DNA from: an uncultured bacterium | Lineage (GTDB): Bacteria > Patescibacteriota > Minisyncoccia > Phycocordibacterales > UBA9973 | Length of the DNA: 45,699 nt | NCBI GenBank assembly: GCA_903929735.1 | Contig: CAIYVW010000037.1 | Coordinates: 1-45,699 of the forward strand | Direction: 5' to 3' | Part shown: positions 1 to 45,699 of the stretch, one piece after another | Numbering within the stretch: position 1 is the first letter of the stretch | How the letters are laid out: each line of letters begins with the position of its first letter | Made by a program: the position numbers and the translations under genes | Notes under the pieces: generated by a model | The model's input: the letters and a program-made list of their open reading frames with translations, nothing else | What the model was told of the DNA's origin: nothing | Database searches by the model: none

Positions 1-20
1 AATAAAATTATTTAAAATAA

Positions 21-722
21 TTAACCATTTAAATAGTTACTATTAATAGCATTAATAAATTGATTTTGAATATTACCATCTCCTGATGGATAAAACTTAT
101 TATTAACATTAGTTAAATCATTTGATGGCAAGTGGAAAATATCTTTATTAGATTCATCATTATTTTTATCATTACCATCTTTCCAAATAATTCCTGTATT
201 ATTTTTACATCTACATAAATGATTATTAATTTTACCTCCATTAGAGGATTTATAAATACTTCTATCTTTGTCTGATTGAGGACAGTTAAATTCTCCATTA
301 TACATAGCATAATGTTTACTTTCTAATACTTCATATAAATCAATATTTATATCGTGATACGAACTATAAAGATTACAACTATTTTCATCTTTTTTACTTC
401 CAGACTGACTTGTAATTAATATAAAACATTTATTTAATTTTTCATTAAAGTGACTTACATAAGTATCACTTTGTTTATAATTACTATTTTTAAACCAATT
501 TTGTGATTGAGTTGAACATTTTGCTTGTAAATCAGCCTTTAGACTTGTTTTATTTCCAAAAAATGAACTAGTGTTGTTTGAAATTAAATTTGTACCTAGT
601 AAAGATTTAATAGATTTATTATTTGATTTTATAAAAAAAATAACAATTATTAAAATGACAACAATAACACACGAAGCTATGAGCACATATTTTGTTTTAT
701 TCTCTTTTTTGTTGTTTTCCAT
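21..722 (-). CDS. Hypothetical protein with a single N-terminal TM anchor (surface-exposed, Asn/Ser-rich, several Cys)
   Basis: 233-aa ORF; basic N-terminus followed by hydrophobic YVLIASCVIVVILIIVIFFI; no recognisable family. Confidence 0.7.
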   Translation of the reverse strand: MENNKKENKTKYVLIASCVIVVILIIVIFFIKSNNKSIKSLLGTNLISNNTSSFFGNKTSLKADLQAKCSTQSQNWFKNSNYKQSDTYVSHFNEKLNKCFILITSQSGSKKDENSCNLYSSYHDINIDLYEVLESKHYAMYNGEFNCPQSDKDRSIYKSSNGGKINNHLCRCKNNTGIIWKDGNDKNNDESNKDIFHLPSNDLTNVNNKFYPSGDGNIQNQFINAINSNYLNG

Positions 723-764
723 AGTGTTTATATTATATCGCAGATACAGAAAAATTAATAGAGT

Positions 765-866
765 TCAACATTGTATAAATAGCAGAACCGATAAGAATAA
801 CACAAAAACAAAGAGTGTAACAAATAGCATTAGATACCCTACTTGATTATGTTTGTATGAAATTAT
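765..866 (-). pseudogene. Possible truncated remnant of a small membrane-protein gene
   Basis: Reads (I)ISYKHNQVGYLMLFVTLFVFVLFLSVLLFIQC* with no ATG start. Resemblance to a YKHxQxGY-type membrane-protein N-terminus is from memory and unverified. Confidence 0.25.
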
Positions 867-922
867 AATTATATTAAAACAGATTTTAAAAGTTGTTACT
901 TATACTTTATATATATTGAAAC

Positions 923-1360
923 TTATTTAAGCAATAACTGAGCTCGTAAAATCACTTTTCTAAAATCAAAATTTTGTTTATATCTTAATAAAAAATCATC
1001 AATTTCAATTATCTCTCTATTAAAAACATCATCACTTGTTGTAAATTTCCCTAGCTTAAAATTACTAGTTATATAAATAAGCATAACTTTCTCTTCATAT
1101 TCTTCTTTATCTGACCCTAAAATGGCAAGTAATTTCGGGTTTGAAAAACTAGCACCAGCTTCTTCTTCTACTTCTCGTATTAATGCTTCTTCTGGTGTTT
1201 CCCCTTCTTCAACATGACCTCCTGGAATATCCCAACCACGTTCATTCTCTGTAACTAAAATTTTTGAACCATTTAATGCAATCAAAAAAACTGCACTAAT
1301 TAATTCATTTTTAGGAAGAACAGTACTTTCATTAATATATCTAGTTGAAAATTTTGCCAT
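923..1360 (-). CDS. NUDIX hydrolase
   Basis: Nudix box GGHVEEGETPEEALIREVEEEAG. Confidence 0.9.
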   Translation of the reverse strand: MAKFSTRYINESTVLPKNELISAVFLIALNGSKILVTENERGWDIPGGHVEEGETPEEALIREVEEEAGASFSNPKLLAILGSDKEEYEEKVMLIYITSNFKLGKFTTSDDVFNREIIEIDDFLLRYKQNFDFRKVILRAQLLLK

Positions 1361-1425
1361 AATTTAAATTATTGACTGTCTGGGTCAACGTGGGAACATT
1401 TTTAACACAAAATAAGGGTTGAATA

Positions 1426-1878
1426 CTATTTATTTTTTTCTAAAATCTTTTTAAGTTGATCAATAACTGCTTTTTCCCAGACCTTCATTGAATACCACTT
1501 AATAAGTGGCGTTGCAACTATCCGTAGCCACGCCTTATGAATTGTAACCTTATAAATGTAGTCAATTAAAGTTCCTTCTCTATGTACAGAAAGCAGCAAC
1601 TCCTCATGTCCAGAAGTCCCAAACTGATAACTATCATTGTCTGAAATGAAACCTTTTCCAGGTAGAATTTGAGTTTTCATCTTTACCTTAAAACTTCTTC
1701 CAAATGATTTTACTGTCGCTTCCATCTCTAAATTATTTCTATCCCGTTTATTAATCTGTACCGATTCTGCAACCTTTGGAAAATACTCTGGTAATTTTTC
1801 GAAGTCGGTCATTATTCTAGATACATCTTCAATTGGAGCTTTAATAACCCATTGTTTATGAAGTGTAATTTCTTTCAT
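1426..1878 (-). CDS. SRPBCC (START/polyketide cyclase-like) family protein
   Basis: N-terminal IKAPIEDVSRIMTDFEKLPEYFP pattern, C-terminal amphipathic helix (LKKILE), 150 aa. Confidence 0.75.
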   Translation of the reverse strand: MKEITLHKQWVIKAPIEDVSRIMTDFEKLPEYFPKVAESVQINKRDRNNLEMEATVKSFGRSFKVKMKTQILPGKGFISDNDSYQFGTSGHEELLLSVHREGTLIDYIYKVTIHKAWLRIVATPLIKWYSMKVWEKAVIDQLKKILEKNK

Positions 1879-1912
1879 AAATATATTATAGCAAAATTTT
1901 AATTAAAAACCC

Positions 1913-2080
1913 TTGCTGCCAGATCTGGACCGTGAGTACACTTCTCTCCTTCGACTAAAACTTTTTCGTCAAAAAGTTTTGTCTAGGCACCAGCTCATCC
2001 ATTTTCTCTGGTGAGAAAATATGATTCCGCTGTTCTCGTCCAGGGCGAAAGCAAAGAAGTTTGCTTTCTTCTGGCAGCAA
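1913..2080 (-). repeat. Structured ~170-nt element with terminal inverted repeats, partly duplicating the tRNA-Gln ends
   Basis: TTGCTGCCAGA (1913-1923) / TCTGGCAGCAA (2070-2080) IR; internal hairpins; 1915-1930 matches tRNA 2117-2132 at 15/16. Confidence 0.65.
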
Positions 2081-2083
2081 TTT

Positions 2084-2111
2084 AAAAAACCTTATTTGCA
2101 TAAGGTTTTTT
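2084..2111 (-). terminator. Intrinsic terminator downstream of tRNA-Gln
   Basis: AAAAAACCTTAT-TTGC-ATAAGGTTTTTT perfect IR. Confidence 0.75.
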
Positions 2112-2114
2112 AAA

Positions 2115-2188
2115 TGGCTGCCAGACCTGGACTCGAACCAAGATAACCTCCTCCAGAGGGAGGTGTCCTACCATTAGACGATCTGGCA
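2115..2188 (-). tRNA. tRNA-Gln(CTG)
   Basis: TGCCAGA/TCTGGCA acceptor, CCTCC-CTCTGGA-GGAGG anticodon arm, TTCGAGT T-loop, encoded CCA. Confidence 0.95.
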
Positions 2189-2274
2189 ATATCTAAGAAC
2201 ATCCATATCTTAACACAAAATATTAAAAAATACAGTTTGGAAACATCGAATTTTTAAGGTAGAATAATACCTAT

Positions 2275-3000
2275 ATGAATACAGAAATAAAATATGAGCC
2301 TAGGCACATAACAACAGATGATATTAAAAATGGTTGTATGACCCTTACAGGTGGAGATGGAGAAGAGACAAAGCTTTGCATGATACAAGAAGAATTTCGT
2401 GATGGGATAGATACAGTCAAAGAGATAGGACCATCTGTCACTTTTTATGGATCAGCTAGACTTAAGCCAGATCATCCTGAATATATTAAAGCTTATAATC
2501 TTTCAAATAGAATCGCTAAAGAATTAGGCTATGCGATCATATCAGGCGGAGGAGCAGGAATCATGGAGGCAGCAAATAAGGGAGCATTTGATGCTGGGGT
2601 GTTATCTGTGGGATTAACAATCAGATTACCTCATGAACAAGCAACAAACCCTTATGTAACAAAAGAAGTCCCCTTTCATTTTTTCTTTGCTAGGCAAGTA
2701 TCAATGTCATATATTACAGAAGCTTGTATCTTTTGTGCAGGAGGAACAGGTACTCTATATGAATTCTTTGAAATGCTTACACATTTACAAACTGGTAAAA
2801 TAGGACCTATTCCCGTAATCTTATATGGAACAGAATTCTGGACCCCAATAAAAAAGATATTAGAAGAACAATTTGTAGAAAAATATAAAACTATATCTGC
2901 ATCTGACTTAGAAAGATTCATAGTCACTGATGATGTAGATCAAATTCTTGAAGTCATAAGAATTAGTAAAATAAGAAATGGTGATGATGAATTGAATTAA
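2275..3000 (+). CDS. LOG family (TIGR00730-type) nucleotide phosphoribohydrolase
   Basis: VTFYGSAR, SGGGAGIMEAANKGA and AGGTGTLYE (variant of PGGxGTxxE). Confidence 0.9.
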   Translation: MNTEIKYEPRHITTDDIKNGCMTLTGGDGEETKLCMIQEEFRDGIDTVKEIGPSVTFYGSARLKPDHPEYIKAYNLSNRIAKELGYAIISGGGAGIMEAANKGAFDAGVLSVGLTIRLPHEQATNPYVTKEVPFHFFFARQVSMSYITEACIFCAGGTGTLYEFFEMLTHLQTGKIGPIPVILYGTEFWTPIKKILEEQFVEKYKTISASDLERFIVTDDVDQILEVIRISKIRNGDDELN

Positions 3001-3037
3001 TTACTAATTACTGATTAATAATTCAAATAAGAAATAC

Positions 3038-3068
3038 TAAAATGCGTGGGCAAAGCCCATGCATTTTA
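3038..3068. terminator. Bidirectional terminator between convergent LOG and pyrG
   Basis: TAAAATGCGTGGG-CAAAG-CCCATGCATTTTA hairpin. Confidence 0.65.
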
Positions 3069-3084
3069 TATTAGTAATTAGTAA

Positions 3085-4764
3085 TTATTTTTTCTTCTGA
3101 CATGCTTTTATAAAAGCTGTAAACAGTGGATGAGGAGCAAGTGGTCTAGCTTTGAATTCTGGATGGAATTGAGTACCCAAGAAGAATGGATGCTTACTTT
3201 CTGGTAATTCTGCTATTTCACAAAGTTTACCATCAGGAGAAAGTCCAGAGAATACAAGTCCTGCTTCTTCTAATGCCTCTCTGTATTCATTATTTACTTC
3301 GTAACGGTGTCTATGTCTTTCTGAGATAGATAAAGACTTATAAGCCTTACCTGCTATACTACCTTTCTTTAAAACAGCTTGATAAGCACCCAAGCGCATA
3401 CTGCCTCCCATTTTCTTTTTCTCTATTTTATCTTTTTGATCTTCCATGACATCAATAACTATATCTTTAGCATTAGGATTTACTTCTCTTGTATTTGCAT
3501 CTTTAAGCTTCAAAACATTTCGAGCGTATTCTATTACAAGAAGTTGCATACCATAACACAAACCAAAGTAAGGAATATTATTCTTTCTAGCATATTCAAT
3601 AGTTTTTAGAATCCCTTCTATACCTCTAGACCCGAAACCCCCAGGAACAATAATTCCATCATATTTAGAAAGTTCCTTTAGTTTATTTGGATCTTTTTCA
3701 AAATCCATAGATGAAATCCAAGTAAGAGTTGGCTTACTCCCACAAGCATATCCAGAATATTTTATAGCTTCAATAACTGAAAGATAAGAATCTGAAAGAG
3801 TGAAATCTCCCGTATTAAAATACTTACCAACTATAGCAATCTTCACTTCATTATTTTTCACATGAGTAGAATGAGCAAACTTTTTCCATTTTAAAGATCC
3901 TTCATTTACAGCTGGACCACAAGTCATACCAACAGTATCACAAATCATATCTCCTAGACCTTCTTTCTCAAAATTTATAGGAATATCATAAATACTATCT
4001 ACATCAGGAGCGGAAATAACATGATCGATAGGAACATTACAGAACATAGAAAGCTTTTCTTTTCTCTTTTCATCTAGAGGCATCTTACTACGAGCAATTA
4101 TAATATCTGGTTGAATTCCTGATGCATTTAAAGTCCTAACTGCATGTTGAGTGGGCTTTGTCTTCATCTCTCCAATATTTCCAGGTACTGGCAAATAAGA
4201 AACCATTACAAAGAAAACACTATTTGATTTTCGAAGTTTCATTATACGAGCAGCTTCCAAGAAAAGAATATTCTCATATTCACCAACAGTTCCTCCTATT
4301 TCTATTAATACAACATCAGCATTAGCATTATCACGAGCTTTCTCGATACGACGAATAACTTCAAGAGGTATATGAGGAACTACTTGTACACAAGCTCCAT
4401 TATATTCTAGATTTCTTTCACGCTCTATGACACTTTGATATACACGTCCTGTTGTCATGTAGTTTGCACGAGATAAATCTACACCCAAGAAACGTTCATA
4501 GTTACCCATGTCCTGATCAGTTTCATCTCCATCATCAAGAACAAAAACTTCCCCATGCTCTGTTGGGTTCATAGTACCTGCATCTATATTTATATATGGA
4601 TCAATCTTAATAGCTGTCACACGCTGACCTCTATCAGAAAGAATACGAGCAATAGAAGAAGCGGTAACTCCCTTACCTACACCTGAAATAACACCACCAA
4701 CTACAAAAATATATTTACAGTTAGAAGTTTTATTCTCTAGCTTCTTTTTAGATAATTCTTTCAT
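3085..4764 (-). CDS. pyrG: CTP synthase
   Basis: GGVISGVGKG, KIDPYIN, KTKPTQH, GLCYGMQ, ERHRHRYEVN, QFHPEF. Confidence 0.98.
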   Translation of the reverse strand: MKELSKKKLENKTSNCKYIFVVGGVISGVGKGVTASSIARILSDRGQRVTAIKIDPYINIDAGTMNPTEHGEVFVLDDGDETDQDMGNYERFLGVDLSRANYMTTGRVYQSVIERERNLEYNGACVQVVPHIPLEVIRRIEKARDNANADVVLIEIGGTVGEYENILFLEAARIMKLRKSNSVFFVMVSYLPVPGNIGEMKTKPTQHAVRTLNASGIQPDIIIARSKMPLDEKRKEKLSMFCNVPIDHVISAPDVDSIYDIPINFEKEGLGDMICDTVGMTCGPAVNEGSLKWKKFAHSTHVKNNEVKIAIVGKYFNTGDFTLSDSYLSVIEAIKYSGYACGSKPTLTWISSMDFEKDPNKLKELSKYDGIIVPGGFGSRGIEGILKTIEYARKNNIPYFGLCYGMQLLVIEYARNVLKLKDANTREVNPNAKDIVIDVMEDQKDKIEKKKMGGSMRLGAYQAVLKKGSIAGKAYKSLSISERHRHRYEVNNEYREALEEAGLVFSGLSPDGKLCEIAELPESKHPFFLGTQFHPEFKARPLAPHPLFTAFIKACQKKK

Positions 4765-4767
4765 ATT

Positions 4768-5688
4768 TTATTTTCTTAAATATCTACTTATAGCAAAAAA
4801 GCTAGAAATACTACCAAGTAAAATACCAGACCCTAGCATTATAACGAATAACTGCAAGAAGTTTGATTTATAATAATTATATAAATTAATACCCAAGAAG
4901 TCAGTCATATTATTACCCATCCAAATAGATATAGGGATGAAAAGTAGTATAGTCATGAAAGCTGCACAAACACCGACTAAAACACCAGAGACTATAAACG
5001 GACCTCTGACATACTTAGGACCTGCACCTACAAGCTTCATAACACTAATCTCATCTTTGGACATAAAGATAATAAGACGAATAGTATTAAAAGTTATTAT
5101 TATTGAAATAATTATAAGGACCAAAGATACAGCAAATCCTAGACTTCTTGCTCCAGTTATAATAGAAGTAAGTCTATCTATGACTAGCTTATTCTGATGG
5201 TAGTCTACTTTATCTATGATAGTTAAAGCTCCTTTCGATAGATCATTATCACTTTCGAAATACTTAGCTATACTTTCATATTGAGATGGGTCGTTTGCTT
5301 TTATATTAAGTGAGGCACCTAGTGGATTATCGCTAAGTTCATCTAGAGCTTGTAGTGTTAGATAGTCATTGGAATGTTTATCTTTGAAATTAGTTAAAGC
5401 CTCTTCTGCTGTTGTATAAGATATGTTTTTGACTTCTGGTAATTTAGAAAGAGAATCTTCAACTTTTTTAATAGCGGAATCTTCAGCTCCAGGAACAAAG
5501 TAAATTGTAACATCTACTTTTTCTTTCATATCACTCAAAGAAGAATTTAATGCCGCTTGAACGAAAATAAGAGATGTTATCACAAAAAGAGTAACGGTCA
5601 TAATAAGAATACTAGCGACAGAAGTAAAACCACTTCGTACAAAGTTATGCCAACCTGATCTTATTATTCTTTTGGTGTGAATCAACAT
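4768..5688 (-). CDS. ftsX: Cell division ABC permease FtsX
   Basis: TM1, extracellular loop with NPLGASLNI, NTIRL and EISVMKLVGA; adjacent to ftsE. Confidence 0.93.
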   Translation of the reverse strand: MLIHTKRIIRSGWHNFVRSGFTSVASILIMTVTLFVITSLIFVQAALNSSLSDMKEKVDVTIYFVPGAEDSAIKKVEDSLSKLPEVKNISYTTAEEALTNFKDKHSNDYLTLQALDELSDNPLGASLNIKANDPSQYESIAKYFESDNDLSKGALTIIDKVDYHQNKLVIDRLTSIITGARSLGFAVSLVLIIISIIITFNTIRLIIFMSKDEISVMKLVGAGPKYVRGPFIVSGVLVGVCAAFMTILLFIPISIWMGNNMTDFLGINLYNYYKSNFLQLFVIMLGSGILLGSISSFFAISRYLRK

Positions 5689-5694
5689 ATACGA

Positions 5695-6375
5695 TTATTG
5701 TAACATATATTTACCTTCTTTATTATCCCTAATGACACGGCCATTTTCTAATGTTATAACTCTCTTCTTTATCTGATCTACAATACTTTTATTGTGAGTT
5801 GTTAGAATAACAGTAGTGCCTAAATCATTTATTTTCTTAAGAATATTTATAACTTCATTTGCATTAGATGGATCTAAGTTACCTGTTGGTTCATCAGCAA
5901 TTATTAGATCTGGCTGAGTTATAATAGCTCGAGCAATTGCTAAACGCTGCTTCTCTCCTCCTGAAAGTTGATGTGGAAAATGAAAAGATCTATTGGTCAT
6001 ATCCACCAGTTCTAGAACATGAGGAACATCTTCCTGTATCTCTTCATCTGTTTTACCTGTTGACTCCATAGCAAAAGCTATATTCTCATAAGCTGTTTTA
6101 TTGGAAAGAAGTCGAAAATCTTGAAAAACAATACCTACCTTACGACGAAAATTCATAAGATCTCTCTTAGATAATTTATGTATATCAGTTGACTCGAAGA
6201 ACACAGTCCCTGAAGTTGGAGACTCTTCAGCTAAGATTAGCTTAGTTAAAGTTGTCTTACCAGCACCTGAATGACCTACTATAGAGACAAATTCTCCAGG
6301 GGCGATTGATATAGTGACATCTTCTAGAGAAGAATTATCTTTATATTTTTTTGTTACATTATTGAAGTAAAGCAT
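5695..6375 (-). CDS. ftsE: Cell division ATP-binding protein FtsE (probable start ATG 6375; ORF extends to 6423)
   Basis: GHSGAGKT, VFQDFRLL, LSGGEKQR, ADEPTGNLD. Confidence 0.95.
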   Translation of the reverse strand: MLYFNNVTKKYKDNSSLEDVTISIAPGEFVSIVGHSGAGKTTLTKLILAEESPTSGTVFFESTDIHKLSKRDLMNFRRKVGIVFQDFRLLSNKTAYENIAFAMESTGKTDEEIQEDVPHVLELVDMTNRSFHFPHQLSGGEKQRLAIARAIITQPDLIIADEPTGNLDPSNANEVINILKKINDLGTTVILTTHNKSIVDQIKKRVITLENGRVIRDNKEGKYMLQ

Positions 6376-6391
6376 TATTGTTTTAATTTTA

Positions 6392-7279
6392 TCACATTGT
6401 TGACTCTGCAACAATAAATTCATCTATCATGCCACTTTCAAGCACGGCGTCAACATCTCGAACTTCTACATTCGTCCTATGATCTTTTACCATCTTGTAA
6501 GGATGAAGCACATATGAACGAATTTGACTTCCCCATTCTATCTCTGTCGATTTGGTTGGAGAAAGTCCTGCTTTTTCTTTTATTTTGTCAACTTCCCTTT
6601 TTTTATAAAGTTTACCTTTTATCATTTCTATTGCTTTTTCACGGTTCTGTTCTTGAGATCGTTCAGTGGTAACATGAACAGATATATTTGTAGGCAAATG
6701 AATTATTCTAACTGCTGTTTCGCGTTTGTTTACATTCTGACCTCCTGGACCTCCTGCCTTAGAAAATTCAATCTTTAAATCTTCAGGGCGAATTTCTACA
6801 ACAGAATCGTCTTTCTGTAATTTAGGAACTATCTCTACAAGAGAGAATGAAGTATGCCTCAAGGACTTGGCATTAAAAGGAGAAATTCTAACCAAACGAT
6901 GAACACCTGATTCATTCTTTAAAGTCCCATAAGCTCCCTTACCAACAACTTCAAGAGAAATATTCCTATATCCGCCAACATCATTCTTATTCTCATGAAG
7001 CAATACTACTTGCCACCCTATCCTTTCGATGTATTTTAAATACATATGCAAAAGCATAGATGAAAAATCTTCCGCATCATCCCCTCCCGCACCAGAAAGG
7101 ATGGAAAGTATTGCATTACTTTTATCATATTTCTGACTTCCCATAAGTTCATCTTTAAGTTCACTAATTTTTTTTATTACAGACTGAGCTTTAATTTTAT
7201 CAATCCAAAAGTCAGACTTCAGCATATCATTTTCTAATATCTCTATCTTTTTTTTTATATCATCTTTTTCCTGTGCCAT
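6392..7279 (-). CDS. prfB: Peptide chain release factor 2, short form (probable start ATG 7279; ORF extends to 7306)
   Basis: GVHRLVRISPF (SPF specificity motif), GGQNVNK, WGSQIRSY. Confidence 0.92.
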   Translation of the reverse strand: MAQEKDDIKKKIEILENDMLKSDFWIDKIKAQSVIKKISELKDELMGSQKYDKSNAILSILSGAGGDDAEDFSSMLLHMYLKYIERIGWQVVLLHENKNDVGGYRNISLEVVGKGAYGTLKNESGVHRLVRISPFNAKSLRHTSFSLVEIVPKLQKDDSVVEIRPEDLKIEFSKAGGPGGQNVNKRETAVRIIHLPTNISVHVTTERSQEQNREKAIEMIKGKLYKKREVDKIKEKAGLSPTKSTEIEWGSQIRSYVLHPYKMVKDHRTNVEVRDVDAVLESGMIDEFIVAESTM

Positions 7280-7305
7280 TTGTCTATCATACCAGAAAAA
7301 ACACA

Positions 7306-7342
7306 TAGAGGTCCAACCTCTAAATCAGAGGTTCAACCTCTG
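7306..7342. repeat. Tandem short palindromes AGAGGT-yCA-ACCTCT (REP-like)
   Basis: TAGAGGTCCAACCTCTA (7306-7322) and CAGAGGTTCAACCTCTG (7326-7342). Confidence 0.5.
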
Positions 7343-8365
7343 TTCTGATTTGAAATACTTTTTAGGTAAAATTGAAAAATAATCATCTATATAAGGATGC
7401 ATCATATCACAAGCAACAAAAGCAATAACTACTTCTTTATTTTTATTACGATATTTATTCAAAGTCTTATTTTTTTTCATTTCTTTTATCATTTTTTCTA
7501 TCATAGCTAGTTGCATACCTGTTGAAGGACCAACAAAAAGTCCAAGTCGTATAAGAGCCAAGCTTCTTTCATAAGCTGAAACTGCATCAATAGGAATAAC
7601 TTGGTCTACTATGTCATACCAAGGAATACCAAGCTTAAGTATTGCCTCATCAACACGAGGACCTGGAATAGAAGAACCTTTCTTTATGGAAGATCCAGCT
7701 ATATATATGTCTTTATTTTTAGATTTAAGATAAGAACCTGCTCCATAAATAGTACCAGCTGTACCAATAGTCGAAGCAAAAATAGTAAGATCACCTCCCA
7801 GTTGTGACCAAAGTTCTTTAGCCACATATTCTTCACCAGCACTTGTATTACCAGGATTAATATATTGATTAAGATTATGCCACCCTTTCTTTTTACCTAA
7901 TTGCTTGGCTTCATAGACACCTCCTATTTTACTATGAACATCAGGGCTTCTTGGTCCATGAGAAATCATTAAATCTGCACCAACTAATTTAAGTAATCTT
8001 TTTTTGTGTTCTGGTACATCAGGAGTGATAATCGCATGTAAATTTGGTATTCCAAAATGTCTAGATAAAATAGCCAAAGATAAAACTGTATTACCAGATG
8101 AATACTCAACTAAATGCTTTGTTGAACTTAATGTTTCTTTATCCATCTGTGAAAGCATCTGCCATGACGGCATAGACTTTATATTCCCTAATGGAACAAA
8201 TTGCATAAGTTTTACAAAAATTCTCACTCCATCTTTACTGAACTTATTTACAGAATCAGGCAACTCTACAACAGGCGTCATACCAAGTGAACCTGGAGTA
8301 AGAAAATCAGTTATTGCTTTTTTGCCTTCAAAAACTTTTGAGTTATTGTTTATATTTTTCTTCAT
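7325..8365 (-). CDS. PLP-dependent cysteine synthase family protein
   Basis: TPVVEL, PLP lysine in GNIKS, EYSSGNT, NQY-NP-N, GTAGT, GPSTG. Confidence 0.85.
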   Translation of the reverse strand: MKKNINNNSKVFEGKKAITDFLTPGSLGMTPVVELPDSVNKFSKDGVRIFVKLMQFVPLGNIKSMPSWQMLSQMDKETLSSTKHLVEYSSGNTVLSLAILSRHFGIPNLHAIITPDVPEHKKRLLKLVGADLMISHGPRSPDVHSKIGGVYEAKQLGKKKGWHNLNQYINPGNTSAGEEYVAKELWSQLGGDLTIFASTIGTAGTIYGAGSYLKSKNKDIYIAGSSIKKGSSIPGPRVDEAILKLGIPWYDIVDQVIPIDAVSAYERSLALIRLGLFVGPSTGMQLAMIEKMIKEMKKNKTLNKYRNKNKEVVIAFVACDMMHPYIDDYFSILPKKYFKSEQRLNL

Positions 8366-8404
8366 AAAAAAATTAATTTTATATTTTCTATATTACACCG
8401 TCAG

Positions 8405-8477
8405 AGCCAAAGGCCAGGATCGAACTGGCGACCTACGGTTTACGATACCATCGCTCTACCAACTGAGCTACTTCGGC
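8405..8477 (-). tRNA. tRNA-Thr(CGT)
   Basis: GCCGAAG/CTTTGGC acceptor, AGCTCAGTTGGTAGAGC D-arm, loop ATCGTAA, TTCGATC T-loop; CCA not encoded. Confidence 0.9.
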
Positions 8478-8580
8478 TCTCGCGGGGCAAACTAAAAAAT
8501 ATTAATAAAAACAATCCATATAATAATTTTTACTACAATATAATAACACTATTTGTTCATTTTGACATAATACCCCTAAA

Positions 8581-9069
8581 ATGGTAAATTTTGAGAAAAT
8601 AAATTCTAAAATTATGAAGTTAGAAAATTTCTTATTGAGTTTCAGAAACTCAATAGGTTCCCAGATCTTTAGGAGTTACCTAGACAAGAATGGTAACGAT
8701 GTTCTCAAAGACGGAGATTTGTCTTGTGCTTATTATATATCTTCTATGCTATTACTGCATGGTTTAATAGACAAACCACATTTCACCGTTCAAGGAACAT
8801 TAAAAGCAATGAAGGAAGCTGGCTGGCAAAACATAAAAACTCCTAAGATTGGATCAATTGTTGTCTGGGGTTCTGTTCATCAGAATGGAGCTGACCATAA
8901 ACATTTAGGTCTTTATATAGGAGAACAGCAAGCAATATCAAACCGTAGTTCTCTTGGTATGCCAGGAGAACACCCACTACATTATTCTGGCTTAGATAAA
9001 GACGGAATGAAGAAAAAAGCACCAGTTTTGGAAGTGTATTGGCATTCTGCTTTAGGTAAAGTAGAATAG
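8581..9069 (+). CDS. Putative papain-like Cys/His hydrolase (NlpC/P60 or CHAP-like)
   Basis: DGDLSCAYYISSML Cys motif, GSIVVW and HKHLGLYIG His motif. Confidence 0.55.
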   Translation: MVNFEKINSKIMKLENFLLSFRNSIGSQIFRSYLDKNGNDVLKDGDLSCAYYISSMLLLHGLIDKPHFTVQGTLKAMKEAGWQNIKTPKIGSIVVWGSVHQNGADHKHLGLYIGEQQAISNRSSLGMPGEHPLHYSGLDKDGMKKKAPVLEVYWHSALGKVE

Positions 9070-9075
9070 TTATAT

Positions 9076-9582
9076 ATGGAAACCATTATCTATGCAAATT
9101 ATGAAAAGAGATTACTGTCTATTGATAGTGTCTCTTTTTTTTGTGTTTTTGGAAGAGATGGAACTACTGAAAATAAAATAGAAGGAGATTGGAAAACTCC
9201 AACTGGAAACTTCCCTATTAGAAAAGTATATTACAGAAAAGATCGCCTAGGAGAATTAGTTGGAGATATAGAATACATACCACTATCACCAATAGATGCT
9301 TGGTGTGATGATATAAATAAAAAAGAATATAATACTTTTGTAAATTTACCTTTTGATGGAAATTATGAAAATTTATGGAGAGATGATGAAATGTATGACA
9401 TTATAATCATACTAGGATACAACGACGACCCAATAATACAAAATAAAGGTAGTGCAATATTTATACATGTAACAAAAGAGAATATGGAGTATACGAAGGG
9501 ATGTCTTGCTTTAAGAAAAGAAGATATATATTTCCTGTTAAATAAAATAAATTCAAAAACAAGAATAGAAATTTCTTTATAA
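9076..9582 (+). CDS. L,D-transpeptidase (YkuD) family protein
   Basis: EGDWKTPTG, WCDD and GSAIFIH...TKGC catalytic motif. Confidence 0.88.
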   Translation: METIIYANYEKRLLSIDSVSFFCVFGRDGTTENKIEGDWKTPTGNFPIRKVYYRKDRLGELVGDIEYIPLSPIDAWCDDINKKEYNTFVNLPFDGNYENLWRDDEMYDIIIILGYNDDPIIQNKGSAIFIHVTKENMEYTKGCLALRKEDIYFLLNKINSKTRIEISL

Positions 9583-9588
9583 ATCTTG

Positions 9589-9660
9589 AGCCGTCAGTGA
9601 GAATCGGACTCACGCTCTCTCCCTTACCAAGGGAGTGCTTTGCCACTAAGCTATGACGGC
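9589..9660 (-). tRNA. tRNA-Thr(GGT)
   Basis: GCCGTCA/TGACGGC acceptor, CTCCC-TTGGTAA-GGGAG anticodon arm; atypical T-loop TCCGATT. Confidence 0.9.
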
Positions 9661-9853
9661 TAACATATAAATTCAATTTATTAAGAATACTATAAAATAT
9701 ATCTTTTTCAAAGTTTGCAAATTTTATGATTTCGGGTTATTATAATCGGGTATTGGAAATTATAGTGATATAAAAAAGATATATCATAAAGAAAGATAGA
9801 CTCATAACCTTAAGGTTGCGAGATTAAAGAAATCAGTAATAGCTTTTATATAT

Positions 9854-9924
9854 AGCGGGATAGAGAAATGGTATCTCGTAAGGCTCATAACCTTAAGATC
9901 TTGGTTCGATTCCAAGTCCCGCAA
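9854..9924 (+). tRNA. tRNA-Met(CAT), initiator-like
   Basis: A1:A72 mismatch, A11-U24 pair, TAAGG-CTCATAA-CCTTA (only two G-C pairs next to the loop). Confidence 0.88.
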
Positions 9925-9968
9925 CAATAGGCACGTGACATGCCCAATATGTCTCAAGTGCTTAAAAT

Positions 9969-10042
9969 GTCGATGTAGCTCAGTTAGTGAGAGCGGGCGT
10001 TTCATAAGCGCCAGGTCACAGGTGCAACTCCTGTCATCGACA
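9969..10042 (+). tRNA. tRNA with CAT anticodon (elongator Met or Ile2)
   Basis: GTCGATG/CATCGAC acceptor, GGCGT-TTCATAA-GCGCC anticodon arm; atypical T-loop TGCAACT. Confidence 0.85.
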
Positions 10043-10092
10043 CAATAGAGTAGAATTTTTTTCTATTTTATGTTATCTTGATAAAGTAATTT

Positions 10093-10166
10093 GCAGTCGT
10101 AGCTCAATTGGTTAGAGCACCCGCCTGTCACGTGGGAGGTTGAGGGTTCAAATCCCTTCGACTGCG
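10093..10166 (+). tRNA. tRNA-Asp(GTC); integration target
   Basis: GCAGTCG/CGACTGC acceptor, CCCGC-CTGTCAC-GTGGG anticodon arm, TTCAAAT T-loop, G73. Confidence 0.95.
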
Positions 10167-11777
10167 CAGTATTGGACAAAGCACCCCTAAACGGGTGTTT
10201 TGTTCTTTTGTAGCAAAGGTTTTTTCCAGTTCCAACCGATTTATTTCACTTTCTACAGCTTTTCGCTTTTTCTCTATTGGTTCTAGCCAATCGTTTGGTA
10301 AAATAAAGAGTTTTTGGTCTTTTACTATATAGTTCCAACCAAGTGCAGTAAATATACTTTTCTTATCTTCTATTGTAGTTTCAGGGTCTTCAAACTTGAT
10401 TTTTGCTACTTGTGCAAAGTTGAATACTTGTTCGGTGTATTGTAACCAGTTCAATGCTCGGCTTTCAGTTTCATTGATTTTCTGCTTTAAGATTGCAATT
10501 TTTTCAATCAGTTCATTTTTTCTTGAAGCATACTGCTCATCATTTATTAGATCACGCATACGCATTGTTATTAAGTTATCTAGCTCTCTTTGAGATACCT
10601 CAATATCGCCTAATTGTGTTTTATAAATTAGCTCCCTTTCTCGGACTTCATCTGAGTGTTCTTCTGCAAGTATTCTTAATGCCCAATCTCTAAACTTTTC
10701 AGAAATCGTATATTTGTCTATTTCTTCCTTTATCATATCTTCCATATTTTTCAATGGAATAAAAGCTCTTTGGGAACAATTTTCTGTTCCTTTCTTTCGG
10801 TGTGAACAATAATAAAATGTGTAATCTTTTAATTCGTTTTTAGTTTTTATCAATTTAGTTTTTGTACAAGCTGTAACAGAACTTCCACATTCGCCACATA
10901 TCATTGTGCCAGTGTATGTGAATATATGACTCTTAGCTCTAGGTTTTCCATATCTCCCTAATAATTTTTGAACCATATCAAACTCATCCATTGTAATCAT
11001 TGGTTCGTGTTTACCATTTCCAACTTCTCCATTGTAAATAAAAAGACCAGTATAAAATATATTTGTTAAGATATTATACATAGTACTTTTATTTATTTTT
11101 CCACCTCCACGATGCCGTGTCGTTCGTGTTCTCATACCCCAATCATCACTCATTATTTTTAAGAGCTTAGGAATTGTATATTCTCCAGTTAGCATCATAT
11201 TCCACGCTTTCTTAATAAGTTCAAATCGTTCAGGGTCTTTGATTATGTAATTTTCACCACGAACTTCGTGTTTAGTATTTAAGTATCCGAGAGGAGCCAA
11301 TACTGGAGCTAATCCCTTAATAATTTTTTTATCAATTCCACTCTTTACTGCTTTCGCTAAATCTTTACTAAACTGACTAGACATTCCACTCTCTACACTG
11401 ATGATAATTGCATTGTCAGACGGTAAGTATTCTTTTTCCTTGGTCTGTATTGACTGTACTTTTCCGTCAGCAAGTAATTGTTGTAATATTCCACTCTCAA
11501 GAGGATTACGGGAGAGACGATTTAGATGCCAACAAATAATTCCATTTGCTTCACCCTTTTCTATTCTACGGATCATCTCACTAAATGCGGGTCTATTATT
11601 TGGTAGTTTGGCAGACCGACTCTCAGAGAAACTATCAATAACTTCTAAATCATATCTTGTGATAGTTTTTCTATTTTCTTCGTGTTGTCTGTCTATTGAT
11701 TGCACTTGTCTATCTTCTCCTTCAGAAGATTTACGTGCATATTCAAAGTATTTAATTTTTGATGTTTGTTTTGTCAT
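10128..11777 (-). CDS. Large serine recombinase (integrase)
   Basis: YARKSSE catalytic Ser, RPAF, RLSRN, recombinase domain (APLGY, HEPMIT), Zn ribbon CGECG...YYCS, coiled coil; last 13 codons antisense to tRNA-Asp. Confidence 0.95.
   Translation of the reverse strand: MTKQTSKIKYFEYARKSSEGEDRQVQSIDRQHEENRKTITRYDLEVIDSFSESRSAKLPNNRPAFSEMIRRIEKGEANGIICWHLNRLSRNPLESGILQQLLADGKVQSIQTKEKEYLPSDNAIIISVESGMSSQFSKDLAKAVKSGIDKKIIKGLAPVLAPLGYLNTKHEVRGENYIIKDPERFELIKKAWNMMLTGEYTIPKLLKIMSDDWGMRTRTTRHRGGGKINKSTMYNILTNIFYTGLFIYNGEVGNGKHEPMITMDEFDMVQKLLGRYGKPRAKSHIFTYTGTMICGECGSSVTACTKTKLIKTKNELKDYTFYYCSHRKKGTENCSQRAFIPLKNMEDMIKEEIDKYTISEKFRDWALRILAEEHSDEVRERELIYKTQLGDIEVSQRELDNLITMRMRDLINDEQYASRKNELIEKIAILKQKINETESRALNWLQYTEQVFNFAQVAKIKFEDPETTIEDKKSIFTALGWNYIVKDQKLFILPNDWLEPIEKKRKAVESEINRLELEKTFATKEQNTRLGVLCPILRSRRDLNPQPPT
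10178..10210 (+). terminator. Element-supplied terminator-like hairpin behind tRNA-Asp
   Basis: AAAGCACCC-CTAAAC-GGGTGTTTT followed by a T-rich tract. Confidence 0.5.
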
Positions 11778-11780
11778 ATA

Positions 11781-11917
11781 CCATAAAAGGACGGTTCTGG
11801 TTGACCCAATATACTTACCAAGAGGCAGTTTTACTGGCAGAACCGCCCTTTTATGGACAGTAAGACATATAAAATGCCTCTGGCAAAAATCGTATATGGG
11901 TCAACACTTACATTATA
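11781..11917 (-). promoter_or_regulatory. Structured 5' leader of the integrase with a -10 box
   Basis: TATAAT at 11917-11912; stems 11800-11836 / 11858-11905; loop 11838-11856 complementary (18/19 plus G-U) to 11781-11799. Confidence 0.6.
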
Positions 11918-13136
11918 TACCTTTTTCCAAAGAAGTTAAGTTTATAAACTCAAAGTTTTCAAGTGCATTGTTTACGAAAGATATGCAATTTGAGTAAGGC
12001 AATCCTTGTATAAGTTCTGATGCTAATTCAATCTTTTTATTTAATCTTTCTGGGTGATTTGTATCCCATATATCAAAGATTGCTCCTCGTACTTCTTTTG
12101 CTCCGTGATCTTTTATTGCAATAGCCAGACCATAAGAGATAAGAGCTTTATTCAAGGTATGAGATTTCTCATCTAATTTTTGTGCTTCAGCTAGTATGTG
12201 CAAAAGAAGTGTTAATTTGTCAGTGATAGCAAAAAGAGACAGTTGGTTTTCTGGTCTATTGATAATAGTGTGCCAAGAATTGATAACAAGCGACTTCATT
12301 AAATTAGGAGTAAACAAATCCTTAAAAAGAAGTTGTGTCTCATATTCTCTTCCTAGAAGTGGGTTTATATATTTTCTTGCCGTTTGGTTTTTCTTTATAC
12401 GGTATTCGTATCTGAATATCTCTTTATTTTCAAGATTATGAGAAATAATAAATTGTCTTTCATAATCAATATGCTCTTTGTCGGTACGTTTATTTTTTGG
12501 TCTAAGCGAGTCAGAAACTTTGTCATAGATAGACCAATCTGTTGTTCCTGCATATATATTTAGAACTCGTGAACCTTTCTTGTTTTGTTTGTCTGATATA
12601 TCAAATACCTTGCTAATATCTATTTTGCCAAGTTCGTTTATTATTTCCCTCATTTTGATATTTTTGGGAAGTAATATGTTTTTACAAGCGTGTACGGCTA
12701 CAACTTGGGCTTTTGAGATAACTTCTGTTTCTATTGTTATTCCTACACTTTGTAATGCCGACCTAAGAGCAGAGAATACTCTTTGTTGATCTGTATTGCT
12801 TACTTCTTGAACACTATTCCAATAAAGTAATTTTGGAATAGATAGTTCAATTTTAAGAATATGTTGTATGTCTTTCCTGTCTTTTGTTAATGTTTCAAAA
12901 AGTTCAACCCGTGGCAAGTACTCTTCTTGAAACTTGGGTCTTAATACAAATCTTTTAAGATAAGGGTGTCTAGAGGTACGTTCTGTTTGAGACAACTCTT
13001 CATAAGTTCGTCTTGTTATTTCTGGTAAAAACAAAGAAAAGTTTGAAATCTTAAAAGTACGTGGGCTGTATATTTTTATAATAACTGTGTCCATAGTAAT
13101 TTTTATGTTGTCGGTGGATTTCAAGGAACCCTGCAC
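11913..13136 (-). CDS. Putative rolling-circle replication initiator (phage/plasmid gpII/X- or Rep_trans-like); probable start ATG 13094 (MDTV)
   Basis: MDTV start, ELSIPKLL.WNS..EV, IYDK and FRYEYR motifs recalled from this family; sits in the element core. Confidence 0.6.
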   Translation of the reverse strand: MQGSLKSTDNIKITMDTVIIKIYSPRTFKISNFSLFLPEITRRTYEELSQTERTSRHPYLKRFVLRPKFQEEYLPRVELFETLTKDRKDIQHILKIELSIPKLLYWNSVQEVSNTDQQRVFSALRSALQSVGITIETEVISKAQVVAVHACKNILLPKNIKMREIINELGKIDISKVFDISDKQNKKGSRVLNIYAGTTDWSIYDKVSDSLRPKNKRTDKEHIDYERQFIISHNLENKEIFRYEYRIKKNQTARKYINPLLGREYETQLLFKDLFTPNLMKSLVINSWHTIINRPENQLSLFAITDKLTLLLHILAEAQKLDEKSHTLNKALISYGLAIAIKDHGAKEVRGAIFDIWDTNHPERLNKKIELASELIQGLPYSNCISFVNNALENFEFINLTSLEKGI

Positions 13137-13141
13137 AACAT

Positions 13142-13321
13142 TTACTTTTGATTTTTCAAAAGTTCAGTATGCTGTGCATTTTTATTCGGACGATAAAGTA
13201 CAGAAATCAAACGCAAAAGTTTGATGCCTTGTTCATACGCATCTTTCTTGCTGATTTCTTCTCCAAAATGCTCTTTGTAGAGATTTTGAAACTCTATGAC
13301 TTTTTCATCTGAAAGGTTCAT
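13142..13321 (-). CDS. 59-aa small protein not in the ORF track; candidate recombination directionality factor
   Basis: Translated by hand: MNLSDEKVIEFQNLYKEHFGEEISKKDAYEQGIKLLRLISVLYRPNKNAQHTELLKNQK; fills the gap between co-oriented neighbours. Confidence 0.7.
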   Translation of the reverse strand: MNLSDEKVIEFQNLYKEHFGEEISKKDAYEQGIKLLRLISVLYRPNKNAQHTELLKNQK

Positions 13322-13325
13322 AGAG

Positions 13326-13586
13326 CTATCTGCTATACAACTTATTTTTAAGAGCTTTTAAGTGATCGAAGTACGACCTAGCTTTTACTTCTAACTTATC
13401 TGCAAAGTATTTGTTCGCTGTTTCTTCTATTCCTCTTTGCTTTCGGAATACAAAAAGAGCTTTTCTTGGATCGTTTTTCTCGACCGTTAAAAGCTCATAA
13501 TCCGCACACAGAAGTGCGGTACTGCAACCCAAATCATAAGTGGTGAACACAGATGATGGGTCGCCTATAGAAATCTTTTTACTCAT
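13326..13586 (-). CDS. DUF5659-like small protein
   Basis: TYDLGCSTALLC..ELL...KALFVF...KYF...LKALKNKLY pattern; family assignment from memory. Confidence 0.6.
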   Translation of the reverse strand: MSKKISIGDPSSVFTTYDLGCSTALLCADYELLTVEKNDPRKALFVFRKQRGIEETANKYFADKLEVKARSYFDHLKALKNKLYSR

Positions 13587-13712
13587 AGTGATTTTCTATT
13601 TTAATAGTAATATGAGAGTTTCGTGCTCTCATTTACAGGGGACGAAAAATCACAGAAGTAAAAAACCACAACAGAAATATGTTGTGGCCTCTATGCTTTG
13701 CTCTACTTTATA

Positions 13713-15239
13713 TTATTGTGAAAAATCACCGTCTATATCTTCTTCCACAGGTGCTGTCATTTCAGAAAATACTTCTTCAGAGTCAGAATACCTATTTTGT
13801 GGTTTTTCTTTTTTGTCAGCATTGTACCTTATGTTGAACTTTGCTTTATATACACCGCCTATGTCTGTTTCAAATGGGTCTGTTTCGTTTTGAAATATCT
13901 TACGTAAAATGTCCGTGATTTTTTGTTTTTGTTTCTTCTTACTTTCGCGTTCTTTTTTTGTGACAGGAAGCGTCTGACCATTACCCCTAGCTAGTTTTAA
14001 TAGAAAAGCCCAATTTTCATCAGCTTTCCCATTTCTACCATCTTCACACCCCATCCCCTCAAAAGAAGACGGTTTTGTGCTTTTGCTGTCTGATAAAAGT
14101 ATATTGGTTTCATCGAGGAATGTTATTGAAACTTTTACCCATTCCGTTCTAGGAAACTGTTGTAGAGTGACCTTTTTTCCACTGCTTTTTTTAATGATGT
14201 TTTCTTCAACATTCTTTATATTTATATTGATGTCTTTCTCTTGGATGTTATTTTCAAAACGATGGGTATGCTCGTGCTTAATTGTTTGCTCTTTGTCTTC
14301 CCCAAAAATATGATTAAAATCTTCCTTGTATTTTGGTGCTTCCTTTTTGTAAAAGTTATTAGTTCTTTGTATCTGAAGTTTATTTAGTTTCTCTATTTCA
14401 CCAGAGATTGCTTCAAGAAAGAAAGCATTTGCCACATCTGTTTTATGTATTTCTGAATTATTTTCAAATAAATCTTTATCTGCTATTTCTTCTCTTAATT
14501 CGATGATTTGTGGCACAATAAAATCTTCCCAAACACCATCAAAAAACTCAGGACAGATATACAAACTGGTTATTGGTTCAATAAGTGTCTGATATGCCTT
14601 GTTGTTCTTAATTTCCAAAAATGTATCGTCGGAATTAACAATTTTTATTAACTTATTTCTAAGTATTTTGAAATAATCATTTAATTCGTCTATTCCAGAA
14701 GTGGGAAAGTAAATACCCGAACCATAATACGCTACCAGTATTGCTTCATAGTAAGAATAATAAACTTTTACTAAGTATATTTTTTCATTAACCGATAAAT
14801 CGTCTATTTTAGACAGATTGAAGTTTTTTATAAGTTCAGCTTTTGTTTTTAATTTGTCGATACCTGATTGTTGGTTAAAATCAAAACCACTCAAGAATAA
14901 TAATTTTGAACCTATTTCATTTGCTTTTTTAATAAGTTCTTTTTCTGAAGCTGTTATTTCTTTTTCGTGTAAAATTGCGCTGTCCTCAATATATTTAGTT
15001 AGATTTGTTATTATTACACCCACTAGTGCATCCTCTTCAGCTTTCCATATTCCACGTAATCTATTTGCCTTTGATCTACTGGAAAAATCAAAATCATACT
15101 TTGTGTCATAGATGTTTATCTTGAACTCATCTTGAAAGAACTGCTCCATTGTTCGGTCACTAAAATCAAGGACATATCCACCTTGCATCCCAAACAGTTT
15201 TTCCAGTATTGCTTTGTCGGTTCCTTTAATTTGGCTCAT
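13713..15239 (-). CDS. AbiJ N-terminal-domain-like protein fused to an uncharacterised C-terminal domain
   Basis: LEKLFGMQGGYVLDFSDRT...SKANRLRGIW is the AbiJ_NTD3-type signature; no HEPN RxxxxH seen. Confidence 0.65.
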   Translation of the reverse strand: MSQIKGTDKAILEKLFGMQGGYVLDFSDRTMEQFFQDEFKINIYDTKYDFDFSSRSKANRLRGIWKAEEDALVGVIITNLTKYIEDSAILHEKEITASEKELIKKANEIGSKLLFLSGFDFNQQSGIDKLKTKAELIKNFNLSKIDDLSVNEKIYLVKVYYSYYEAILVAYYGSGIYFPTSGIDELNDYFKILRNKLIKIVNSDDTFLEIKNNKAYQTLIEPITSLYICPEFFDGVWEDFIVPQIIELREEIADKDLFENNSEIHKTDVANAFFLEAISGEIEKLNKLQIQRTNNFYKKEAPKYKEDFNHIFGEDKEQTIKHEHTHRFENNIQEKDININIKNVEENIIKKSSGKKVTLQQFPRTEWVKVSITFLDETNILLSDSKSTKPSSFEGMGCEDGRNGKADENWAFLLKLARGNGQTLPVTKKERESKKKQKQKITDILRKIFQNETDPFETDIGGVYKAKFNIRYNADKKEKPQNRYSDSEEVFSEMTAPVEEDIDGDFSQ

Positions 15240-15306
15240 AGTAATTGTAATTTATCCTTAAACAATTTGATTTTACCATATTTTACTATGAAGATTAAGC
15301 ATTTTT

Positions 15307-15454
15307 TGTTATACTGGATGTGCGCATAAGTCAGTTTTCAATCAAGGTTTATTTACCTTGGTTACCAATCGTGTTCAGCATAGGCACTCTATGTGGGATA
15401 CAGGATTGGTAACCTTTTGGCTACTGACTTGTGCGCACCCACTGGAGTGCCTAT
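15307..15454 (+). promoter_or_regulatory. Extended -10 promoter and structured 5' leader of the mod-res operon
   Basis: TGTTATACT 15307-15315; stems 15320-15335 / 15423-15438 and 15360-15370 / 15404-15414; loop 15380-15397 complementary to 15438-15454. Confidence 0.6.
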
Positions 15455-15491
15455 TTTGCGTTTCAGTGGAAGACATCTGTATTAGCGCACT

Positions 15492-17201
15492 ATGTCTCAA
15501 CAAAATAAATTACAATTACACGAAAAAGAGCTTCTTGCTCGTATTTCAGAACTTGAGTTAGAAATTAAAAAACTTAAGGATAGAAAATATGGACTTATTT
15601 GGGAAGATAAACCAGAAGAGGTTGTTTTGCAATGCAAAGCCAATATCCCTATTTTAAGAGAAGTTAAGAATAGAAAAATTGTTTCTGATAATTTAACACC
15701 AAACAATCTTTTGATTGAGGGTGACAATTATCACTCTCTTTCTGTTTTGAACTATACTCACAGGAAAAGTGTTGACCTTGTATATATTGATCCACCTTAT
15801 AACACAGGAGCTAAAAACTGGAGGTACAACAATGATTATGTTGATGGAGATGATGATTGGAGACATAGTAAATGGGTATCTTATATGAATAGAAGATTGC
15901 TCTTAGCAAAGAATGTACTAAAAGACAAAGGTGTTCTTGTCTGTGCTATTGATGAAAACGAACACGCCAATCTTGGATTACTTATACATCAGATTTTTAC
16001 GAATTACACGATTGACTGCGTTACAGTAGTTCATAATCCTAGAGGTGTTCAGGGTAAAAACTTTTCGTATAATCACGAGTATATCTATTTTGCCTATCCA
16101 AATGATGGAGGAAAATATATTCTAGATGCTGAAAGAGAAGAGACACTTGAAAGAAACTTTAGAGTTGACGGTAGTAACTCGCCAAGATCAACCTCAAAGA
16201 CAATGTTTTTCCCAATTATTATAGAAGATAAAAAGATTGTTGGTTTTGGTGATGTTGCTGATGTGAATTATCACCCAAAGCAACAAACTGAACATAGAAA
16301 GAATGGGCAGATTTACGTATGGCCAATAGATATAAACGGTATTGAAAGAAAGTGGTCTTTTTCTAGAAATAGTATAGAAGAAATTAAAGACCAGTTAATT
16401 TTCAAGAACAGAAAAGATAGATACGAAATCTATAGGCAAAAAGATGCTTCCCCCTATAGAACAGTGTGGATCAATTCTAAATATGATGCTAATGAATATG
16501 GCTCAAAATTAGTTAATTCTATTATTGATACAAACTTTCCTTTTCCCAAATCAATTTATAATGTTCTAGAGTGTGTATCAGCTACTGTTGGGAATAATAA
16601 AACTGCAACAGTTTTAGATTTTTTTGCTGGTTCAGGAACTACAGGTCACGCTGTCCTAGAACTGAATAAGCAAGATGGTGGTAATCGTAAGTTTATTCTT
16701 TGTACAAATAATGAAAATAATATATGTGAAGAAGTTACTTATGAACGTATTAAAAGAGTTATAAAAGGATATAAAAATAAGAAAGGTGAAAAAATTGAAG
16801 GTCTTGGTGGTAATTTATCATATTACAAAACCGATTTAGTGAACATAGAAAAAATACACAAGATTTCAGATGAAGAAAAAATTAAGGTTACTTATCAAGC
16901 TGGTGAAATGATAGCAGTAAGAGAAGATACCTTAAATGAAATAGAAAAAAATGAATGGTGGCAGATTTTTGAAGGAAATAATAATATCACTGCTATTTAT
17001 TTCAAAGAAGATAAAGAGAAAATTAAAGAACTGATAAAAAAACTTATTTCTAAATTTGAGAATGATAAAACTTCCGTAACTCTTTATATTTTCGGTTGGG
17101 GTAAAAATGAATACAAAAATGAATATAGTTCAGGCCTAGTTCGTGTCGAGGACATTCCTGAACCTATACTGGAAGTTTATAAAGAAATAAATCGTTTATA
17201 A
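15492..17201 (+). CDS. mod: Type III R-M methyltransferase subunit Mod (beta-class amino-MTase)
   Basis: NLLIEGDN, YIDPPYNTG, HSKWVSYM, FPFPK, LDFFAGSGTTGHAV. Confidence 0.93.
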   Translation: MSQQNKLQLHEKELLARISELELEIKKLKDRKYGLIWEDKPEEVVLQCKANIPILREVKNRKIVSDNLTPNNLLIEGDNYHSLSVLNYTHRKSVDLVYIDPPYNTGAKNWRYNNDYVDGDDDWRHSKWVSYMNRRLLLAKNVLKDKGVLVCAIDENEHANLGLLIHQIFTNYTIDCVTVVHNPRGVQGKNFSYNHEYIYFAYPNDGGKYILDAEREETLERNFRVDGSNSPRSTSKTMFFPIIIEDKKIVGFGDVADVNYHPKQQTEHRKNGQIYVWPIDINGIERKWSFSRNSIEEIKDQLIFKNRKDRYEIYRQKDASPYRTVWINSKYDANEYGSKLVNSIIDTNFPFPKSIYNVLECVSATVGNNKTATVLDFFAGSGTTGHAVLELNKQDGGNRKFILCTNNENNICEEVTYERIKRVIKGYKNKKGEKIEGLGGNLSYYKTDLVNIEKIHKISDEEKIKVTYQAGEMIAVREDTLNEIEKNEWWQIFEGNNNITAIYFKEDKEKIKELIKKLISKFENDKTSVTLYIFGWGKNEYKNEYSSGLVRVEDIPEPILEVYKEINRL

Positions 17202-17204
17202 TTT

Positions 17205-19502
17205 ATGCTTATACTTAAACCATTTCAAGAAACAGCAATATCTCAGCTTAAAGACAAGTTTTTAACTTTATGGAAACTTGGTGATACAAATGTTAATTTA
17301 ACTTTCAAATCTCCAACTGGTTCGGGAAAAACAATAATGATGGCTCAATTCTTGAGAGATATTGTTTCTGACCCACGATTTGCAAGTGCAGATGTCGGTT
17401 TTATTTGGATTACAAACTCTGACTCTCTCGCAATGCAATCAAAAGATAAACTTTTTACGTATTACGGAGGAGCTAGCGAAAATCCACTTATTGATCTGAA
17501 CAATCTACGAGATGGTGTTATTCCTAAGAACGGGGTTTTCTTTATAAACTGGCAGAAACTTGTATCAAAATCAAAAGATAATCGTAAACTTCGCACTGAG
17601 GGTGAGTCAAATACCACCTTTGATATGTATCTAGAAAATACACATATACTTAAACGTGATGTTGTATTGATTATTGATGAAGAGCATATTGCTTCCGATA
17701 CAGTTCTTGCTAGTGATTTAATTAAGAATGTTATTAAGCCAAGAATTATAATTGGTGTTTCAGCTACCCCTCAAACAAAAGGTATTACTGTAGATGTTGA
17801 CCGTAAGGATGTTGTACGAGAGGGTTTAATAAAAGAAAAAATTGTATTTCAAACAGCTGAAGATTTAGAAAATAAAGAATATAAAAATATGGATCAGGAT
17901 GATGTTCTTCTTACTTTAGCTTTTGAGAAAAGAAACGAGCTTGTTGAATACTATAAAAAACTTAAGATTGATATTAACCCACTTGTTTTAATACAACTTC
18001 CAAATGACGATAAAGCAAGAAAAGATACTGCTAATATGACCAAGCAAGATTTGGTTATAAACTTTCTTAAGTCAAAAGGAATACTCACTCACGAAATAGC
18101 CGTCTGGCTTTCAGACGATAAGGTAAATCTTGCAGACGTAGAAGCAAGTAATTCACCAGTATCATTTTTACTTTTCAAACAAGCAGTAGCTACAGGATGG
18201 GATTGTCCACGAGCAAGTATCTTGGTGATGTTCCGTGAGATTAAAAATCCTACATTTGCTATCCAAACATCAGGTCGTATTTTACGTATGCCACTTGGAG
18301 TACATTTTTCAGTACCAGAACTTAATCTCGGTTATTTATACACAAACTATAAACGAAATGAAGTACTTGTTGGTTATGCAAAATCTGCTGACCAAAATAG
18401 ACCAGCAATAAATGGAAGTTACAGGAAAACGGCTGTAGAACCAATTGTTCTTGACTCAGTGTTTATGAGCCGTACTGACTATAACGATTTAGGTGATAGC
18501 TTCCAAGAAACTTTCAAAAAGGTAGCAAATAATTATTTTGGTATTTTAGAAAAAGATACAAAAGCAAATGTTATAAAAAAGTTCAATGATAAAAAACTTT
18601 CTTTAGACAAAAAAGTTACAAATGGCCTTATTGTTGATGTTGAGATTGATGACTATGATAATTTCAAGCAGGAACTTCTTTCTGAGGGAAGTAGTTATGA
18701 GCAAGAAATGTCACAGCATGATTTAGAGAGATTATATAATCTTTTCTGTTTTAATATCATATCTAAACAAATTGATGAGGATAAAAAGTTTGCTCCAGAG
18801 CGTTCTTGGGGTAAATTAAAAACCGCCTTAAATGTGTGGCTTCTTGGTCTCCTTAAAGAACAGCGATTACAAATCTATCACATTATTGTAAATGATTTCT
18901 TAAAAGTGAACAGTGTTTTGAGTAGCGTAATTGGTAAAGCATTATCTACATACAGACCAATTCGTGAGCAAGAAATAAATCATAAATCTCAAAGATCCAA
19001 ACGAACTGAGCAAATTGAAATACCAAGACCATCCCTTTTCTATACTGACCAATATGAAGAAATGAAAGTAAAGAAAAGTGCAATGCAACCATTCTTTATA
19101 GAAAAAGATTATACAGGCAAGAAAAATGAGACAAACTTTATTAAATCATTAGAAGAAAATGATAGTGTTCTCTGGTGGTATAAAAATGGTGATTTGGGTA
19201 GTGAGTTTTTCTCTATTCCATATTATGATCCAACAACCAACAAAGAAAGTTTGTTTTATCCTGACTGGGTTATAAGAAATGAAAAAGGTGTTTACATAAT
19301 AGATACAAAAGGTGGTGATACAGCAAAGGGGGCAAAAGAACGTGCTGAAGCGCTCCAAGCGTGGATAAAAAGCAAGAAAGGTTATTATGGAGGTATCGCT
19401 GTCCAAGATGGCTCAAATGGCTGGAAAATCAACGATAGTGCTAAATACGAGTATACTACTGCTCTTAAGGGATGGAAAGATTTAGAAGATTTTTTGAATT
19501 GA
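17205..19502 (+). CDS. res: Type III R-M restriction subunit Res (SF2 helicase plus PD-(D/E)xK nuclease)
   Basis: SPTGSGKT, DEEH, SATP, GWDCPRA, QTSGRILR, FYPDW...DTKG; starts 4 nt after the mod stop. Confidence 0.92.
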   Translation: MLILKPFQETAISQLKDKFLTLWKLGDTNVNLTFKSPTGSGKTIMMAQFLRDIVSDPRFASADVGFIWITNSDSLAMQSKDKLFTYYGGASENPLIDLNNLRDGVIPKNGVFFINWQKLVSKSKDNRKLRTEGESNTTFDMYLENTHILKRDVVLIIDEEHIASDTVLASDLIKNVIKPRIIIGVSATPQTKGITVDVDRKDVVREGLIKEKIVFQTAEDLENKEYKNMDQDDVLLTLAFEKRNELVEYYKKLKIDINPLVLIQLPNDDKARKDTANMTKQDLVINFLKSKGILTHEIAVWLSDDKVNLADVEASNSPVSFLLFKQAVATGWDCPRASILVMFREIKNPTFAIQTSGRILRMPLGVHFSVPELNLGYLYTNYKRNEVLVGYAKSADQNRPAINGSYRKTAVEPIVLDSVFMSRTDYNDLGDSFQETFKKVANNYFGILEKDTKANVIKKFNDKKLSLDKKVTNGLIVDVEIDDYDNFKQELLSEGSSYEQEMSQHDLERLYNLFCFNIISKQIDEDKKFAPERSWGKLKTALNVWLLGLLKEQRLQIYHIIVNDFLKVNSVLSSVIGKALSTYRPIREQEINHKSQRSKRTEQIEIPRPSLFYTDQYEEMKVKKSAMQPFFIEKDYTGKKNETNFIKSLEENDSVLWWYKNGDLGSEFFSIPYYDPTTNKESLFYPDWVIRNEKGVYIIDTKGGDTAKGAKERAEALQAWIKSKKGYYGGIAVQDGSNGWKINDSAKYEYTTALKGWKDLEDFLN

Positions 19503-19512
19503 TTATAAAGAA

Positions 19513-20538
19513 TTATTTTTTATTCATATATTTTGTTGATATTTCGTTAGTTATCTTTCTTGCATTACCGTGACTTAAAAGTCCTAAGTATGACTGAACT
19601 GTATCTATCTTGCCCTCTTTTAGTTTAATACGTTTCCACATTCTACGTTTAGTTACTGTTCTAATTACACGATGATTTGGAAAATGTACCCATCCAAGAA
19701 AATCAATTCCAGAAACCAGTGTGTTTATAGATACTTTGTTATGGTGAAGTGATAACTTAAGCTGTTCTTTAAGAAAATTAGATATTTGAGGAAGTATGTT
19801 TTTTTCAATCCATTCTTTGTTTTCAGACATAACAATAAAATCGTCTGCGTAACGAATATAGTATTTTATTTTTAGTTTGTGTTTAATAAATTGATCAAAC
19901 TCATTCATATAGATGTTTACAAGCAATTGTGAGGTGAGATTACCAAGAGGTAATCCGACATCTTCTTTGGTTGAATGAAAACTTTTAATTATTTCTGACA
20001 AAAGTGAGGTAACGTCGTCATCTCTAATATATTTTTTAATAATTTCAATAAGGATATTCTGGTCAATGGAAGCAAAAAACTTTCTTATATCACCCTTCAA
20101 AACCCACACTGTCCTTGTATTATTCTTTGATACTTTGTTAGAGAAAGTCCTAAATCTTTGTATCGCCTTATGTGTTCCTTTATTTTTTCTACAAGAATAT
20201 GAGTCAGAAGTAAAAGTCCTATCAAAAAATGGATAGAGTACACGATAGATAGCGTGGTGAAGTAATCTGTCTCGTACTTTTGCTTTATGTATACTTCGTG
20301 GCTTTGGGTCAGAAATGTTGAAGGCGTAATAATCAGAATGCTTATATGTTTTATTTAAGAGTTCATTGTGTAGGTCTATTATATTATCCATTAAGTTTCG
20401 TTCAAAATCTAAAACATCCTTCCTTAATTTTTTGTCTATTGAAAACTCTTTCCAAGCAAATAGAAGATTATTAAGAGAAATGATATGTTTATATGTATGA
20501 ATAAATTGAATACGAATCATATTAAAAATAGTGTTCAA
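19513..20538 (-). CDS. DGR reverse transcriptase (start TTG 20538 or ATG 20520)
   Basis: PKPRSI, RDRLLHHA, SYSCRKNKGTH, GDIRKFF, GLPLGNLTSQ, YIRYADDF, GIDFLG; ~340 aa with no maturase or endonuclease domain; adjacent TR/VR pair. Confidence 0.95.
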   Translation of the reverse strand: MNTIFNMIRIQFIHTYKHIISLNNLLFAWKEFSIDKKLRKDVLDFERNLMDNIIDLHNELLNKTYKHSDYYAFNISDPKPRSIHKAKVRDRLLHHAIYRVLYPFFDRTFTSDSYSCRKNKGTHKAIQRFRTFSNKVSKNNTRTVWVLKGDIRKFFASIDQNILIEIIKKYIRDDDVTSLLSEIIKSFHSTKEDVGLPLGNLTSQLLVNIYMNEFDQFIKHKLKIKYYIRYADDFIVMSENKEWIEKNILPQISNFLKEQLKLSLHHNKVSINTLVSGIDFLGWVHFPNHRVIRTVTKRRMWKRIKLKEGKIDTVQSYLGLLSHGNARKITNEISTKYMNKK

Positions 20539-20901
20539 ACTCCAACACTTTTGCCAGTACTACATAAACTAAAAACTGTGTATCTTCTATGGTATAGCTA
20601 TTATCAGATTTTACCCAAAGAACATCGTTATTCTCTTGGAATAAAAATAGATAGCTTGTTTGTAGAAATAATGGAAGCCATCTCTTTGGCTGGATTTCTT
20701 ACTAAAGGAGAAAAACAACCTTACGTAAGATTATCAATCAGAAAGGTTGATACTTTGAAAATCTTACTGATGATTTTATGGGAGACAAAATCTATTGATA
20801 ATAAAAAGTACATTGCACTTTCTGTCCCCTTAGATGAGGTAGGAAGAATGCTTGGTGGTTGGAATGGACAGCTTACAAAACAAAACTCTCCCATCACATA
20901 G
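20485..20901 (+). CDS. avd: DGR accessory variability determinant Avd (four-helix bundle); start uncertain
   Basis: LPKEHRYSLGIKID...LDEVGRMLGGW motifs; basic protein of ~130 aa lying between RT and TR. Confidence 0.88.
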   Translation: MFICMNKLNTNHIKNSVQTPTLLPVLHKLKTVYLLWYSYYQILPKEHRYSLGIKIDSLFVEIMEAISLAGFLTKGEKQPYVRLSIRKVDTLKILLMILWETKSIDNKKYIALSVPLDEVGRMLGGWNGQLTKQNSPIT

Positions 20902-20910
20902 AAAGGAGAG
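20886..20910 (-). other. Hairpin in the TR 3' spacer, antisense to the avd stop
   Basis: Minus strand CTCTCC...GGAGAG followed by TTTTGTTTT. Confidence 0.5.
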
Positions 20911-20922
20911 AAATGAAAAGAT

Positions 20923-21048
20923 TTGCGAGAACAGCAGACGGGTTATTAGCGTTCCAATCATTCTCAAGCCAATTGTAGTTCCAGTTCCACTTACCATCGT
21001 TCCAGTACAAGTACAGGACGTAACGGTTACCGTTAGAGTTCCGAAGAA
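20923..21048 (-). repeat. DGR template repeat (TR), 126 bp
   Basis: Ungapped match to 21407-21532; rich in AAC/AAT codons; all 19 mismatches fall at minus-strand adenines. Confidence 0.97.
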
Positions 21049-21051
21049 ACA

Positions 21052-21269
21052 TATAGAGTATCATCTATTCCACCACCTCTTGAATACTCTCAAGGTTGTA
21101 TATTACTCGTGATAATAATCACTCAATACTCTATACCAAGTATCTTCATTTTTTTGAAGTTTCTGCATACATCACTCTACTTGAAACCTTAATCTCAAGT
21201 ATTCTGAATGTATGGATACTGGTTTCGGTAGCGGAAAATCGTAATCGTCCGCATATTCACCTACTACCG
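21052..21269 (-). ncRNA. Structured 5' region of the putative DGR template RNA
   Basis: Nested helices, e.g. 21052-61/21126-35 (10 bp), 21166-72/21208-14, 21178-84/21195-201, 21226-31/21264-69; extended -10 TGTTAAACT just upstream. Confidence 0.6.
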
Positions 21270-21294
21270 TATTTAGTTTAACACAAAAAAATAA

Positions 21295-21316
21295 CCCCTG
21301 TATAAAAATACAGGGG
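21295..21316 (-). terminator. Perfect hairpin after the DGR target (terminator and/or homing cruciform)
   Basis: CCCCTGTAT-TTTT-ATACAGGGG followed by TTATTTTTT on the minus strand. Confidence 0.65.
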
Positions 21317-21371
21317 CGGAGGATAAAGTACCTCCAATTTTTTTTCGCGAAATGCACAAAGGACAAAGGGT

Positions 21372-22031
21372 CTAAGAAACCAAAGTTTCAGAAACCAGAG
21401 TGCTACTTGCGAGAACAGCAGACGGGCCATCAGCGAACCAATCACGCCCAAGCCAATAGTAGTTCCAGTCCCACTCACCACCGTCCCAGCACAAGTACAG
21501 GACGTAACGGCGACCGCCAGAGTCCCGAAGAACAGTTCCATCAAAGAAAATAAAAGTTGTATTCCCGTTTGTTTTTTCTTTCCATTTTTCAGGAATGAGG
21601 ATTTGGTTTTCCCAAAGTGTTTTGAAAATACCAGCATCCAAACGAATACGATTTGTTTTTTCTTTGAGACGTTTGAGTTTGTCTTCACCTTTAATGATTT
21701 TCTCTCCTTTTTCCAAGGTTGAGTCAAACATAACCTCAGTTAGGTCAATTTCGGTGAGAGCAATTGCTCTTTCGTCTTGTTCTTCAATAGACCATCCGTC
21801 ACCAATAAAGGTTTTGGGATCAAACAGGATAGAGCGGTCAATGCTGATTACCCTTGGGCTATCAACTATAACTTTTCCACCATTTTTAAGGAATGCAGTA
21901 AATTGTTTACCTGCTTCCGTAGGGTCATCTACAATCTTTTGTAAAATTGTGTGTTCCAAGACATCCCAATTAACATTGGTTGCAAGGATTTGGATAACCG
22001 TGTGAGACTGACCAATAGATGGCTTACTCAT
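21372..22031 (-). CDS. DGR target protein with C-terminal variable region (219 aa from ATG 22031; ORF track start 22061)
   Basis: VR encodes LRDSGGRRYVLYLCWDGGEWDWNYYWLGRDWFADGPSAVLA; SD AAGGAGGT 5 nt before ATG 22031. Confidence 0.92.
   Translation of the reverse strand: MSKPSIGQSHTVIQILATNVNWDVLEHTILQKIVDDPTEAGKQFTAFLKNGGKVIVDSPRVISIDRSILFDPKTFIGDGWSIEEQDERAIALTEIDLTEVMFDSTLEKGEKIIKGEDKLKRLKEKTNRIRLDAGIFKTLWENQILIPEKWKEKTNGNTTFIFFDGTVLRDSGGRRYVLYLCWDGGEWDWNYYWLGRDWFADGPSAVLASSTLVSETLVS
21407..21532 (-). repeat. DGR variable repeat (VR)
   Basis: 107/126 identical to TR; minus-strand changes A>G x14, A>T x3, A>C x2. Confidence 0.97.
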
Positions 22032-22075
22032 AATTACCTCCTTTTTTAATAAGAACAACATCGTTCTTGGTTTAT

Positions 22076-22105
22076 ATTATAGCATAATATAACACATTAT
22101 GTCAA
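22076..22105 (-). promoter_or_regulatory. Consensus sigma70 promoter of the DGR target
   Basis: TTGACA (22105-22100), 18-nt spacer containing TGn, TATAAT (22081-22076). Confidence 0.75.
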
Positions 22106-22206
22106 TATGACTAGTTTTTCTGATTTTTCCTTTAGATTTGGTATATAAATATAACCGTTATGTTCCCTTACCCTAGTTCCCACTTCGTCCACTAAATCGC
22201 GCAAAT

Positions 22207-22230
22207 AAAAAGAGGCTTATGCCTCTTTTT
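22207..22230 (+). terminator. Intrinsic terminator, probably the displaced original tRNA-Asp terminator
   Basis: AAAAAGAGGC-TTAT-GCCTCTTTTT directly after the right GCGCA core. Confidence 0.75.
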
Positions 22231-22311
22231 GCTTATTTGACTTAAAGCTAGATTAATAGTAATTTAAGTTTAAATAAACAGTTCTAGTATTAACTTTAAA
22301 TTCTTTGAAAA

Positions 22312-23625
22312 ATGGAAAAGAAACAGTTATTTCTAATAGACACAAATGTCTTTCTTCACGACCACGGATCTGTCCGAAGGTTTGGGAAAAATGACATAGG
22401 AATTCCAATTCAAGTTATAATTGAATTGGATAACTTCAAAAAAGGAAAGGAGCCAATTAATTATTGTGCCAGAGATGTCTTACGTGAGATAGAATCTTTA
22501 CCTAGTAAGCAAATTTATGATGGAGGTGCTTCTCTCGGGGAGAATCTTGGTAAACTTAGAATTATTGTTGGACATCCTTACCACAGCGAAGTTAAGAAAA
22601 TTTTTCCAGAACAAACTATGGATCATTTGATATTAAACGCTGCATACTGCTTGAATCATTCCAAAAAAGTTAAGGAATCAAACACTGAAGTGATCTTAGT
22701 ATCAAAAGATGTGAATCTACGATTAAAAGCAGGGGCTCTTGGATTAATGGCGGAAGATTATCAAAATGATAAAGTTCTTGATGTACCATCCTTATTCGGA
22801 GAAATAAGAAAATTCGAAATAGAGGAAGAGGAAATTACAGAGCTATACACGAAAAAACATATTGAATTCAAAGCCAGAGAAGCATTCTTTCAGAATGAAT
22901 TTATGATATTAAATGCTTCCAAAAGAACAGCCTTATCTTGCTTTAAGAATGATGTTTTTACTTTAATCAAAGATGACCTACGCCCTTTTGGAATTAAAGC
23001 TAGAAATTCCGAACAGTCATTTGCCCTTCATGCACTACTTGATCCAAAGATTTCATTAGTAACAATGACTGGTAAAGCTGGAACAGGAAAAACTCTTTTA
23101 GCTATTGCTGCAGGTTTGCATTTAATGAAAAATAACCAATACGAGCAAATATACTTTACGAGAGAAGCTATGGGGCTTTCAAATAAAGATATTGGTTTTC
23201 TTCCTGGGGGTATAAATGATAAATTATCTCCCTATATGCAAGGACTGCAAGATAATATATCTTTACTTAAAAGTATCAAGGGTAACAAAAAGATCATTGA
23301 AGATTATGAAAAAAGTGGAGAGTTAAAGCTTGAAGCTTTAACTTTCATAAGGGGTAGAAGTATCCCTAATACTTTCTTTATTATCGATGAAGCACAAAAC
23401 CTGACACATCAAGAAGTTAAAACTATTCTTACCAGAGCAGGAGTAGGAACTAAGATAATATTAATCGGAGATGTCATGCAGATAGATACTCCTTTTATTG
23501 ATTTATCATCTAACGGATTGAGTCACGTCATCTCGTCTATGAGAGGTCAGAGTGTTTACTCACAAATAAACTTAGTAAAAGGCGAACGTTCTGAATTAGC
23601 AGAACTTGCTGCTAACTTACTTTAA
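22312..23625 (+). CDS. PhoH family protein with N-terminal PIN domain (PhoH2)
   Basis: LIDTNVFLHD, VSKDVNLRLKA, GKAGTGKT, IRGRS, IDEAQN, GDVMQID, ERSELA. Confidence 0.93.
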   Translation: MEKKQLFLIDTNVFLHDHGSVRRFGKNDIGIPIQVIIELDNFKKGKEPINYCARDVLREIESLPSKQIYDGGASLGENLGKLRIIVGHPYHSEVKKIFPEQTMDHLILNAAYCLNHSKKVKESNTEVILVSKDVNLRLKAGALGLMAEDYQNDKVLDVPSLFGEIRKFEIEEEEITELYTKKHIEFKAREAFFQNEFMILNASKRTALSCFKNDVFTLIKDDLRPFGIKARNSEQSFALHALLDPKISLVTMTGKAGTGKTLLAIAAGLHLMKNNQYEQIYFTREAMGLSNKDIGFLPGGINDKLSPYMQGLQDNISLLKSIKGNKKIIEDYEKSGELKLEALTFIRGRSIPNTFFIIDEAQNLTHQEVKTILTRAGVGTKIILIGDVMQIDTPFIDLSSNGLSHVISSMRGQSVYSQINLVKGERSELAELAANLL

Positions 23626-23652
23626 TCTAAAATCCATTTTAGAACATTTTAA

Positions 23653-23680
23653 AAACCCCAGCACTGTTGTGTTGGGGTTT
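23653..23680. terminator. Terminator between convergent genes
   Basis: AAACCCCAGCAC-TGTT-GTGTTGGGGTTT. Confidence 0.65.
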
Positions 23681-24294
23681 TATATTACATCTAAGTCTTC
23701 AAAAATATTCTGATAAAGTTTAATCACTCGACGCCCTTCTACCTGACTCATAGGGAAATCTGTACCTTCGTGAGCAATCTTATTTCGAATAATATGTGCA
23801 TCCCAAGCGTCTTGTATACTACGATAGCCATTCGAGGTGGCTTCTTCTAAAAGTTCCGCCATTGTATCTCCTACTATACCGCGCTCTTTAAAAGTTTCTT
23901 CAAGAAGACTATCAGCTTCTAGTACAGCAATCCTCCAATCAGATTCATTTGGACTTTCAATTAGTGTAAGAATATATTTCCAACGTGGATTAGAAGTTCT
24001 TTCTAGTTCTTTATCTTTAGCTAAAGCATGATTGATTTCATGTTCAATTTCCATTTTATCAAAAACTTGTATTTCATACATTCGAACAAGAGAAAAGATA
24101 ATTATGAATAATGCTAATATAGAAATGCATACTGAAATAATACCAATATTCTCCCATGTTCTTGGATTTGTTATTGTGGCTACGAAAGGATCAATAGAAG
24201 AAGCAGCCTTATTAAAAACATATTCCATATTCAAATAAGTAGGATCAAATAGAGGTTGAGCAGTTACAGATTGTATAGAGTTTGTTGGTTGCAT
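23680..24294 (-). CDS. Membrane-anchored hypothetical protein with a HEPN-like C-terminal domain
   Basis: One TM segment; AVLEADSLL...AHIIRNKIAHE (RxxxxH). Confidence 0.65.
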   Translation of the reverse strand: MQPTNSIQSVTAQPLFDPTYLNMEYVFNKAASSIDPFVATITNPRTWENIGIISVCISILALFIIIFSLVRMYEIQVFDKMEIEHEINHALAKDKELERTSNPRWKYILTLIESPNESDWRIAVLEADSLLEETFKERGIVGDTMAELLEEATSNGYRSIQDAWDAHIIRNKIAHEGTDFPMSQVEGRRVIKLYQNIFEDLDVI

Positions 24295-24303
24295 ACAAGT
24301 TTA

Positions 24304-25719
24304 TTATACCTGTTTTTCAAAATCTTTCCCAATTGTGAATAGAATATCTTCACGAAATAAAGGTGCCATAATGTGTAAACTAAAAGGCAGACCTATATCA
24401 TTTTTACCAGAAGGTAAAGACATAGCTGGAATTCCTGCGATATTAGCTGGAACTGAAAATAAATCAGACAAATACATACCTACAGGATCTTCTAATTTTT
24501 CACCAAATTTAAATGGCATAAAAGGAGAAGTAGGTGTAATAATAGCATCCACTTCTAAAAATGCTTTTTCAAATTCTTGCTTTATAGCATTACGAACTTT
24601 AATAGCTTTATTATAGTAAGCATCATAATAACCATGAGAAAGAATATAAGTTCCAAGTAGTATACGACGTCGAACTTCTCTTCCGAAACCTTTACCTCGA
24701 CTCTTTGTATAAACATCAAAAAGTTTATCAGCTTCTACATGTAGACCATAACGTATACCATCATAACGAGCCAAGTTACTAGAAACTTCCGCAGGAGAGA
24801 TAATATAGTAAACAGCAAGAGAATATTTTATAAGAGGGAGAGAAATATCAACTATTTCATAACCTGCTTTTTCTAATCTCTTACAATTTTCTTCAAAATT
24901 CTTAATTATATCACTCTCTACTCCATCACCTGTTAAGAAAGATCTAGGTACACCAATTTTCTTTTTAAGTGGCTTGGGTAGAATTCTTTCTTCTTTTTTT
25001 ACTGAAGTACTATCCTTATCATCATAATCATTTATAGCATTAAAAAGTATTTCCGTGTCTTCTGTGTTTTTACCAAAAGAACCGACTTGATCAAGAGAAC
25101 TTCCCATAGATATAATTCCATATCGAGAAACTGCTCCATAAGTAGGCTTTAATCCTACCAAACCACAAAAGGCGGCTGGCTGACGAATAGAACCTCCTGT
25201 ATCACTTCCTAGGGCTACTAAAGCTCCATCCATAGCTAATGCTGCAACTGAGCCTCCTGAAGACCCTCCAGGAACTCGACTAGTATCTATTGGATTTTTT
25301 GTATTTCCATATGCACTTGTTTCAGTAGAAGAGCCCATAGCAAATTCATCCATGTTTGTTCTTCCTAAGAAAACAACTCCTTGATTCTTTAATTGTTTTA
25401 CAATAGAAGAATCATAAGTAGCTTTATAATTTTCTAACATATGAGATGAGGCAGAAGCTATATGGCCCTCAAATAACATATTGTCCTTAAGAGCAATAGG
25501 AATCCCTGTCATTAATGTAGCTGTACCATTTGCAAACATTTGTTCAGCTATCTTAACTTGATCATCTATATCATTATAAATTTCAATATATGCATTTATA
25601 TCTTTATTTTTCTCATTAATAACACTCAGGTAAGCATCAATCAAATCACTAACTGTAAAATCCCCTTTTGTAAGATGATCATGAGCCTTTTTAATTGTAA
25701 GATTTCTTAAATCAATCAT
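24304..25719 (-). CDS. gatA: Asp/Glu-tRNA amidotransferase subunit A
   Basis: NMDEFAMGSSTE, PGGSSGGS, GSDTGGSIRQPA, SSNLARYDG, EVRRRILLG. Confidence 0.97.
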   Translation of the reverse strand: MIDLRNLTIKKAHDHLTKGDFTVSDLIDAYLSVINEKNKDINAYIEIYNDIDDQVKIAEQMFANGTATLMTGIPIALKDNMLFEGHIASASSHMLENYKATYDSSIVKQLKNQGVVFLGRTNMDEFAMGSSTETSAYGNTKNPIDTSRVPGGSSGGSVAALAMDGALVALGSDTGGSIRQPAAFCGLVGLKPTYGAVSRYGIISMGSSLDQVGSFGKNTEDTEILFNAINDYDDKDSTSVKKEERILPKPLKKKIGVPRSFLTGDGVESDIIKNFEENCKRLEKAGYEIVDISLPLIKYSLAVYYIISPAEVSSNLARYDGIRYGLHVEADKLFDVYTKSRGKGFGREVRRRILLGTYILSHGYYDAYYNKAIKVRNAIKQEFEKAFLEVDAIITPTSPFMPFKFGEKLEDPVGMYLSDLFSVPANIAGIPAMSLPSGKNDIGLPFSLHIMAPLFREDILFTIGKDFEKQV

Positions 25720-26012
25720 AATATTTGTTTTACTTTTATAAATCCACTTTCTGTATCTGGAACTTCAGCCATTATCTTTTCTGTATATTCTCCTCTTGTA
25801 TTTGTTGCTATATCTTCACGCATAATATTATGTAATTTATGATTTTCAATATTATCTGTAGCAACTTCATCTCCGCTTAAATTAGAAACTTCTTGGACTT
25901 GTCCAACATAAGAAAGAATCGATCCAAAACTCTTGGCGATTTCTTTCATTTCATCCTCATCCATATCAATGCGAGCCATAACGGCTAATTTCTTAATATC
26001 TTCTATTTCCAT
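25716..26012 (-). CDS. gatC: Asp/Glu-tRNA amidotransferase subunit C
   Basis: IKKLAVMARI...ILSYV...MRED...FIKVKQIL; overlaps the gatA start. Confidence 0.92.
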   Translation of the reverse strand: MEIEDIKKLAVMARIDMDEDEMKEIAKSFGSILSYVGQVQEVSNLSGDEVATDNIENHKLHNIMREDIATNTRGEYTEKIMAEVPDTESGFIKVKQIL

Positions 26013-26084
26013 ATGAAAAGAATAACATATTTCTATGATTTTTAAAATAATCCCTAAATTAAGGATTATTTTAATAAAGACTTT

Positions 26085-28178
<2,094 letters not shown>

Positions 28179-28649
28179 TTAATAATCAATTTTAACAGCA
28201 CGTTCTACTGTTCGCATACTACTAGTATTACAAACATTATAACCCTTGGCTACAATATTCGTCGTAATAGCAGATCCAGTATCAGTCTTGGTCACTATAA
28301 TTCTAAAACATTTATTACTAGATACACTATCTAAGGCTATTGGATTCAAATTATAAGTAGTAACTGAACCATTCACAATAGGAGTTGGATAATCCAAAGT
28401 ATAACCACCACATACCCAAGGATTAGTAGGAGGCAGCATATTATATTGATTATCTAAATACATAGCGCATTCTGAAGCAATATCTGACTGATAAAATGCA
28501 GTCATTGAATCCTGAGAAACAGCAGAAAGAATTAATTGCTTATAAGCAGCATTTGATAAACCTATAGTTATAAGAGCAATAATAGCTACAACTACCATTG
28601 TAAAAAGTATTGCATATCCTTCATTTTTAATTGTTTTTTTATTTTTCAT
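28179..28649 (-). CDS. PilX-like minor pilin
   Basis: GYAILFTMVVV type III signal lacking E5; AFYQSDIASEC motif; last gene of the pilin cluster. Confidence 0.75.
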   Translation of the reverse strand: MKNKKTIKNEGYAILFTMVVVAIIALITIGLSNAAYKQLILSAVSQDSMTAFYQSDIASECAMYLDNQYNMLPPTNPWVCGGYTLDYPTPIVNGSVTTYNLNPIALDSVSSNKCFRIIVTKTDTGSAITTNIVAKGYNVCNTSSMRTVERAVKIDY

Positions 28650-29270
28650 TTAATTTTGCCAATTCAAAAGACTTTCTTCTAATGTTTGTGTCTTTGTAGA
28701 AGTACCATTTTTCCAGTCGACAGTAACTATAACTTTTACTTCGTCATCACTCACTTTAGTCATCTTAATAGTTCTTCTAAAATTACTAGTGACACCAGTA
28801 CCGTTCCCACTATAAAAAATAGTAGCATTATCAGCACTATTATAAATTAGATATGGGCATGTACCACTACAACTACCTATATCATTATAAGTCATATTAG
28901 TAGGATCATATGATTCAATTTTTAAATAACAACCACTAGATGAAAAACAGTACAAACTTGGATAACCGTATCTTGTTAAAAATTGAATCCAGCCCCCTCC
29001 TGTATCTTTCTGTTGGAAAGCTATAGAGTCTCGACTATTTCTTACAGAATCTATACCTTCTTGTAAAAGAAAATTAGCTGTTATGGCATTGTTTGCATAA
29101 CGAGCTGATGTTGCAGAAGAAGCAGTTAAGCTAAGCATAGAAGCAATAGAAACTGTCAAAATAAATATTGCTACTATTGCTTCTACTATTGTAAAACCCC
29201 CAGAAGTATTCCTCTGACTTTTTTCTAAAAATTCACAATATTTTTTATAAATTTTAAATAATTTTTTCAT
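28650..29270 (-). CDS. PilV-like minor pilin (probable start 29270)
   Basis: GFTIVEAIVAI prepilin motif; LQEGIDSVRN. Confidence 0.8.
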   Translation of the reverse strand: MKKLFKIYKKYCEFLEKSQRNTSGGFTIVEAIVAIFILTVSIASMLSLTASSATSARYANNAITANFLLQEGIDSVRNSRDSIAFQQKDTGGGWIQFLTRYGYPSLYCFSSSGCYLKIESYDPTNMTYNDIGSCSGTCPYLIYNSADNATIFYSGNGTGVTSNFRRTIKMTKVSDDEVKVIVTVDWKNGTSTKTQTLEESLLNWQN

Positions 29271-29271
29271 A

Positions 29272-29913
29272 TTAATTTTCTGTTGAACGTTGTGATGCCA
29301 TTGATTGAAGTATAAATGGAGTGGCCACACCTTTTATAGTAACTACTCCCTTTACTAAAATTTTAACACTTGATTGAACATTAATATTTGGTGCTGTATT
29401 ATCAGACCCTCTCACATAAAATTTTAAAGTTGTTATATTTACATTAGTGGAAACAATGTCTGAACATGTTTTATATGTAGTATATTCACATCGCTCTATA
29501 CCTCTAGTACCATCTGGTCTGGCATCCGTAAGTTTATAAGCAACTCTACTTGAACTTGAACCTACTTGTGGATTAAAAGCAATAATATTCCCACCAGAAG
29601 TAGCACAATCCAAAGAATAACCAATAGAAGCCATATTAACTACATCTGTCTCACATTCATAATGTGTTCCTGTTCTAAGCTCACGAGTTATACTCTCCAT
29701 AGCAAAATTTACATTATCTACCGCTGTTCTTAATTTCTGGGCTGTTTTAGCCAGATTAGAAGAAACAACAAGAGAGCCCACCCCCATAAGCATAATAATA
29801 GTAAAAAGTGTTGTAGCAACCATTAATTCTATTAAAGTAAAACCACTAAGATTATTTGATCTTCTATGGTTGCCATTAATCCTATTATTTTTAAAATTAA
29901 TATAAAAAATCAT
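29272..29913 (-). CDS. PilW-like minor pilin
   Basis: GFTLIELMVA; MESITRELR. Confidence 0.8.
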   Translation of the reverse strand: MIFYINFKNNRINGNHRRSNNLSGFTLIELMVATTLFTIIMLMGVGSLVVSSNLAKTAQKLRTAVDNVNFAMESITRELRTGTHYECETDVVNMASIGYSLDCATSGGNIIAFNPQVGSSSSRVAYKLTDARPDGTRGIERCEYTTYKTCSDIVSTNVNITTLKFYVRGSDNTAPNINVQSSVKILVKGVVTIKGVATPFILQSMASQRSTEN

Positions 29914-29914
29914 A

Positions 29915-30592
29915 TTATTGAATACTTATTTGACCTGTATTTTGAACTGATATAGTTTTAGTCTTTTCATTTGGAGATACTTGACCATTTGAGATAATAA
30001 TACTTACACTAGAAATATTACTAACACAAGATGATGCCATAGTAGCTCTATAACAAAAATAGGCTCTAGGGTCAGGACGAGAAAAAATAATATCCAATGT
30101 TGACCCAGCAGGTTCAACTGTAACAGTTCCATTTATTGTTACATCTATTTCTTTTATTTTATCCGCTGTCGATATACTAAAAGCTTCAAGACAAGTAGTA
30201 GATCCTCCACAGGCACCTGTCCCTGTAACAGTATAATATTTATTTGAGGGACTTGTGTAAAACATTAGGAAAGACTTAGTAGAAGCATTTAGAGGGTCTG
30301 TCGTAGTAGTATCAGTAGAAAAATGCATTCCATAACTTTCAGAAAAGTCTCCTCCCACTGCAGCACGAGCTCCTATCGCAAAACTTTGAGCTTTACGTAT
30401 GGACATTGCTATATCATCTGCAATATTTTGCATTGAAACACTTGACCTAAAACTTCCATAATTAAAAATAACAGTAGATGATATAACAAGAAAGATAGAT
30501 ATAACAACAATCAACTCAATTAAAGTTAATCCTTTATTATAAGTTGAATCTAAATGATTTCTTTTTAATTTTAAATTATTAATAATCATCAA
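29915..30592 (-). CDS. FimT/FimU-like minor pilin
   Basis: GLTLIELIVV; IRKAQSFA; C-terminal TGQI. Confidence 0.78.
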   Translation of the reverse strand: MMIINNLKLKRNHLDSTYNKGLTLIELIVVISIFLVISSTVIFNYGSFRSSVSMQNIADDIAMSIRKAQSFAIGARAAVGGDFSESYGMHFSTDTTTTDPLNASTKSFLMFYTSPSNKYYTVTGTGACGGSTTCLEAFSISTADKIKEIDVTINGTVTVEPAGSTLDIIFSRPDPRAYFCYRATMASSCVSNISSVSIIISNGQVSPNEKTKTISVQNTGQISIQ

Positions 30593-30601
30593 AATATTAA
30601 A

Positions 30602-31414
30602 TTAAAAATGGAAAAATGAAGATAATGTAAAGATATCTAAACTAAACAAAAAAACAATAAGGGCACCAATTATCAAAAAAGGAGCAAATGGTATTTCTGA
30701 CTTCATATTTATTTTCTTTTTAGAAGCAAACATCACCAAAAGACTTATAACTGCCCCAATCCAAAATGACAAAATAATAGATGCTATACCTAATGATAAT
30801 CCTAGCATCCATCCTATACCTAACATTAACTTTGCATCCCCTAACCCCATCCATTTACCTCTAGATAAAAGCCACAAAAGAGCAAAAGGAGAAGCTAGTA
30901 TAGGACCAGCTAAAATATAAGATAGATTTGGATGTATAAATAATTGACCTACACTCATATGATTTATAAAAATAGATAAGAATGAAGCAATGATAAAGAC
31001 TAAAACTAATTTATCAGGTATAACCTTATGACGAATATCATAAACAGAAATAACTATTAATATAGAAAAAATAAAAACAAAATAAGTTACAAGGAATAAG
31101 TATGATAGTGGTACAAAATATAAAGCTGGAAGAAAATGATATGCAATTAAAACAAAAACTAATCCTGTAACAAACTCAACTATAGGATACTGATGAGATA
31201 TGACTTCTTTGCATCGAAGACATTTACCTGATTGCATTACATATGAAAGTATCGGTATAAGTTCATACCAACGAAGTGTTCTATTACAAGTCATACAGAT
31301 AGACCTGCCTTTTACTATAGTTCTGCCAGTATTAAATCGATAAATGACGACATTCAAAAAACTTCCAATAATTGTTCCTAGTAAAAATATAAAGACAAAA
31401 ATAAGGATATTCAT
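30602..31414 (-). CDS. pilD: Prepilin peptidase
   Basis: GSFLNVVIYR, CxxC pairs, YDIRH, MGLGDAKL, IPFAPFL. Confidence 0.95.
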   Translation of the reverse strand: MNILIFVFIFLLGTIIGSFLNVVIYRFNTGRTIVKGRSICMTCNRTLRWYELIPILSYVMQSGKCLRCKEVISHQYPIVEFVTGLVFVLIAYHFLPALYFVPLSYLFLVTYFVFIFSILIVISVYDIRHKVIPDKLVLVFIIASFLSIFINHMSVGQLFIHPNLSYILAGPILASPFALLWLLSRGKWMGLGDAKLMLGIGWMLGLSLGIASIILSFWIGAVISLLVMFASKKKINMKSEIPFAPFLIIGALIVFLFSLDIFTLSSFFHF

Positions 31415-31444
31415 AGAGCTATTATAACATTATAAAAATTAAAT

Positions 31445-31482
31445 AAAAATAGAGATATCCATAAATGGATATCTCTATTTTT
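31445..31482 (-). terminator. Terminator-like perfect IR after the pilin
   Basis: AAAAATAGAGATATCCAT-AA-ATGGATATCTCTATTTTT. Confidence 0.6.
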
Positions 31483-31494
31483 AGAATAGAAAGA

Positions 31495-31953
31495 TTATTG
31501 ACAAAAAGCATTAGTACCTCCTATAGAAGTTGTAGTCACAATACCCTTCCTAGTATAATCTACACAATAGAAAGATCCAGAAACTGTACTTAATGGAACT
31601 TCTGCCGCCCATCCAGTAGAAGTATCATTACATCTTACAGCAGATGTTCCTGTACCGTTAACTGTAACAGCTAAATTATAACCATTTGATTTACCGGAAC
31701 TAAGAACCATACTATTTATACCTTTTGGAGTTAGGGCATCTGAAGCAGTAGCACATACATTTGTATAATTGAAACTGTTATTATAATATAAATCGGCCTG
31801 AATACGAGCTTGATTCATACCTGTTTTAACCGCAGCATCATTACCTTTACTTCTAGCACTATTTAATGCAGCCAAAACAACTGATGCTAAAATACCTATA
31901 ATTGCAATAACAACCAAAAGTTCGATAAGTGTAAAACCTTTATTTTTTTCCAT
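31495..31953 (-). CDS. Type IV pilin
   Basis: KGFTLIELLVVIAIIGILASVVLA; C-terminal YCVD...C. Confidence 0.92.
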   Translation of the reverse strand: MEKNKGFTLIELLVVIAIIGILASVVLAALNSARSKGNDAAVKTGMNQARIQADLYYNNSFNYTNVCATASDALTPKGINSMVLSSGKSNGYNLAVTVNGTGTSAVRCNDTSTGWAAEVPLSTVSGSFYCVDYTRKGIVTTTSIGGTNAFCQ

Positions 31954-32011
31954 AGTAATTCAAAAGAAATTAATATACTTTTATTAATATAATTATTATA
32001 TCACAAAAAAT

Positions 32012-32047
32012 AAAAAACATCCTCATTAATTAATGAGGATGTTTTTT
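32012..32047 (-). terminator. Perfect palindrome after the pilin
   Basis: AAAAAACATCCTCATTAATTAATGAGGATGTTTTTT. Confidence 0.55.
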
Positions 32048-32070
32048 ACAGATTAAAAGTAAAATCTATT

Positions 32071-32508
32071 TTATAGACAAGTTACGTCAGCTGAAGATGC
32101 TCCTGCAGTAATCTTTGTGCCTGTATTCTGAACAGACAAACCTGATGAGTCAACACACCACCACTTTGTTGTATCTGATTTTAAAGTAGCTTCCATAGCC
32201 CATCCAGTAGCATTATCTCCACACTTAACGTTTGTTCCTCCTGCACCTGTTGCTCCTGTTACCATTGTAGCTATTCCTCCTGGAGTAGCAGTGTTAGCTG
32301 CGGCACAAACACCGGCATAACTATTTGAATTATCTGTATAATAAAGCTCAGCTTGAGCACGAGCATTATTTATATTTGACTTAATAGCAGCGTCTGCTCC
32401 TTTACTACGAGCAGTATTCAAAGAAGCCAAAACAACTGATGCTAAAATACCTATAATTGCAATAACAACCAAAAGTTCGATAAGTGTAAAACCTTTATTT
32501 TTTTTCAT
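32071..32508 (-). CDS. Type IV pilin (probable major pilin)
   Basis: KGFTLIELLVVIAIIGILASVVLA; WCVDS; flanked by its own intergenic region and terminator. Confidence 0.92.
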   Translation of the reverse strand: MKKNKGFTLIELLVVIAIIGILASVVLASLNTARSKGADAAIKSNINNARAQAELYYTDNSNSYAGVCAAANTATPGGIATMVTGATGAGGTNVKCGDNATGWAMEATLKSDTTKWWCVDSSGLSVQNTGTKITAGASSADVTCL

Positions 32509-32667
32509 AATTTATTTTCCGCTTTTATGCGGATCCGCTTTTGCGGAAAATATTAATTAAACTTATAATAATTTGTCTTTTATATAAAAGACGCGACCTT
32601 ACTTTTTAATATGTTTATTATATCATATATAAAAATTAAAAGCACAATATCTATATAATGTGGATAA

Positions 32668-32709
32668 ATATTAGAAAAGCTCCATTATACTATGGAGCTT
32701 TTCTAATAT
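32668..32709 (-). terminator. Terminator after pilC
   Basis: AATATTAGAAAAGCTCCA...TGGAGCTTTTCTAATATT. Confidence 0.6.
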
Positions 32710-32723
32710 TTCTTTTATGTTAT

Positions 32724-33932
32724 TTAATTTACACCTCCTGCAATATTATATATCGGCATCAAAACAGATGTTAAGAGTAATCCAACTCCGAGACCAAGTG
32801 CAACTATCATCATAGGCTCAATAAGACCCACAAGAGTATCTACTGCCTCATTCACCTCACGAGCGTAGAATTTACCTAATGTCTTTAAAATACTACCAAG
32901 CGACCCCGTCTCTTCTCCTACGTGAACCATACCAGACATTATAGGAGGTATCTCTGGATATGAAGCTAATGCTTCCGAGAGAGACTTACCACTTTTAACT
33001 TTTTCTGCTGCATCTTTTAGTAAATCCTCAAAAATTCTATTACCAACAACGACAGAGGTAAGCTCAATAGCACGAATAATAGTAATACCTGATGAAAGCA
33101 TCGTATCCATATTATCAGATATTCTAGAAAGATAAAGTTTTATATATATACTTTTGAAAACTGGAATTGAAATCTTTGCCCTATCTATATATTTCATACC
33201 TGAAATAGTTTTAGTTAGTCTAAAAATATAAAGCCCGAAAACAACTAAGCCAAGAACAACAAATAAACCATATTTAGTTAGCATATCACTTATACCAAAA
33301 ACTAACTTTGTAGAAAAAGGAATTTCTTGACCTGAATCTCTAATAATAGATTCAAGTCTAGGAACTATGAAAACAAACATAAGAGTCATAACAACAAGGA
33401 AAACCCCTATAACGAAACCTGGATAGATAAGTGCATTCTTTGTCTTGGAAGTTAATTGATATTGACGATCCAAATAATCAGCCAAATAAGCAAATGTTTG
33501 AGTTAACTTTCCTGACTCTTCTCCAGCTCTTATCATATTTATATAAAACACAGAAAAAGTGTCGGGATGACGAGATAGTGCTTCAGAAATAGAAACTCCA
33601 GCCTCTATATCAGTAGATATAGTATTTAAAACTTTCACTAAAGCAGGATTTTCAGTGTTTGTAGCAAGCAAGTTAAAAGCTTTCAGAGCAGATACTTGAG
33701 CTTCGAACAAAGTTGAAATCTGCCTAGACATAATAACTATGTCTTTCATTTTTACTTTTTTATCAAAAAATGACAAATGTAAAATACCATTATTACCACC
33801 CTCTTCTTTAATAGAAGAAACAATAAGTCCTCTGCGTTGTAGAGATGAAATAGCAGAATCCTTAGAAGAAGCATCTATCGAGCCTGACTTTTTTTCTCCT
33901 ATATTTGTAATAGCTTCGTATTTAAATAACAT
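32724..33932 (-). CDS. pilC: Type IV pilus platform protein (GspF family)
   Basis: AGEESGKL, ALIYP, VGEETGSL, LIEP. Confidence 0.93.
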   Translation of the reverse strand: MLFKYEAITNIGEKKSGSIDASSKDSAISSLQRRGLIVSSIKEEGGNNGILHLSFFDKKVKMKDIVIMSRQISTLFEAQVSALKAFNLLATNTENPALVKVLNTISTDIEAGVSISEALSRHPDTFSVFYINMIRAGEESGKLTQTFAYLADYLDRQYQLTSKTKNALIYPGFVIGVFLVVMTLMFVFIVPRLESIIRDSGQEIPFSTKLVFGISDMLTKYGLFVVLGLVVFGLYIFRLTKTISGMKYIDRAKISIPVFKSIYIKLYLSRISDNMDTMLSSGITIIRAIELTSVVVGNRIFEDLLKDAAEKVKSGKSLSEALASYPEIPPIMSGMVHVGEETGSLGSILKTLGKFYAREVNEAVDTLVGLIEPMMIVALGLGVGLLLTSVLMPIYNIAGGVN

Positions 33933-33936
33933 AAAT

Positions 33937-34995
33937 TTATAACATTCTTTCTAGAGCCTTAGGATTAAATGAGTACTGATATGCACTTTCGAGAGAAATT
34001 TCACCTTTTGCTACGAGTTCCACTAAGTATCTGTTCATATCTATCATACCCTGTTCAGAAGATGTTTCTATCACTGTATTTATCTCATGAGTTCTTTTCT
34101 CTCTTATAAGGTTTGCCACAGCATTATTATTTATAAGTAATTCAAAAGCAGGAATACGTCCTCCAACTACTCGAGGTATAAGACGCTGAGATAAAATACC
34201 AACTAAACTAGAAGCTAGTTGAAGTCTTATCTGGTCTTGTTGATTTGCGGGGAATGAATCTATAATACGATCTATTGTCTGAGGTGCATTATTCGTGTGT
34301 AGTGTAGAGAATACTAAATGTCCAGTTTCAGCAGCTGTTACAGCAGCAGACATTGTCTCAATATTTCTCATTTCTCCTATAAGTATAACGTTTACATCCT
34401 CACGAAATGCTGCCTTTAGTGCTTGAGGAAAGTCATTAGTATCTAAGCCAACTTCTCTTTGATCTATAATAGACTTATCTTGCTGATACACATACTCAAT
34501 AGGATCTTCAATTGTTATGATATGAGTGGTACTTTCACTATTTATATAATTAATCATAGTAGAAAGAGTTGTAGACTTGCCTTGACCAACAGGACCAACA
34601 ACTAAAAAGAAACCTTGTTTTCTCATAGCAAAATTCTTTAATGATTCTGGAAGATTTAAATCTTCAAAACTTTTAGATTTTGGAACAAGTCTTAAGGCAA
34701 CACATATACCTCCTTTCTGAAAGAAAGCATTCCCTCTTAGATGAGTTAAGCCTTTAAAGGAAAAAGAAAAATCTAATTCTTTTGTGTCTATGAATTTTTT
34801 AATTTTTTCTGGATCTAATAATACACCTAAAATACCCATCATATTTTCATGGGTTAGAGCTTCTTTATTTGAAAGAAAAATAAGCTGACCATTTATACGA
34901 ACGGCTGGTTTACGTCCAACACCCATATGTAAATCTGATCCATCTTCATGAATCAAGCTAGTTAATATTTCATCTAAAAATTTATTATAATCCAT
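33937..34995 (-). CDS. pilT: Pilus retraction ATPase
   Basis: SDLH, GPVGQGKST, TIEDPIE, GEMR, AAETGHLVFSTLH, NLIRE. Confidence 0.93.
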   Translation of the reverse strand: MDYNKFLDEILTSLIHEDGSDLHMGVGRKPAVRINGQLIFLSNKEALTHENMMGILGVLLDPEKIKKFIDTKELDFSFSFKGLTHLRGNAFFQKGGICVALRLVPKSKSFEDLNLPESLKNFAMRKQGFFLVVGPVGQGKSTTLSTMINYINSESTTHIITIEDPIEYVYQQDKSIIDQREVGLDTNDFPQALKAAFREDVNVILIGEMRNIETMSAAVTAAETGHLVFSTLHTNNAPQTIDRIIDSFPANQQDQIRLQLASSLVGILSQRLIPRVVGGRIPAFELLINNNAVANLIREKRTHEINTVIETSSEQGMIDMNRYLVELVAKGEISLESAYQYSFNPKALERML

Positions 34996-35410
34996 TCTTT
35001 AAATTGTTATTTTCATTAATAATACTTCTAACTTTTTCTATAACTTCAGTAGGAGTACTAGAAGCTTTTACTATATAACCTACTGCTCCTAGAGACTGAC
35101 CACGTGCTATATCTAATGGTTGACCTCTATTTGATAAGATAATTCTTAAAGCACTAGGTACCAACTTCTCTTCATTCATTTTTTCCATAAATTCAAAACC
35201 GTCCATAACAGGCATAACTATATCTAAAAGTATAATATCAGGCACTAAACCAGAGTGTAACAAATCTAGAGCTATCTCTGGACCTAGAGCTGGATAAACA
35301 TCAAAACTGGATTTCTTAAACTTCAATGAATACATATCCAGAAGAAAGTTATCATCATCTACAATAAGAATTTTTTTATTTAATTCCATAATATATATAT
35401 TATAATACAA
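34985..35410 (-). CDS. Single-domain response regulator
   Basis: ILIVDDD, LLDIVMPVMDG, ILSN, YIVK. Confidence 0.9.
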   Translation of the reverse strand: MYYNIYIMELNKKILIVDDDNFLLDMYSLKFKKSSFDVYPALGPEIALDLLHSGLVPDIILLDIVMPVMDGFEFMEKMNEEKLVPSALRIILSNRGQPLDIARGQSLGAVGYIVKASSTPTEVIEKVRSIINENNNLKNGL

Positions 35411-35433
35411 TCACAATTGTTTTCCTATACTAA

Positions 35434-37152
35434 CTAAAAATTATATATTTCTTTAAAAGGCACTAAACCATTAATACTTTTAACAATGGCATCTTCTCGA
35501 ATAGTAAGCATACCTCTGGAACGTGCCAGTTTATAGATCTCTTGTTCTTGTGGCCTTTTAAGTATTATATCTCTCATTTCTTTATCTATTTTAAACATTT
35601 CATAGACAGGAACACGTCCTTTCATACCAGATGGACATTCAGGAGATGGAACTGCTTCATAGAATGAATTTCCAAAATTAATTTTGGATTTAAATTCTTC
35701 TGGTAAATCAGCAAAATGTGTTTCTATCATGAGCTTTGTTGCTTCATCCATAGGAACTTCTTTTTTAGACTCAGGATATATTTTACGAGCTAAACGTTGA
35801 GCAATACAAAGAACTAAAGTAGGAGCTATAAGATATGGATCTATACCCATATCTATAAGACGAGGAATTGCTCCGACTGCACTATTCGTATGCAGAGTTG
35901 AAAGAACTAGGTGACCAGTAAGAGCTGCCTGAATAGCTAGTTCTGCTGTTTCTTTATCACGAATCTCTCCCACCATTATAATATTTGGGTCTTGTCTTAA
36001 TATAGAACGAAGTCCAGAAGCAAATGTATATCCAATTTCTGGAGCAACTTGAGACTGATTTATACCTTCCATGTGATACTCAACTGGATCTTCTAGAGAA
36101 ACAATATTATCTTTCTCATGGTCTAATTCATTCAACATAGAGTAAAGAGTTGTTGTTTTACCAGAACCTGTTGGCCCAGTAATAAGAATAAGACCGTAAG
36201 GCATATGTAAAGCTTCTCTTACAAGTTCAAGATTCCCTAGAGACATATCAAGATCATTCAAAGGTTTAACACCTCTTTGAGAATCAAGAATACGCATAAC
36301 AATTTTCTCTCCATAATAAGAAGGCATTGTAGACACACGGTAATCAATCTTTCTTCCTTCTATCTTTGCTGAAAAACCTCCATCTTGAGGCTTACGTTTT
36401 TCATCTAATCTTAATTTAGAAAGAATTTTAATACGAGCAACTACTCCATTATAAACAGCAACAGGAAGTATAAGAGAAGTATGTAATATACCATCTACAC
36501 GAAAACGAACTTTTATTTTGTCCCCCGTATGTTCTATATGTATATCTGAGGCATTACCTTCAACTGCATGTCTTAGAATAACTGCTACAATTTTTATAAT
36601 CGGAGCATCTTCTGTAATTTTCTCATCTTCCTTTTTTTCTCCTTCTTTTTTTTCTTTAGATTTATCGCCCCCTGCTATTGCTATCTCTTGATCTAATTCT
36701 GATAAAACTAAGTCAACTTCACTTCCCAAAGAATCGTATTTTTCTATTAATTTATTATAGACAGAATTACTAATTAAAAATAACTTAAATGGCTTATCCA
36801 TTTTAGCTGTAATAAAAGTTAAGACATCTATAGCCTGAACGTTCTCTGGGTCCACAATACCAATTTCAAGAATATTGTTAGTTACTCCTATAGGAACAAA
36901 GCGATAACTTTTAGCAGTTTCTACTGGAATTATTTTAAGAACAGATGGAACAACTAGACTTGGATCTATTTTTTTAATAGGAATATTAAAAATTGACCCT
37001 TTTATTTCAAGAATTAAATCTTCATCTATATTGTTATGTATAAGTGCCTGCTCTATATCTCCGTTGTACTTATCTTCAGCTGTTTTTACTATCTCAGGTA
37101 CTTGGTCTTCTTGTAAAAGGCCACGTTTTACTAATTCTTCTAAGATTATCAT
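35434..37152 (-). CDS. pilB: Pilus assembly ATPase (GspE/PilB)
   Basis: ASDIHIE, RFRVDG, PQDG, GPTGSGKTT, LRQDP, GEIRD. Confidence 0.95.
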   Translation of the reverse strand: MIILEELVKRGLLQEDQVPEIVKTAEDKYNGDIEQALIHNNIDEDLILEIKGSIFNIPIKKIDPSLVVPSVLKIIPVETAKSYRFVPIGVTNNILEIGIVDPENVQAIDVLTFITAKMDKPFKLFLISNSVYNKLIEKYDSLGSEVDLVLSELDQEIAIAGGDKSKEKKEGEKKEDEKITEDAPIIKIVAVILRHAVEGNASDIHIEHTGDKIKVRFRVDGILHTSLILPVAVYNGVVARIKILSKLRLDEKRKPQDGGFSAKIEGRKIDYRVSTMPSYYGEKIVMRILDSQRGVKPLNDLDMSLGNLELVREALHMPYGLILITGPTGSGKTTTLYSMLNELDHEKDNIVSLEDPVEYHMEGINQSQVAPEIGYTFASGLRSILRQDPNIIMVGEIRDKETAELAIQAALTGHLVLSTLHTNSAVGAIPRLIDMGIDPYLIAPTLVLCIAQRLARKIYPESKKEVPMDEATKLMIETHFADLPEEFKSKINFGNSFYEAVPSPECPSGMKGRVPVYEMFKIDKEMRDIILKRPQEQEIYKLARSRGMLTIREDAIVKSINGLVPFKEIYNF

Positions 37153-37154
37153 AT

Positions 37155-37790
37155 TTAGTTAGTATTAAATGACATTATTTGCCCACTGGTTAAAACTCCA
37201 TTTATAACTGCTACTGCGCGATAGTAATATGTAGTTTTCGGATTTAACAAAATAATAGTTGAAGAAAAATTACCAATAAGAGAGGCAGTAAGTTTTGGAG
37301 TTACTTTGCCGAAATTTTGATCGATTCCATATTCAAAGTATATATTATTTGAAGTTGTTCCTTCTAATGAACCATTTAGTATCACAGACCTAGCTGTAAT
37401 ACCAGTAGCTGGATTAGTTTTAAGTAGAGGAACTAAATTGTTCTGAACACCTAGATTATCTGTAGGAGAAAAAGGATTTATACGTCCATAAGGAACAGGG
37501 TCTAATTTAATATTATTATCAACTAGAAGAGTAAAAGACTTATCTGTAAGTAAAGAGGTATCTACCTTTATAGTAGTAAGTGATTTTAACTTATCAAGAA
37601 AGGCTGTATCTTCAGCTGTATTACTATTAGCGTTATTTGTAGTTGCAGAAGTAGTACCTAGAGATGAAGTAATAGCACTATCTGATGAAGCCGCTTCTGA
37701 TTTCAAATCATTATAAAAATAACTATAAACACCAAGAGATATGAATCCAAGTATAGAAACTATTAAAAATTTATTATATTTTCTATGCAT
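37155..37790 (-). CDS. Membrane-anchored protein in the PilP position with a C-terminal FN3-like domain
   Basis: N-terminal TM, GRINPF, FEYG...TTYYYRA. Confidence 0.65.
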   Translation of the reverse strand: MHRKYNKFLIVSILGFISLGVYSYFYNDLKSEAASSDSAITSSLGTTSATTNNANSNTAEDTAFLDKLKSLTTIKVDTSLLTDKSFTLLVDNNIKLDPVPYGRINPFSPTDNLGVQNNLVPLLKTNPATGITARSVILNGSLEGTTSNNIYFEYGIDQNFGKVTPKLTASLIGNFSSTIILLNPKTTYYYRAVAVINGVLTSGQIMSFNTN

Positions 37791-37792
37791 AA

Positions 37793-38383
37793 TTATTTAA
37801 GCCAATAAGTCTCAGCTTTTATTATATAATGATAGCTATTTGGGTCGACTCCAGCAGCTAATTTACCACTTGTATCAGGGACTAAGAATGACATAGATTT
37901 GATATCTACTAATCTTAAGTTGTATTCTAAATCTTTTAAGAAAGGCACAAATTTATCATAACTACCATCAGTAGAAAATTCTATAGGAAAAACTCCATAA
38001 GGTAGATTATCTTTGGAAACAGATGAAACTACTAAATTAGTATTGGCAGGAGCAGCATCATTTTTAACGGTTTCAAATTTAATATCTTTGATGGGCATAT
38101 TATGAAGACTAGCAATACGTTCAATCTCTAATATAAATTGAATATTGTTAACAGAACTTGGTAGAAAATCGCTTAAACGATCTTTGTCTTCTTGTTTAAT
38201 CTGATTATAAGACGTAAGTAAAGAATCTTCTGTTTTCTGAAGAGCAGTCGAATTATCTAATGCTTTATTATAATCTTGTATATCTGTCTTAAGCAAAGTG
38301 ATCTCATTATATTTCGGATTTATAAAAAATATAAAAATTAGAATTGATGCAATTATAGCTATTATTGGAAAAATAAATTTCAT
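37793..38383 (-). CDS. pilO: PilO-like protein
   Basis: TM, coiled coil, FLP, GSYDKF..FLKDLE..LRLVDI. Confidence 0.75.
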   Translation of the reverse strand: MKFIFPIIAIIASILIFIFFINPKYNEITLLKTDIQDYNKALDNSTALQKTEDSLLTSYNQIKQEDKDRLSDFLPSSVNNIQFILEIERIASLHNMPIKDIKFETVKNDAAPANTNLVVSSVSKDNLPYGVFPIEFSTDGSYDKFVPFLKDLEYNLRLVDIKSMSFLVPDTSGKLAAGVDPNSYHYIIKAETYWLK

Positions 38384-38385
38384 AA

Positions 38386-39144
38386 TTATGGAGTAGTATT
38401 AGTTGGTGGTAATGAAGGATTAGATGGAGCTGCACTTACTGTAGGATTAGTTACATTAGTAGATGGAGTTACTGCATTTGTAGGAGTGTTACTAGGAGTA
38501 GTAGGAACAGCTGGAGAATTAGTATTACCAACAGGTTCACTGATTTTATTTACGATATTATTACTATAAGAAAGTAGAGCTTTATCAACATCAAATGAAA
38601 GACTGAAAGTTACATAATTATTTTTATCTTTAGTTAAATCTGAAAAAATTACGTTTTTAAACATAGCACCTTCTGTTGTATTAAAAACATCTGCCTGAAG
38701 AGCAATGGATTTGTAATCTCGAGCTATACCTGTTAATTTTACTGAAAAGATATTATTAACTGTACTATGTTGAAAAGTTGTGTATTGAATAGAAGTTAAA
38801 GTAAGCTTATTAAGAAGCTCGAATAAAGGAGAAAGAACGATATGATTTTCTAATATTTTCTTTGAAGCACTAGTCCTTTTATCAAAAAGTTCCAACTCTG
38901 CTATTGTATCTTTATCAAAACTGGCTCTTATTTTTAATAACTGTGTATGTAGATCTTCTCTATTTTTATCTAAATAACCCTTATATATAAATAAACCACC
39001 TGCAATTAAAGATACAATTAGAACAAGAGAAAAAGAAAATACAATAGGTATACTTATACTGCTTGTACCATCAACAATACCACTATTATTATTTGAAATA
39101 ATAGGCTTCTTGGGAATAAAAGATGTTTGAAATGAATTCTCCAT
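38386..39144 (-). CDS. pilN: PilN-like protein with a Pro/Thr/Asn-rich tail
   Basis: TSFIPK start, TM, LTGIA; lies between pilM and pilO. Confidence 0.7.
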   Translation of the reverse strand: MENSFQTSFIPKKPIISNNNSGIVDGTSSISIPIVFSFSLVLIVSLIAGGLFIYKGYLDKNREDLHTQLLKIRASFDKDTIAELELFDKRTSASKKILENHIVLSPLFELLNKLTLTSIQYTTFQHSTVNNIFSVKLTGIARDYKSIALQADVFNTTEGAMFKNVIFSDLTKDKNNYVTFSLSFDVDKALLSYSNNIVNKISEPVGNTNSPAVPTTPSNTPTNAVTPSTNVTNPTVSAAPSNPSLPPTNTTP

Positions 39145-39147
39145 AAA

Positions 39148-40296
39148 TTAAGATAACTGCCTTAACGCTAAACCAACAGCAACACTAAACTCTGGTCCAC
39201 TAATTTTTAATATTGGTTCAAGGAATGCAGGAGCTTCAGTTTTAGAAAAAGGATCGCTGTATACTACTTCTGTATGAAAATTTGATACTGCTCTATCCAT
39301 AAGACCTTTCACTAGAGAACCACCACCGGTTAAAATAACTTTACTGATGTTTCTATTATACTTCTTCTGATAAGCAAACACAACATTATTTGTATCTGCA
39401 AAAATATAATCCATAGCTAATCTGATTATGTCTCCTACATTAGGATTACTATTTGAATCTAGTCCGACTTCTCTTTTAAGTTTTTCGGCATCTCCAAAAG
39501 AAATTCCTAGTGACGAAGCAATATTTTTTGTAATATCCCCTCCTCCTCTGTTTACTACATGGAAAACATGGACTACCCCCTCTTCTATTATTGAAAGTTT
39601 AGTTTTTGATGCACCAAAATCCATAAGAAGAACAGGTGCAAGATCGTGACTAAAAGAAGCTCTTATATTACTAAAAATTTCAACTTCAAAAGAATCGGAA
39701 TGTATTTCAGTCTTTTTTAAAATCTCTTGATATCGAGATAATATATCATTATGAATCGCAACAACAAGAACTTCCGTTTTTGTATCTCGAACAATAGGAG
39801 TTGTAGAAGGATTCATAATATTATTTTCTGTAGAATCTACTTCTCTTGGTAATACAAACCAATCTAAACTTACTTCTGAAACAGGGACCGGAATATATTT
39901 GCGTGCTTCTATAGGAATTACCTGAGAAAATTTATCTTCGGTTATTTTGTCTGGTATAGACATAGTAAAAATCAAACTTGAAGATGAAGGTATCGCTATA
40001 GCTCCAGACTTAATTGTTACATTAGATTCTTTCATAACATCAAGCAAAGCTTGTATTATACCTTCAGTCGGTAAATTAGTAACAGATCCTATATCTGATT
40101 TACCGTAGGGTCCTAATGCTATAGCTCCATAAGTTTCAAGTACGGCTTTACCATTTTTCTTTTTAAGCTGAACTACTTTTATAGCTGAAGATCCAATATC
40201 TATACCCAAAACACTAGTATCCTTCTTTTCAGATGTAAAAATATTTGACAAGCTAGCTAGTCCTGATGCAAATACATTTTTAAGCGAATTATCCAT
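39148..40296 (-). CDS. pilM: Type IV pilus assembly protein PilM (ORF extends to 40320)
   Basis: LGIDIGSSAIKVV, EARKYIP, DFGAS, ILTGGGS, AVGLALR. Confidence 0.95.
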   Translation of the reverse strand: MDNSLKNVFASGLASLSNIFTSEKKDTSVLGIDIGSSAIKVVQLKKKNGKAVLETYGAIALGPYGKSDIGSVTNLPTEGIIQALLDVMKESNVTIKSGAIAIPSSSSLIFTMSIPDKITEDKFSQVIPIEARKYIPVPVSEVSLDWFVLPREVDSTENNIMNPSTTPIVRDTKTEVLVVAIHNDILSRYQEILKKTEIHSDSFEVEIFSNIRASFSHDLAPVLLMDFGASKTKLSIIEEGVVHVFHVVNRGGGDITKNIASSLGISFGDAEKLKREVGLDSNSNPNVGDIIRLAMDYIFADTNNVVFAYQKKYNRNISKVILTGGGSLVKGLMDRAVSNFHTEVVYSDPFSKTEAPAFLEPILKISGPEFSVAVGLALRQLS

Positions 40297-40340
40297 AATT
40301 ATTACTTTCCAGTATATCACATATATAGTAAAATTAAGAA

Positions 40341-41015
40341 GTGGAAAAAGTGCTTTTAAAATTAAAAGTCATTTTAAATTTTCTATTAGAGATAATACTT
40401 CCTTCTAAATGTCTTGGATGTAAAAAACGACAAGAAATACTCTGCTCTGATTGTCTTGATAGAATAGATAAAGCAGAAAGAGAGACAGAGAAAGATATAC
40501 TAGCACTTTATGATTACAGAAACCCTATTATTAAAGATGCTATTTGGAAATTAAAGTATTACCATAAAGGTATCATAGGTCAAAAACTAGGACAGGTCTT
40601 ATTCATAGAATTTCTAGAAGAAATATATTCTCTTAAAACTTTCAATGAAGGTAGTCCTATTTATGTTATCCCTGTACCCATCTCTCAAGAAAGGAAAAGG
40701 TCTCGTGGCTATAACCAAACAGAGATTATAGCTAAAAGCTTTTGTAATCAAACAGATAAAAATGTTTTAAAGATTAAAACAAATATTATTTTTAAGAATA
40801 AAAATACAATCCCTCAAGCTAAATTAACAAATAGAAACAAAAGACTAAAGAATATAAAAGGAGCTTTCGAGATCAAAAACCGAGAAGAGATTAAAAATAA
40901 AATTATAATTATAATAGACGATGTTACAACAACAGGAGGAACAATGCTTGAAATTATTAATTTATTAAAAAAATCAGGAGCTAAAAAAGTTATAGGTTTT
41001 GCCGTTGCGCACTAA
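40341..41015 (+). CDS. comF: ComF family competence protein
   Basis: CxxC/CxxC, IPVP, RGYNQ, IIDDVTTTGGT. Confidence 0.9.
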   Translation: MEKVLLKLKVILNFLLEIILPSKCLGCKKRQEILCSDCLDRIDKAERETEKDILALYDYRNPIIKDAIWKLKYYHKGIIGQKLGQVLFIEFLEEIYSLKTFNEGSPIYVIPVPISQERKRSRGYNQTEIIAKSFCNQTDKNVLKIKTNIIFKNKNTIPQAKLTNRNKRLKNIKGAFEIKNREEIKNKIIIIIDDVTTTGGTMLEIINLLKKSGAKKVIGFAVAH

Positions 41016-41099
41016 GAGGTCCAACTACGAGTTTAGACCTATTAAAATTTTGAGACCAATATTGGATATATATAATAAATTTGGTATTCTATACACAAT

Positions 41100-42293
41100 A
41101 TGAGTAAAGACAAAAAGTATTGTGTGGACTGTGGAGGAGCTCAAGTGAATCATAGAGCTGTTTATTTTTCTATATGGTTAAGTTCTATGATCGAACCTTG
41201 GACAAGTTGGATGAATTATTTAATACCTGAAAATAAAATAGAATCAATAGGTCCTGTTTTAATAAAGATTTTAACAATTCTTCGCCTCGGTAATATAACT
41301 AAAAAACCTAACAGTAAAGATAGTGGTAGAGCTCAAGTACTATGGGAAGAAGCAATAAGAAGAGGAATAACAATGGAAGAATTCCATTTGTTTGGAATAG
41401 GAACAGATGTTTTTATTTCAAGATATAAGGGAGAAATGAGATTTTTTGATGTGTTACCTAGAACAAAAGATTATAATCCTAAAGGTTTAGAATGGATGGA
41501 TAATAAAAATGAAATGAAGAAGCATTTTAGAAAAGCTGGTATACCAGTTGCTGCAGGTGGAATAGCAAGTAGTAGAAAAGAAGCTATCTCATTATTTAAC
41601 TCTTTGAATAAACCAGTAATTGCAAAACCAAACCTAGGATCTAGGAGTAGGCATACAACTACCCATATATCTGACGAAAAAGAACTTATTATAGCATACG
41701 ACAAAGCACACCAACTATCTCCTTGGGTAATGATAGAAGAAGAACTTTCTGGATATGTTTTCAGAGGAACTCTAATAGGTAAAAAATTTATAGCCTGTTT
41801 AAGAAGAGAACCAGCCTATGTCATCGGTGATGGAATCCATAATATAAAAGAATTAATTGAATTAGAAAATAAAAATCCTCTACGTCAGGGTCCTATCTTT
41901 CATCAAATATCTCTAGATGAAGAAGCTATAAAAGAACTTACACATTGGAACAAAACACCAGACACAATACCTAATAAGAATGAAGTTGTAACATTAGGAC
42001 AAAAGACTAGTCGAGCAGTAGGAGGAGGAATAACAGATATGACAGAAGTAATACACCCTGACAATATAGCAATGCTAGAAAAAATAGGAGAAGTATTAGA
42101 TGATCCACTAATAGGAGTAGACTTTATAATGGATGATGTATCAATCTCATGGAAAGATCAACCAAGAAGTGGAGTCATCGAATGTAATAGTGCACCTTTC
42201 ATTGATCTTCACCACTTCCCTCTAGTAGGAAAACCTCACAATGTAGCCTCTGCTCTCTGGGATATAATTTATCCAGAATCTAAAATAAAATAA
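41100..42293 (+). CDS. Stand-alone ATP-grasp ligase related to the cyanophycin synthetase/GshF ATP-grasp domain
   Basis: DNK, KPNLGS, REPAYVIGDG..IKELI..EN..R, GVDF, ECNSAP...HHFP..GKP. Confidence 0.75.
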   Translation: MSKDKKYCVDCGGAQVNHRAVYFSIWLSSMIEPWTSWMNYLIPENKIESIGPVLIKILTILRLGNITKKPNSKDSGRAQVLWEEAIRRGITMEEFHLFGIGTDVFISRYKGEMRFFDVLPRTKDYNPKGLEWMDNKNEMKKHFRKAGIPVAAGGIASSRKEAISLFNSLNKPVIAKPNLGSRSRHTTTHISDEKELIIAYDKAHQLSPWVMIEEELSGYVFRGTLIGKKFIACLRREPAYVIGDGIHNIKELIELENKNPLRQGPIFHQISLDEEAIKELTHWNKTPDTIPNKNEVVTLGQKTSRAVGGGITDMTEVIHPDNIAMLEKIGEVLDDPLIGVDFIMDDVSISWKDQPRSGVIECNSAPFIDLHHFPLVGKPHNVASALWDIIYPESKIK

Positions 42294-42329
42294 ATAAAAA
42301 CAGTGGATTTTAATCCACTGTTTTTATTT
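42294..42329. terminator. Bidirectional terminator
   Basis: ATAAAAACAGTGGATT-TT-AATCCACTGTTTTTAT. Confidence 0.65.
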
Positions 42330-42866
42330 ATTATGAATTTTTCTTCCATTTTTAATTATAAACGGATCATCTACTGTGATTTCAGAATCAGGAGCAGTCT
42401 TCCTGTCCATCCTCAAGTGAGATATATGTTTCCTTGAAACTATGTAATCTCCAAGAAACTTTTTAAAATCTTCAATCTTTGATTCTTCGTTTATTTCTAC
42501 AAAGTGCTCAAATGGTTTACTCTCAGGTGTAAATTCATGATGCCCTCTTATTTCCCCATCTTTAAAAACACGAAGATGGTATTGATTATCAAAATCTTCA
42601 AGCTTCCGCCAAGAAAGAACTTGTCCATTATCTTTCCATGCAACGAAGTGGTTACCAAAACCCCATTCAGTATGTAAATGTTTTTCAAGTTCCTCTAAAG
42701 TTTTCCCAGGAGCTAGCCATCCTATATGGTAGGGCTGTCTACCCTTTTCATGCCACACTAAATGCCACTTTAGAAAATGCTTCTGGACCCATGGAAAATA
42801 TCTATATAAATGTTTCCATATATTCTTTTTTATTTTTTGACCCGTAGTCAATTCTACTTTTTCCAT
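42324..42866 (-). CDS. Hypothetical protein
   Basis: 180-aa ORF with ATG start; QYHLRVF..GEIRGHHE His-rich motif. Confidence 0.7.
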   Translation of the reverse strand: MEKVELTTGQKIKKNIWKHLYRYFPWVQKHFLKWHLVWHEKGRQPYHIGWLAPGKTLEELEKHLHTEWGFGNHFVAWKDNGQVLSWRKLEDFDNQYHLRVFKDGEIRGHHEFTPESKPFEHFVEINEESKIEDFKKFLGDYIVSRKHISHLRMDRKTAPDSEITVDDPFIIKNGRKIHNK

Positions 42867-43104
42867 ATAATTATATATTACAAATTATTAACACTATTAC
42901 TACTTGCCATACTATCTACAACATAACTCTCTAGCTTCTTTGACATAAAAGAAAATACGACAATATTGAAAATAATCATAACAGAAACTATTAACCAAGT
43001 TTTATTAAACTGAGGTTTCATACTTCGTATTATATACTAAAACTTAGTATATCAAAATAAGAGCCACAGAATTGTTCTGCAGCTCTTAATTTTAATTAAT
43101 TCGG

Positions 43105-43497
43105 CTAGTTTTTTGACTCTACCGAAAGTGTAGCATGGGGCACGGCACGAAGCCGTTCTTTAGGAATAAGAAGACCAGTTTCTCTGCAAATACCATAGCT
43201 ACCGTTTTCAATTCTTACGAGAGAATCGTTAAGGTTCTTAATGTATTTTTCTAGTCTCAAGACAATCTTTGTTGTCTCTTCTTTTGAGAGAGACTCAGAT
43301 CCTCCATCTCCTGATAAGTCCTTATGGACAGGAGAAGTATCATCTGTGCCATTACCATCTCGGTGACTCAAGCTGTTTTTGTAAAACAAAAGATCTTCTT
43401 TTGCTTTTTTTAATTTTTTAAGGATTAAATCCTTAAACTCTCTCAGCTCATCATAAGAATACCTCGTCTTTGTTCCTTCTTGTTTCAATAGTCCCAT
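43105..43497 (-). CDS. TraR/DksA family transcription factor (single-Cys type)
   Basis: LVRIENGSYGICRETG.LIPKERLRAVPHATLS. Confidence 0.9.
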   Translation of the reverse strand: MGLLKQEGTKTRYSYDELREFKDLILKKLKKAKEDLLFYKNSLSHRDGNGTDDTSPVHKDLSGDGGSESLSKEETTKIVLRLEKYIKNLNDSLVRIENGSYGICRETGLLIPKERLRAVPHATLSVESKN

Positions 43498-43632
43498 TTT
43501 TAAAAAGATTTAAAAAAATCCTAAATTAGATTTTTTATTTGTCAAAATATTAAACTATTTAAGGCTTTTTGTCAAAATAATAAAAAAGAGCAGAATTTTA
43601 ATTCCTGCTCTTTTTTATTATTTAATTTTTAT

Positions 43633-43809
43633 TTAGAAAGAAATCCAATGAGCCAAATAAGCCACAAATAAAATAGAAGCAAGTAATCCCAATATCCCCT
43701 GATATCTAGTAAGAACAGAGATAGCAACTACTGCTATAATAATTTTTATCCAACCCAAAGCAAGGACTGTGCCCCAAACTGTTTGTAATAATATTTGAAT
43801 TGTATTCAT
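43633..43809 (-). CDS. 58-aa small membrane protein not in the ORF track
   Basis: Translated by hand: MNTIQILLQTVWGTVLALGWIKIIIAVVAISVLTRYQGILGLLASILFVAYLAHWISF; followed by a terminator-like IR at 43578-43622. Confidence 0.6.
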   Translation of the reverse strand: MNTIQILLQTVWGTVLALGWIKIIIAVVAISVLTRYQGILGLLASILFVAYLAHWISF

Positions 43810-43884
43810 ATATTTATTGTATCTTAAAAGTAATATTTTGAATAGACTAAAATTAAAAGATTCCTAATATTTTAATTAAAAAAA

Positions 43885-45183
<1,299 letters not shown>

Positions 45184-45199
45184 TTAATTAATAATAATG

Positions 45200-45286
45200 C
45201 GGAACCAGCGAGATTCGAACTCGCGAGGGCTTTTACACCCTGCCTCTTTAGCAAAGAGGTACGTTAGACCACTCTGACACGGTTCC
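45200..45286 (-). tRNA. tRNA-Ser(GCT)
   Basis: GGAACCG/TGGTTCC acceptor, CCTCT-TTGCTAA-AGAGG anticodon arm, long variable arm, G73. Confidence 0.93.
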
Positions 45287-45376
45287 CTTTACTTTGTATA
45301 AAATAACATATTTTAAAACCTTTCCCAAATTAGAAATATTTTGAAAATATATTAAATATGCTAAGATTAGAAAACT

Positions 45377-45512
45377 GGAGGCGTGGATATGAAATATAAA
45401 CTGCTTTATATTTCATCCGTTCAGATACTTTTATCTGAAAAGCTATATGCTTCAAGCATAGCTTTAGGGAAGGGCCCAGGAGGGCGCGAAGACACGATGA
45501 CGAGTGAAACGA
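45377..45512 (+). repeat. Structured insert preceded by a 12-bp copy of the tRNA-Ser 5' end
   Basis: GGAGGCGTGGAT at 45377 and 45513; three hairpins between the copies. Confidence 0.65.
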
Positions 45513-45599
45513 GGAGGCGTGGATGAGTGGTTTAAATCAACAGTTTACTAAACTGTCGAACCTTTACCGGTTCCGTGAGTTCGAATCTCACCGCCTCCG
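45513..45599 (+). tRNA. tRNA-Ser(ACT), rare A34 anticodon
   Basis: GGAGGCG/CGCCTCC acceptor, ACAGT-TTACTAA-ACTGT anticodon arm, long variable arm, TTCGAAT T-loop, G73. Confidence 0.88.
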
Positions 45600-45699
45600 C
45601 ATAACAAGATTTTTATCGCACAAAAGGTCAAATTCCTTTTGTTTATCAATAGTTTTCAGAGGTTCTAACCGTTTACTAATTGCGTTTACCTCTTTTGAA

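Follow-up and report, generated by a model that had tools for sequence, protein, structure and literature searches.

The stretch of DNA analysed here (45,699 nucleotides of an uncultured Patescibacteria bacterium, hereafter the window) brings together, within some 12 kb, a serine integrase, a Rep-like protein, a type III restriction-modification (R-M) system, an Abi-like gene and a DGR, and it raises the question whether these genes form a single undescribed system, as the initial annotation proposed, or are separate passengers of one mobile element. Our comparisons show that the element is a genuine carrier of a rather new type, and not a single new defence machine. Positions 10169-22203 probably belong to a family of small integrative elements found across the Patescibacteria and make up a mobile cargo carrier with an integrase and a G2P-like Rep as well as independent R-M, p508 and DGR cargo (Table 1).

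Table 1. Features of the integrative element and its borders (positions in the window)
Feature	Position	Strand	Basis or remark
Host tRNA-Asp(gtc), integration target	10093..10167	+	ARAGORN; junctions compared with the empty G415 and G417 sites
Large serine recombinase (integrase), 549 aa	10128..11777	-	Pfam Resolvase, Recombinase, Zn_ribbon_recom; PHROG 95 integrase 6.1e-63
Crossover core GCGCA, attL	10164-10168		At tRNA-Asp 3' end; junction comparison with G415, G417
Inserted element	10169..22203	.	12,035 bp; missing from syntenic G415/G417 sites; G429 homology ends at 22211
Element-borne hairpin and T run right after tRNA-Asp	10174..10205	+	Terminator scan
p407, putative rolling-circle initiator (or relaxase), G2P/Phage_CRI-like family, 407 aa	11913..13136	-	Family alignment; PF05144 matches in relatives
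59-aa core protein	13142..13321	-	80-97% identity in G429, L117, L118; ~39% in L029, L045
DUF5659 protein, 86 aa	13326..13586	-	Pfam PF18903, 3.9e-09
p508, three-module protein in swap-prone slot (~13612-15235)	13713..15239	-	Module sharing with homologues
Type III R-M methyltransferase (Mod), 569 aa	15492..17201	+	Pfam N6_N4_Mtase 1.2e-26; PADLOC MTase_III 1.5e-73
Type III R-M restriction subunit (Res), 765 aa	17205..19502	+	Pfam ResIII 7.5e-16; PADLOC REase_III 2.2e-16
Distal cargo slot with whole DGR cassette	19484..22130	.	Homology breakpoints against L117, L118
DGR reverse transcriptase (RT)	19513..20538	-	Pfam RVT_1 8.8e-24; PHROG 1423 3.5e-103
Avd accessory protein	20485..20901	+	PHROG 3206 'Avd protein of DGR' 1.3e-11
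Template repeat (TR)	20923..21048	-	126 nt, 33 adenines, AAC codons abundant
Terminator-like hairpin after target gene	21294-21317	-	Scan
DGR target, 219 aa	21372..22031	-	ORF open back to 22061
Variable repeat (VR), 3' end of target gene	21407..21532	-	19/19 TR mismatches at TR adenines
Sigma-70 consensus promoter upstream of target, 12-of-12, extended TG	22076..22105	-	Consensus scan only; promoter-like site total no higher than shuffles
Conserved attR arm of element	22131..22203	.	GCGCA core 22199-22203; arm kept in G429, L117, L118, L119
Host terminator beyond attR	22206-22231		Terminator scan

The region is a discrete, non-phage integrative element, inserted precisely at the 3' end of tRNA-Asp. 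A 5-bp repeat, GCGCA, flanks it on both sides, and a matching attB is present in the congeners G415 (locus L057) and G417 (L058), where the tRNA-Asp end is followed by an A-rich terminator region and a PhoH-like gene, i.e. the gene order of the window flanks minus the 12 kb. Two of six congeneric PhoH loci are empty syntenic sites and the other four have a rearranged neighbourhood, the element being present in none of the six; other genomes hold related copies at the same tRNA. A near-identical second copy occurs in G429 (L094/L112), with 89-93% identity over window positions 10083-13611 and 15236-22211; attL and attR sequences are common to both copies, and at the right end the homology breaks off into a different flank. 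The repeats, the empty sites and the G429 copy confirm the unit with defined ends that had been proposed, as opposed to stable chromosomal loci lacking any empty site. The suggested check of attB and attP junctions was answered in part. One Logan contig of the lake-metagenome run X1 joins 10163 to 22199 and skips exactly 12,035 bases, while no excised-circle junction (attP) was seen in the Logan contig search. As the shorter side of that contig is 25 letters, below the search threshold of 31, it is weak support for an empty site, and its source may be a related strain in which the element was never present. The hairpin that the element places behind the tRNA gene may act as its replacement terminator.

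The integrase, correctly named in the initial annotation according to Pfam, lies at the element end abutting the tRNA. Its ORF spans attL, so that the final ~12 codons lie on the tRNA antisense strand; translated across the junction, a simulated excised circle encodes 571 aa instead of 549. The recombinase is predicted to catalyse both integration and excision. The two small core genes are likewise borne out: the 59-aa ORF is conserved in relatives (with no family match in Pfam, PHROG or NCBIfam), and Pfam identifies its neighbour as DUF5659. In many other family members the DUF5659 position is taken by a SpoVG-like protein (locus maps; SpoVG PF04026 in L035), and HTH_17, SpoVG and HTH_3 domains were confirmed in small proteins of family loci. 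Such DUF5659/SpoVG-type and HTH proteins may be DNA-binding accessories.

The Rep-like assignment holds for the family of p407, four of whose 21 members match PF05144 (Phage_CRI), but the window protein itself has no match in Pfam, PHROG or NCBIfam. One member, that of L044, exceeds the curated cut-off (30.0 bits vs 21.7, over residues 51-246). In the family alignment Y204-D-K206 and R242-x-E-x-R246 are invariant or near-invariant, and a conserved Met at residue 14 is probably the true start. A profile comparison with IKe gene II fell short of significance (probability 1%, E 0.047), a phmmer search of 141 family members with M13 and IKe gene II yielded no match below E 0.1, and tblastn with p407 found no match in 50,697 phage and 72,556 plasmid records. 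The Rep call is one of transitive sequence homology, and we regard the family as a putative distant branch of the filamentous-phage G2P rolling-circle initiators. The protein would nick an origin on the excised circle, leading to rolling-circle replication or to single-strand delivery for transfer. The family occurs in 35 of 400 other sampled Patescibacteria genomes and, within the genus, in 10 of 92 other genomes, and was not found in five congeners that are each 95-99% complete. As a rule its members are neighbours of a serine integrase that borders on a tRNA gene. Among 20 loci from across the phylum, a serine recombinase lies inside the fetched stretch in 16, and in 8 of the 20 the recombinase ORF and a tRNA gene (Gly, Gln, His, Glu or Asn) overlap. 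The 6.5-kb contig of L042 has no terminal overlap and so does not point to a free plasmid form.

The cargo of p407-family elements is usually a restriction-modification system. All ten large cargo proteins scanned, from eight family loci, contain R-M domains, the types being MmeI/Eco57I-like, AlwI with a D12 MTase, GmrSD with an EcoRI methylase, BpuJI, HSDR_N/N6_Mtase, and ResIII with an endonuclease domain. In the window PADLOC supports the type III call for Mod and Res, homologues of which adjoin p407 in L027, L035, L036 and L045. The R-M system would defend its host cell and at the same time impose a cost on losing the element. Mobile R-M units are integrase-linked, lie in tRNA-proximal hot spots, and carry differing R-M types at equivalent positions of related elements. 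The present family resembles them in its integrase-linked R-M genes near tRNAs and in the interchangeability of R-M types among related elements, whereas its R-M slot is part of a phylum-wide conserved backbone that includes a Rep-like gene and small DNA-binding proteins.

p508 had been described as an AbiJ-NTD fusion. Pfam finds no AbiJ-NTD in it, and the protein matches nothing in Pfam, PADLOC, PHROG or NCBIfam; what stands is that it shares domains with Abi-type proteins. Residues 1-115 are found elsewhere fused to Abi_C, Mrr_cat or Trans_reg_C, residues 120-342 behind AbiTii, and residues 338-508 behind other N-termini. The slot, which in G429 holds an unrelated 498-aa gene instead, is predicted to house members of a domain-shuffled set of Abi-like proteins.

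The DGR is complete as annotated, with RT, Avd, TR and VR all present. The RT has the motifs LGNLTSQ (residue 198) and YADD (residue 230). Avd is oriented against RT, TR and target, as it is in relatives, and has further sub-threshold matches (NCBIfam DivGenRetAVD, 53 bits against a cut-off of 80; Pfam bAvd, 35.9 bits against 40). Mismatches between TR and VR fall exclusively at TR adenines, in the window (19/19) as well as in the G429 (15/15) and G430 (21/21) copies. The TRs of these copies have 1-3 non-A differences, each copied into its own VR, and between copies the VRs differ at 18-23 positions, of which 17-20 are TR-A sites. Homing thus went on after the element copies diverged. Judged from its sequence, the 2.6-kb cassette is a working, self-contained protein-diversifying retroelement, which occupies the slot next to attR with its own putative promoter; error-prone reverse transcription of TR would rewrite the adenine-templated VR positions in the target protein. 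The target is a small, stand-alone and apparently cytoplasmic variable-domain protein, in which a conserved ~150-aa C-terminal domain contains the VR and inspection by eye revealed no signal peptide or TM segment. Its homologues might have turned out to be virion proteins, but 2.9 million viral contigs contain no relative of the target family. The role once suggested for it, as a sensor or counter-defence factor, is pure conjecture.

Close relatives indicate how these modules relate to each other. In L117 and L118 the same element is present without the DGR (protein identity 87-95% for the integrase and 88-94% for Rep), with breakpoints around the DGR slot at 19484/19509 and 22131/22134; by Pfam, the distal slot is filled with a NUDIX and a serine hydrolase gene in L117 and with a proteasome-like gene in L118. 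G430 has lost 13132-18440 and kept the DGR, and both G430 and L119 retain integrase and p407 without an intact R-M system. The same DGR cassette is found outside such elements in L099, L100 and G075; a DGR without intact R-M is present in L099, L100, G075, G430 and L119. Only the target gene is kept in L092, L096 and L097, and RT is found in none of the 20 phylum p407 loci. Because close relatives lack the DGR, lack R-M or have the target only, the modules look like independent cargo, and this pattern indicates that the three cargo modules travel together yet act independently.

These same relatives speak against the proposal of a single undescribed system. In such a coupled defence or counter-defence system, a DGR-diversified sensor or neutraliser would work with the type III R-M and/or the Abi-like protein. 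In both the window and G429 the modules are indeed physically linked, p508-like and target homologues are possibly on the same contigs (19,196 and 37,063 bp, a size match in the protein-search tables), the target may bind intracellularly, given that neither signal peptide nor TM segment is seen in it, and DGR-diversified putative antigen sensors have been reported for multicellular bacteria (PMC10907252). We nevertheless consider coupling very improbable, since each module pairing is broken in one or other of the relatives listed above or in G429, where the Abi-like gene is swapped, the scans assign the target gene a consensus promoter and a terminator of its own, and apart from its variable domain the target consists of ~55 residues, with no effector domain.

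Just as improbable is a defective prophage of filamentous-phage type, or a satellite packaged in the virion of a helper, with the G2P-like Rep making ssDNA for packaging. It would fit a small, integrase-bearing element whose Rep family reaches Pfam Phage_CRI (inovirus G2P) and has two members on IMG/VR viral contigs (L113, L114). However, those two loci are the only ones with the Rep family among the 2.9 million viral contigs, against none for the target; the small HTH, SpoVG or DUF5659 type proteins lack hydrophobic coat-like segments; and neither Pfam nor PHROG matches capsid, tail or Zot within the element, in agreement with the initial annotation, PHROG structural matches being absent altogether. 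A Zot-type morphogenesis ATPase was likewise not found anywhere in the host genome (763 kb, 100% complete by markers, in 52 contigs), and the satellite suggestion finds no support. It is also very unlikely that p407 is an accessory of mobile R-M units, with a nuclease, controller or homing function, and that the element is an integrase-borne R-M island replicating only with the chromosome. Of the 20 phylum loci, at least 14 do have R-M genes directly beside p407, including L027, L039 and L040 where no integrase was seen within 10 kb, and the window protein has no family match of its own, but p407 adjoins the integrase and not R-M genes in the window, G429, L030, L031 and L037, it is retained with the integrase in L119 and G430 where no intact R-M exists, and the family has an invariant Tyr and one member above the curated Phage_CRI cut-off.

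As a cargo carrier, the element has partial counterparts in known systems. Small size, a site-specific integrase (for IMEs often at tRNA 3' ends), variable cargo, a single Rep-like protein of RCR plasmid/phage families and the absence of an own transfer apparatus are shared with streptococcal IMEs, whose integrases are of the serine or tyrosine type and whose relaxases are relatives of rolling-circle initiators (Coluzzi et al. 2017, PMC5357655). Unlike these, the present elements reside in Patescibacteria, their Rep is divergent and G2P/Phage_CRI-like rather than Rep_trans, Rep_2 or PHA00330, their serine integrase targets tRNA ends with its ORF reading across the junction, and R-M dominates the cargo; no conjugation genes were found in the element and no conjugative helper is evident, VirB4 being absent and VirD4-like matches borderline only and on another contig. 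DGRs on non-phage integrative elements have already been published for Bacteroides ICEs at tRNA-Lys (10.1101/2024.11.15.621889), which likewise carry a DGR for a non-phage protein as horizontal cargo on a tRNA-sited element. Those ICEs are large and self-transmissible and their targets are type V pilus tip adhesins, in contrast to a 12-kb element without conjugation genes and a small target without export signal. The cassette itself resembles the CPR 'clade 2' DGRs (Roux et al. 2021, PMC8144416; Wu et al. 2018, PMC5758913), with which it shares the Patescibacteria host, the adenine-specific TR/VR pattern, the Avd gene and a target without recognisable TM or other conserved domain. These surveys class clade 2 DGRs almost entirely as 'cellular-encoded' and note that information on linkage of CPR DGRs to mobile elements is essentially lacking, whereas the cassette described here is enclosed in a mobile element with defined ends and empty sites.

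The 12-kb unit at tRNA-Asp is real, and the defined ends claimed for it in the initial annotation were confirmed by a GCGCA pentamer on both sides, by empty sites in two congeners (G415 and G417) and by a second copy in another genome (G429). It lies in a 763-kb assembly of 52 contigs with about 32% G+C (the window being contig C37), between stretches of ordinary chromosome that encode a release factor, a PLP enzyme, a YkuD transpeptidase and a tRNA cluster on the left, and a PIN-PhoH protein, GatA, GatC and LigA on the right. The gene order on both sides is kept in two of the six congeneric PhoH loci fetched, those of G415 and G417, where tRNA-Asp continues by way of GCGCA directly into an A-rich terminator region and PhoH, with about 0.5 kb in place of the 12 kb in the window; the element is also absent from the other four, where the neighbourhood is rearranged. 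The G429 copy is 89% identical to the window over 10083-13611 and 93% over 15236-22211, its similarity ends at 22211 with unrelated flanking DNA beyond, and its attL and attR match those of the window in sequence. Between attL and attR of the window, identity is confined to the 5-bp core, with limited similarity in the arms; a 70-bp arm internal to attR is kept in three metagenome relatives. Four lake-water runs of a single study were represented by Logan contigs, one of which (run X1) passes from 10163 directly on to 22199 and so lacks exactly 12,035 bases; five letters at the joint fit either side. Because its shorter side measures 25 letters, below the tool's bar of 31, we read it as a weak hint that this community also contains an empty site. 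A circle junction (back-joint) was not listed among these contigs, which cannot show rare forms; in runs X2-X4 parts of the window have no contig cover.

Coordinates of the element, its parts and related loci (window positions unless another locus is named)
Sequence	Feature	Coordinates	Strand
Window	Element (12,035 bp)	10169-22203	
Window	tRNA-Asp(gtc), 3' end	10167	
Window	GCGCA pentamer	10164-10168; 22199-22203	
Window	Integrase ORF end, across attL into the tRNA gene	10128-10168	
Window	p407, Rep-like protein	11913-13136	-
Window	p508 slot	~13612-15235	
Window	p508, Abi-like protein	13713-15239	-
Window	Distal slot (Res stop to attR arm)	19484-22130	
Window	RT	19513-20538	
Window	avd	20485-20901	opposite to RT
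Window	TR (126 nt)	20923-21048	
Window	VR (126 nt)	21407-21532	
Window	End of homology to orphan-target loci	~21270-21286	
Window	Two divergent tRNA-Ser genes	45199-45286; 45513-45600	
L092	Orphan target	8465-9418	
L096	Orphan target	9899-10750	
L097	Orphan target	10004-10555	
L118	Proteasome-subunit-like gene	2602-3396	
L119	Sister element (~5.3 kb)	7728-13037	
L119	Asn-rich TR-like ORF	9208-9462	
L029	330-390-aa protein, no Pfam match	10603-11754	
L043	330-390-aa protein, no Pfam match	4042-5217	
L044	330-390-aa protein, no Pfam match	11019-12149	
L033	330-390-aa protein, no Pfam match	10953-11996	
L031	330-390-aa protein, no Pfam match	10977-11972	
C19	Two adjacent ORFs (736 and 474 aa)	17690-21519	

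The element integrase matches Pfam Resolvase, Recombinase and zinc ribbon, all above cut-offs, and is, judging by these domains and the att core, a large serine recombinase. Its ORF overlaps the tRNA gene from the opposite strand, so that the C-terminal tail of the integrated form is encoded by the tRNA antisense strand; this tail differs between the integrated state (549 aa in total) and the simulated excised circle (571 aa). The same genome holds four more large serine recombinase genes, two on contig C47 and one each on C25 and C49, which are 33-36% identical to that of the element; none has a homologue beside it of p407, of the 59-aa core protein or of the DUF5659 protein. The 59-aa protein is conserved and without a name, while the DUF5659 assignment of the other core gene was borne out by Pfam.

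The Rep-like assignment of p407 stands through its relatives but not through the protein itself, which has no family match in Pfam, PHROG or NCBIfam, PF05144 giving none even at E 10. The 21 sequences of its family align well: Asp-Thr near the N-terminus and Tyr204-Asp-Lys are invariant, and an R242-x-E-x-R246 motif is also present. Pfam Phage_CRI (PF05144), which describes the N-terminal part of the G2P initiator of filamentous phages, is matched by four of them, and the member at locus L044 reaches 30.0 bits over residues 51-246 against a curated cut-off of 21.7. M13 gene II reads AYLK near residue 197, and its Tyr-197 is presumably the nicking residue. Direct comparisons were insignificant or empty: hhalign of the family against IKe gene II gave no significant result, phmmer with M13 and IKe gene II found nothing in the family, tblastn of p407 found no match in the phage and plasmid collections, and a PDB sequence search with the family profile returned chance-level matches only. 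No origin was identified. The assignment is therefore transitive; we consider it reasonable, though undemonstrated.

Homologues of p407 are spread patchily across the phylum, with one match per genome in 35 of 400 other sampled genomes; within the genus they occur in 10 of 92 other genomes and were not found in five congeners of 95-99% completeness. We fetched and mapped 20 of the phylum-wide loci, on which the following counts rest. A serine recombinase lies inside the fetched stretch in 16, and in eight (L030-L032, L034-L036, L044 and L045) the integrase ORF overlaps a tRNA gene, namely Gly, His, Glu, two Gln and three Asn. Beside p407 stands either a SpoVG-like protein, in 10 loci, or DUF5659; an HTH_17 excisionase-like protein accompanies it, as an XRE repressor often does, and a protein of 330-390 aa on the far side of p407/SpoVG in several loci (Table) may be a further backbone gene. 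Between integrase and p407 lie restriction-modification genes, found beside p407 in at least 14 of the 20 loci (cluster mates counted), and R-M domains of many types occurred in all ten large cargo proteins scanned, from eight loci. Each element mostly carries a different R-M system; four further loci have homologues of the window's Mod/Res pair at about 40% identity, and an RT is absent from all 20. A large protein database gave 275 matches to the p407 family, the best 120 of which are all without a name. Two relatives (L113 and L114) are on IMG/VR contigs filed as viral, and in the latter p407 and, after it, a serine integrase lie where the contig begins; no terminal overlap was found on the contig of another locus, L042. 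One backbone, in which a serine integrase reads into a tRNA and a G2P-like Rep is accompanied by SpoVG, DUF5659 or HTH proteins, recurs across the phylum and marks a possible new family of mobile elements. Our literature search found no description of such elements in Patescibacteria, although supplements and subscription journals lay outside it, so that their absence from the literature is unproven.

Membership in the inoviruses was considered and rejected: as the initial annotation had stated for the element, Zot (PF05707) has no match there, nor anywhere in the whole genome, and the small proteins of the element are soluble, of HTH or DUF type. Of the parts of an IME, which has its own integrase, a relaxase/Rep and an oriT and transfers through the conjugation pore of a helper, the element contains an integrase and a Rep-like gene. 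VirB4 was not matched in the genome; two adjacent ORFs on contig C19 have borderline matches to VirD4/TraG coupling proteins (20.1-20.2 bits, cut-off 20.1). Streptococci are known to have small IMEs in which a serine or tyrosine integrase is combined with a protein resembling RCR initiators (PMC5357655).

The type III R-M system of the window was upheld by PADLOC, with Mod matching MTase_III (1.5e-73) and Res matching REase_III (2.2e-16) as well as Pfam ResIII, in adjacent, co-oriented genes 3 bp apart. The sister elements at tRNA-Asp have three exchangeable parts, the Mod/Res pair, the p508 slot and a distal slot. Mod/Res is 94-99% identical in G429 and in the sister element L117, mostly deleted in the copy of genome G430, and absent from the sister element L119. 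In a third sister element, L118, the p508 slot is filled by a full homologue (75% identity); L117 has a partial homologue there (50%), and G429 an unrelated gene of 498 aa that has a piece in common with one partner of a p508 module. The distal slot contains the DGR in the window, G429 and G430, a NUDIX and a serine hydrolase gene in L117, a proteasome-like gene in L118 (Pfam Proteasome, 5e-11) and an inverted RT-avd-TR remnant in L119. Besides an integrase and Rep, this last, short element contains avd, an RT and an Asn-rich TR-like ORF; it has no target, which may be elsewhere in the genome or lost.

The AbiJ-NTD fusion proposed for p508 proved only partly right, since the protein has no recognised effector domain or PADLOC match. 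Its first 115 or so residues do recur in proteins ending in Abi_C (P0111), Mrr_cat (P0121 and P0122) or Trans_reg_C, while residues 120-342 recur behind an AbiTii domain and residues 338-508 behind other N-termini, a shuffled architecture of the kind typical of conflict genes. We rejected p508 as an AbiJ, there being no Pfam match to AbiJ_NTD or Abi_C. The stored structural model of a homologue (P0005, 67% identical) is poor, with a pTM of 0.29, and its structural look-alikes, sub-threshold only, are left out of account.

The full DGR described initially was recovered. All mismatches between TR and VR fall at TR adenines in the window (19 of 19), in G429 (15 of 15) and in G430 (21 of 21); the window TR has 33 adenines, and its differences from VR are mostly in AAC codons. 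The TRs of the three copies have only one to three non-A differences, each mirrored in its own VR, and their VRs differ at 18-23 positions, nearly all at TR-A sites. These patterns imply that information has flowed from TR to VR since the copies diverged, and mutagenic homing, as read from the repeats, demonstrably continued after that divergence. The RT lies next to the TR, is of DGR type by its matches (RVT_1 8.8e-24; PHROG 1423 3.5e-103; PADLOC RT 4.3e-55), and has YADD and LGNLTSQ, an instance of the [I/L]GxxxSQ motif that we take to mark DGR RTs. The accessory protein is Avd-like by PHROG (1.3e-11), but its scores of 35.9 in Pfam and 53 in NCBIfam fall short of the curated cut-offs, 40 and 80 respectively. 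Its gene is head to head with the RT, an arrangement also found in L063, L093, L094, L099, L100 and L119, and relatives of the cassette show the same succession of target, TR, reversed avd and RT. Since the 3' end of avd abuts the TR, a TR transcript continuing toward the RT would be antisense to avd. At the VR end, where an IMH and a hairpin would be expected, TR and VR have an invariant 3' block in common, and no stable hairpin was found 3' of VR (z 0.76); Wu et al. 2018 (PMC5758913) report such repeats in only 34% of DGRs. VR variants were absent from the Logan contigs, which drop rare variants and so do not reflect VR diversity in the reads.

The target itself is a protein of 219 aa with its own promoter (12 of 12 consensus positions) and terminator, without signal peptide or membrane segment by eye, and VR covers roughly its last 55 to 13 codons. 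Pfam, NCBIfam, PHROG, PDB sequence and Atlas searches gave it no name, its nearest Atlas clusters all being unnamed and its family profile finding chance-level PDB matches only. A profile of 51 homologues retrieved 2,971 cluster representatives at E <= 0.001, 1,505 at <= 1e-10 and 399 at <= 1e-30, and many of the relatives are a C-terminal domain of about 150 aa alone. According to Roux et al. 2021 (PMC8144416), targets of CPR clade 2 likewise have no recognisable transmembrane or conserved domain. That target homologues might be virion proteins, an alternative left by the initial annotation, is not borne out by the viral contig collection, which contains no relative of the family.

Three genomes (loci L092, L096 and L097) carry orphan targets 72-82% identical to that of the window. 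Next to tRNA-Asp they have retained nothing but attR and the target with its promoter and terminator, while TR, avd, RT, Rep and integrase are all missing. Homology to the window breaks off at almost the same position in each, and the attR arm of L092 is decayed; they look like remnants of decayed elements. We also considered the target as a resident chromosomal gene beside an inserted element, and rejected this given the empty sites without a target and the decayed arm of L092.

The initial annotation put the element, with its R-M, Abi-like and DGR genes, forward as a candidate for an undescribed system. These modules do sit together in the window, but they separate elsewhere: the DGR cassette is found apart from p407 elements in L099, where it neighbours EF-Tu, in L100 and in genome G075, sampled genomes of the phylum with both p407 and a target-like gene have them in separate places, the target persists alone in the orphan loci, and the sister elements have exchanged their modules. 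This distribution argues that R-M, p508 and DGR would be independent cargo, and we hold a coupled system to be very improbable. Hardly more likely, in our judgement, is the idea that the target acts as an intracellular, element-borne "free antibody", diversified by the DGR and neutralising changing proteins of invaders or of host defence, of which the orphan copies at tRNA-Asp would be frozen, selected specificities. If true, tiny integrative elements with rolling-circle replication would pass a finished module for diversifying recognition from one member of the Patescibacteria to another. The orphan targets that outlasted their RT provide a natural experiment on the role of the variable protein.

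Because IMEs and DGR-bearing ICEs have already been described, the novelty lies in a new family of carriers, found in another phylum, and in the context of the CPR DGRs, each kind being otherwise known. ICEs that are integrated at a tRNA and move between Bacteroides are known to carry DGRs (10.1101/2024.11.15.621889), and Wu et al. 2018 (PMC5758913) place DGRs on chromosomes, phages and plasmids and remark that they could make no statement on the context of those in CPR. The very abundant CPR DGRs are classed as "cellular" in the surveys (PMC8144416, PMC5758913), which say that whether these are linked to mobile elements is not known; the window cassette, by contrast, is a discrete 2.6-kb module of an element whose ends are exact and for which empty sites and sister copies exist. 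The small integrase, att pair and candidate replicon could serve as tools in Patescibacteria. To our knowledge, few plasmids or genetic tools are known from this phylum.

Outside the element, two divergent tRNA-Ser genes lie close together in the window, and to one of them ARAGORN assigns the anticodon ACT, which is unusual for bacteria.

Follow-up and report, generated by a model that had tools for sequence, protein, structure and literature searches.

The central question about serine integrases, which are among the main tools for the insertion of large DNA, is how one enzyme can integrate unaided and yet excise only on command. The locus described here brings a particular form of it. In the stretch of 45,699 nucleotides that was analysed (the window), the gene of a large serine recombinase (LSR) runs into a tRNA gene on the opposite strand and stops there, and it may be asked what the integrase looks like before insertion, and what the change does to the enzyme. 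If the state of the DNA decided which isoform is made, a natural clade would possess a built-in, factor-free bias of direction.

Integrated island and its insertion site

An LSR has inserted an island at the 3' end of the tRNA-Asp gene (Table 1), which was predicted with ARAGORN and is single in the host, a 0.76-Mb genome of the Patescibacteria type. The tRNA nucleotides 71-72 and the discriminator fall within the left GCGCA core. The island ends were searched for long direct repeats and none were found, the identity being the 5 bp of GCGCA only, and base composition (island GC 0.30-0.40) did not distinguish the island from its flanks.

The same tRNA-Asp gene was present in 86 of the 93 genus genomes when searched with the tRNA cluster. 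Two of these genomes (G015 and G017) have an empty site, in which the tRNA-Asp end ...CGACTGCGCA continues directly as AAAT(G/A)AAAAA; the sequence matches the window from 22199 onward, the terminator is present in G017, and the PhoH gene lies downstream of the tRNA in both. At 27 of 28 genus loci with tRNA-Asp, the gene was followed by GCGCA, an A-rich tract, and a terminator, and the window was the only one of the 28 with an integrase directly behind the tRNA. In run X1, Logan contig pieces start exactly at 22199 and 10139 (10169 minus 30), as expected of a 31-mer graph branching at both core edges. The junctions are independently confirmed by the empty sites of relatives and the contig break points, and the anatomy alone (att sites, island bounds, and split integrase ORF) is practically certain. 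The X1 depth differences between flank and island (21-27, 5-8, and 9-10) were set aside, as such depths are not comparable.

Besides the integrase, the island carries cargo genes, among which the restriction-modification pair was also recognized by PADLOC (MTase_III 1.5e-73, REase_III 2.2e-16). All 19 differences between the repeats of the diversity-generating retroelement (DGR) are at T on the + strand, i.e., at A on the coding strand. The −35 box of the promoter-like site overlaps the final codons of the integrase tail described below. The island was also considered as a phage, but the PHROGs matches were 'integrase' and Avd only, and the island thus has no phage sign; viral contigs gave a single relative, with its end in tRNA-His.

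Table 1. Features of the tRNA-Asp locus and the island (positions in the window)
Feature	Position	Strand	Details
tRNA-Asp(GTC), B arm of former attB	10093..10167	+	ARAGORN
LSR gene, integrated form, 549 aa	10128..11777	-	ends ...CPILR-SRRDLNPQPPT and stop
Left GCGCA (read on +), attL core	10164..10168	.	attP symmetry centre on G10164-C10165
Integrated island, 12,035 bp	10169..22203	.	equivalently 10164-22198; empty sites in relatives
P' arm of attP (GTATT-GGAC-AAAG...)	10169..10190	.	within integrase codons ~531-538
Terminator-like hairpin and U-run	10180..10211	+ (tRNA-sense)	stem 10180-10187 / 10192-10199; antisense in integrase codons ~523-533
Cargo of unknown function	11913..15239	-	ORF 407 aa (11913-13136), DUF5659 86 aa (13326-13586), ORF 508 aa (13713-15239)
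Type III restriction-modification pair	15492..19502	+	methyltransferase 15492-17201; Res helicase/endonuclease 17205-19502; Pfam
DGR	19513..22061	.	RT 19513-20538(-), Avd 20485-20901(+)
DGR repeats	TR 20923-21048; VR 21407-21532		VR within target gene 21372-22061(-)
Promoter-like TTGACA-18-TATAAT (12/12, with TG)	22076..22105	-	points toward DGR target gene
Stranded integrase tail, 33 codons and stop	22097..22198	-	in frame with codon 538 once cores joined
Right GCGCA (read on +), attR core	22199..22203	.	X1 contig piece begins at 22199
Original intrinsic terminator of tRNA operon, B' arm of attB	22206..22231	+	pushed 12 kb away by insertion
Host PIN-PhoH gene, right flank of insertion site	22312..23625	+	Pfam

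Integrase, its two forms, and the attachment site

The window enzyme has the catalytic domain, zinc ribbon, coiled coil, fold, and short att sites of an LSR. Pfam searches gave Resolvase (PF00239; 1.3e-15, residues 12-155), Recombinase (PF07508; 2.3e-07), and Zn_ribbon_recom (PF13408; 3e-09). Across 136-137 sequences, the catalytic R15 and S17 were at least 90% conserved, and R62, R87, R90, and the zinc cysteines C294, C297, C324, and C334 were invariant. AF2 models of the window protein (mean pLDDT 83.1) and of P0036, a 67%-identical relative, both contained the coiled-coil helices 360-407 and 413-463. The best Foldseek and VIA matches were the SPbeta, PhiC31, Bxb1, and Listeria integrases (Foldseek E 5e-19; VIA Z 18.7 for SPbeta integrase 9dxh_A, with rmsd 17.9 and 462 aligned residues, 15.5 for Bxb1, and 14.6 for PhiC31). 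In the rows listed, the alignment with solved LSRs stops at model residues 496-507, and a C-terminal extension of ~60 residues lies beyond these structural alignments.

Codons 1-538 of the integrated gene come from the element. The remaining 11 codons, with the TGA stop, are antisense to tRNA-Asp, as had been claimed from the sequence alone; translation together with the ARAGORN position of the tRNA gene confirmed it. The same sequence-only reading held that joining the GCGCA cores yields, in the same frame, a 33-residue tail and a protein of 571 residues. This stood up in the sequence and in the empty sites of G015 and G017: the minus strand from 22198, read in the frame after ...CGC, encodes DLVDEVGTRVREHNGYIYIPNLKEKSEKLVILT and a stop at 22099-22097, so that the joined integrase has 538 + 33 = 571 aa. 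The location of attP inside the int ORF and the exchange of the C-terminus on integration, both part of that reading, are likewise borne out by the sequence, the empty sites, and a relative with the joined form (L181). Of the two isoforms it proposed, one per state, both are encoded, L181 carrying the joined one, and judged by the reading frames they are real (549 aa when integrated, 571 aa in the circle).

The joined half-sites read CTTCGTCCA-N16-TGGACAAAG, with 8 of 9 positions complementary and the centre on the first GC of the core, in agreement with the inverted repeat described earlier. GTCC at −12..−9 and GGAC at +9..+12 were found in 5 of 5 attP sites examined, of which those of the window and L066 were obtained by juxtaposition and those of L081, L093, and L181 are contiguous. 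The crossover is located around codon 538 of the integrase, and the following 8 codons, the first of the tail, are the P arm of attP. In an alignment of 46 attL junctions, the P' arm had G11 in at least 90%, with G12 and A13 invariant.

Layout in related elements

The layout is common to a large element family in bacteria with tiny genomes. The integrase profile was matched by 3,209 library proteins at E 1e-30 or better, and the integrase family made up 160 of the 160 loci kept in two scans. It inserts at conserved tRNA 3' ends, which belong to at least 13 tRNA species. In Patescibacteria, the split-integrase family appears to be a main carrier of defence islands (restriction-modification, DGR).

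Taking the two samples together, the integrase ORF stopped within an antisense tRNA gene at 97 of 136 assessable loci and had the conserved tail instead at 10. The genome contigs (80 loci, 4 of them cut by contig ends) comprised 53 stops in antisense tRNA, 12 T-loop-antisense tails, 6 tail forms, and 5 other; the metagenome contigs (80 loci, 20 cut) comprised 44 stops in tRNA, 9 T-loop-like ends, 4 tail forms, and 3 other. When 120 protein homologues were sorted by regex, 79 had tRNA-type ends, 16 were tail forms, 21 ended one residue after ...LR, and 4 were other. At eight loci with an immediate stop, a sample different from these 21 proteins, the DNA stop was in the tRNA acceptor stem.

The conserved tail is LVDEVG/RT, often followed by YIYIPNL. 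A conserved xxDEVxT tail had been predicted from the window, and the proposed check on homologue C-termini, now run, found it: the motif [LIV][VI][DEN][ED]V[RG]T is shared by cluster representatives 30-47% identical to the window integrase. A second motif of the IP[DN]L type was seen by eye in ~11 representatives, among them L239, from a subfamily directed at other tRNAs.

In L181, integrase and tail are contiguous and followed by Res, MTase, and DUF5659, a cargo order that equals the circular order of the window island. Terminal overlaps that would signal circular contigs were found in 0 of 13 contigs tested, L181 and L239 included. Tail-bearing genes also occur on long contigs (90 kb from a 3.5-Mb genome, 72 kb, 5.8 Mb, and 180 kb), so that a tail does not by itself prove a free circle; in these hosts, the tailed gene may never have been split. 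L093 is at most a candidate free form, as it sits in the 90-kb contig of the 3.5-Mb genome and has none of the cargo of the window. Homologues from Chitinophagales and Ilyomonas carry LDEVGT as well, in a gene that is not split.

Constraint on the tail

Because a run of 33 codons without a stop has a chance of 0.083 at the given base composition, the open frame alone is weak evidence. The tail was present in 15 of 92 other genus genomes, and at attR its frame is uninterrupted in the window, as in 18 of the 20 other tails scored. The dN/dS was 0.28 for codons 1-8 and 0.32 for codons 9-22 (for the latter, mean dN 0.30 and dS 0.95 over 45 pairs), with most differences at third positions, in a set in which many tails are remnants without an integrase and 2 of 21 contain stops. 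With dN/dS at ~0.3, the substitutions show a constraint of apparently coding type, far weaker than that of the integrase core.

Part of the conservation is at the DNA level. Of the 21 correctly aligned tails listed, 17 have (G/A)GA AC(T/C) as codons 7-8 (the other 4 are decayed remnants), GTG GAC GAA GT is strongly conserved within the first 8 codons, and in relatives the conservation extends beyond the tail stop. These near-invariant positions, the promoter at the tail end, and the chance of an open frame given above would all suit a conservation that is purely a DNA effect, due to the P arm of attP and to the promoter of the following gene, with the frame open by accident. Such an origin is extremely improbable: in codons 9-22, between arm and promoter, synonymous change is 3 times non-synonymous change, the Pro, Ile, and Tyr codons vary at third positions, the motif is kept as protein at the 30-47% identity mentioned above, and the unsplit Chitinophagales and Ilyomonas genes share it.

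In the AF2 model of P0036, the tail formed a helix at 534-566 (pLDDT 82-92), and a confident C-terminal helix is thus predicted for this tail-bearing relative. The tRNA-derived end of the window protein is predicted to be disordered (residues 537-549, pLDDT < 50). Ends in -AA were found in 15 of 270 relatives (0.8 expected), and 15 of the 15 were tail forms; the window tail ends ...LVILT, without -AA. Loss of an ssrA-like tag on integration does not apply to the window element, and may hold for a part of the family.

Linker and replacement terminator

Ahead of the crossover, codons 516-538 form a linker with low pLDDT, in which dS was 0.06-0.34, compared with 1.3-2.1 in the core, and dN/dS was 0.3-2.0. 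This pattern shows the 23 codons to be a protein linker with no constraint on its amino acids. On the opposite strand of the linker lies the terminator-like hairpin. Its stem was paired in 87.2% of 368 cells, and 110 cells were changed on both sides, compared with 46.3 ± 5.5 after shuffling (0 of 500 shuffles reached the observed value) and 22-36 in a slid control. Double changes occurred in 6 of the 8 hairpin pairs, and the fold of the tRNA with its flank had z = −4.6. The covariation shows a hairpin, placed 12 nt behind tRNA-Asp after insertion, that would replace the displaced host terminator.

What appears to be new here is that the other strand of the linker carries both the attP P' arm and the covarying terminator hairpin. 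One 70-bp stretch would be used three times, as protein linker, recombination arm, and antisense terminator, i.e., as overlapping codes, and amino-acid 'conservation' (NTPFGV / KEAFAS) can merely mirror RNA-hairpin covariation. The replacement terminator, absent from the sequence-only reading, is probably a simpler reason for the overlap of att site and integrase.

The overlap might then be neutral: att site and terminator must sit at the island end, the ORF runs over them, the tail is dispensable, and the isoforms are alike. Direction would come from a separate recombination directionality factor (RDF), as in other serine integrases, and perhaps from the DUF5659 protein, which is conserved beside the integrase in five relatives (L162, L163, L181, L192, and L239; 44-84% identical). 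This agrees with the unconstrained, low-confidence linker and with tRNA-derived ends of 1 to ~60 residues, from which it follows that the enzyme tolerates almost anything there. As solved LSRs align only to residues 496-507 in the rows listed, the tail-less protein has the full machinery for catalysis and DNA binding. A dispensable tail is nevertheless rather unlikely, given that its motif is kept in distant homologues and in subfamilies that target other tRNAs, that dN/dS stays at ~0.3 beyond the expected 25-bp arm, that its helix is predicted with confidence, and that the enriched -AA ends are confined to tail forms.

Direction of recombination

Taken as a whole, the locus is probably best explained as a self-split LSR island with state-specific isoforms. 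Integration cuts the ORF after codon 538 and leaves a protein ending in 11 tRNA-antisense residues, and in the circular state the integrase regains its 33-residue tail. Since the integrated state has only the tail-less form and a new circle only the tailed one, it follows by logic that the tail-less form must excise and the tailed form must integrate.

With self-splitting as the preferred reading, the tail may in addition alter activity or lifetime, favouring integration while the element is a circle, and quiescence or stability after insertion, by analogy with IntP and IntX of Myxococcus phage Mx8 (see below); this is held tentatively, at slightly less than an even chance. In some relatives, the effect would act via the C-terminal -AA degradation signal. 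A switch of directionality or stability, which the sequence-only reading had also suggested, has indirect support in the predicted tail helix as against the disordered tRNA-derived end, in the tail dN/dS of ~0.3, and in the restriction of -AA ends to tail forms. It is doubtful that the clade goes further and sets direction by rewriting its own gene, without a separate directionality factor, with crossover at GC and polarity arising from selection. For such self-rewriting, the C-terminal helix of the full-length enzyme of the circle would be needed for attP x attB, or restrict the enzyme to it; insertion would remove the helix, and the enzyme would then run attL x attR only or preferentially. 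Polarity would result from selection for the orientation that places the island terminator behind the tRNA.

Polarity is a problem in its own right. In serine integrases it is set by a non-palindromic central dinucleotide, a rule derived from Bxb1 and PhiC31. Here, the symmetry centre is the palindromic GC, and the only non-palindromic dinucleotide of the identity, CA, is 3 bp off centre. A pattern search of the 93 genomes gave no true inverted junctions; the 5 pattern matches for inverted insertion were canonical attL sites, matching through the symmetry of the site itself. Insertions appear strictly polar despite the GC centre, which fits poorly with the standard rule.

Loss of the tail could also act as a one-way lock, inactivating the integrase and making insertion effectively irreversible, so that the island is inherited only vertically or decays. 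Many decayed remnants do lie behind tRNA-Asp (L066-L074): L066, L072, and L074 have tandem tails, and L067-L071 and L073 have a tail but no integrase. The circular junction (22198-10169) was not among the joints listed for assembled Logan contigs from four runs, which is counted on this side although it is no evidence either way. The lock is very unlikely, however, in view of the integrase core, where independently integrated copies had dN/dS of 0.04-0.10 at dS 1.3-2.1. The integrated copies are, by this measure, under strong purifying selection, which would be hard to maintain were the gene dead on arrival. Relative to the X5/X6 copy, 30 of the 35 differences listed are at third codon positions. 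Copies ~96% identical were found in runs labelled lake, soil/biofilm, and wastewater, and the attR tail is still open in the window and most other tails scored; both observations speak against a lock.

Comparison with known systems

A literature search found no serine integrase with an ORF spanning attP, nor any description of the Patescibacteria family. In the main text of Durrant et al. (PMC10083194), 'tRNA' occurs 0 times, and the thousands of LSR/att pairs in its supplementary material may hold cases. The window enzyme shares with PhiC31, Bxb1, SPbeta, and Listeria A118/LI the domain order, the catalytic residues, the zinc ribbon with coiled-coil insert, the short att sites, and the quasi-symmetric attP. 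In canonical LSRs, attP lies outside the integrase ORF, direction comes from a separate RDF, insertion is mostly into protein genes, and the dinucleotide at the centre is non-palindromic. Unlike in these, the ORF here spans attP, the C-terminus is extended by ~60 residues, insertion is at tRNA 3' ends, and the symmetry centre is GC.

Islands of tyrosine integrases are similar in that they insert at a tRNA 3' end and leave the gene intact, and in that tandem or decayed arrays build up behind one tRNA. In such islands, a duplication of tens of bp makes the tRNA 3' end complete again, whereas here the duplication is 5 bp only and the island supplies a new terminator. Integrases of the Sulfolobus SSV1 type have attP inside int, and integration into a tRNA gene partitions int; they differ in belonging to the tyrosine family and to an archaeal virus, and in giving two large gene parts rather than losing a short tail. 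In mycobacteriophage BPs and its relatives, attP is also inside a gene and the prophage product is 33 residues shorter, but it is the repressor gene that is split, and the integrase belongs to the tyrosine type, whereas here the integrase itself is split; the window's own tail also differs in lacking the -AA end.

The closest precedent is phage Mx8 of Myxococcus xanthus, whose target, according to papers of 1996 and 1999, is reportedly a tRNA-Asp gene and whose prophage form of the integrase (intP to intX) is said to have altered activity. In both systems, attP is inside int and integration changes the int 3' end. For Mx8, a review (PMC6070905) places attP within the integrase coding sequence, with integration producing a recombinant gene whose 3' end is new. 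Mx8 differs in having a tyrosine recombinase and a long shared core, compared with an LSR and only 5 bp of identity here. The window element thus resembles Mx8 in layout and is not a member of its family; found here only are a layout that is clade-wide over many tRNA targets and an integrase 3' end that encodes an antisense terminator.

Integration junctions of the island

The integrated integrase was found to end in ...CPILR-SRRDLNPQPPT*, and from the position of the tRNA-Asp gene its last 11 codons and TGA are antisense tRNA (acceptor stem, T arm and anticodon stem). At the far end of the island, the minus-strand frame following ...CGC translates as DLVDEVGTRVREHNGYIYIPNLKEKSEKLVILT*, and joining the halves gives CTTCGTCCA-N16-TGGACAAAG, complementary at 8/9 positions. 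The sequence-only reading had claimed this antisense end, the in-frame 33-residue continuation, the two GCGCA cores and the inverted repeat with its N16 spacer, all of which were confirmed. The two DNA states thus encode two proteins that differ beyond residue 538.

Coordinates of the integrase, att sites and other features in the window
Feature	Position (strand)	Details
tRNA-Asp(GTC)	10093..10167(+)	ARAGORN call
Integrase ORF, integrated form	10128..11777(-)	549 residues
GCGCA core, attL	10164-10168	12,035 bp to the attR copy
GCGCA core, attR	22199-22203
First core GC	10164-10165 / 22199-22200	tRNA nt 71-72
Tail (33 codons)	22198..22097(-)	in frame with the integrase
Native tRNA-Asp terminator	22206-22231	shifted here by the insertion
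DUF5659 protein	13326-13586	86 aa
Type III methyltransferase/Res pair		PADLOC 1.5e-73 and 2.2e-16
Two ORFs		407 and 508 aa, without any family match
DGR		RT, Avd, 126-nt TR/VR pair and 229-aa target
DGR TR/VR pair	20923-21048 / 21407-21532	19 differences, every one at a template adenine
tRNA-Ser, anticodon ACT	45513-45600	ARAGORN call; faces tRNA-Ser(GCT) at 45199-45286

As the chance of an open 33-codon frame is 0.083 in DNA of this composition, the frame alone is no proof of the junction. At the sequence level, empty sites, genus loci and contig breaks are independent evidence that the junction is real. In the closest relative (G015, 90% identity across the tRNA cluster) and in G017, tRNA-Asp ends in ...CGACTGCGCA followed by AAAT(G/A)AAAAA, and G017 also has a terminator here; the sequence 3' of tRNA-Asp corresponds to the window from 22199 onward, with a PIN-PhoH gene downstream. 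Of the 30 best tRNA-cluster loci in the genus, 28 had tRNA-Asp, and in 27 of these GCGCA came next, then an A-rich stretch and then a terminator hairpin; only in the window did an integrase lie behind it. In the probable source run (X1), Logan contig pieces started exactly at 22199 and 10139, the latter being 10169 minus 30, which fits a 31-mer assembly graph if paths branch at both core edges. No long direct repeat was found at the island boundaries.

Behind the native terminator of the empty site in G017 (L005, 345-700), three inverted fragments resembled the antisense tRNA-Asp 3' end (...GAAGGGACTTGAA...), and a CAAGTCCC box accompanied each of them ~70 nt further along.

Symmetry and orientation of the att site

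The symmetry centre of the att site is the first core GC, itself palindromic, with GTCC at -12..-9 and GGAC at +9..+12 around it in 5/5 attP sites examined; GGACGAAG was mirrored exactly in many elements. By the rule for Bxb1 and PhiC31, a palindromic crossover should permit both orientations. The palindromic centre conflicts with this rule, since insertion took a single orientation: all tails read were canonical and no inverted junction was found in 93 genomes. Either cleavage is off-centre, CA being the sole non-palindromic choice, or insertions the other way round, which deprive the tRNA of a terminator, are removed by selection.

Split integrase genes in relatives

The C-termini of the best 120 of 2,254 homologous protein matches were sorted by regular expression. 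Most (79/120) were translations of the antisense tRNA T-loop (xRxD[LS]N[PR]...), 16 had a ...LR-xLVDEVGT... tail, 21 stopped one residue past ...LR, and 4 ended otherwise. At the DNA level, 8 loci of the immediate-stop type had their stop in the antisense acceptor stem. Two independent samples of 80 loci, almost all of them Patescibacteria MAGs by record title, were classified by ARAGORN and tblastn.

Integrase 3' ends in two independent samples of 80 loci each
Class	genome_contigs	metagenome_contigs
Cut by contig ends	4	20
Stop inside antisense tRNA	53	44
T-loop-antisense tail without overlapping tRNA call	12	9
VDEVRT-type tail without tRNA	6	4
Other	5	3

Among the "other" loci, 3/5 from genome_contigs were tRNA junctions by eye; from metagenome_contigs, 2/3 adjoined the 3' half of tRNA-Asp and 1/3 had a degenerate tail. 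The tRNA targets were Asp (60/97), His, Gln, Ser, Asn, Trp, Lys, Arg, Met, Val and Glu, a list that leaves out Ile (L145) and Tyr.

The window's own genome has serine-recombinase paralogues (33-35% identical) on G000:C49 (L015) and G000:C25 (L014), one ORF stopping in tRNA-Asn and another 17 nt short of tRNA-Lys, with two more on C47. In L182 (near 7801) and L187 (near 3758), the integrase enters only the 3' half of tRNA-Asp; tRNA similarity ends at the anticodon loop, with unrelated sequence beyond.

Terminator-like antisense hairpin in the linker

Gap-free alignment of 46 distinct tRNA-Asp-type attL junctions (A3) gave, on the tRNA-sense strand, GCGCA, N5, GGAC, a stem of 8 bp capped by a GAAA-type loop, and a U-run. 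Hairpin cells were paired in 87.2% of 368, and 110 were changed on both sides, compared with 46.3 ± 5.5 in shuffles (0/500 reached 110) and 22-36 with slid partners. Double changes occurred in 6/8 hairpin pairs, and the tRNA and hairpin region had a fold z of -4.6. Read as protein, the hairpin stretch is NTPFGV, KEAFAS or KDAFAS, the alternatives being the compensatory changes. The linker had dS of 0.06-0.34, dN/dS of 0.3-2.0 and the lowest pLDDT of the whole protein.

At every empty genus site, the native terminator lies directly behind tRNA-Asp. The simplest reading of these sequences is that the island provides the tRNA operon with a replacement terminator, which would also shield the island against antisense read-through. 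Since the att arm and terminator are confined to the extreme island end, the overlap with the integrase ORF has a structural reason; the ORF would cross both through a linker free to vary.

Distribution and conservation of the tail

The 33-residue tail peptide was present in 15/92 other genus genomes. None of the 19 tail copies read adjoined a tRNA, TGCGC lay directly 5' of the first tail codon in 13, and most copies sat behind a terminator hairpin (the attR configuration). Several are decayed or stacked islands, judging from the lack of a nearby integrase or from tandem arrangement. At the tRNA-Asp site of other genus genomes, L066 (6179-7298), L072 (1048-1271) and L074 (408-6691) held two or three consecutive integrase-tail remnants of stacked or decayed islands, each preceded by its own terminator and GCGCA.

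Integrase and tail were contiguous in L081 (genome flagged unpublished), L093, L181, L207, L219 and L239, and in the Chitinophagales/Ilyomonas loci L120 and L122-L124. Behind the tail of L181, Res, MTase and DUF5659 lie in the order that the window's island would have as a circle. Alone among the contiguous genes, this locus allows interpretation as a related island in its joined (attP) state; no terminal overlap was found in its contig. The settings of L093 (3.5-Mb genome, on a 90-kb contig lacking window-type cargo) and L124 (within a 5.8-Mb chromosome) indicate that the gene stays whole in some hosts, an argument that the tail belonged to the protein from the outset. The L120 and L122 sequences suggest integrases of integrative conjugative elements; in both, the unsplit tail-bearing gene is followed by one with a P-loop motif, by eye of the conjugative coupling-protein kind.

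The conserved xxDEVxT tail sought in homologues was recovered among 150 representatives at 50% identity, where [LIV][VI][DEN][ED]V[RG]T turned up again at the position from which sister sequences continue as tRNA-antisense peptides. In ~11 representatives, including L239, of a subfamily targeting other tRNAs, [YF]IP[DN]L followed as a second motif 10-15 residues further on.

By sequence comparison, the tail is constrained both as DNA and as protein. The expected P arm of 25 bp takes up codons 1-8 (dN/dS 0.28, 75 pairs), and codons 7-8 are (G/A)GA AC(T/C) in 17/21 correctly aligned tails listed, the exceptions being decayed remnants. At the other end, the final codons are shared with a promoter-like site (12-of-12) of the DGR target gene, and conservation extends beyond the stop. 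Codons 9-22 had a mean dN of 0.30 against dS of 0.95 (45 pairs), and third codon positions were the most variable in the tail. The integrase core had dN/dS of 0.04-0.10 (dS 1.3-2.1); between the window and a ~96%-identical copy in runs X5/X6, 30/35 listed differences were at third positions.

Predicted structure and possible roles of the isoforms

Conservation across 136-137 homologues was complete for R62, R87, R90 and four Cys, and at least 90% for R15 and S17. Both AlphaFold2 models, one for the window protein (mean pLDDT 83.1) and one for P0036, a 67% identical tail-bearing homologue (89.6), had the full large-serine-recombinase layout, including a two-helix coiled coil (360-407 / 413-463). 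The top Foldseek and VIA-align matches were SPbeta, Bxb1, PhiC31 and Listeria integrases (best, 9dxh_A: Z 18.7, rmsd 17.9, 462 aligned). Alignments to the solved integrases listed reached no further than model residues 496-507; the final ~60 residues therefore form an extension that has no counterpart in these matches. The P0036 tail was predicted as a helix (534-566, pLDDT 82-92) behind a low-confidence loop; for the integrated form of the window protein, pLDDT fell to <50 at 519-531 and 537-549, and no helix was predicted past 533.

As the integrated island encodes only the tail-less form, excision must be carried out by it; a circle that has just entered another cell encodes only the tailed form, which would perform integration. 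That the conserved tail helix changes activity or lifetime, a real functional difference between isoforms, is a serious possibility that stops a little short of probable. The tail could stabilise the integrated state, as in Mx8, or mark the free-form enzyme for turnover. A neutral overlap of ORF and att site, with a separate directionality factor, is considered unlikely. The DUF5659 protein is a candidate regulator or directionality factor, being better conserved than the adjoining integrase (73% in L181 vs 51%) and recurring beside the integrase in 5 relatives.

An -AA C-terminus was found in 15/270 homologues (0.8 expected), all 15 tail forms and none tRNA-fused (P0011, P0119, P0162, P0173, P0190, P0201, P0208, P0219, P0226-P0228, P0252, P0255, P0259 and P0260). 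These ends in relatives are a hint towards turnover; the window's own tail lacks -AA.

Comparison with known systems

Of the known systems, phage Mx8 has the closest layout and the BPs repressor the next-closest, but both systems use tyrosine integrases, whereas the window's element uses a serine integrase. The -AA ends of relatives resemble the ssrA-like tags of BPs, from which the window's tail differs. A serine integrase with an ORF spanning attP was not found in full-text literature searches, and the supplements of a large survey of large serine recombinases (PMC10083194) could hold examples; nor did a full-text search find an account of this Patescibacteria integrase family. The island chemistry is that of an ordinary serine-integrase element; what is new is that the gene splits itself, that tRNAs are the targets and that a terminator is carried on the antisense strand.

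Island cargo

No phage signature of the island was found among viral contigs or PHROGs. The DGR looks active, with VR at the 3' end of its target gene, which has no family match. In the X5/X6 island, window segment 13632-15490 (508-aa ORF) is replaced, and two tail copies lie at the far end. These runs, labelled soil and biofilm, are probably one data set filed twice, as one and the same 13,664-bp contig occurs in both at equal depth. Outside the island, the anticodon of one tRNA-Ser call (ACT) is unusual.

Follow-up and report, generated by a model that had tools for sequence, protein, structure and literature searches.

What is the function of the long, interrupted hairpin that stands directly before the integrase gene of this locus, and why can its loop pair with the nucleotides that precede the start codon? 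The window, by which we mean the whole 45,699-nt stretch analyzed here (contig CAIYVW010000037.1, from an uncultured member of the Patescibacteriota), had been interpreted earlier from its letters alone. That sequence-only reading described, on the minus strand, a TATAAT hexamer followed 6 nt later by a long interrupted stem, a loop complementary to a 3' tail that ends 3 nt before the ATG, and a crossing of the two pairings. We recovered each of these elements (Table 1). The loop and the tail form 18 Watson-Crick pairs with one mismatch, which becomes a G-U pair only on the minus strand, and an inverted-repeat search of the window returned the same segments, here named C and C', as a 19-nt repeat (95%) with arms 38 nt apart; the repeat arms within the leader as a whole lie 38-90 nt apart. 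The ATG of the 549-aa ORF for a large serine recombinase (LSR; hereafter int) occupies 11777-11775, 3 nt past the tail, and the leader is located between two co-oriented genes. The minus-strand RNA fold of 11920-11770 reached -52.8 kcal/mol (z = -5.65; none of 200 shuffles was as good), and the plus-strand fold of the leader region reached -41.7 kcal/mol (z = -4.05). The helices in the hairpin of the window are at least 30 bp long. A promoter scan of the minus strand at 11939..11912 gave TTAACT, a 16-nt spacer and TATAAT, with 10 of 12 matches. Judged from its sequence, the leader thus has a sigma-70-type promoter directly in front, and the promoter spacing predicts that the transcript begins with the G at 11905, the first base of helix A.

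Table 1. Features of the leader, the neighboring genes and the element that carries them (window coordinates)
Feature	Position	Strand	Basis and remarks
Integrative element carrying the leader, ~12 kb	10164..22203	.	inferred junctions share GCGCA at 10164-10168 and 22199-22203
Large serine recombinase (integrase), 549 aa	10128..11777	-	Pfam Resolvase + Recombinase + Zn_ribbon_recom
Segment C', 3' tail, complementary to the loop	11781..11799	-	abuts A'; includes T-run 11788-11785
Helix A, 3' arm (A')	11800..11814	-	inner half (11811-11806) could pair with F
Helix B, 3' arm	11815..11834	-	RNA fold
Candidate helix F, 5' arm CCAGTA	11832..11837	-	forced fold; possible partner is the inner half of A'
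Segment C, apical loop, partner of the 3' tail	11838..11856	-	includes GGGCGGTTCTG, the nearly invariant core
Helix B, 5' arm (inner interrupted stem)	11869..11886	-	RNA fold; pairs with 11834-11815
Asymmetric internal loop between helices A and B	11887..11891	-	5 nt in the 5' strand, none in the 3' strand
Helix A, 5' arm	11892..11905	-	RNA fold and covariation; pairs with 11814-11800
-10 hexamer TATAAT	11912..11917	-	shares nucleotides with the TAA stop codon of ORF 11913-13136 upstream
-35-like hexamer TTAACT	11934..11939	-	promoter scan of the window
Upstream gene, 407 aa	11913..13136	-	Rep_trans-like rolling-circle initiator by fold

We searched for related leaders in several ways. When 200 other genomes of the family were searched at the DNA level, eight matches appeared, two of them spurious 18-mers; the six real ones fell in six genomes. 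Three of these show ~95% identity and come from three different genera, and the other three show ~76%. The leader was also present upstream of all six LSR relatives of the integrase recovered from genome contigs. A 15-base loop pattern yielded at least 138 metagenome and viral loci, and the tail partner was present in six of those listed; the other 132 of the 138 listed loci were chance matches of the 15-base pattern, and covariance model R1, run on 94 of these, matched none. Around 40 short loci (L108-L147) were checked by regular expression only. A pattern combining loop, gap and tail occurred in six of 401 genomes of the class, as opposed to none of 401 for the reversed pattern. Among the viral contigs, none of 18 loop-pattern matches had a tail partner or fitted model R1, and a protein scan of these contigs found no relative of the integrase. 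In the genome to which the window belongs (763 kb, 52 contigs), model R1 detected a single copy of the leader and found none at the four other LSR paralogue loci. The LSR paralogue on contig C25 has an unrelated hairpin upstream, without a loop-tail complement. On the strength of these comparisons, we regard the leader as a conserved feature and not a chance palindrome. An Rfam scan had been proposed as a check of the earlier reading. Rfam 15 at the gathering score returned only eight tRNAs for the whole window, and with E up to 10 it gave three matches in 11500-12200 (13-22 bits, E 4-8), all far below gathering scores and none of them a family match to the leader. Full-text literature searches, considered at the level of abstracts, retrieved no RNA element of serine recombinase genes and no such elements from CPR bacteria. 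We class the element, which has no match in Rfam 15, among the structured leaders that regulate in cis; as an RNA family it has not been described before, and its invariant core is unexplained.

After removal of duplicates, the collection comprised 19 distinct leader sequences from ~10 lineages, all from CPR/Patescibacteria genomes and metagenomes. We counted covariation for helix A and the loop-tail helix on MAFFT alignment A3 (33 pairs, 617 cells); eight of the 19 sequences are closely related to that of the window, and cell counts therefore overstate independence. Of the 617 cells, 90.8% were paired, compared with 81.4% in shuffles (0 of 500 reached the observed value), and the proportion fell to 33-48% when the partners were slid by 1-3 columns. 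Some of the unpaired cells are MAFFT gaps, as in the A' arm of L013, L014 and L015 and at a deletion in L022. Two-sided changes were found in 19 of the 33 pairs, against 9.7 expected (again 0 of 500 shuffles), and were distributed over helix A (9 of 14 pairs) and the loop-tail helix C:C' (10 of 19). The sequence-only reading would have fallen if covariation had been absent; it was found for the stem and the loop-tail helix alike. The leader therefore contains two crossing helices, each with covariation, as in an H-type pseudoknot. For the candidate helix F, 92% of the cells were paired, as opposed to 27-45% when slid, and covariation was weak, with one two-sided pair and a covariation score that 38 of 500 shuffles reached. 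Helix F thus fits the data but is unproven; if real, it would place the loop-tail helix in direct competition with helix A.

Helix B was not alignable across lineages. Folds of the individual sequences showed that it has been rebuilt from unrelated sequence in every lineage (for example, L066, L080, L166, L168 and L022), and the 5'-heavy internal loop recurs in the folds of other lineages. Helix A measures 11-15 bp and helix B 9 to ~25 bp, and their lengths do not track each other across lineages; for this reason, we rejected a fold-back pseudoknot in which helix B would lie along helix A. While stems A and B vary, the 13-nt core of C stays nearly invariant and is identical in 16 of the 19 sequences. 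The int-sense hairpin was more stable than its complement in all 19 sequences, by 1.4-14.5 kcal/mol, as was the int-sense C:C' duplex, by 3.4-8.5 kcal/mol. In addition, the int-sense strand had 36 G-U cells against 6 A-C cells, most of which we attribute to misaligned columns. This strand-biased folding, together with the G-U mismatches, supports the earlier proposal of an RNA-level structure on the minus strand. The strand asymmetry would also suit a folded single strand of DNA.

In all 19 sequences, a spacing of exactly 6 nt separates the -10 hexamer from helix A, which itself opens with a purine. The hexamer is TATAAT in 16 and TATGAT, TACAGT or TACATT in the other three, and several lineages carry a TG one base upstream of it. 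A' and C' adjoin with 0 nt between them throughout, or at most 1 nt in L023. The C:C' core consists of 11 bp, including seven G-C pairs and one G-U pair, and every tail has at least four T residues within the 8 nt that follow the GC-rich core of C'.

The linkage of the leader to LSR starts is strict. A serine recombinase ORF lies downstream in the same orientation at all 11 loci outside the subgroup of the window, and likewise within the subgroup; in L013 and L015, an 85-aa ORF is located between the two. The LSRs are only 22-50% identical between lineages, which is no closer than the paralogues of the window that lack the RNA. The RNAs of L013 and L014 are each ~76% identical to the leader of the window over the same part, and their recombinases share 22% identity. 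Given this, the RNA appears to be a module tied to the start of a serine recombinase gene and not to one particular protein. The genes upstream of the leader differ: an HUH Rep (REP_ORF2-G2P) directly upstream in L166 and L167, a DnaD-like gene in L080, tyrosine integrases in L066 and L014, a divergent methyltransferase in L023, and the 407-aa family in the window and L022. No Rep was found within the DNA examined at L066, L014 and L023. Among RNA libraries, five runs contained small shares of the region, and four of these were compared with it. They include contigs that span the leader and the int coding region (corresponding to 11668-11937 and 11670-11895); these are assembled contigs from relatives, blind to transcript ends, strand and level and with possible DNA carry-over, and they give slight support to co-transcription of the leader and int.

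The earlier reading had proposed a translational switch acting in cis, by which the 19 nt before the start codon would be covered. A switch in cis is still the best interpretation, but the covering of the start is confined to the subgroup of the window. The distance of 3 nt between tail and ATG occurs only there; judging from the sequences and ORF starts, the recombinase of other lineages starts roughly 10-45 nt downstream, and L080 has a clear AGGAGG ~20 nt past the tail. Therefore, start occlusion is not the general mechanism. Common to all lineages is the T-run behind the GC-rich part of the loop-tail helix, and it is no less indicative of control of termination.

With modest confidence, we favor the view that the element is a two-state 5' leader that controls integrase expression by switching between a terminator-like or start-occluding fold and an antiterminator. 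The unit would consist of the promoter and a structured 5' leader of ~125 nt in the int mRNA, carried by an integrative element of the rolling-circle type. Transcription would start at the first base of helix A, and two long hairpins would then compete. The first, HP1, would be the 5'-terminal hairpin made of A:A' and B:B', in which C is held in the apical region and the tail C' is free; this would be the ON state (the antiterminator). The second, HP2, would be C:C', possibly extended by pairing between the CCA-containing segment that follows C and the TGG-containing inner half of A'. It would present a GC-rich core and then the T-run, where termination would presumably take place, and in the window it would extend to 3 nt before the AUG. 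HP2 would be the OFF state, acting as a terminator and, in the subgroup of the window, also occluding the start site. In this way, the leader would gate the amount of integrase produced from a strong, constitutive-looking promoter.

Several observations bear on this model. On geometric grounds, the full HP1 and the full loop-tail helix should exclude each other, given the 0-nt junction and the stem of at least 30 bp between the tail and the loop, and we infer that the two folds alternate rather than coexist in a strained pseudoknot. When C:C' was forced, the fold lay 0-8.2 kcal/mol above the minimum-energy fold across the 19 sequences; it equaled the minimum in five and was within 1 kcal/mol in eight. 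The leader thus possesses two of the features that are looked for in an intrinsic-terminator attenuator, namely a GC-rich stem followed by a U-run and an alternative fold of comparable energy that would exclude the terminator fold. HP1 is transcribed first and was the more stable fold in 11 of the 19 sequences, so that the terminator-like fold would need a trigger. A terminator scan did not call HP2, the loop of which is larger than the 8-nt limit of the tool. A terminator stem with arms at least 38 nt apart is unusual.

Leaders of the trp type and the Bacillus pyrG leader are terminator/antiterminator attenuators, and in pyrG the 5' end of the transcript itself forms the antiterminator. The present leader resembles them in having two hairpins in the 5' leader, predicted to be mutually exclusive, of which the downstream one is GC-rich and followed by a U-run and the upstream one includes the 5' end. 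It differs in having no leader peptide, terminator arms at least 38 nt apart, a near-invariant core, and abutting A' and C'. A leader peptide was rejected, because the two short ORFs concerned, of 5 codons within the loop and of 10 codons across the start, exist only in the subgroup of the window. A plain attenuator needs no invariant sequence, yet the C/C' core is nearly invariant, which counts against an attenuator of the plain kind.

Known cases of the control of recombinases at the RNA level are sib of the phage lambda int gene, the attenuation-coupled excision of Tn916 and CTnDOT, and the leaders of IS10 and IS200 that hide the ribosome site. The lambda sib element acts downstream of int, where RNase III cleavage sets the level of integrase (retroregulation); the control in Tn916 and CTnDOT acts far upstream through the leader of a resistance gene, and that of IS10 and IS200 by simple occlusion of the ribosome site. 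As in all of these systems, a mobile element would here limit its recombinase through mRNA structure near the gene, although in the present case this is a prediction. To our knowledge, none of them involves a large serine recombinase or the fold described here.

With its invariance, the 13-nt core hints at a ligand or host factor that is likewise conserved. This introduces the possibility, which we consider rather unlikely, that the leader is a new sequence-specific sensor or cofactor RNA of LSRs, the 13-nt core and the conserved G-U pair of which would be read by a host factor, a ligand or RNA polymerase. A related and slightly less probable idea is that the element is a stand-alone small RNA of ~125 nt and not a simple on/off leader. 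In such an RNA, A:A' and C:C' would form a pseudoknot with A' and C' as one stacked helix, and the core would act on a conserved partner, for example, the host RNA polymerase, a protein, a ligand or the recombinase. A promoter predicted to start transcription exactly at the base of the helix and the T-run after C' would suit an RNA of this kind, as would the invariance of the core beside variable stems and the travel of the module between LSRs as distant as those of L013 and L014. The strict junction of A' and C' likewise hints at coaxial stacking in a pseudoknot rather than pure alternation. Such a pseudoknot would be possible without helix B, but once helix B forms the geometry opposes coexistence and probably makes it sterically impossible. 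The element is also always located 3 to ~45 nt from the next start codon in the same orientation, as a leader would be, and the RNA-library contigs, whose weight is slight, cross the T-run into int. Moreover, no target in trans was found in its own genome: the loop had six matches there with at most one mismatch, two of them being the element itself, compared with six for the reversed control. The same result leaves the earlier suggestion of an antisense RNA, processed and active in trans, unsupported. Phage HK022 encodes the put RNA, a cis-acting RNA that binds RNA polymerase just after the promoter. In its predicted position the leader resembles put, being a conserved structured RNA at or near +1 of a mobile-element transcript, and a conserved host partner could explain the sequence conservation.

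The boundaries of the mobile element were obtained by comparison with G065 and G094, from other genera. Homology with both extends from 10083 to about 22211. At the right end, the alignment stops just past the GCGCA that also ends tRNA-Asp, and a host terminator hairpin follows (22207-22232), one of the hairpin-plus-T-run terminators in use in this host. The last ~40 nt of int overlap tRNA-Asp (10093-10167), an overlap that is also found in L018-L022. It appears from this comparison that the tRNA-Asp 3' end was the site of insertion; no direct-repeat copy of that end was found beyond 8-10-mers expected by chance. The insertion site is also tRNA-Asp for L022, L080 and L059; the element of L066 abuts tRNA-Gly, and the 13-nt core is unchanged. 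The leader is internal to the element and intact in integrated copies. Other cargo includes a type III restriction-modification pair and a diversity-generating retroelement. The 407-aa protein encoded upstream of the leader had no match in Pfam or PHROG, and PHROGs and PADLOC gave nothing for it or for a 508-aa protein; its 261 homologues are all unnamed or 'hypothetical', and a sequence search of the PDB returned only noise. Its structural model (pLDDT 87) matched 4cij in Foldseek (E 7.8e-4, prob 0.99), and VIA-align gave Z-scores of 9.9, 9.5 and 9.3 against Rep_trans initiators over 225-236 aligned residues, the next match being 6.2. By its modeled fold, the protein would represent a new Rep_trans-like initiator family.

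The single-strand origins ssoA and ssoU are strand-specific folds of ~100-150 nt with a conserved loop and variable stems that serve as exchangeable cassettes of rolling-circle plasmids. We considered, as an improbable alternative, that the leader is such an origin, which would fold in the displaced DNA strand and prime lagging-strand synthesis. As in ssoA and ssoU, its predicted folding is strand-specific, a conserved loop is combined with variable stems independently of the identity of the recombinase, and some of the elements that carry it have putative rolling-circle initiators: the Rep_trans-like protein of the window and the HUH Rep directly upstream in L166 and L167. In folded DNA, G-T pairs would be tolerated. 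However, a Rep is inferred only in the window, L022, L166 and L167, whereas the neighbor in L080 is DnaD-like and L066, L014 and L023 showed none within the DNA examined, and the strand bias of the leader is explained equally well by RNA. Unlike ssoA and ssoU, the leader has a promoter hexamer fixed 6 nt upstream in 19 of 19 sequences, a purine as first base, a T-run after C' and an obligatory place before the start of the recombinase, and an origin gives no reason for any of these. In addition, the ssoA loop motif TAGCGT is absent from the element of the window. A promoter on folded single-stranded DNA was also rejected; the -35-like TTGACC in arm A occurs in only about half of the lineages, with no suitably spaced -10.

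Still less probable, in our estimation, is a processing or stability element, that is, a 5' hairpin that protects the int mRNA, or RNase III sites that set the level of integrase, without any switch. This would fit a hairpin that begins at the predicted +1, contains helices of at least 30 bp and is located between two co-oriented genes, but it leaves the covarying loop-tail helix, the invariant core and the near-equal second fold unexplained.

There is little to recommend a double-stranded DNA operator or pseudo-att site, at which the integrase or a repressor would bind inverted repeats overlapping the int promoter. The repeats do lie just downstream of the promoter, and A' resembles the inferred attP half-site, GTATTGGAC being found at 10169-10177 and in A' of L013 and L015. 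However, protein sites are not expected to show the excess of G-U over A-C cells on one strand, or the better folding of that strand in every one of the 19 sequences. LSR sites also do not look like three interleaved pairs of repeats whose arms are separated by 38-90 nt, and the same core serves LSRs that are 22-50% identical. A genuine LSR att site would be an imperfect inverted repeat of 40-50 bp that surrounds a crossover dinucleotide and lies at the element boundary or is split upon integration. It was rejected as well, because the leader is internal and intact, the boundaries of the element lie at the two GCGCA junctions (Table 1), and the repeat arms of the leader are so far apart.

The least credible readings, in our judgment, are a Rep nick site (double-strand origin), to which the sequence-only reading had already pointed as an alternative, and a guide like a bridge RNA that would direct the recombinase to att sites. 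The leader does directly follow a Rep-like gene in the window, L022, L166 and L167, but the same core occurs beside Rep_trans-like, HUH-type Rep, DnaD-like, tyrosine integrase and methyltransferase genes. The core is always found beside the LSR start and its neighbors are otherwise varied, so that a Rep-specific nick site is unlikely. As for a guide, the IS110 bridge RNA or seekRNA is, as outlined in PMC11208158 and PMC13604230, a structured RNA encoded directly upstream of the recombinase gene, and the position of the present leader recalls that arrangement. It differs from those RNAs, as far as these accounts describe them, in that the recombinase is a serine and not a DEDD enzyme, with DNA-binding domains of its own, and in that the loop is constant across insertion sites, with its complement within the RNA. 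The complements of A and C likewise lie inside the RNA and not at the element ends. A guide function was rejected since the core is unchanged between the tRNA-Asp elements and the one abutting tRNA-Gly, and the inferred junction sequences show no complementarity to the loop.

Site-specific integration into genomes is carried out chiefly by large serine recombinases, and the timing of their expression in natural elements is poorly known. Gene regulation in CPR/Patescibacteria is almost unexplored, and most of these bacteria are not cultivable. The analysis also defines a 12-kb tRNA-Asp island with a Rep_trans-like initiator, a type III restriction system and a diversity-generating retroelement. 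In this group of bacteria, the promoter and the proposed two-state RNA module have stayed with, or moved between, LSRs of 22-50% identity, and the module could serve as a portable regulatory part. If the reading as a sensor or cofactor RNA were true, then the integration and excision of CPR elements would be coupled to the state of the host, and serine integrases would have in this leader their first dedicated class of RNA. For the two-state leader that we favor, the covariation supports two competing folds, and thus offers a directly testable model of integrase control.

The analysis of the ends of the 12-kb element, which is inserted at the 3' end of a tRNA-Asp gene, showed that the end of the integrase ORF overlaps this tRNA gene by approximately 40 nt and spans the inferred crossover GCGCA. 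Therefore, the last dozen residues of the large serine recombinase would differ between the integrated form and the excised circular form. In the inferred attP, which was obtained by joining the right end of the element to its left end, an imperfect inverted repeat flanks the crossover. We also found a promoter-like sequence, GGTATATAAATATAAC, at the right end, which is kept in three genomes and is oriented outward, to the junction. In the circular form, it would be directed antisense into the 3' end of the integrase gene.

Coordinates of features in the window and at two loci of other lineages bearing the leader RNA (L013 and L015)
Feature	Position	Strand	Remark
Left-end region (integrase ORF end, tRNA-Asp, inferred crossover)	10128-10168		
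Right-end region (inferred crossover)	22150-22203		
407-aa protein	11913-13136	minus	upstream of leader RNA
Type III restriction-modification pair	15492-19502		Mod, 569 aa; Res, 765 aa; cargo of 12-kb element
Diversity-generating retroelement	19513-22061		
Reverse transcriptase (RT)	19513-20538	minus	PADLOC RT, 4.3e-55
Template repeat	20923-21048		
Variable repeat	21407-21532		3' end of ORF 21372-22061 (minus)
Promoter-like sequence	22125-22160		
tRNA-Ser(GCT)	45199-45286	opposite to tRNA-Ser(ACT)	adjoins tRNA-Ser(ACT)
tRNA-Ser(ACT)	45513-45600	plus	ARAGORN
85-aa ORF, L013	1201-1458	minus	between leader RNA and recombinase gene
85-aa ORF, L015	1203-1460	minus	between leader RNA and recombinase gene

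Four more large serine recombinase genes, whose products show 34-36% identity to that of the window, occur in the same 763-kb genome (one each on contigs C25 and C49, and two on C47), and the leader RNA is absent at all four. A different long hairpin lies upstream of the C25 gene, and the small ORF preceding one of the C47 genes looks, by eye, like a putative excisionase or helix-turn-helix protein. The 85-aa ORF of L013 and L015, which showed no match in Pfam or PHROG, could encode a directionality factor or regulator that is co-controlled by the leader.

A diversity-generating retroelement is also on board the element. Its template and variable copies, 126 nt in length, differ at 19 positions, every one of them at an adenine of the copy adjacent to the RT gene. 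Elsewhere in the window, ARAGORN assigned the anticodon ACT to one of two adjoining tRNA-Ser genes; adenine is uncommon as the wobble base.

The 407-aa protein encoded upstream of the leader had no match in Pfam, PHROG or PADLOC, and belongs to a family of 261 CPR proteins, all of them without a name. The best match to its structural model was to the Rep_trans rolling-circle initiators. These proteins appear to form a family of initiators, so far undescribed, that belongs to integrative elements of CPR bacteria.

Follow-up and report, generated by a model that had tools for sequence, protein, structure and literature searches.

A folded leader RNA with a loop-to-tail pairing upstream of a type III mod-res operon, and its counterparts on Patescibacteria mobile elements

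The island and the head of the mod-res operon

The window analysed here is the whole of one contig (C37), a stretch of 45,699 nucleotides, and belongs to a Patescibacteria genome that amounts to 763 kb in 52 contigs. It carries an island in which tRNA-Asp, a large serine recombinase (the integrase), three proteins without assigned function, a type III mod-res pair and a diversity-generating retroelement follow one another. Neighbouring proteins of 508, 407 and 86 amino acids have no match in PADLOC and NCBIfam, and the tRNA-Asp region, checked as a possible border of the island, has no repeat of 12 nt or longer elsewhere in the window. Across the whole window no Shine-Dalgarno sequence was found in front of genes, and at at least 9 of the 43 ORF starts a TAnAAT-like box ends 6–10 nt 5′ of the ATG. 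The mRNAs of the window thus appear to be mostly leaderless or nearly leaderless, and a folded untranslated region of about 170 nt before mod is therefore exceptional in this genome. The parts of this region are listed in Table 1, with the genes that concern us and with a second leader, upstream of the integrase gene.

Table 1. Features of the mod-res leader, the integrase leader and the adjoining genes in the window
Feature	Position	Strand	Basis or remark
Large serine recombinase (integrase)	10128..11777	-	Pfam Resolvase, Recombinase, Zn_ribbon_recom
Integrase leader, loop-to-tail topology	11778..11905	-	fold, duplex energy, model R3 109 bits
Integrase leader T	11799-11781	-	ends 3 nt before ATG at 11777
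Integrase leader L	11856-11838	-	complementary to T
Integrase leader P1	11905-11892 with 11814-11800	-	fold
Integrase promoter -10 (TATAAT)	ends at 11912	-	10-of-12 promoter
Extended -10 promoter (TGnTATACT), TGTTATACT	15307..15315	+	sequence; about 4-5 nt 5′ of P1
P1, 5′ arm	15320..15335	+	pairs with 15423-15438 in MFE fold; 16 bp, one G-U
P2, small hairpin of three-way junction	15344..15359	+	MFE and centroid folds
P3 (inner stem), 5′ arm	15360..15370	+	pairs with 15404-15414; fold extends with 15371-76:15396-15401
L, apical-loop segment complementary to tail	15380..15397	+	fold and duplex energy
P3, 3′ arm	15404..15414	+	fold and covariation
P1, 3′ arm	15423..15438	+	MFE fold and covariation
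T, tail immediately 3′ of P1, no linker	15439..15454	+	partner is L or T′
U-rich tract directly 3′ of T, 8 U in 12	15455..15466	+	sequence
T′, downstream partner of T	15458..15469	+	MFE fold
Small hairpin around AUG, 15471-76 with 15492-97	15471..15497	+	MFE fold
mod, type III DNA methyltransferase	15492..17201	+	Pfam N6_N4_Mtase 94.5 bits; PADLOC MTase_III 246 bits
res, type III restriction subunit	17205..19502	+	Pfam ResIII 58.9 bits; PADLOC REase_III 57 bits

P1 begins just 3′ of the extended -10 box, so the transcript is expected to start at or within the first bases of P1. The box was not listed by the consensus promoter scan, which requires a -35 element. Between the U-tract and the ATG there is a gap of 27 nt in which no promoter is seen, and mod must therefore be transcribed through the leader. 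In the minimum free energy (MFE) fold of the plus strand, a hairpin with a three-way junction spans 15320–15438. The MFE of 15320–15495 is -78.4 kcal/mol on this strand (z -8.59; none of 200 shuffles equalled it), as against -60.0 kcal/mol (z -5.65) for the same region folded on the minus strand. In this nested fold, the segment L closes on itself as a 5-bp hairpin (15379–83 with 15389–93), and T forms with T′ a local hairpin of 12 bp, four of them G-U, with an energy of -14.6 kcal/mol taken alone. All the pieces of the leader named in the original prediction are present in the sequence, the first C of the tail (15438) being shared with P1; the T:T′ hairpin, the self-closed loop and the hairpin around the AUG come in addition to them. 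The region from 15320 onward is best read as the structured 5′ leader of the mod-res mRNA, in which about 135 nt would be folded within the untranslated region.

The tail T has a second predicted partner in the loop. The L:T helix starts with 10 contiguous pairs (15380–89 with 15445–54), followed by a G-U pair, an A-U pair, a one-base bulge and 4–5 more pairs. Its duplex energy of -27.1 kcal/mol was reached by none of 2000 tail shuffles, and when the same geometry was placed at random in this genome, only 1 of 4000 placements reached -24 kcal/mol. The helix is not a compact-hairpin terminator, since 41 nt separate its arms and, as a pseudoknot, it crosses both P1 and P3; a consensus scan for intrinsic terminators found none in 15240–15500. 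The 3′ strand of a G+C-rich helix is nevertheless followed at once by a U-rich tract, at 15455–15466, which is the sequence order of a terminator, although the tract itself is interrupted (UAUUUUGCGUUU). At gathering score, an Rfam search of the whole window returned eight tRNAs only, and permissive scans of the mod-res and integrase leaders with Rfam 15 (4227 models) gave matches at chance level only, two of them at E 6.9.

Conservation upstream of mod

DNA was fetched around relatives of Mod, from 80 loci on genome contigs and 80 on metagenome contigs. A covariance model of the window-type leader (R1) was built from the window and four loci, L009, L010, L028 and L034. In these training sequences, all directly upstream of a type III mod, the model scores 171.8 bits for the window and 127–174 bits for the other four; L121, which was outside the training set, scores 161 bits, again upstream of mod. 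The original prediction was staked on conservation of the structure upstream of homologous mod genes, and these five other loci, each with an orthologous type III mod, display it. L009, L010 and L121 are near-identical, and L028 and L034 have diverged (Mod about 55% identical). The family is rare. Across 151 genomes of the phylum, R1 finds the window's own genome only, with one marginal match at E 0.015, and a DNA search with the 201-nt leader in 60 relatives gave nothing below E 0.1.

In the alignment of the six sequences, the helices are kept in 98.5% of cells, and 14 pairs have changed on both sides. None of 500 shuffles reached the observed covariation score, and sliding the partners against each other lowered the paired share to 30–39%. 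Changes on both sides affect 7 of the 16 pairs of P1 and 6 of the 11 pairs of P3. In the L:T helix there are one double change and three single changes from G-C to G-U; L carries a C-to-U change at the loci L009 and L010 that preserves the pairing as G-U. Both L028 and L034 have exchanged the distal part of L:T, together with T′, for entire segments, so that each locus has its own matching L, T and T′; P2 is kept in neither. The start-codon hairpin pairs in 97% of cells across the six sequences, with no pair altered on both sides. Nucleotides around the top of P3 are conserved in the diverged members.

The covariation rests on three independent lineages, namely the window group, L028 and L034, and with this base there is good evidence that the mod leader is a real RNA family acting as a plus-strand structure. 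Transcription of the plus strand is favoured by the asymmetry in folding energy, the G-U pairs in the helices and the C-to-U change kept as G-U. In this respect the original proposal of a loop-to-tail topology in a plus-strand RNA with fitting G-U pairs was borne out by the fold asymmetry, the duplex energy and the compensatory changes. The promoter block is conserved in L009, L010, L011, L015, L025, L028 and L034, including loci with another leader behind it.

Other leaders with a loop-to-tail pairing

At three of the latter loci (L011, L015 and L025), the Mod proteins are 89, 71 and 62% identical to that of the window, respectively, and the slot of the leader holds LOOT RNA (RF03000) at 62–67 bits. 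About 75 nt with the divergent promoter block are 77–87% identical to the window at these loci, and it is the leader behind them that differs. With an extended LOOT model, LOOT was found directly upstream of mod in 6 of the 80 genome loci and 3 of the 80 metagenome loci (L011, L015, L025, L036, L042, L043, L122, L125 and L150). Because a different fold replaces LOOT between the same promoter and the same gene, both should do the same job. LOOT and the window leader are alike in that they share the promoter block, precede orthologous mod genes, and have an apical loop that pairs with a tail followed by a U-tract. They differ in their folds. LOOT consists of four successive hairpins (H1 to H4) with GNRA-type loops, those of H3 and H4 being of the GAAA type, whereas the window leader has one closing stem, P1, around a three-way junction with P2 and P3. 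The window leader stays below the LOOT gathering score of 46.4 bits, with no match in 15250–15560 at E up to 10.

The pairing of loop and tail in LOOT was followed in 33 sequences, in which a tail just past the end of the Rfam model complements the apical loop of the long H2 hairpin. The mean duplex energy is -26.6 kcal/mol for cognate and -16.8 kcal/mol for non-cognate combinations, and RNAalifold picks this helix unprompted. At least 6 T in a 9-nt window are found in 26 of the 33 tails, compared with 37% of random 31-mers of this A/T-rich genome. LOOT is present in 30 of the 151 sampled genomes of the phylum, in one to three copies each, and the source genome has two. The genes downstream are varied and encode zinc-ribbon proteins, a Dam-type methylase, a TnsA-like nuclease, SNase, lipoproteins and proteins whose domains have no assigned function. 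This variety does not point to a special link with harmful genes, and the gating of such genes during establishment in a new host, as first proposed, is conjectural. Judged from coordinates in the subset of copies checked, a serine recombinase gene lies 3–6 kb from at least eight LOOT copies. An exact copy of the H2 5′ arm, over 10–14 nt, stands just 5′ of the next start codon at 5 of 30 loci, and also in mod-linked copies. In 3 of the 11 genomes with several LOOT copies (G076, G096 and G104), co-resident copies have identical L:T sequences.

LOOT comes from a survey of 224 motifs published in 2017 (PMC5737381) and is shown as a "metagenomic-based RNA" in Rfam 14 (PMC7779021). In the passages of these two texts that name it, it is a metagenome-based RNA with six helices and without a stated function (PMC5737381, PMC7779021). 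It is filed in Rfam as an sRNA gene, with a model that stops before the tail. Among the excerpts returned by a literature search, none was relevant to LOOT function, to pseudoknot terminators in mobile-element leaders or to leaders of restriction-modification (RM) operons. The original prediction had called the architecture possibly undescribed. This still applies to the two leaders of the window, as neither has an Rfam match, but a catalogued RNA, LOOT, fills the same slot with the same feature. Here an orphan RNA, for which no function has been given since its cataloguing in 2017, gains a genomic context and a testable role.

A further type of mod leader, with a fold that is different again, was classified by eye in L012, L013, L014, L029, L033 and L066. 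A stem opens its transcript, the tail finds its complement in an inner segment, and U-tract, T′ and a hairpin at the start codon are all present; the 5′ arm of its main stem recurs right at the start codon. The U-tract after T is thus a feature of L028, L034, this second mod-leader type and LOOT, as it is of the window. For a count over mod loci, 86 loci (the window included) in which the match begins in the first 33 residues were reduced to 83 by leaving out three that were short upstream. A helix of -20 kcal/mol or better, with arms at least 25 nt apart and ending at a U-tract 28–65 nt before the start, was found in 18 of these 83 loci by a crude scan that overlooked several clear cases where the U-run is broken, among them L011 and L012. 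Descriptor scans for the topology across the whole source genome gave no usable count because of noise, being dominated by A/T-rich chance matches and palindromic repeat families.

The second leader of the window precedes the integrase gene. The claim that it has the same architecture holds well: the fold has a z of -6.3, and its L:T duplex of -32.3 kcal/mol was reached by none of 2000 shuffles. Like the mod leader, it has a promoter directly before P1, a long bent hairpin and a loop complementary to a tail without linker, and it sits on the same kind of element; it differs in that the tail reaches nearly to the ATG and the U-run is short. From 30 recombinase loci fetched, a start with enough upstream sequence could be placed in 21, and in 8 of these 21, the window included, loop and tail form a duplex at the start with an energy of -24 kcal/mol or lower. 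Three more recombinase loci show the family by eye, with T further upstream. One of the eight, L211, was left out as it folds into a different, simpler structure. A model of ten integrase leaders (R3), which is not an Rfam family, finds matches in 10 of 151 genomes, and all nine matches outside the source genome abut a recombinase gene. L and T covary in this family, for example in L210 and L220. Across the family, T ends 3–30 nt from the ATG and is followed by a short U-run, with at most 3–6 T per 9-nt window of tail, so that masking of the start site fits these leaders as well as termination does.

The sequences of the mod and integrase leaders were originally thought to be unrelated. No direct cross-match was found between them: in the window, R3 matches 11775–11907 of the minus strand only, with nothing at 15320–15470 at E up to 1. 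However, L033, an example of the third type of leader, is matched weakly but over its full length by both models (31.0 bits with R1 and 22.8 bits with R3, with E-values that are rough because the calibration was short), and the P1, L and T of this third type contain short motifs also present in the integrase leader. Because of these links, a distant common origin of the mod leader and the integrase leader is possible, and the claim of unrelatedness stands only as far as direct comparison of the two goes.

The loop-to-tail pairing is shared by LOOT and by two further families, and the architecture is recurrent, as had been suspected. At least four RNA families with it precede genes of Patescibacteria mobile elements, namely the mod leader, the second mod type, the integrase leader and LOOT. 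A loop-tail helix with a U-tract thus recurs on the integrative elements of ultrasmall bacteria, in several families with little or no relation to each other; such bacteria are otherwise almost without 5′ leaders. The window leader can be regarded as a rare member of this recurring architecture and as the positional equivalent of LOOT, for which a regulatory role is plausible.

Possible modes of action

The covarying helices at the head of the mRNA are compatible with a two-state, cis-acting 5′ attenuator, in which the loop-tail helix would be the OFF form and T:T′ the ON form. We give this model of the mod-res leader about an even chance of being right. In the nested state, P1, P2 and P3 would be formed, the top loop would be closed on itself and T would be held by T′; polymerase would already have passed the U-tract, and mod-res would be made. 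In the knotted state, T would pair with L in the top loop, and the resulting long-range helix would end at the run of U in the manner of a terminator. If this state formed with polymerase on the U-tract, transcription would stop after about 135–145 nt and mod-res would not be made. At that moment T′ would still be unmade and L would be the sole partner for T, and after read-through T:T′ may form and keep T from L. As T′ lies beyond the U-tract, it could lock in only those transcripts that have already read through.

The predicted energies of the two states are close. The nested fold of 15320–15500 has -83.2 kcal/mol, and the knotted state sums to about -87 kcal/mol before any pseudoknot penalty (-52.3 for the domain with L free, -27.8 for L:T and about -7 for the start hairpin). 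P1 and P3 are very stable, and forcing L:T at their expense costs 14.5 kcal/mol. As no linker separates T from the 3′ strand of P1, a stem that begins at the 5′ end of the transcript, L:T could stack as an extension of P1. The full helix of 16–17 bp inside a loop closed by P3 seems sterically doubtful unless upper P3 opens. From these models we infer termination by the L:T helix, the interconversion of the states and which of them would be the default. Folding kinetics, a protein, a small molecule or an RNA might make the choice between them.

Parts of this scheme are known from other systems. In riboswitch platforms and in the attenuation of plasmid rep leaders by countertranscripts, as in pT181, a 5′ leader chooses between folds that exclude each other, and one of these runs into a U-tract ahead of the coding region. 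The window leader differs from such terminator/antiterminator leaders in that the 5′ half of its helix is the apical loop of a stable hairpin, making a pseudoknot, and in that T′ lies beyond the U-tract. Control of the pT181 type would need an antisense promoter inside the leader; the minus strand of 15320–15491 gave no promoter-like site in a consensus scan, which is crude, and local promoters are often without a -35 element. The c4 RNAs of phages P1 and P7 and the CI RNA of phage P4 are structured RNAs at the head of an operon, with loops complementary to the downstream transcript, and shut off the downstream genes. The window leader resembles them as a structured operon-head RNA of a mobile element whose loop is complementary to sequence further down the transcript, but a single long loop-tail helix takes the place of their two short loop pairings, and it has no Rfam match. 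In the activator pseudoknot of IncI-alpha/IncB repZ (repA), a hairpin loop pairs downstream near the start of the gene, and a helix of 4–8 bp activates translation. In the fold-back of hok mRNA, long-range pairing keeps the message of a harmful gene inert, which depends on 3′ processing and an antisense RNA. Both are like the window leader in the pairing of a hairpin loop, or at long range, with a distant segment in a gene of a mobile element, whereas the helix in the window is 16–20 bp long and followed by a U-tract.

For RM systems themselves, control by C proteins, by autoregulation of the methyltransferase and by antisense RNAs in EcoRI and Eco29kI has been described (PMC3874152). Like the window leader, these controls are placed at the head of the RM operon. 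In the text of that review, "riboswitch" occurs 0 times and "attenuat" once, and among the matched places covered (12 of 37) no structured cis-leader of an RM operon appears (PMC3874152). A folded cis-leader before a type III operon would add a further mode of RM control.

The attenuator model of the mod-res leader may be extended to its counterparts. LOOT, the integrase leader and at least two mod types would then be interchangeable loop-to-tail modules, each carrying its own pseudoknot terminator on a stem at the 5′ end and swapped between the same promoter and gene, and they would serve newly arrived DNA as a switch or timer, either through immunity conferred by the leader RNA itself or through one host or element signal common to all modules. 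We regard this extension as tentative, and doubt it more than we credit it. If it were true, the orphan LOOT would gain a function, and the modules would form a new class of cis-regulatory RNA.

Control might instead be exerted at translation or RNA processing, which we consider unlikely though deserving of attention. In this case, the exchange of L:T for T:T′ would alter access to the start codon, or the helices would be cut, for example by RNase III, to give an mRNA with a short leader. The window has no Shine-Dalgarno sequences and many genes that are seemingly leaderless, and the AUG of mod lies within a small hairpin. In silico, the start regions of L028 and L034 are open with T:T′ and folded in when T is withdrawn. 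The tail of the integrase leader close to its ATG, with a weak U-run, suits such control, as does the repetition of the main-stem 5′ arm at the start codon in LOOT and in the second mod-leader type. In the window, however, the prediction is the opposite, with the AUG paired when T:T′ is formed and open when T is withdrawn. A uniform translational logic, with the start open in one state and closed in the other, was rejected for this reason, as the start region refolds one way in the window and the other way in L028/L034. In the window-type leader the arm is weakly repeated at the start (6+3 possible pairs, by inspection), and the U-tract conserved after T in the mod leaders and LOOT would be left without a role.

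An improbable alternative is a riboregulator of the immunity type. The terminated leader would persist as a stable small RNA whose L pairs in trans with T, and expression, in the manner of the c4 and CI RNAs, would be high only just after entry into a cell free of the RNA. L is exposed in the apical loop of a very stable domain, the four such RNAs of the source genome have differing L:T sequences, cognate pairs are far better than non-cognate ones, and the elements are carried on integrative islands, all of which would suit it. Pairing in cis, however, accounts for the same covariation, and the identical L:T sequences of co-resident LOOT copies in G076, G096 and G104 imply that copies are not kept orthogonal.

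The body of the leader may also be a domain sensing a ligand or a protein, similar to a riboswitch or to autoregulation by Mod, with the loop-tail helix as the expression platform only. This is compatible with the two-state attenuator and would supply its trigger, and the multi-helix junction, the conserved nucleotides around the top of P3 in diverged members and two states of similar energy are what such a domain would need. Against it, there is no Rfam family match, and with three lineages only, conserved unpaired positions are inseparable from recent ancestry. Moreover, the same gene is served by three or four folds, and the genes behind LOOT are very diverse, which argues against one gene-specific metabolite, and we consider a sensor very improbable.

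Very little credence is left for a role of the element as DNA, with the inverted repeats as sites for protein binding or recombination, such as an invertible promoter segment: a perfect 15-nt inverted repeat (15241–15255 / 15506–15520) does flank the promoter, the leader and the first four codons of mod, is retained at 12–14 nt in L011, L015, L122 and L125, and has a serine recombinase gene nearby, but it is degenerate in L034 (by inspection), none of 15 mod-upstream leaders is inverted (assemblies display the majority form only), the G-U pairs and the strand asymmetry of folding energy suit RNA, and P1, P3 and L:T would be left unexplained.

Small shares of the stretch were present in nine sequencing runs, of which four were examined in detail. 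X1 was the only one of the four with the exact mod-leader sequence, in one contig of 151 nt (15383–15532) that runs across the U-tract with 0 differences; its library may be DNA, and contigs cannot show transcript ends. Run X3 is probably DNA of relatives. Runs X4 and X5, from one sample, contain a 90–95% relative in which the upstream part is a LOOT-type leader instead of the window leader.

Gene starts and the long hairpin of LOOT

Across the 43 ORF starts of the whole window, no Shine-Dalgarno sequence was found, and in at least nine of these ORFs a TAnAAT-like -10 box ends 6-10 nt upstream of the ATG. Together, these two features of the sequence suggest that the mRNAs of the window are mostly leaderless.

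LOOT is the orphan RNA family (Rfam RF03000) that fills the leader slot ahead of mod in close relatives. The 5' arm of its long hairpin, H2, is repeated exactly over 10-14 nt directly ahead of the next gene's start codon; this was seen at the LOOT loci L089, L092, L098, L102 and L110, and also at L011, L015, L025, L036, L042 and L043. Since the 5' arm is copied just before the start codon, the 3' arm of H2 could pair with that gene's start region.

In G096 and in G104, the LOOT copies that reside together in the genome have a common loop-tail sequence (the apical-loop segment and the complementary tail after the RNA) and different H2 arms. The genome of the window (G000) carries two LOOT RNAs, each with a paralogue of the window's large serine recombinase about 3 kb away; the loop-tail sequences differ between these two copies.

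Coordinates of features in the window and on contigs C25 and C47 of the same genome
Feature	Position	Strand	Remark
tRNA-Asp gene	10093-10167		opposite strand to recombinase
Large serine recombinase	10128-11777	-
407-aa ORF	11913-13136	-
508-aa ORF	13713-15239	-
Inverted repeat, copy 1	15241-15255
Inverted repeat, copy 2	15506-15520
Diversity-generating retroelement	19513-22061		complete
Reverse transcriptase	19513-20538	-	part of retroelement
bAvd-like ORF	20485-20901	+	opposite strand to reverse transcriptase; 35.9 bits, under Pfam cut-off
Template repeat	20923-21048		part of retroelement
229-aa ORF	21372-22061	-	variable repeat in its 3' end
Variable repeat	21407-21532
tRNA-Ser, anticodon ACT	45513-45600		ARAGORN; Rfam tRNA, 56 bits
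LOOT RNA	C25:11751-11868		85 bits
LOOT RNA	C47:4859-4987		84 bits
Recombinase paralogue	C25:7227-8801
Recombinase paralogue	C47:7-1449

An inverted repeat around the mod leader

The promoter, the leader and the first four mod codons are enclosed by a perfect 15-nt inverted repeat, of which copy 1 directly precedes the ATG with which the divergent 508-aa gene begins, and copy 2 falls within mod codons 5-10. At L011, L015, L122 and L125, 12-14 nt of this repeat are retained, and the segment that it bounds was found in inverted orientation in none of the 15 leaders examined. For the 508-aa gene, the stretch with its start and promoter is retained beside mod at L011, L025 and L034; neither its product nor the 407-aa protein has any match in Pfam, PADLOC or NCBIfam.

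Elsewhere in G000, perfect palindromes recur in families: one of 19 nt occurs in many copies in contigs C6, C12 and C36, and a 16-nt G+C-rich one in C23. Long inverted repeats are located at the contig ends of C23 and C32.

The retroelement, the island border and tRNA genes

Comparison of the template repeat with the variable repeat of the diversity-generating retroelement showed that every one of the 19 differences falls on a T of the template when the plus strand is read; on the coding strand this base is A.

At the other side of the island, the recombinase ORF runs at its 3' end about 40 nt into the tRNA-Asp gene, which is on the opposite strand; no repeat of this region, of at least 12 nt, that would mark the far border of the island was found elsewhere in the window. 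Another predicted tRNA gene, tRNA-Ser(ACT), adjoins tRNA-Ser(GCT) on the other strand; A at the first position of the anticodon is unusual.

Follow-up and report, generated by a model that had tools for sequence, protein, structure and literature searches.

A leader of ~215 nt, predicted to fold into three domains, lies directly upstream of the template repeat (TR) in a diversity-generating retroelement (DGR) of the CPR type, and its structure is solidly supported by compensatory changes among related sequences. In addition, one strand of the leader pairs over a long range with the 3′ flank of the TR, an interaction that is new here. By analogy with the DGR of Bordetella phage BPP-1, we assign a probability of roughly 55% to the reading that the leader is the 5′ part of a self-contained, non-coding TR RNA and is functionally equal to the BPP-1 Sp RNA, moved from the 3′ to the 5′ side of the TR. 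DGRs are, to our knowledge, the most powerful natural protein-diversifying systems known, and their mechanism has been worked out in one phage, in which downstream RNA docks the enzyme and primes synthesis. The window, i.e., the whole stretch of DNA that was analysed, comprises 45,699 nucleotides from an uncultured, ultra-small bacterium (GCA_903929735.1, CAIYVW010000037.1:1-45699); all positions are counted from its first letter. An initial annotation of this DNA had proposed a ~220-nt multi-domain structured RNA 5′ of the TR. This observation is confirmed below, and the accompanying interpretation, a dedicated 5′ domain for RT/Avd binding or regulation, is partly supported. Missing from that account were the long-range pairing, its competition with a local hairpin, and a terminator-like hairpin that follows the TR.

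The locus is a complete DGR: a reverse transcriptase (RT) gene lies beside a pair of template and variable repeats (TR/VR) with adenine-specific differences, all 19 of the 19 mismatches falling on TR adenines. The order on the minus strand is target gene (with the VR), leader, TR, avd (reversed) and RT (Table 1). The start of the RT was set at the in-frame ATG at 20520, the avd assignment has a Pfam score of 35.9 bits, which is under the 40-bit cut-off of PF22296 bAvd, and a Pfam scan of the target gene product returned no family. The U-tract of the two hairpins closing the target gene extends into the promoter region of the leader. Relatives of the RT, at 61 to 78% identity, were all found in Patescibacteria/CPR metagenome-assembled genomes, and the best 80 of 575 confirmed stretches were retained as loci. 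In 75 of these 80 loci, avd lies in reverse orientation between TR and RT, the remaining five being without upstream DNA, and an A-biased TR/VR pair is present in 66 of the 72 upstream regions examined, with a VR-to-TR gap of 240 to 435 nt. A blastn search of the cassette against 50,697 phage records gave no match, and a tblastn search with the RT against phages hit 176 records, every one below 60% identity; on these two results, a known phage element was ruled out.

Table 1. Features of the DGR cassette, the leader and the region following the TR in the window.
Feature	Position	Strand	Description and basis
Target gene	21372..22031	-	219 aa from an ATG behind AAAGGAGG; ORF list
Variable repeat (VR)	21407..21532	-	in the end of the target gene; 126-nt repeat, 85% identical to the TR
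Two terminator-like hairpins closing the target gene	21294..21335	-	terminator scan
Extended −10 box (predicted)	21275..21283	-	TGTTAAACT (TGnTAnnnT); pattern conserved across loci
Leader domain 1	21226..21269	-	outer stem CGGUA/UACCG, conserved internal loop UAGGUGAAUAU, inner stem GCGGA/UCCGC, UACG tetraloop
Leader domain 2	21136..21222	-	closing helix CCAGUAU/UAC(U)UGG, long arm, local hairpin CUUCA/UGAAG
Strand P	21143..21151	-	AAAUGAAGA; pairs with F; immediately 5′ of the 3′ strand of the domain 2 closing helix
Leader domain 3	21052..21135	-	11-bp closing helix, short hairpin, conserved single strand, interior-loop hairpin, then GGUGGUGG
Conserved 12-nt single strand of domain 3	21097..21108	-	consensus GAAUACGAUACA, in the window GAGUAAUAUACA; column counts
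Template repeat (TR)	20923..21048	-	126 nt; partner of the VR
Strand F	20911..20919	-	UUUUCAUUU; 9 nt; begins 3 nt past the end of the TR/VR homology (CGCAA)
Post-TR hairpin, terminator-like	20876..20910	-	CUCUCC/GGGAGAG (20910-20886) followed by UUUUGUUUUG; covariation, conserved U-tract
avd (accessory variability determinant)	20485..20901	+	between TR and RT; PF22296 bAvd, E = 1.2e-8
DGR reverse transcriptase (RT)	19513..20520	-	RVT_1, E = 8.8e-24

The leader proper corresponds to minus-strand positions 21269-21052. Folding of the 232-nt stretch 21283-21052 yielded -62.6 kcal/mol compared with a shuffle mean of -43.2 (sd 4.0; z = -4.81), and none of 200 dinucleotide shuffles folded as stably. 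When the leader was searched by blastn against the 80 RT-anchored loci, 56 of them had a match at 65 to 87% identity directly 5′ of the TR, which is more loci than those in which the TR itself is detected. All relatives examined have the leader linked to the TR. The structure counts given below refer to a structure-blind MAFFT alignment of 65 sequences, comprising the window and 64 related Patescibacteria (CPR) DGR loci. This alignment was anchored on a near-universal motif, ATTCRANGGRYRGTG, located ~37 nt before the TR, since whole VR-to-TR spacers proved too gappy in MAFFT; loci L006, L038, L042, L048 and L080, in which the anchor expression had no match, and L077, which meets a contig end, were left out. 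RNAalifold predicted 40 pairs on this alignment, of which 36 display compensatory changes. All helices named in the initial annotation are present on the minus strand of the window at the positions it had given, and the structure of 67 pairs assembled from them is paired in 87.2% of the alignment cells, compared with 35 to 46% when the partners are slid by one to three columns. Likewise, 737 cells have changed on both sides of a pair in a compensatory manner (142 to 212 when slid), the covariation score is 0.491 (0.10 to 0.13 when slid), and none of 500 shuffles matched the observed values. Covariation across regions upstream of homologous TRs, the basis of one suggested check of the proposed RNA, bears out its structure.

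At the level of single helices, most of those originally named covary, but three display little or no covariation. The well-supported set comprises GCGGA/UCCGC of domain 1, CAUACAU/AUGUAUG and the UACUUGA arm of domain 2, and the closing helix of domain 3 together with both of its inner hairpins. In domain 1, all seven pairs of the inner stem covary and 88% of the cells are paired, with a UACG loop in 32 of the 65 sequences; the outer stem CGGUAG/CUACCG is weak (75% paired), with recurrent C-A mismatches. The closing helix of domain 2, CCAGUA/UACUUGG, is nearly invariant and hence uninformative for covariation. Its long arm consists of CAUACAU/AUGUAUG and a 10-bp stem with one conserved non-canonical pair, capped by a YACG tetraloop (UACG or CACG in 34 of 65 sequences). 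The third weak element is the local hairpin CUUCA/UGAAG, which is 76% paired, is missing in some relatives (e.g., L010, L021 and L073) and competes with a better-supported pairing described below. Domain 3 is closed by UAUAGAGUAUU/GAUACUCUAUA (21135-21125 with 21062-21052), a helix in which 10 of 11 pairs covary and which ends 3 nt from the TR (start 21048). A short hairpin of 5 bp lies 3′ of the 5′ strand of this helix, and in some loci the interior-loop hairpin is enlarged by expansion inserts. The A-rich 12-nt single strand between them is the most sequence-conserved part of the leader, although its last bases may make three pairs. Upon realignment of domain 3 alone (50 sequences), 94.5% of the cells were paired, compared with 34 to 48% in slid controls, with 298 compensatory cells and none of 500 shuffles reaching these values. 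From this domain, we made a covariance model, R1.

The long-range interaction comprises 9 bp between strand P of domain 2 and strand F in the 3′ flank of the TR. Since P is located inside the loop closed by the domain 2 closing helix and F outside of it, P:F constitutes a pseudoknot across this helix, and as such it is beyond the reach of ordinary folding. The minimum-energy fold of the whole predicted transcript cannot represent P:F, and its pairing of the TR with domain 1 was regarded as spurious. Among 61 loci, the duplexes formed by a locus's own P and F average -5.56 kcal/mol, compared with -3.72 (sd 0.19) for permuted partners, and none of 5000 permutations was as good. In the anchored, unfitted register, 84.9% of the P:F cells are paired, compared with 48 to 57% in seven other registers, and 64 compensatory cells were counted where permuted partners give 17.4 (sd 3.5; 0 of 2000 permutations). 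Complementarity is retained in diverged pairs, such as AAAUAAAGU/ACUUUAUUU in L010 and AAACGAAGA/UCUUCGUU in L064 and L072, as well as AAAUGAGGA/UCCUUAUUU, CUGUUGC/GCAACGG (L068) and AAAUACA/UGUAUUU. P prefers the flank of the TR over that of the VR in 51 of 61 loci (means of -5.56 vs -2.35 kcal/mol), and the other 10 show no such preference. The local hairpin CUUCA/UGAAG shares bases with P:F, so that the two are mutually exclusive, and L010 combines a perfect P:F with the absence of the hairpin. P:F is the better supported of the two; CUUCA/UGAAG is either a transient alternative or spurious.

The DGR RNA of Bordetella phage BPP-1 was reportedly the subject of work by Handa et al. in 2018. 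According to the accessible part of a later preprint by Handa et al., the BPP-1 RNA runs from an upstream avd strand through the TR to an Avd-binding stem-loop (11 bp, UNCG loop) and a primer strand, which forms ~10 pairs with the 3′ end of the TR and whose A56 primes synthesis; next is a stop strand, which makes 11 bp with the upstream avd strand (cPRT Stop) and at which cDNA synthesis ends; beyond it lie a short stem-loop, two adenosines, the unpaired “Thumb Ring” of ~13 nt (Sp 82-94) and an RT-binding stem-loop with two interior loops (bioRxiv 10.1101/2023.10.23.563531). The record of BPP-1 agrees with the statement of the initial annotation that the RNA 5′ of the TR in this phage is the 3′ coding sequence of avd: the TR (2887-3020) directly adjoins the avd gene (bbp7, 3021-3407), and a non-coding spacer separates the TR from brt. 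In the window, the corresponding order is domain 1, the long arm (7 + 10 bp), P, 7 nt of the domain 2 closing helix and the 5′ strand of the 11-bp helix; then the 5-bp hairpin, the 12-nt single strand, the interior-loop hairpin and the 3′ strand of the 11-bp helix; and finally 3 nt, the TR, F and the terminator-like hairpin.

The two arrangements have much in common. Both join a structured non-coding RNA to the TR in cis, both pair a strand of this scaffold with the 3′ region of the template (~10 pairs in BPP-1, 9 here), and both place an 11-bp duplex at the 5′ edge of the TR. A short stem-loop, a single strand of 12 to 13 nt (12 here) and an interior-loop stem-loop occur in the same order, and the Avd-binding 11-bp UNCG stem-loop that lies 5′ of the primer strand in BPP-1 resembles the ~10-bp YACG stem that lies 5′ of P. 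In BPP-1, RT and Avd are bound by stem-loops whose bases flip out; candidates for such RT- or Avd-binding stem-loops in the leader are its two YACG-capped stem-loops and one interior-loop hairpin. However, the whole scaffold is located 5′ of the TR here, whereas BPP-1 Sp is located 3′ of it, and the RNA 5′ of the TR is non-coding and has its own promoter box, whereas in BPP-1 it is the end of avd, a gene that lies on the opposite strand here. Moreover, P and the proposed stop strand are separated by 7 nt (the closing helix) instead of 2 nt, domain 1 and the domain 2 closing helix have no counterpart in BPP-1, and the BPP-1 duplex is located within the TR, in contrast to P:F, which is 3 nt outside of the TR/VR homology. 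When R1 was run with filters off on positions 1700-4700 of BPP-1, the best match had E = 0.36 and was on the other strand, and the Sp region scored 5.2 bits (E = 4.3). The analogy to BPP-1 therefore rests on order and size rather than on detectable homology.

If the leader is an upstream equivalent of Sp, a plausible mechanism can be drawn from this comparison. The long arm with its UACG cap would be the counterpart of the Avd-binding stem-loop, and P:F that of the template:primer duplex, with P in the place of BPP-1 Sp 47-56. The A at the 3′ end of P (21143) would then prime cDNA synthesis, which might start at the C three bases past the TR/VR homology. At the proposed priming position, the base is an A opposite U in no more than 42 of 61 loci, and this terminal pair is a standard one in 53. 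The 11-bp closing helix of domain 3 could act as the stop duplex that terminates the cDNA at the TR 5′ edge, the short hairpin would correspond to the short stem-loop of BPP-1 and the interior-loop hairpin to its RT-binding stem-loop, and the 12-nt single strand may combine the roles that Handa et al. describe for the A-minor adenosines and the Thumb Ring. Since P pairs with the flank of the TR and not with that of the VR, only the TR transcript would be copied. An Sp block moved upstream would also explain why a reversed avd is placed directly after the TR. It is tempting to extend this proposal to most DGRs of Patescibacteria, which would use a circularly permuted RNA with its own promoter and terminator and with an upstream scaffold for RT/Avd docking and priming. 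In this RNA, an upstream adenosine would prime through the pseudoknot, and CUUCA/UGAAG would serve as a decoy that mimics the flank and holds the primer strand until the transcript is complete, thereby gating mutagenesis. We put forward this extended version tentatively and consider its chances somewhat short of even.

The strongest competitor, which we regard as rather unlikely, accepts the leader as a real part of the TR transcript but not as a permuted Sp. Instead, it would be a regulatory or stabilising 5′ domain, involved for example in folding control, RNase protection, ligand or protein sensing, or switching via CUUCA/UGAAG, and docking and priming would take place elsewhere, e.g., at the post-TR hairpin or on RNA antisense to avd. 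The lack of similarity between R1 and BPP-1 Sp agrees with such a domain, as does the switch-like mutual exclusion of the local hairpin and P:F. In addition, according to the accessible part of the Handa et al. preprint, 207 of 278 DGRs, drawn from several phyla and including CPR members, have a putative Avd-binding stem-loop directly 3′ of the TR, and stop duplexes between upstream and downstream RNA occur in DGRs that include CPR members (bioRxiv 10.1101/2023.10.23.563531). This assignment of elements differs from the upstream scaffold proposed here, and a covarying hairpin does follow the TR in our loci. The consensus 3′ of the TR reads CGCAA-CUC-UCUUCAUUU, then the hairpin, then UUUUGUUUU. 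The stem of 6 to 7 bp covaries: 86.9% of its cells are paired, compared with 36 to 72% in slid controls, of which those at -1 and -2 still pair 71 to 72%, and 41 cells are compensatory, compared with 6 to 21. These numbers were obtained by counting the stated structure, since RNAalifold returned zero consensus pairs on the MAFFT alignment of the post-TR region, in which the stems are out of register. The hairpin is absent from the list of the terminator scan, its loop being 12 nt where 3 to 8 nt are allowed.

Nevertheless, several observations speak against placing docking and priming downstream. The post-TR hairpin and its conserved U-tract are terminator-like and would leave little RNA behind them, and any RNA past the U-tract would be antisense to a protein-coding gene; already the 3′ half of the hairpin and the U-tract are antisense to the final avd codons, with the avd stop (20899-20901) in the loop. 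A structured non-coding RNA 3′ of the TR, which is essential in BPP-1, was not found in the window, where only F, one hairpin and the U-tract follow the TR. Furthermore, P:F and the 11-bp helix are exactly the two duplexes that the BPP-1 mechanism requires, and the most conserved bases of the leader are single-stranded, as expected of protein contacts. The survey of Handa et al. covers only 40 nt on the 5′ side and 100 nt on the 3′ side of the TR according to the same part of the preprint (bioRxiv 10.1101/2023.10.23.563531), and the post-TR hairpin may be what a survey of this kind detects in this clade.

The ends of the TR RNA can be predicted from conserved signals. CPR promoters are poorly characterised. 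The initial annotation had proposed a dedicated promoter for the leader, and this prediction is strengthened by the position-conserved extended −10 box: in 39 of 65 loci, TGnTAnnnT is located 15 to 60 nt ahead of helix H1b, 33 of them at a spacing of 20 to 23 nt, compared with 6% of background windows, and most loci without the full pattern show TAnnnT at the same place. This places the predicted transcription start at the base of domain 1, near 21268-21270, and together with the U-tract behind the post-TR hairpin, it predicts a self-contained TR RNA of ~390 nt. In a soil metatranscriptome (run X1), a contig of 578 nt at ~96% identity spans 20850-21425, beginning inside the VR and stopping 27 nt beyond the U-tract; such contigs give neither ends nor strand, and DNA carry-over is possible. 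Contigs from runs X5, X7 and X10 match parts only, at 85 to 95% identity, and probably stem from relatives, and 24 RNA runs contain 5 to 13% of the sampled words.

That the X1 contig extends unbroken from the VR across the leader would be consistent with read-through from the target gene, and hence with the notion that the leader is an independent small RNA or a cis-regulator of the target gene (e.g., its 3′ UTR), whose linkage to the DGR is genetic only. We consider this improbable, since two terminator-like hairpins stand between the target gene and the leader and a −10 box is conserved at a fixed distance from the latter. The last helix of the leader is moreover always ~3 nt from the TR, P covaries with the 3′ flank of the TR, and all five of the R1 matches in other genomes that were inspected adjoin avd, and also RT in the four whose stretch extends that far.

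We consider it least probable that the conservation reflects a DNA-level signal (for recombination, replication or protein binding) or a small protein. The compensatory changes, together with frequent G-U pairs when the TR-sense strand is read (for example, UG at one pair and GU at another, each in 57 of 65 sequences), fit RNA of that strand rather than DNA. Although a stop-free run of at least 60 codons exists somewhere in the leader in 32 of 65 loci, any single reading frame is open in at most 6 of the 65. Shuffled leaders have stop-free runs of similar length (median of 51 codons vs 58 in the real ones), and the indel lengths of the leader are not multiples of three (26/20/19 modulo 3). A coding leader was ruled out on these grounds, and with the constant presence of the TR beside it, the view of the leader as a dedicated non-coding domain holds.

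That the leader might be a new RNA motif, as was initially suspected, is in line with the databases. A scan with Rfam 15 over 18500-23000, with E values up to 10, yielded seven weak matches and none inside 21052-21283; a match to Spot_42 at 21286-21420 (31 bits, with a cut-off of 80 bits) merely reflects the terminator hairpins of the target gene. Full-text searches of the accessible literature did not bring up any account of a structured RNA 5′ of the TR in DGRs from CPR. The accessible parts of Wu 2018, Roux 2021, Weinberg 2017, the Paul 2022 review (PMC8867640) and the Handa preprint contain no such RNA. In what is accessible of their papers, Wu et al. and Roux et al. treat CPR DGRs from the same host phylum as our loci, with targets that likewise lack a recognisable domain, and discuss gene order and targets, with no mention of a structured RNA upstream of the TR; “B3” is the layout of 90% of the CPR set in the former (PMC5758913), and the CPR/Patescibacteria clade is “DGR clade 2” in the latter (PMC8144416). 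The closest precedent may be the candidate motifs RT-1 to RT-19 of Weinberg et al. 2017, described in the accessible text as located near bacterial RT genes and perhaps belonging to retrons or DGRs (PMC5737381). Like the leader, they are conserved structured RNAs beside bacterial RT genes, but the leader had no match in Rfam 15, which covers the RT motifs as far as it includes them.

Patescibacteria account for 972 of the 6901 DGRs in one analysis set of Roux et al., as given in the accessible part of that paper (PMC8144416), and hence carry a very large share of known DGRs. If the scaffold is indeed located upstream in this phylum, the cis-priming mechanism would be modular and tolerate permutation, and surveys confined to ~40 nt before and 100 nt after the TR would misassign elements in the clade. 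It would also provide a compact template RNA of ~390 nt with defined ends that is usable for reconstitution and engineering. Beyond DGRs, a phylum in which few non-coding RNAs have been described would gain a widespread and well-supported RNA family with the leader. R1 matched 24 of 150 other genomes drawn evenly across the phylum (16%), representing 19 of 130 genera, with at most three copies per genome. The genome of the window itself, which is small (763 kb in 52 contigs, 100% complete by marker genes), is matched once.

Several loci of the alignment of leader sequences (the window and its relatives) carry inserts of 20-70 nt at the hairpin tips of the structured RNA that precedes the TR, some of them self-complementary. 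They occupy the loop of the final domain-3 hairpin (L009, L062, L037, L010 and L034), the A-rich loop of domain 2 (L008, L020 and L039) or the short hairpin of domain 3 (L050, L053, L063 and L069); all of these loci are among the best 80 of 575 RT-anchored relative loci. The helices below the inserts remain intact, an arrangement that resembles the expansion segments of a structured RNA.

At its other end, the predicted TR RNA overlaps a coding region. The terminator-like hairpin and U-tract are antisense to the final codons of avd (...KQNSPIT*), which places this segment under a double constraint. AAAACAAAA, conserved there, may have a dual role, in the Avd protein and in the TR RNA. The avd and RT coding regions themselves start back to back on opposite strands, with a 36-nt overlap. 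In 64 of 76 sequences (75 loci from L001-L080 plus the window), the 5' end of avd carries a tract of 7-14 G (C when read in the avd sense) that lies directly upstream of where the RT begins; the tract is absent in 11 of the 76, including the window.

The target gene is preceded by a perfect consensus promoter, whereas an extended -10 box is all that the TR RNA has. Among the genes next to the DGR, none was recognised as a phage gene.

Features of the DGR and its flanks
Feature	Position	Strand	Description
Type III restriction/helicase-like gene	17205-19502	+	ResIII, Helicase_C; flanks DGR
avd/RT overlap	20485-20520		
Hairpin/U-tract antisense to avd	20876-20901		
CTTNG-type repeats	21337-21406	minus	Directly after VR
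Target-gene promoter	22076-22105	minus	TTGACA-18-TATAAT with TG; 12/12 consensus matches
PIN-PhoH fusion gene	22312-23625	+	Flanks DGR

Another observation was a series of short CTTNG-type repeats, spaced 7-11 nt apart and present in four copies in the window. Across 66 sequences, such repeats after the VR average 3.1 per 70 nt, versus 0.23 in a control window in the RT gene.
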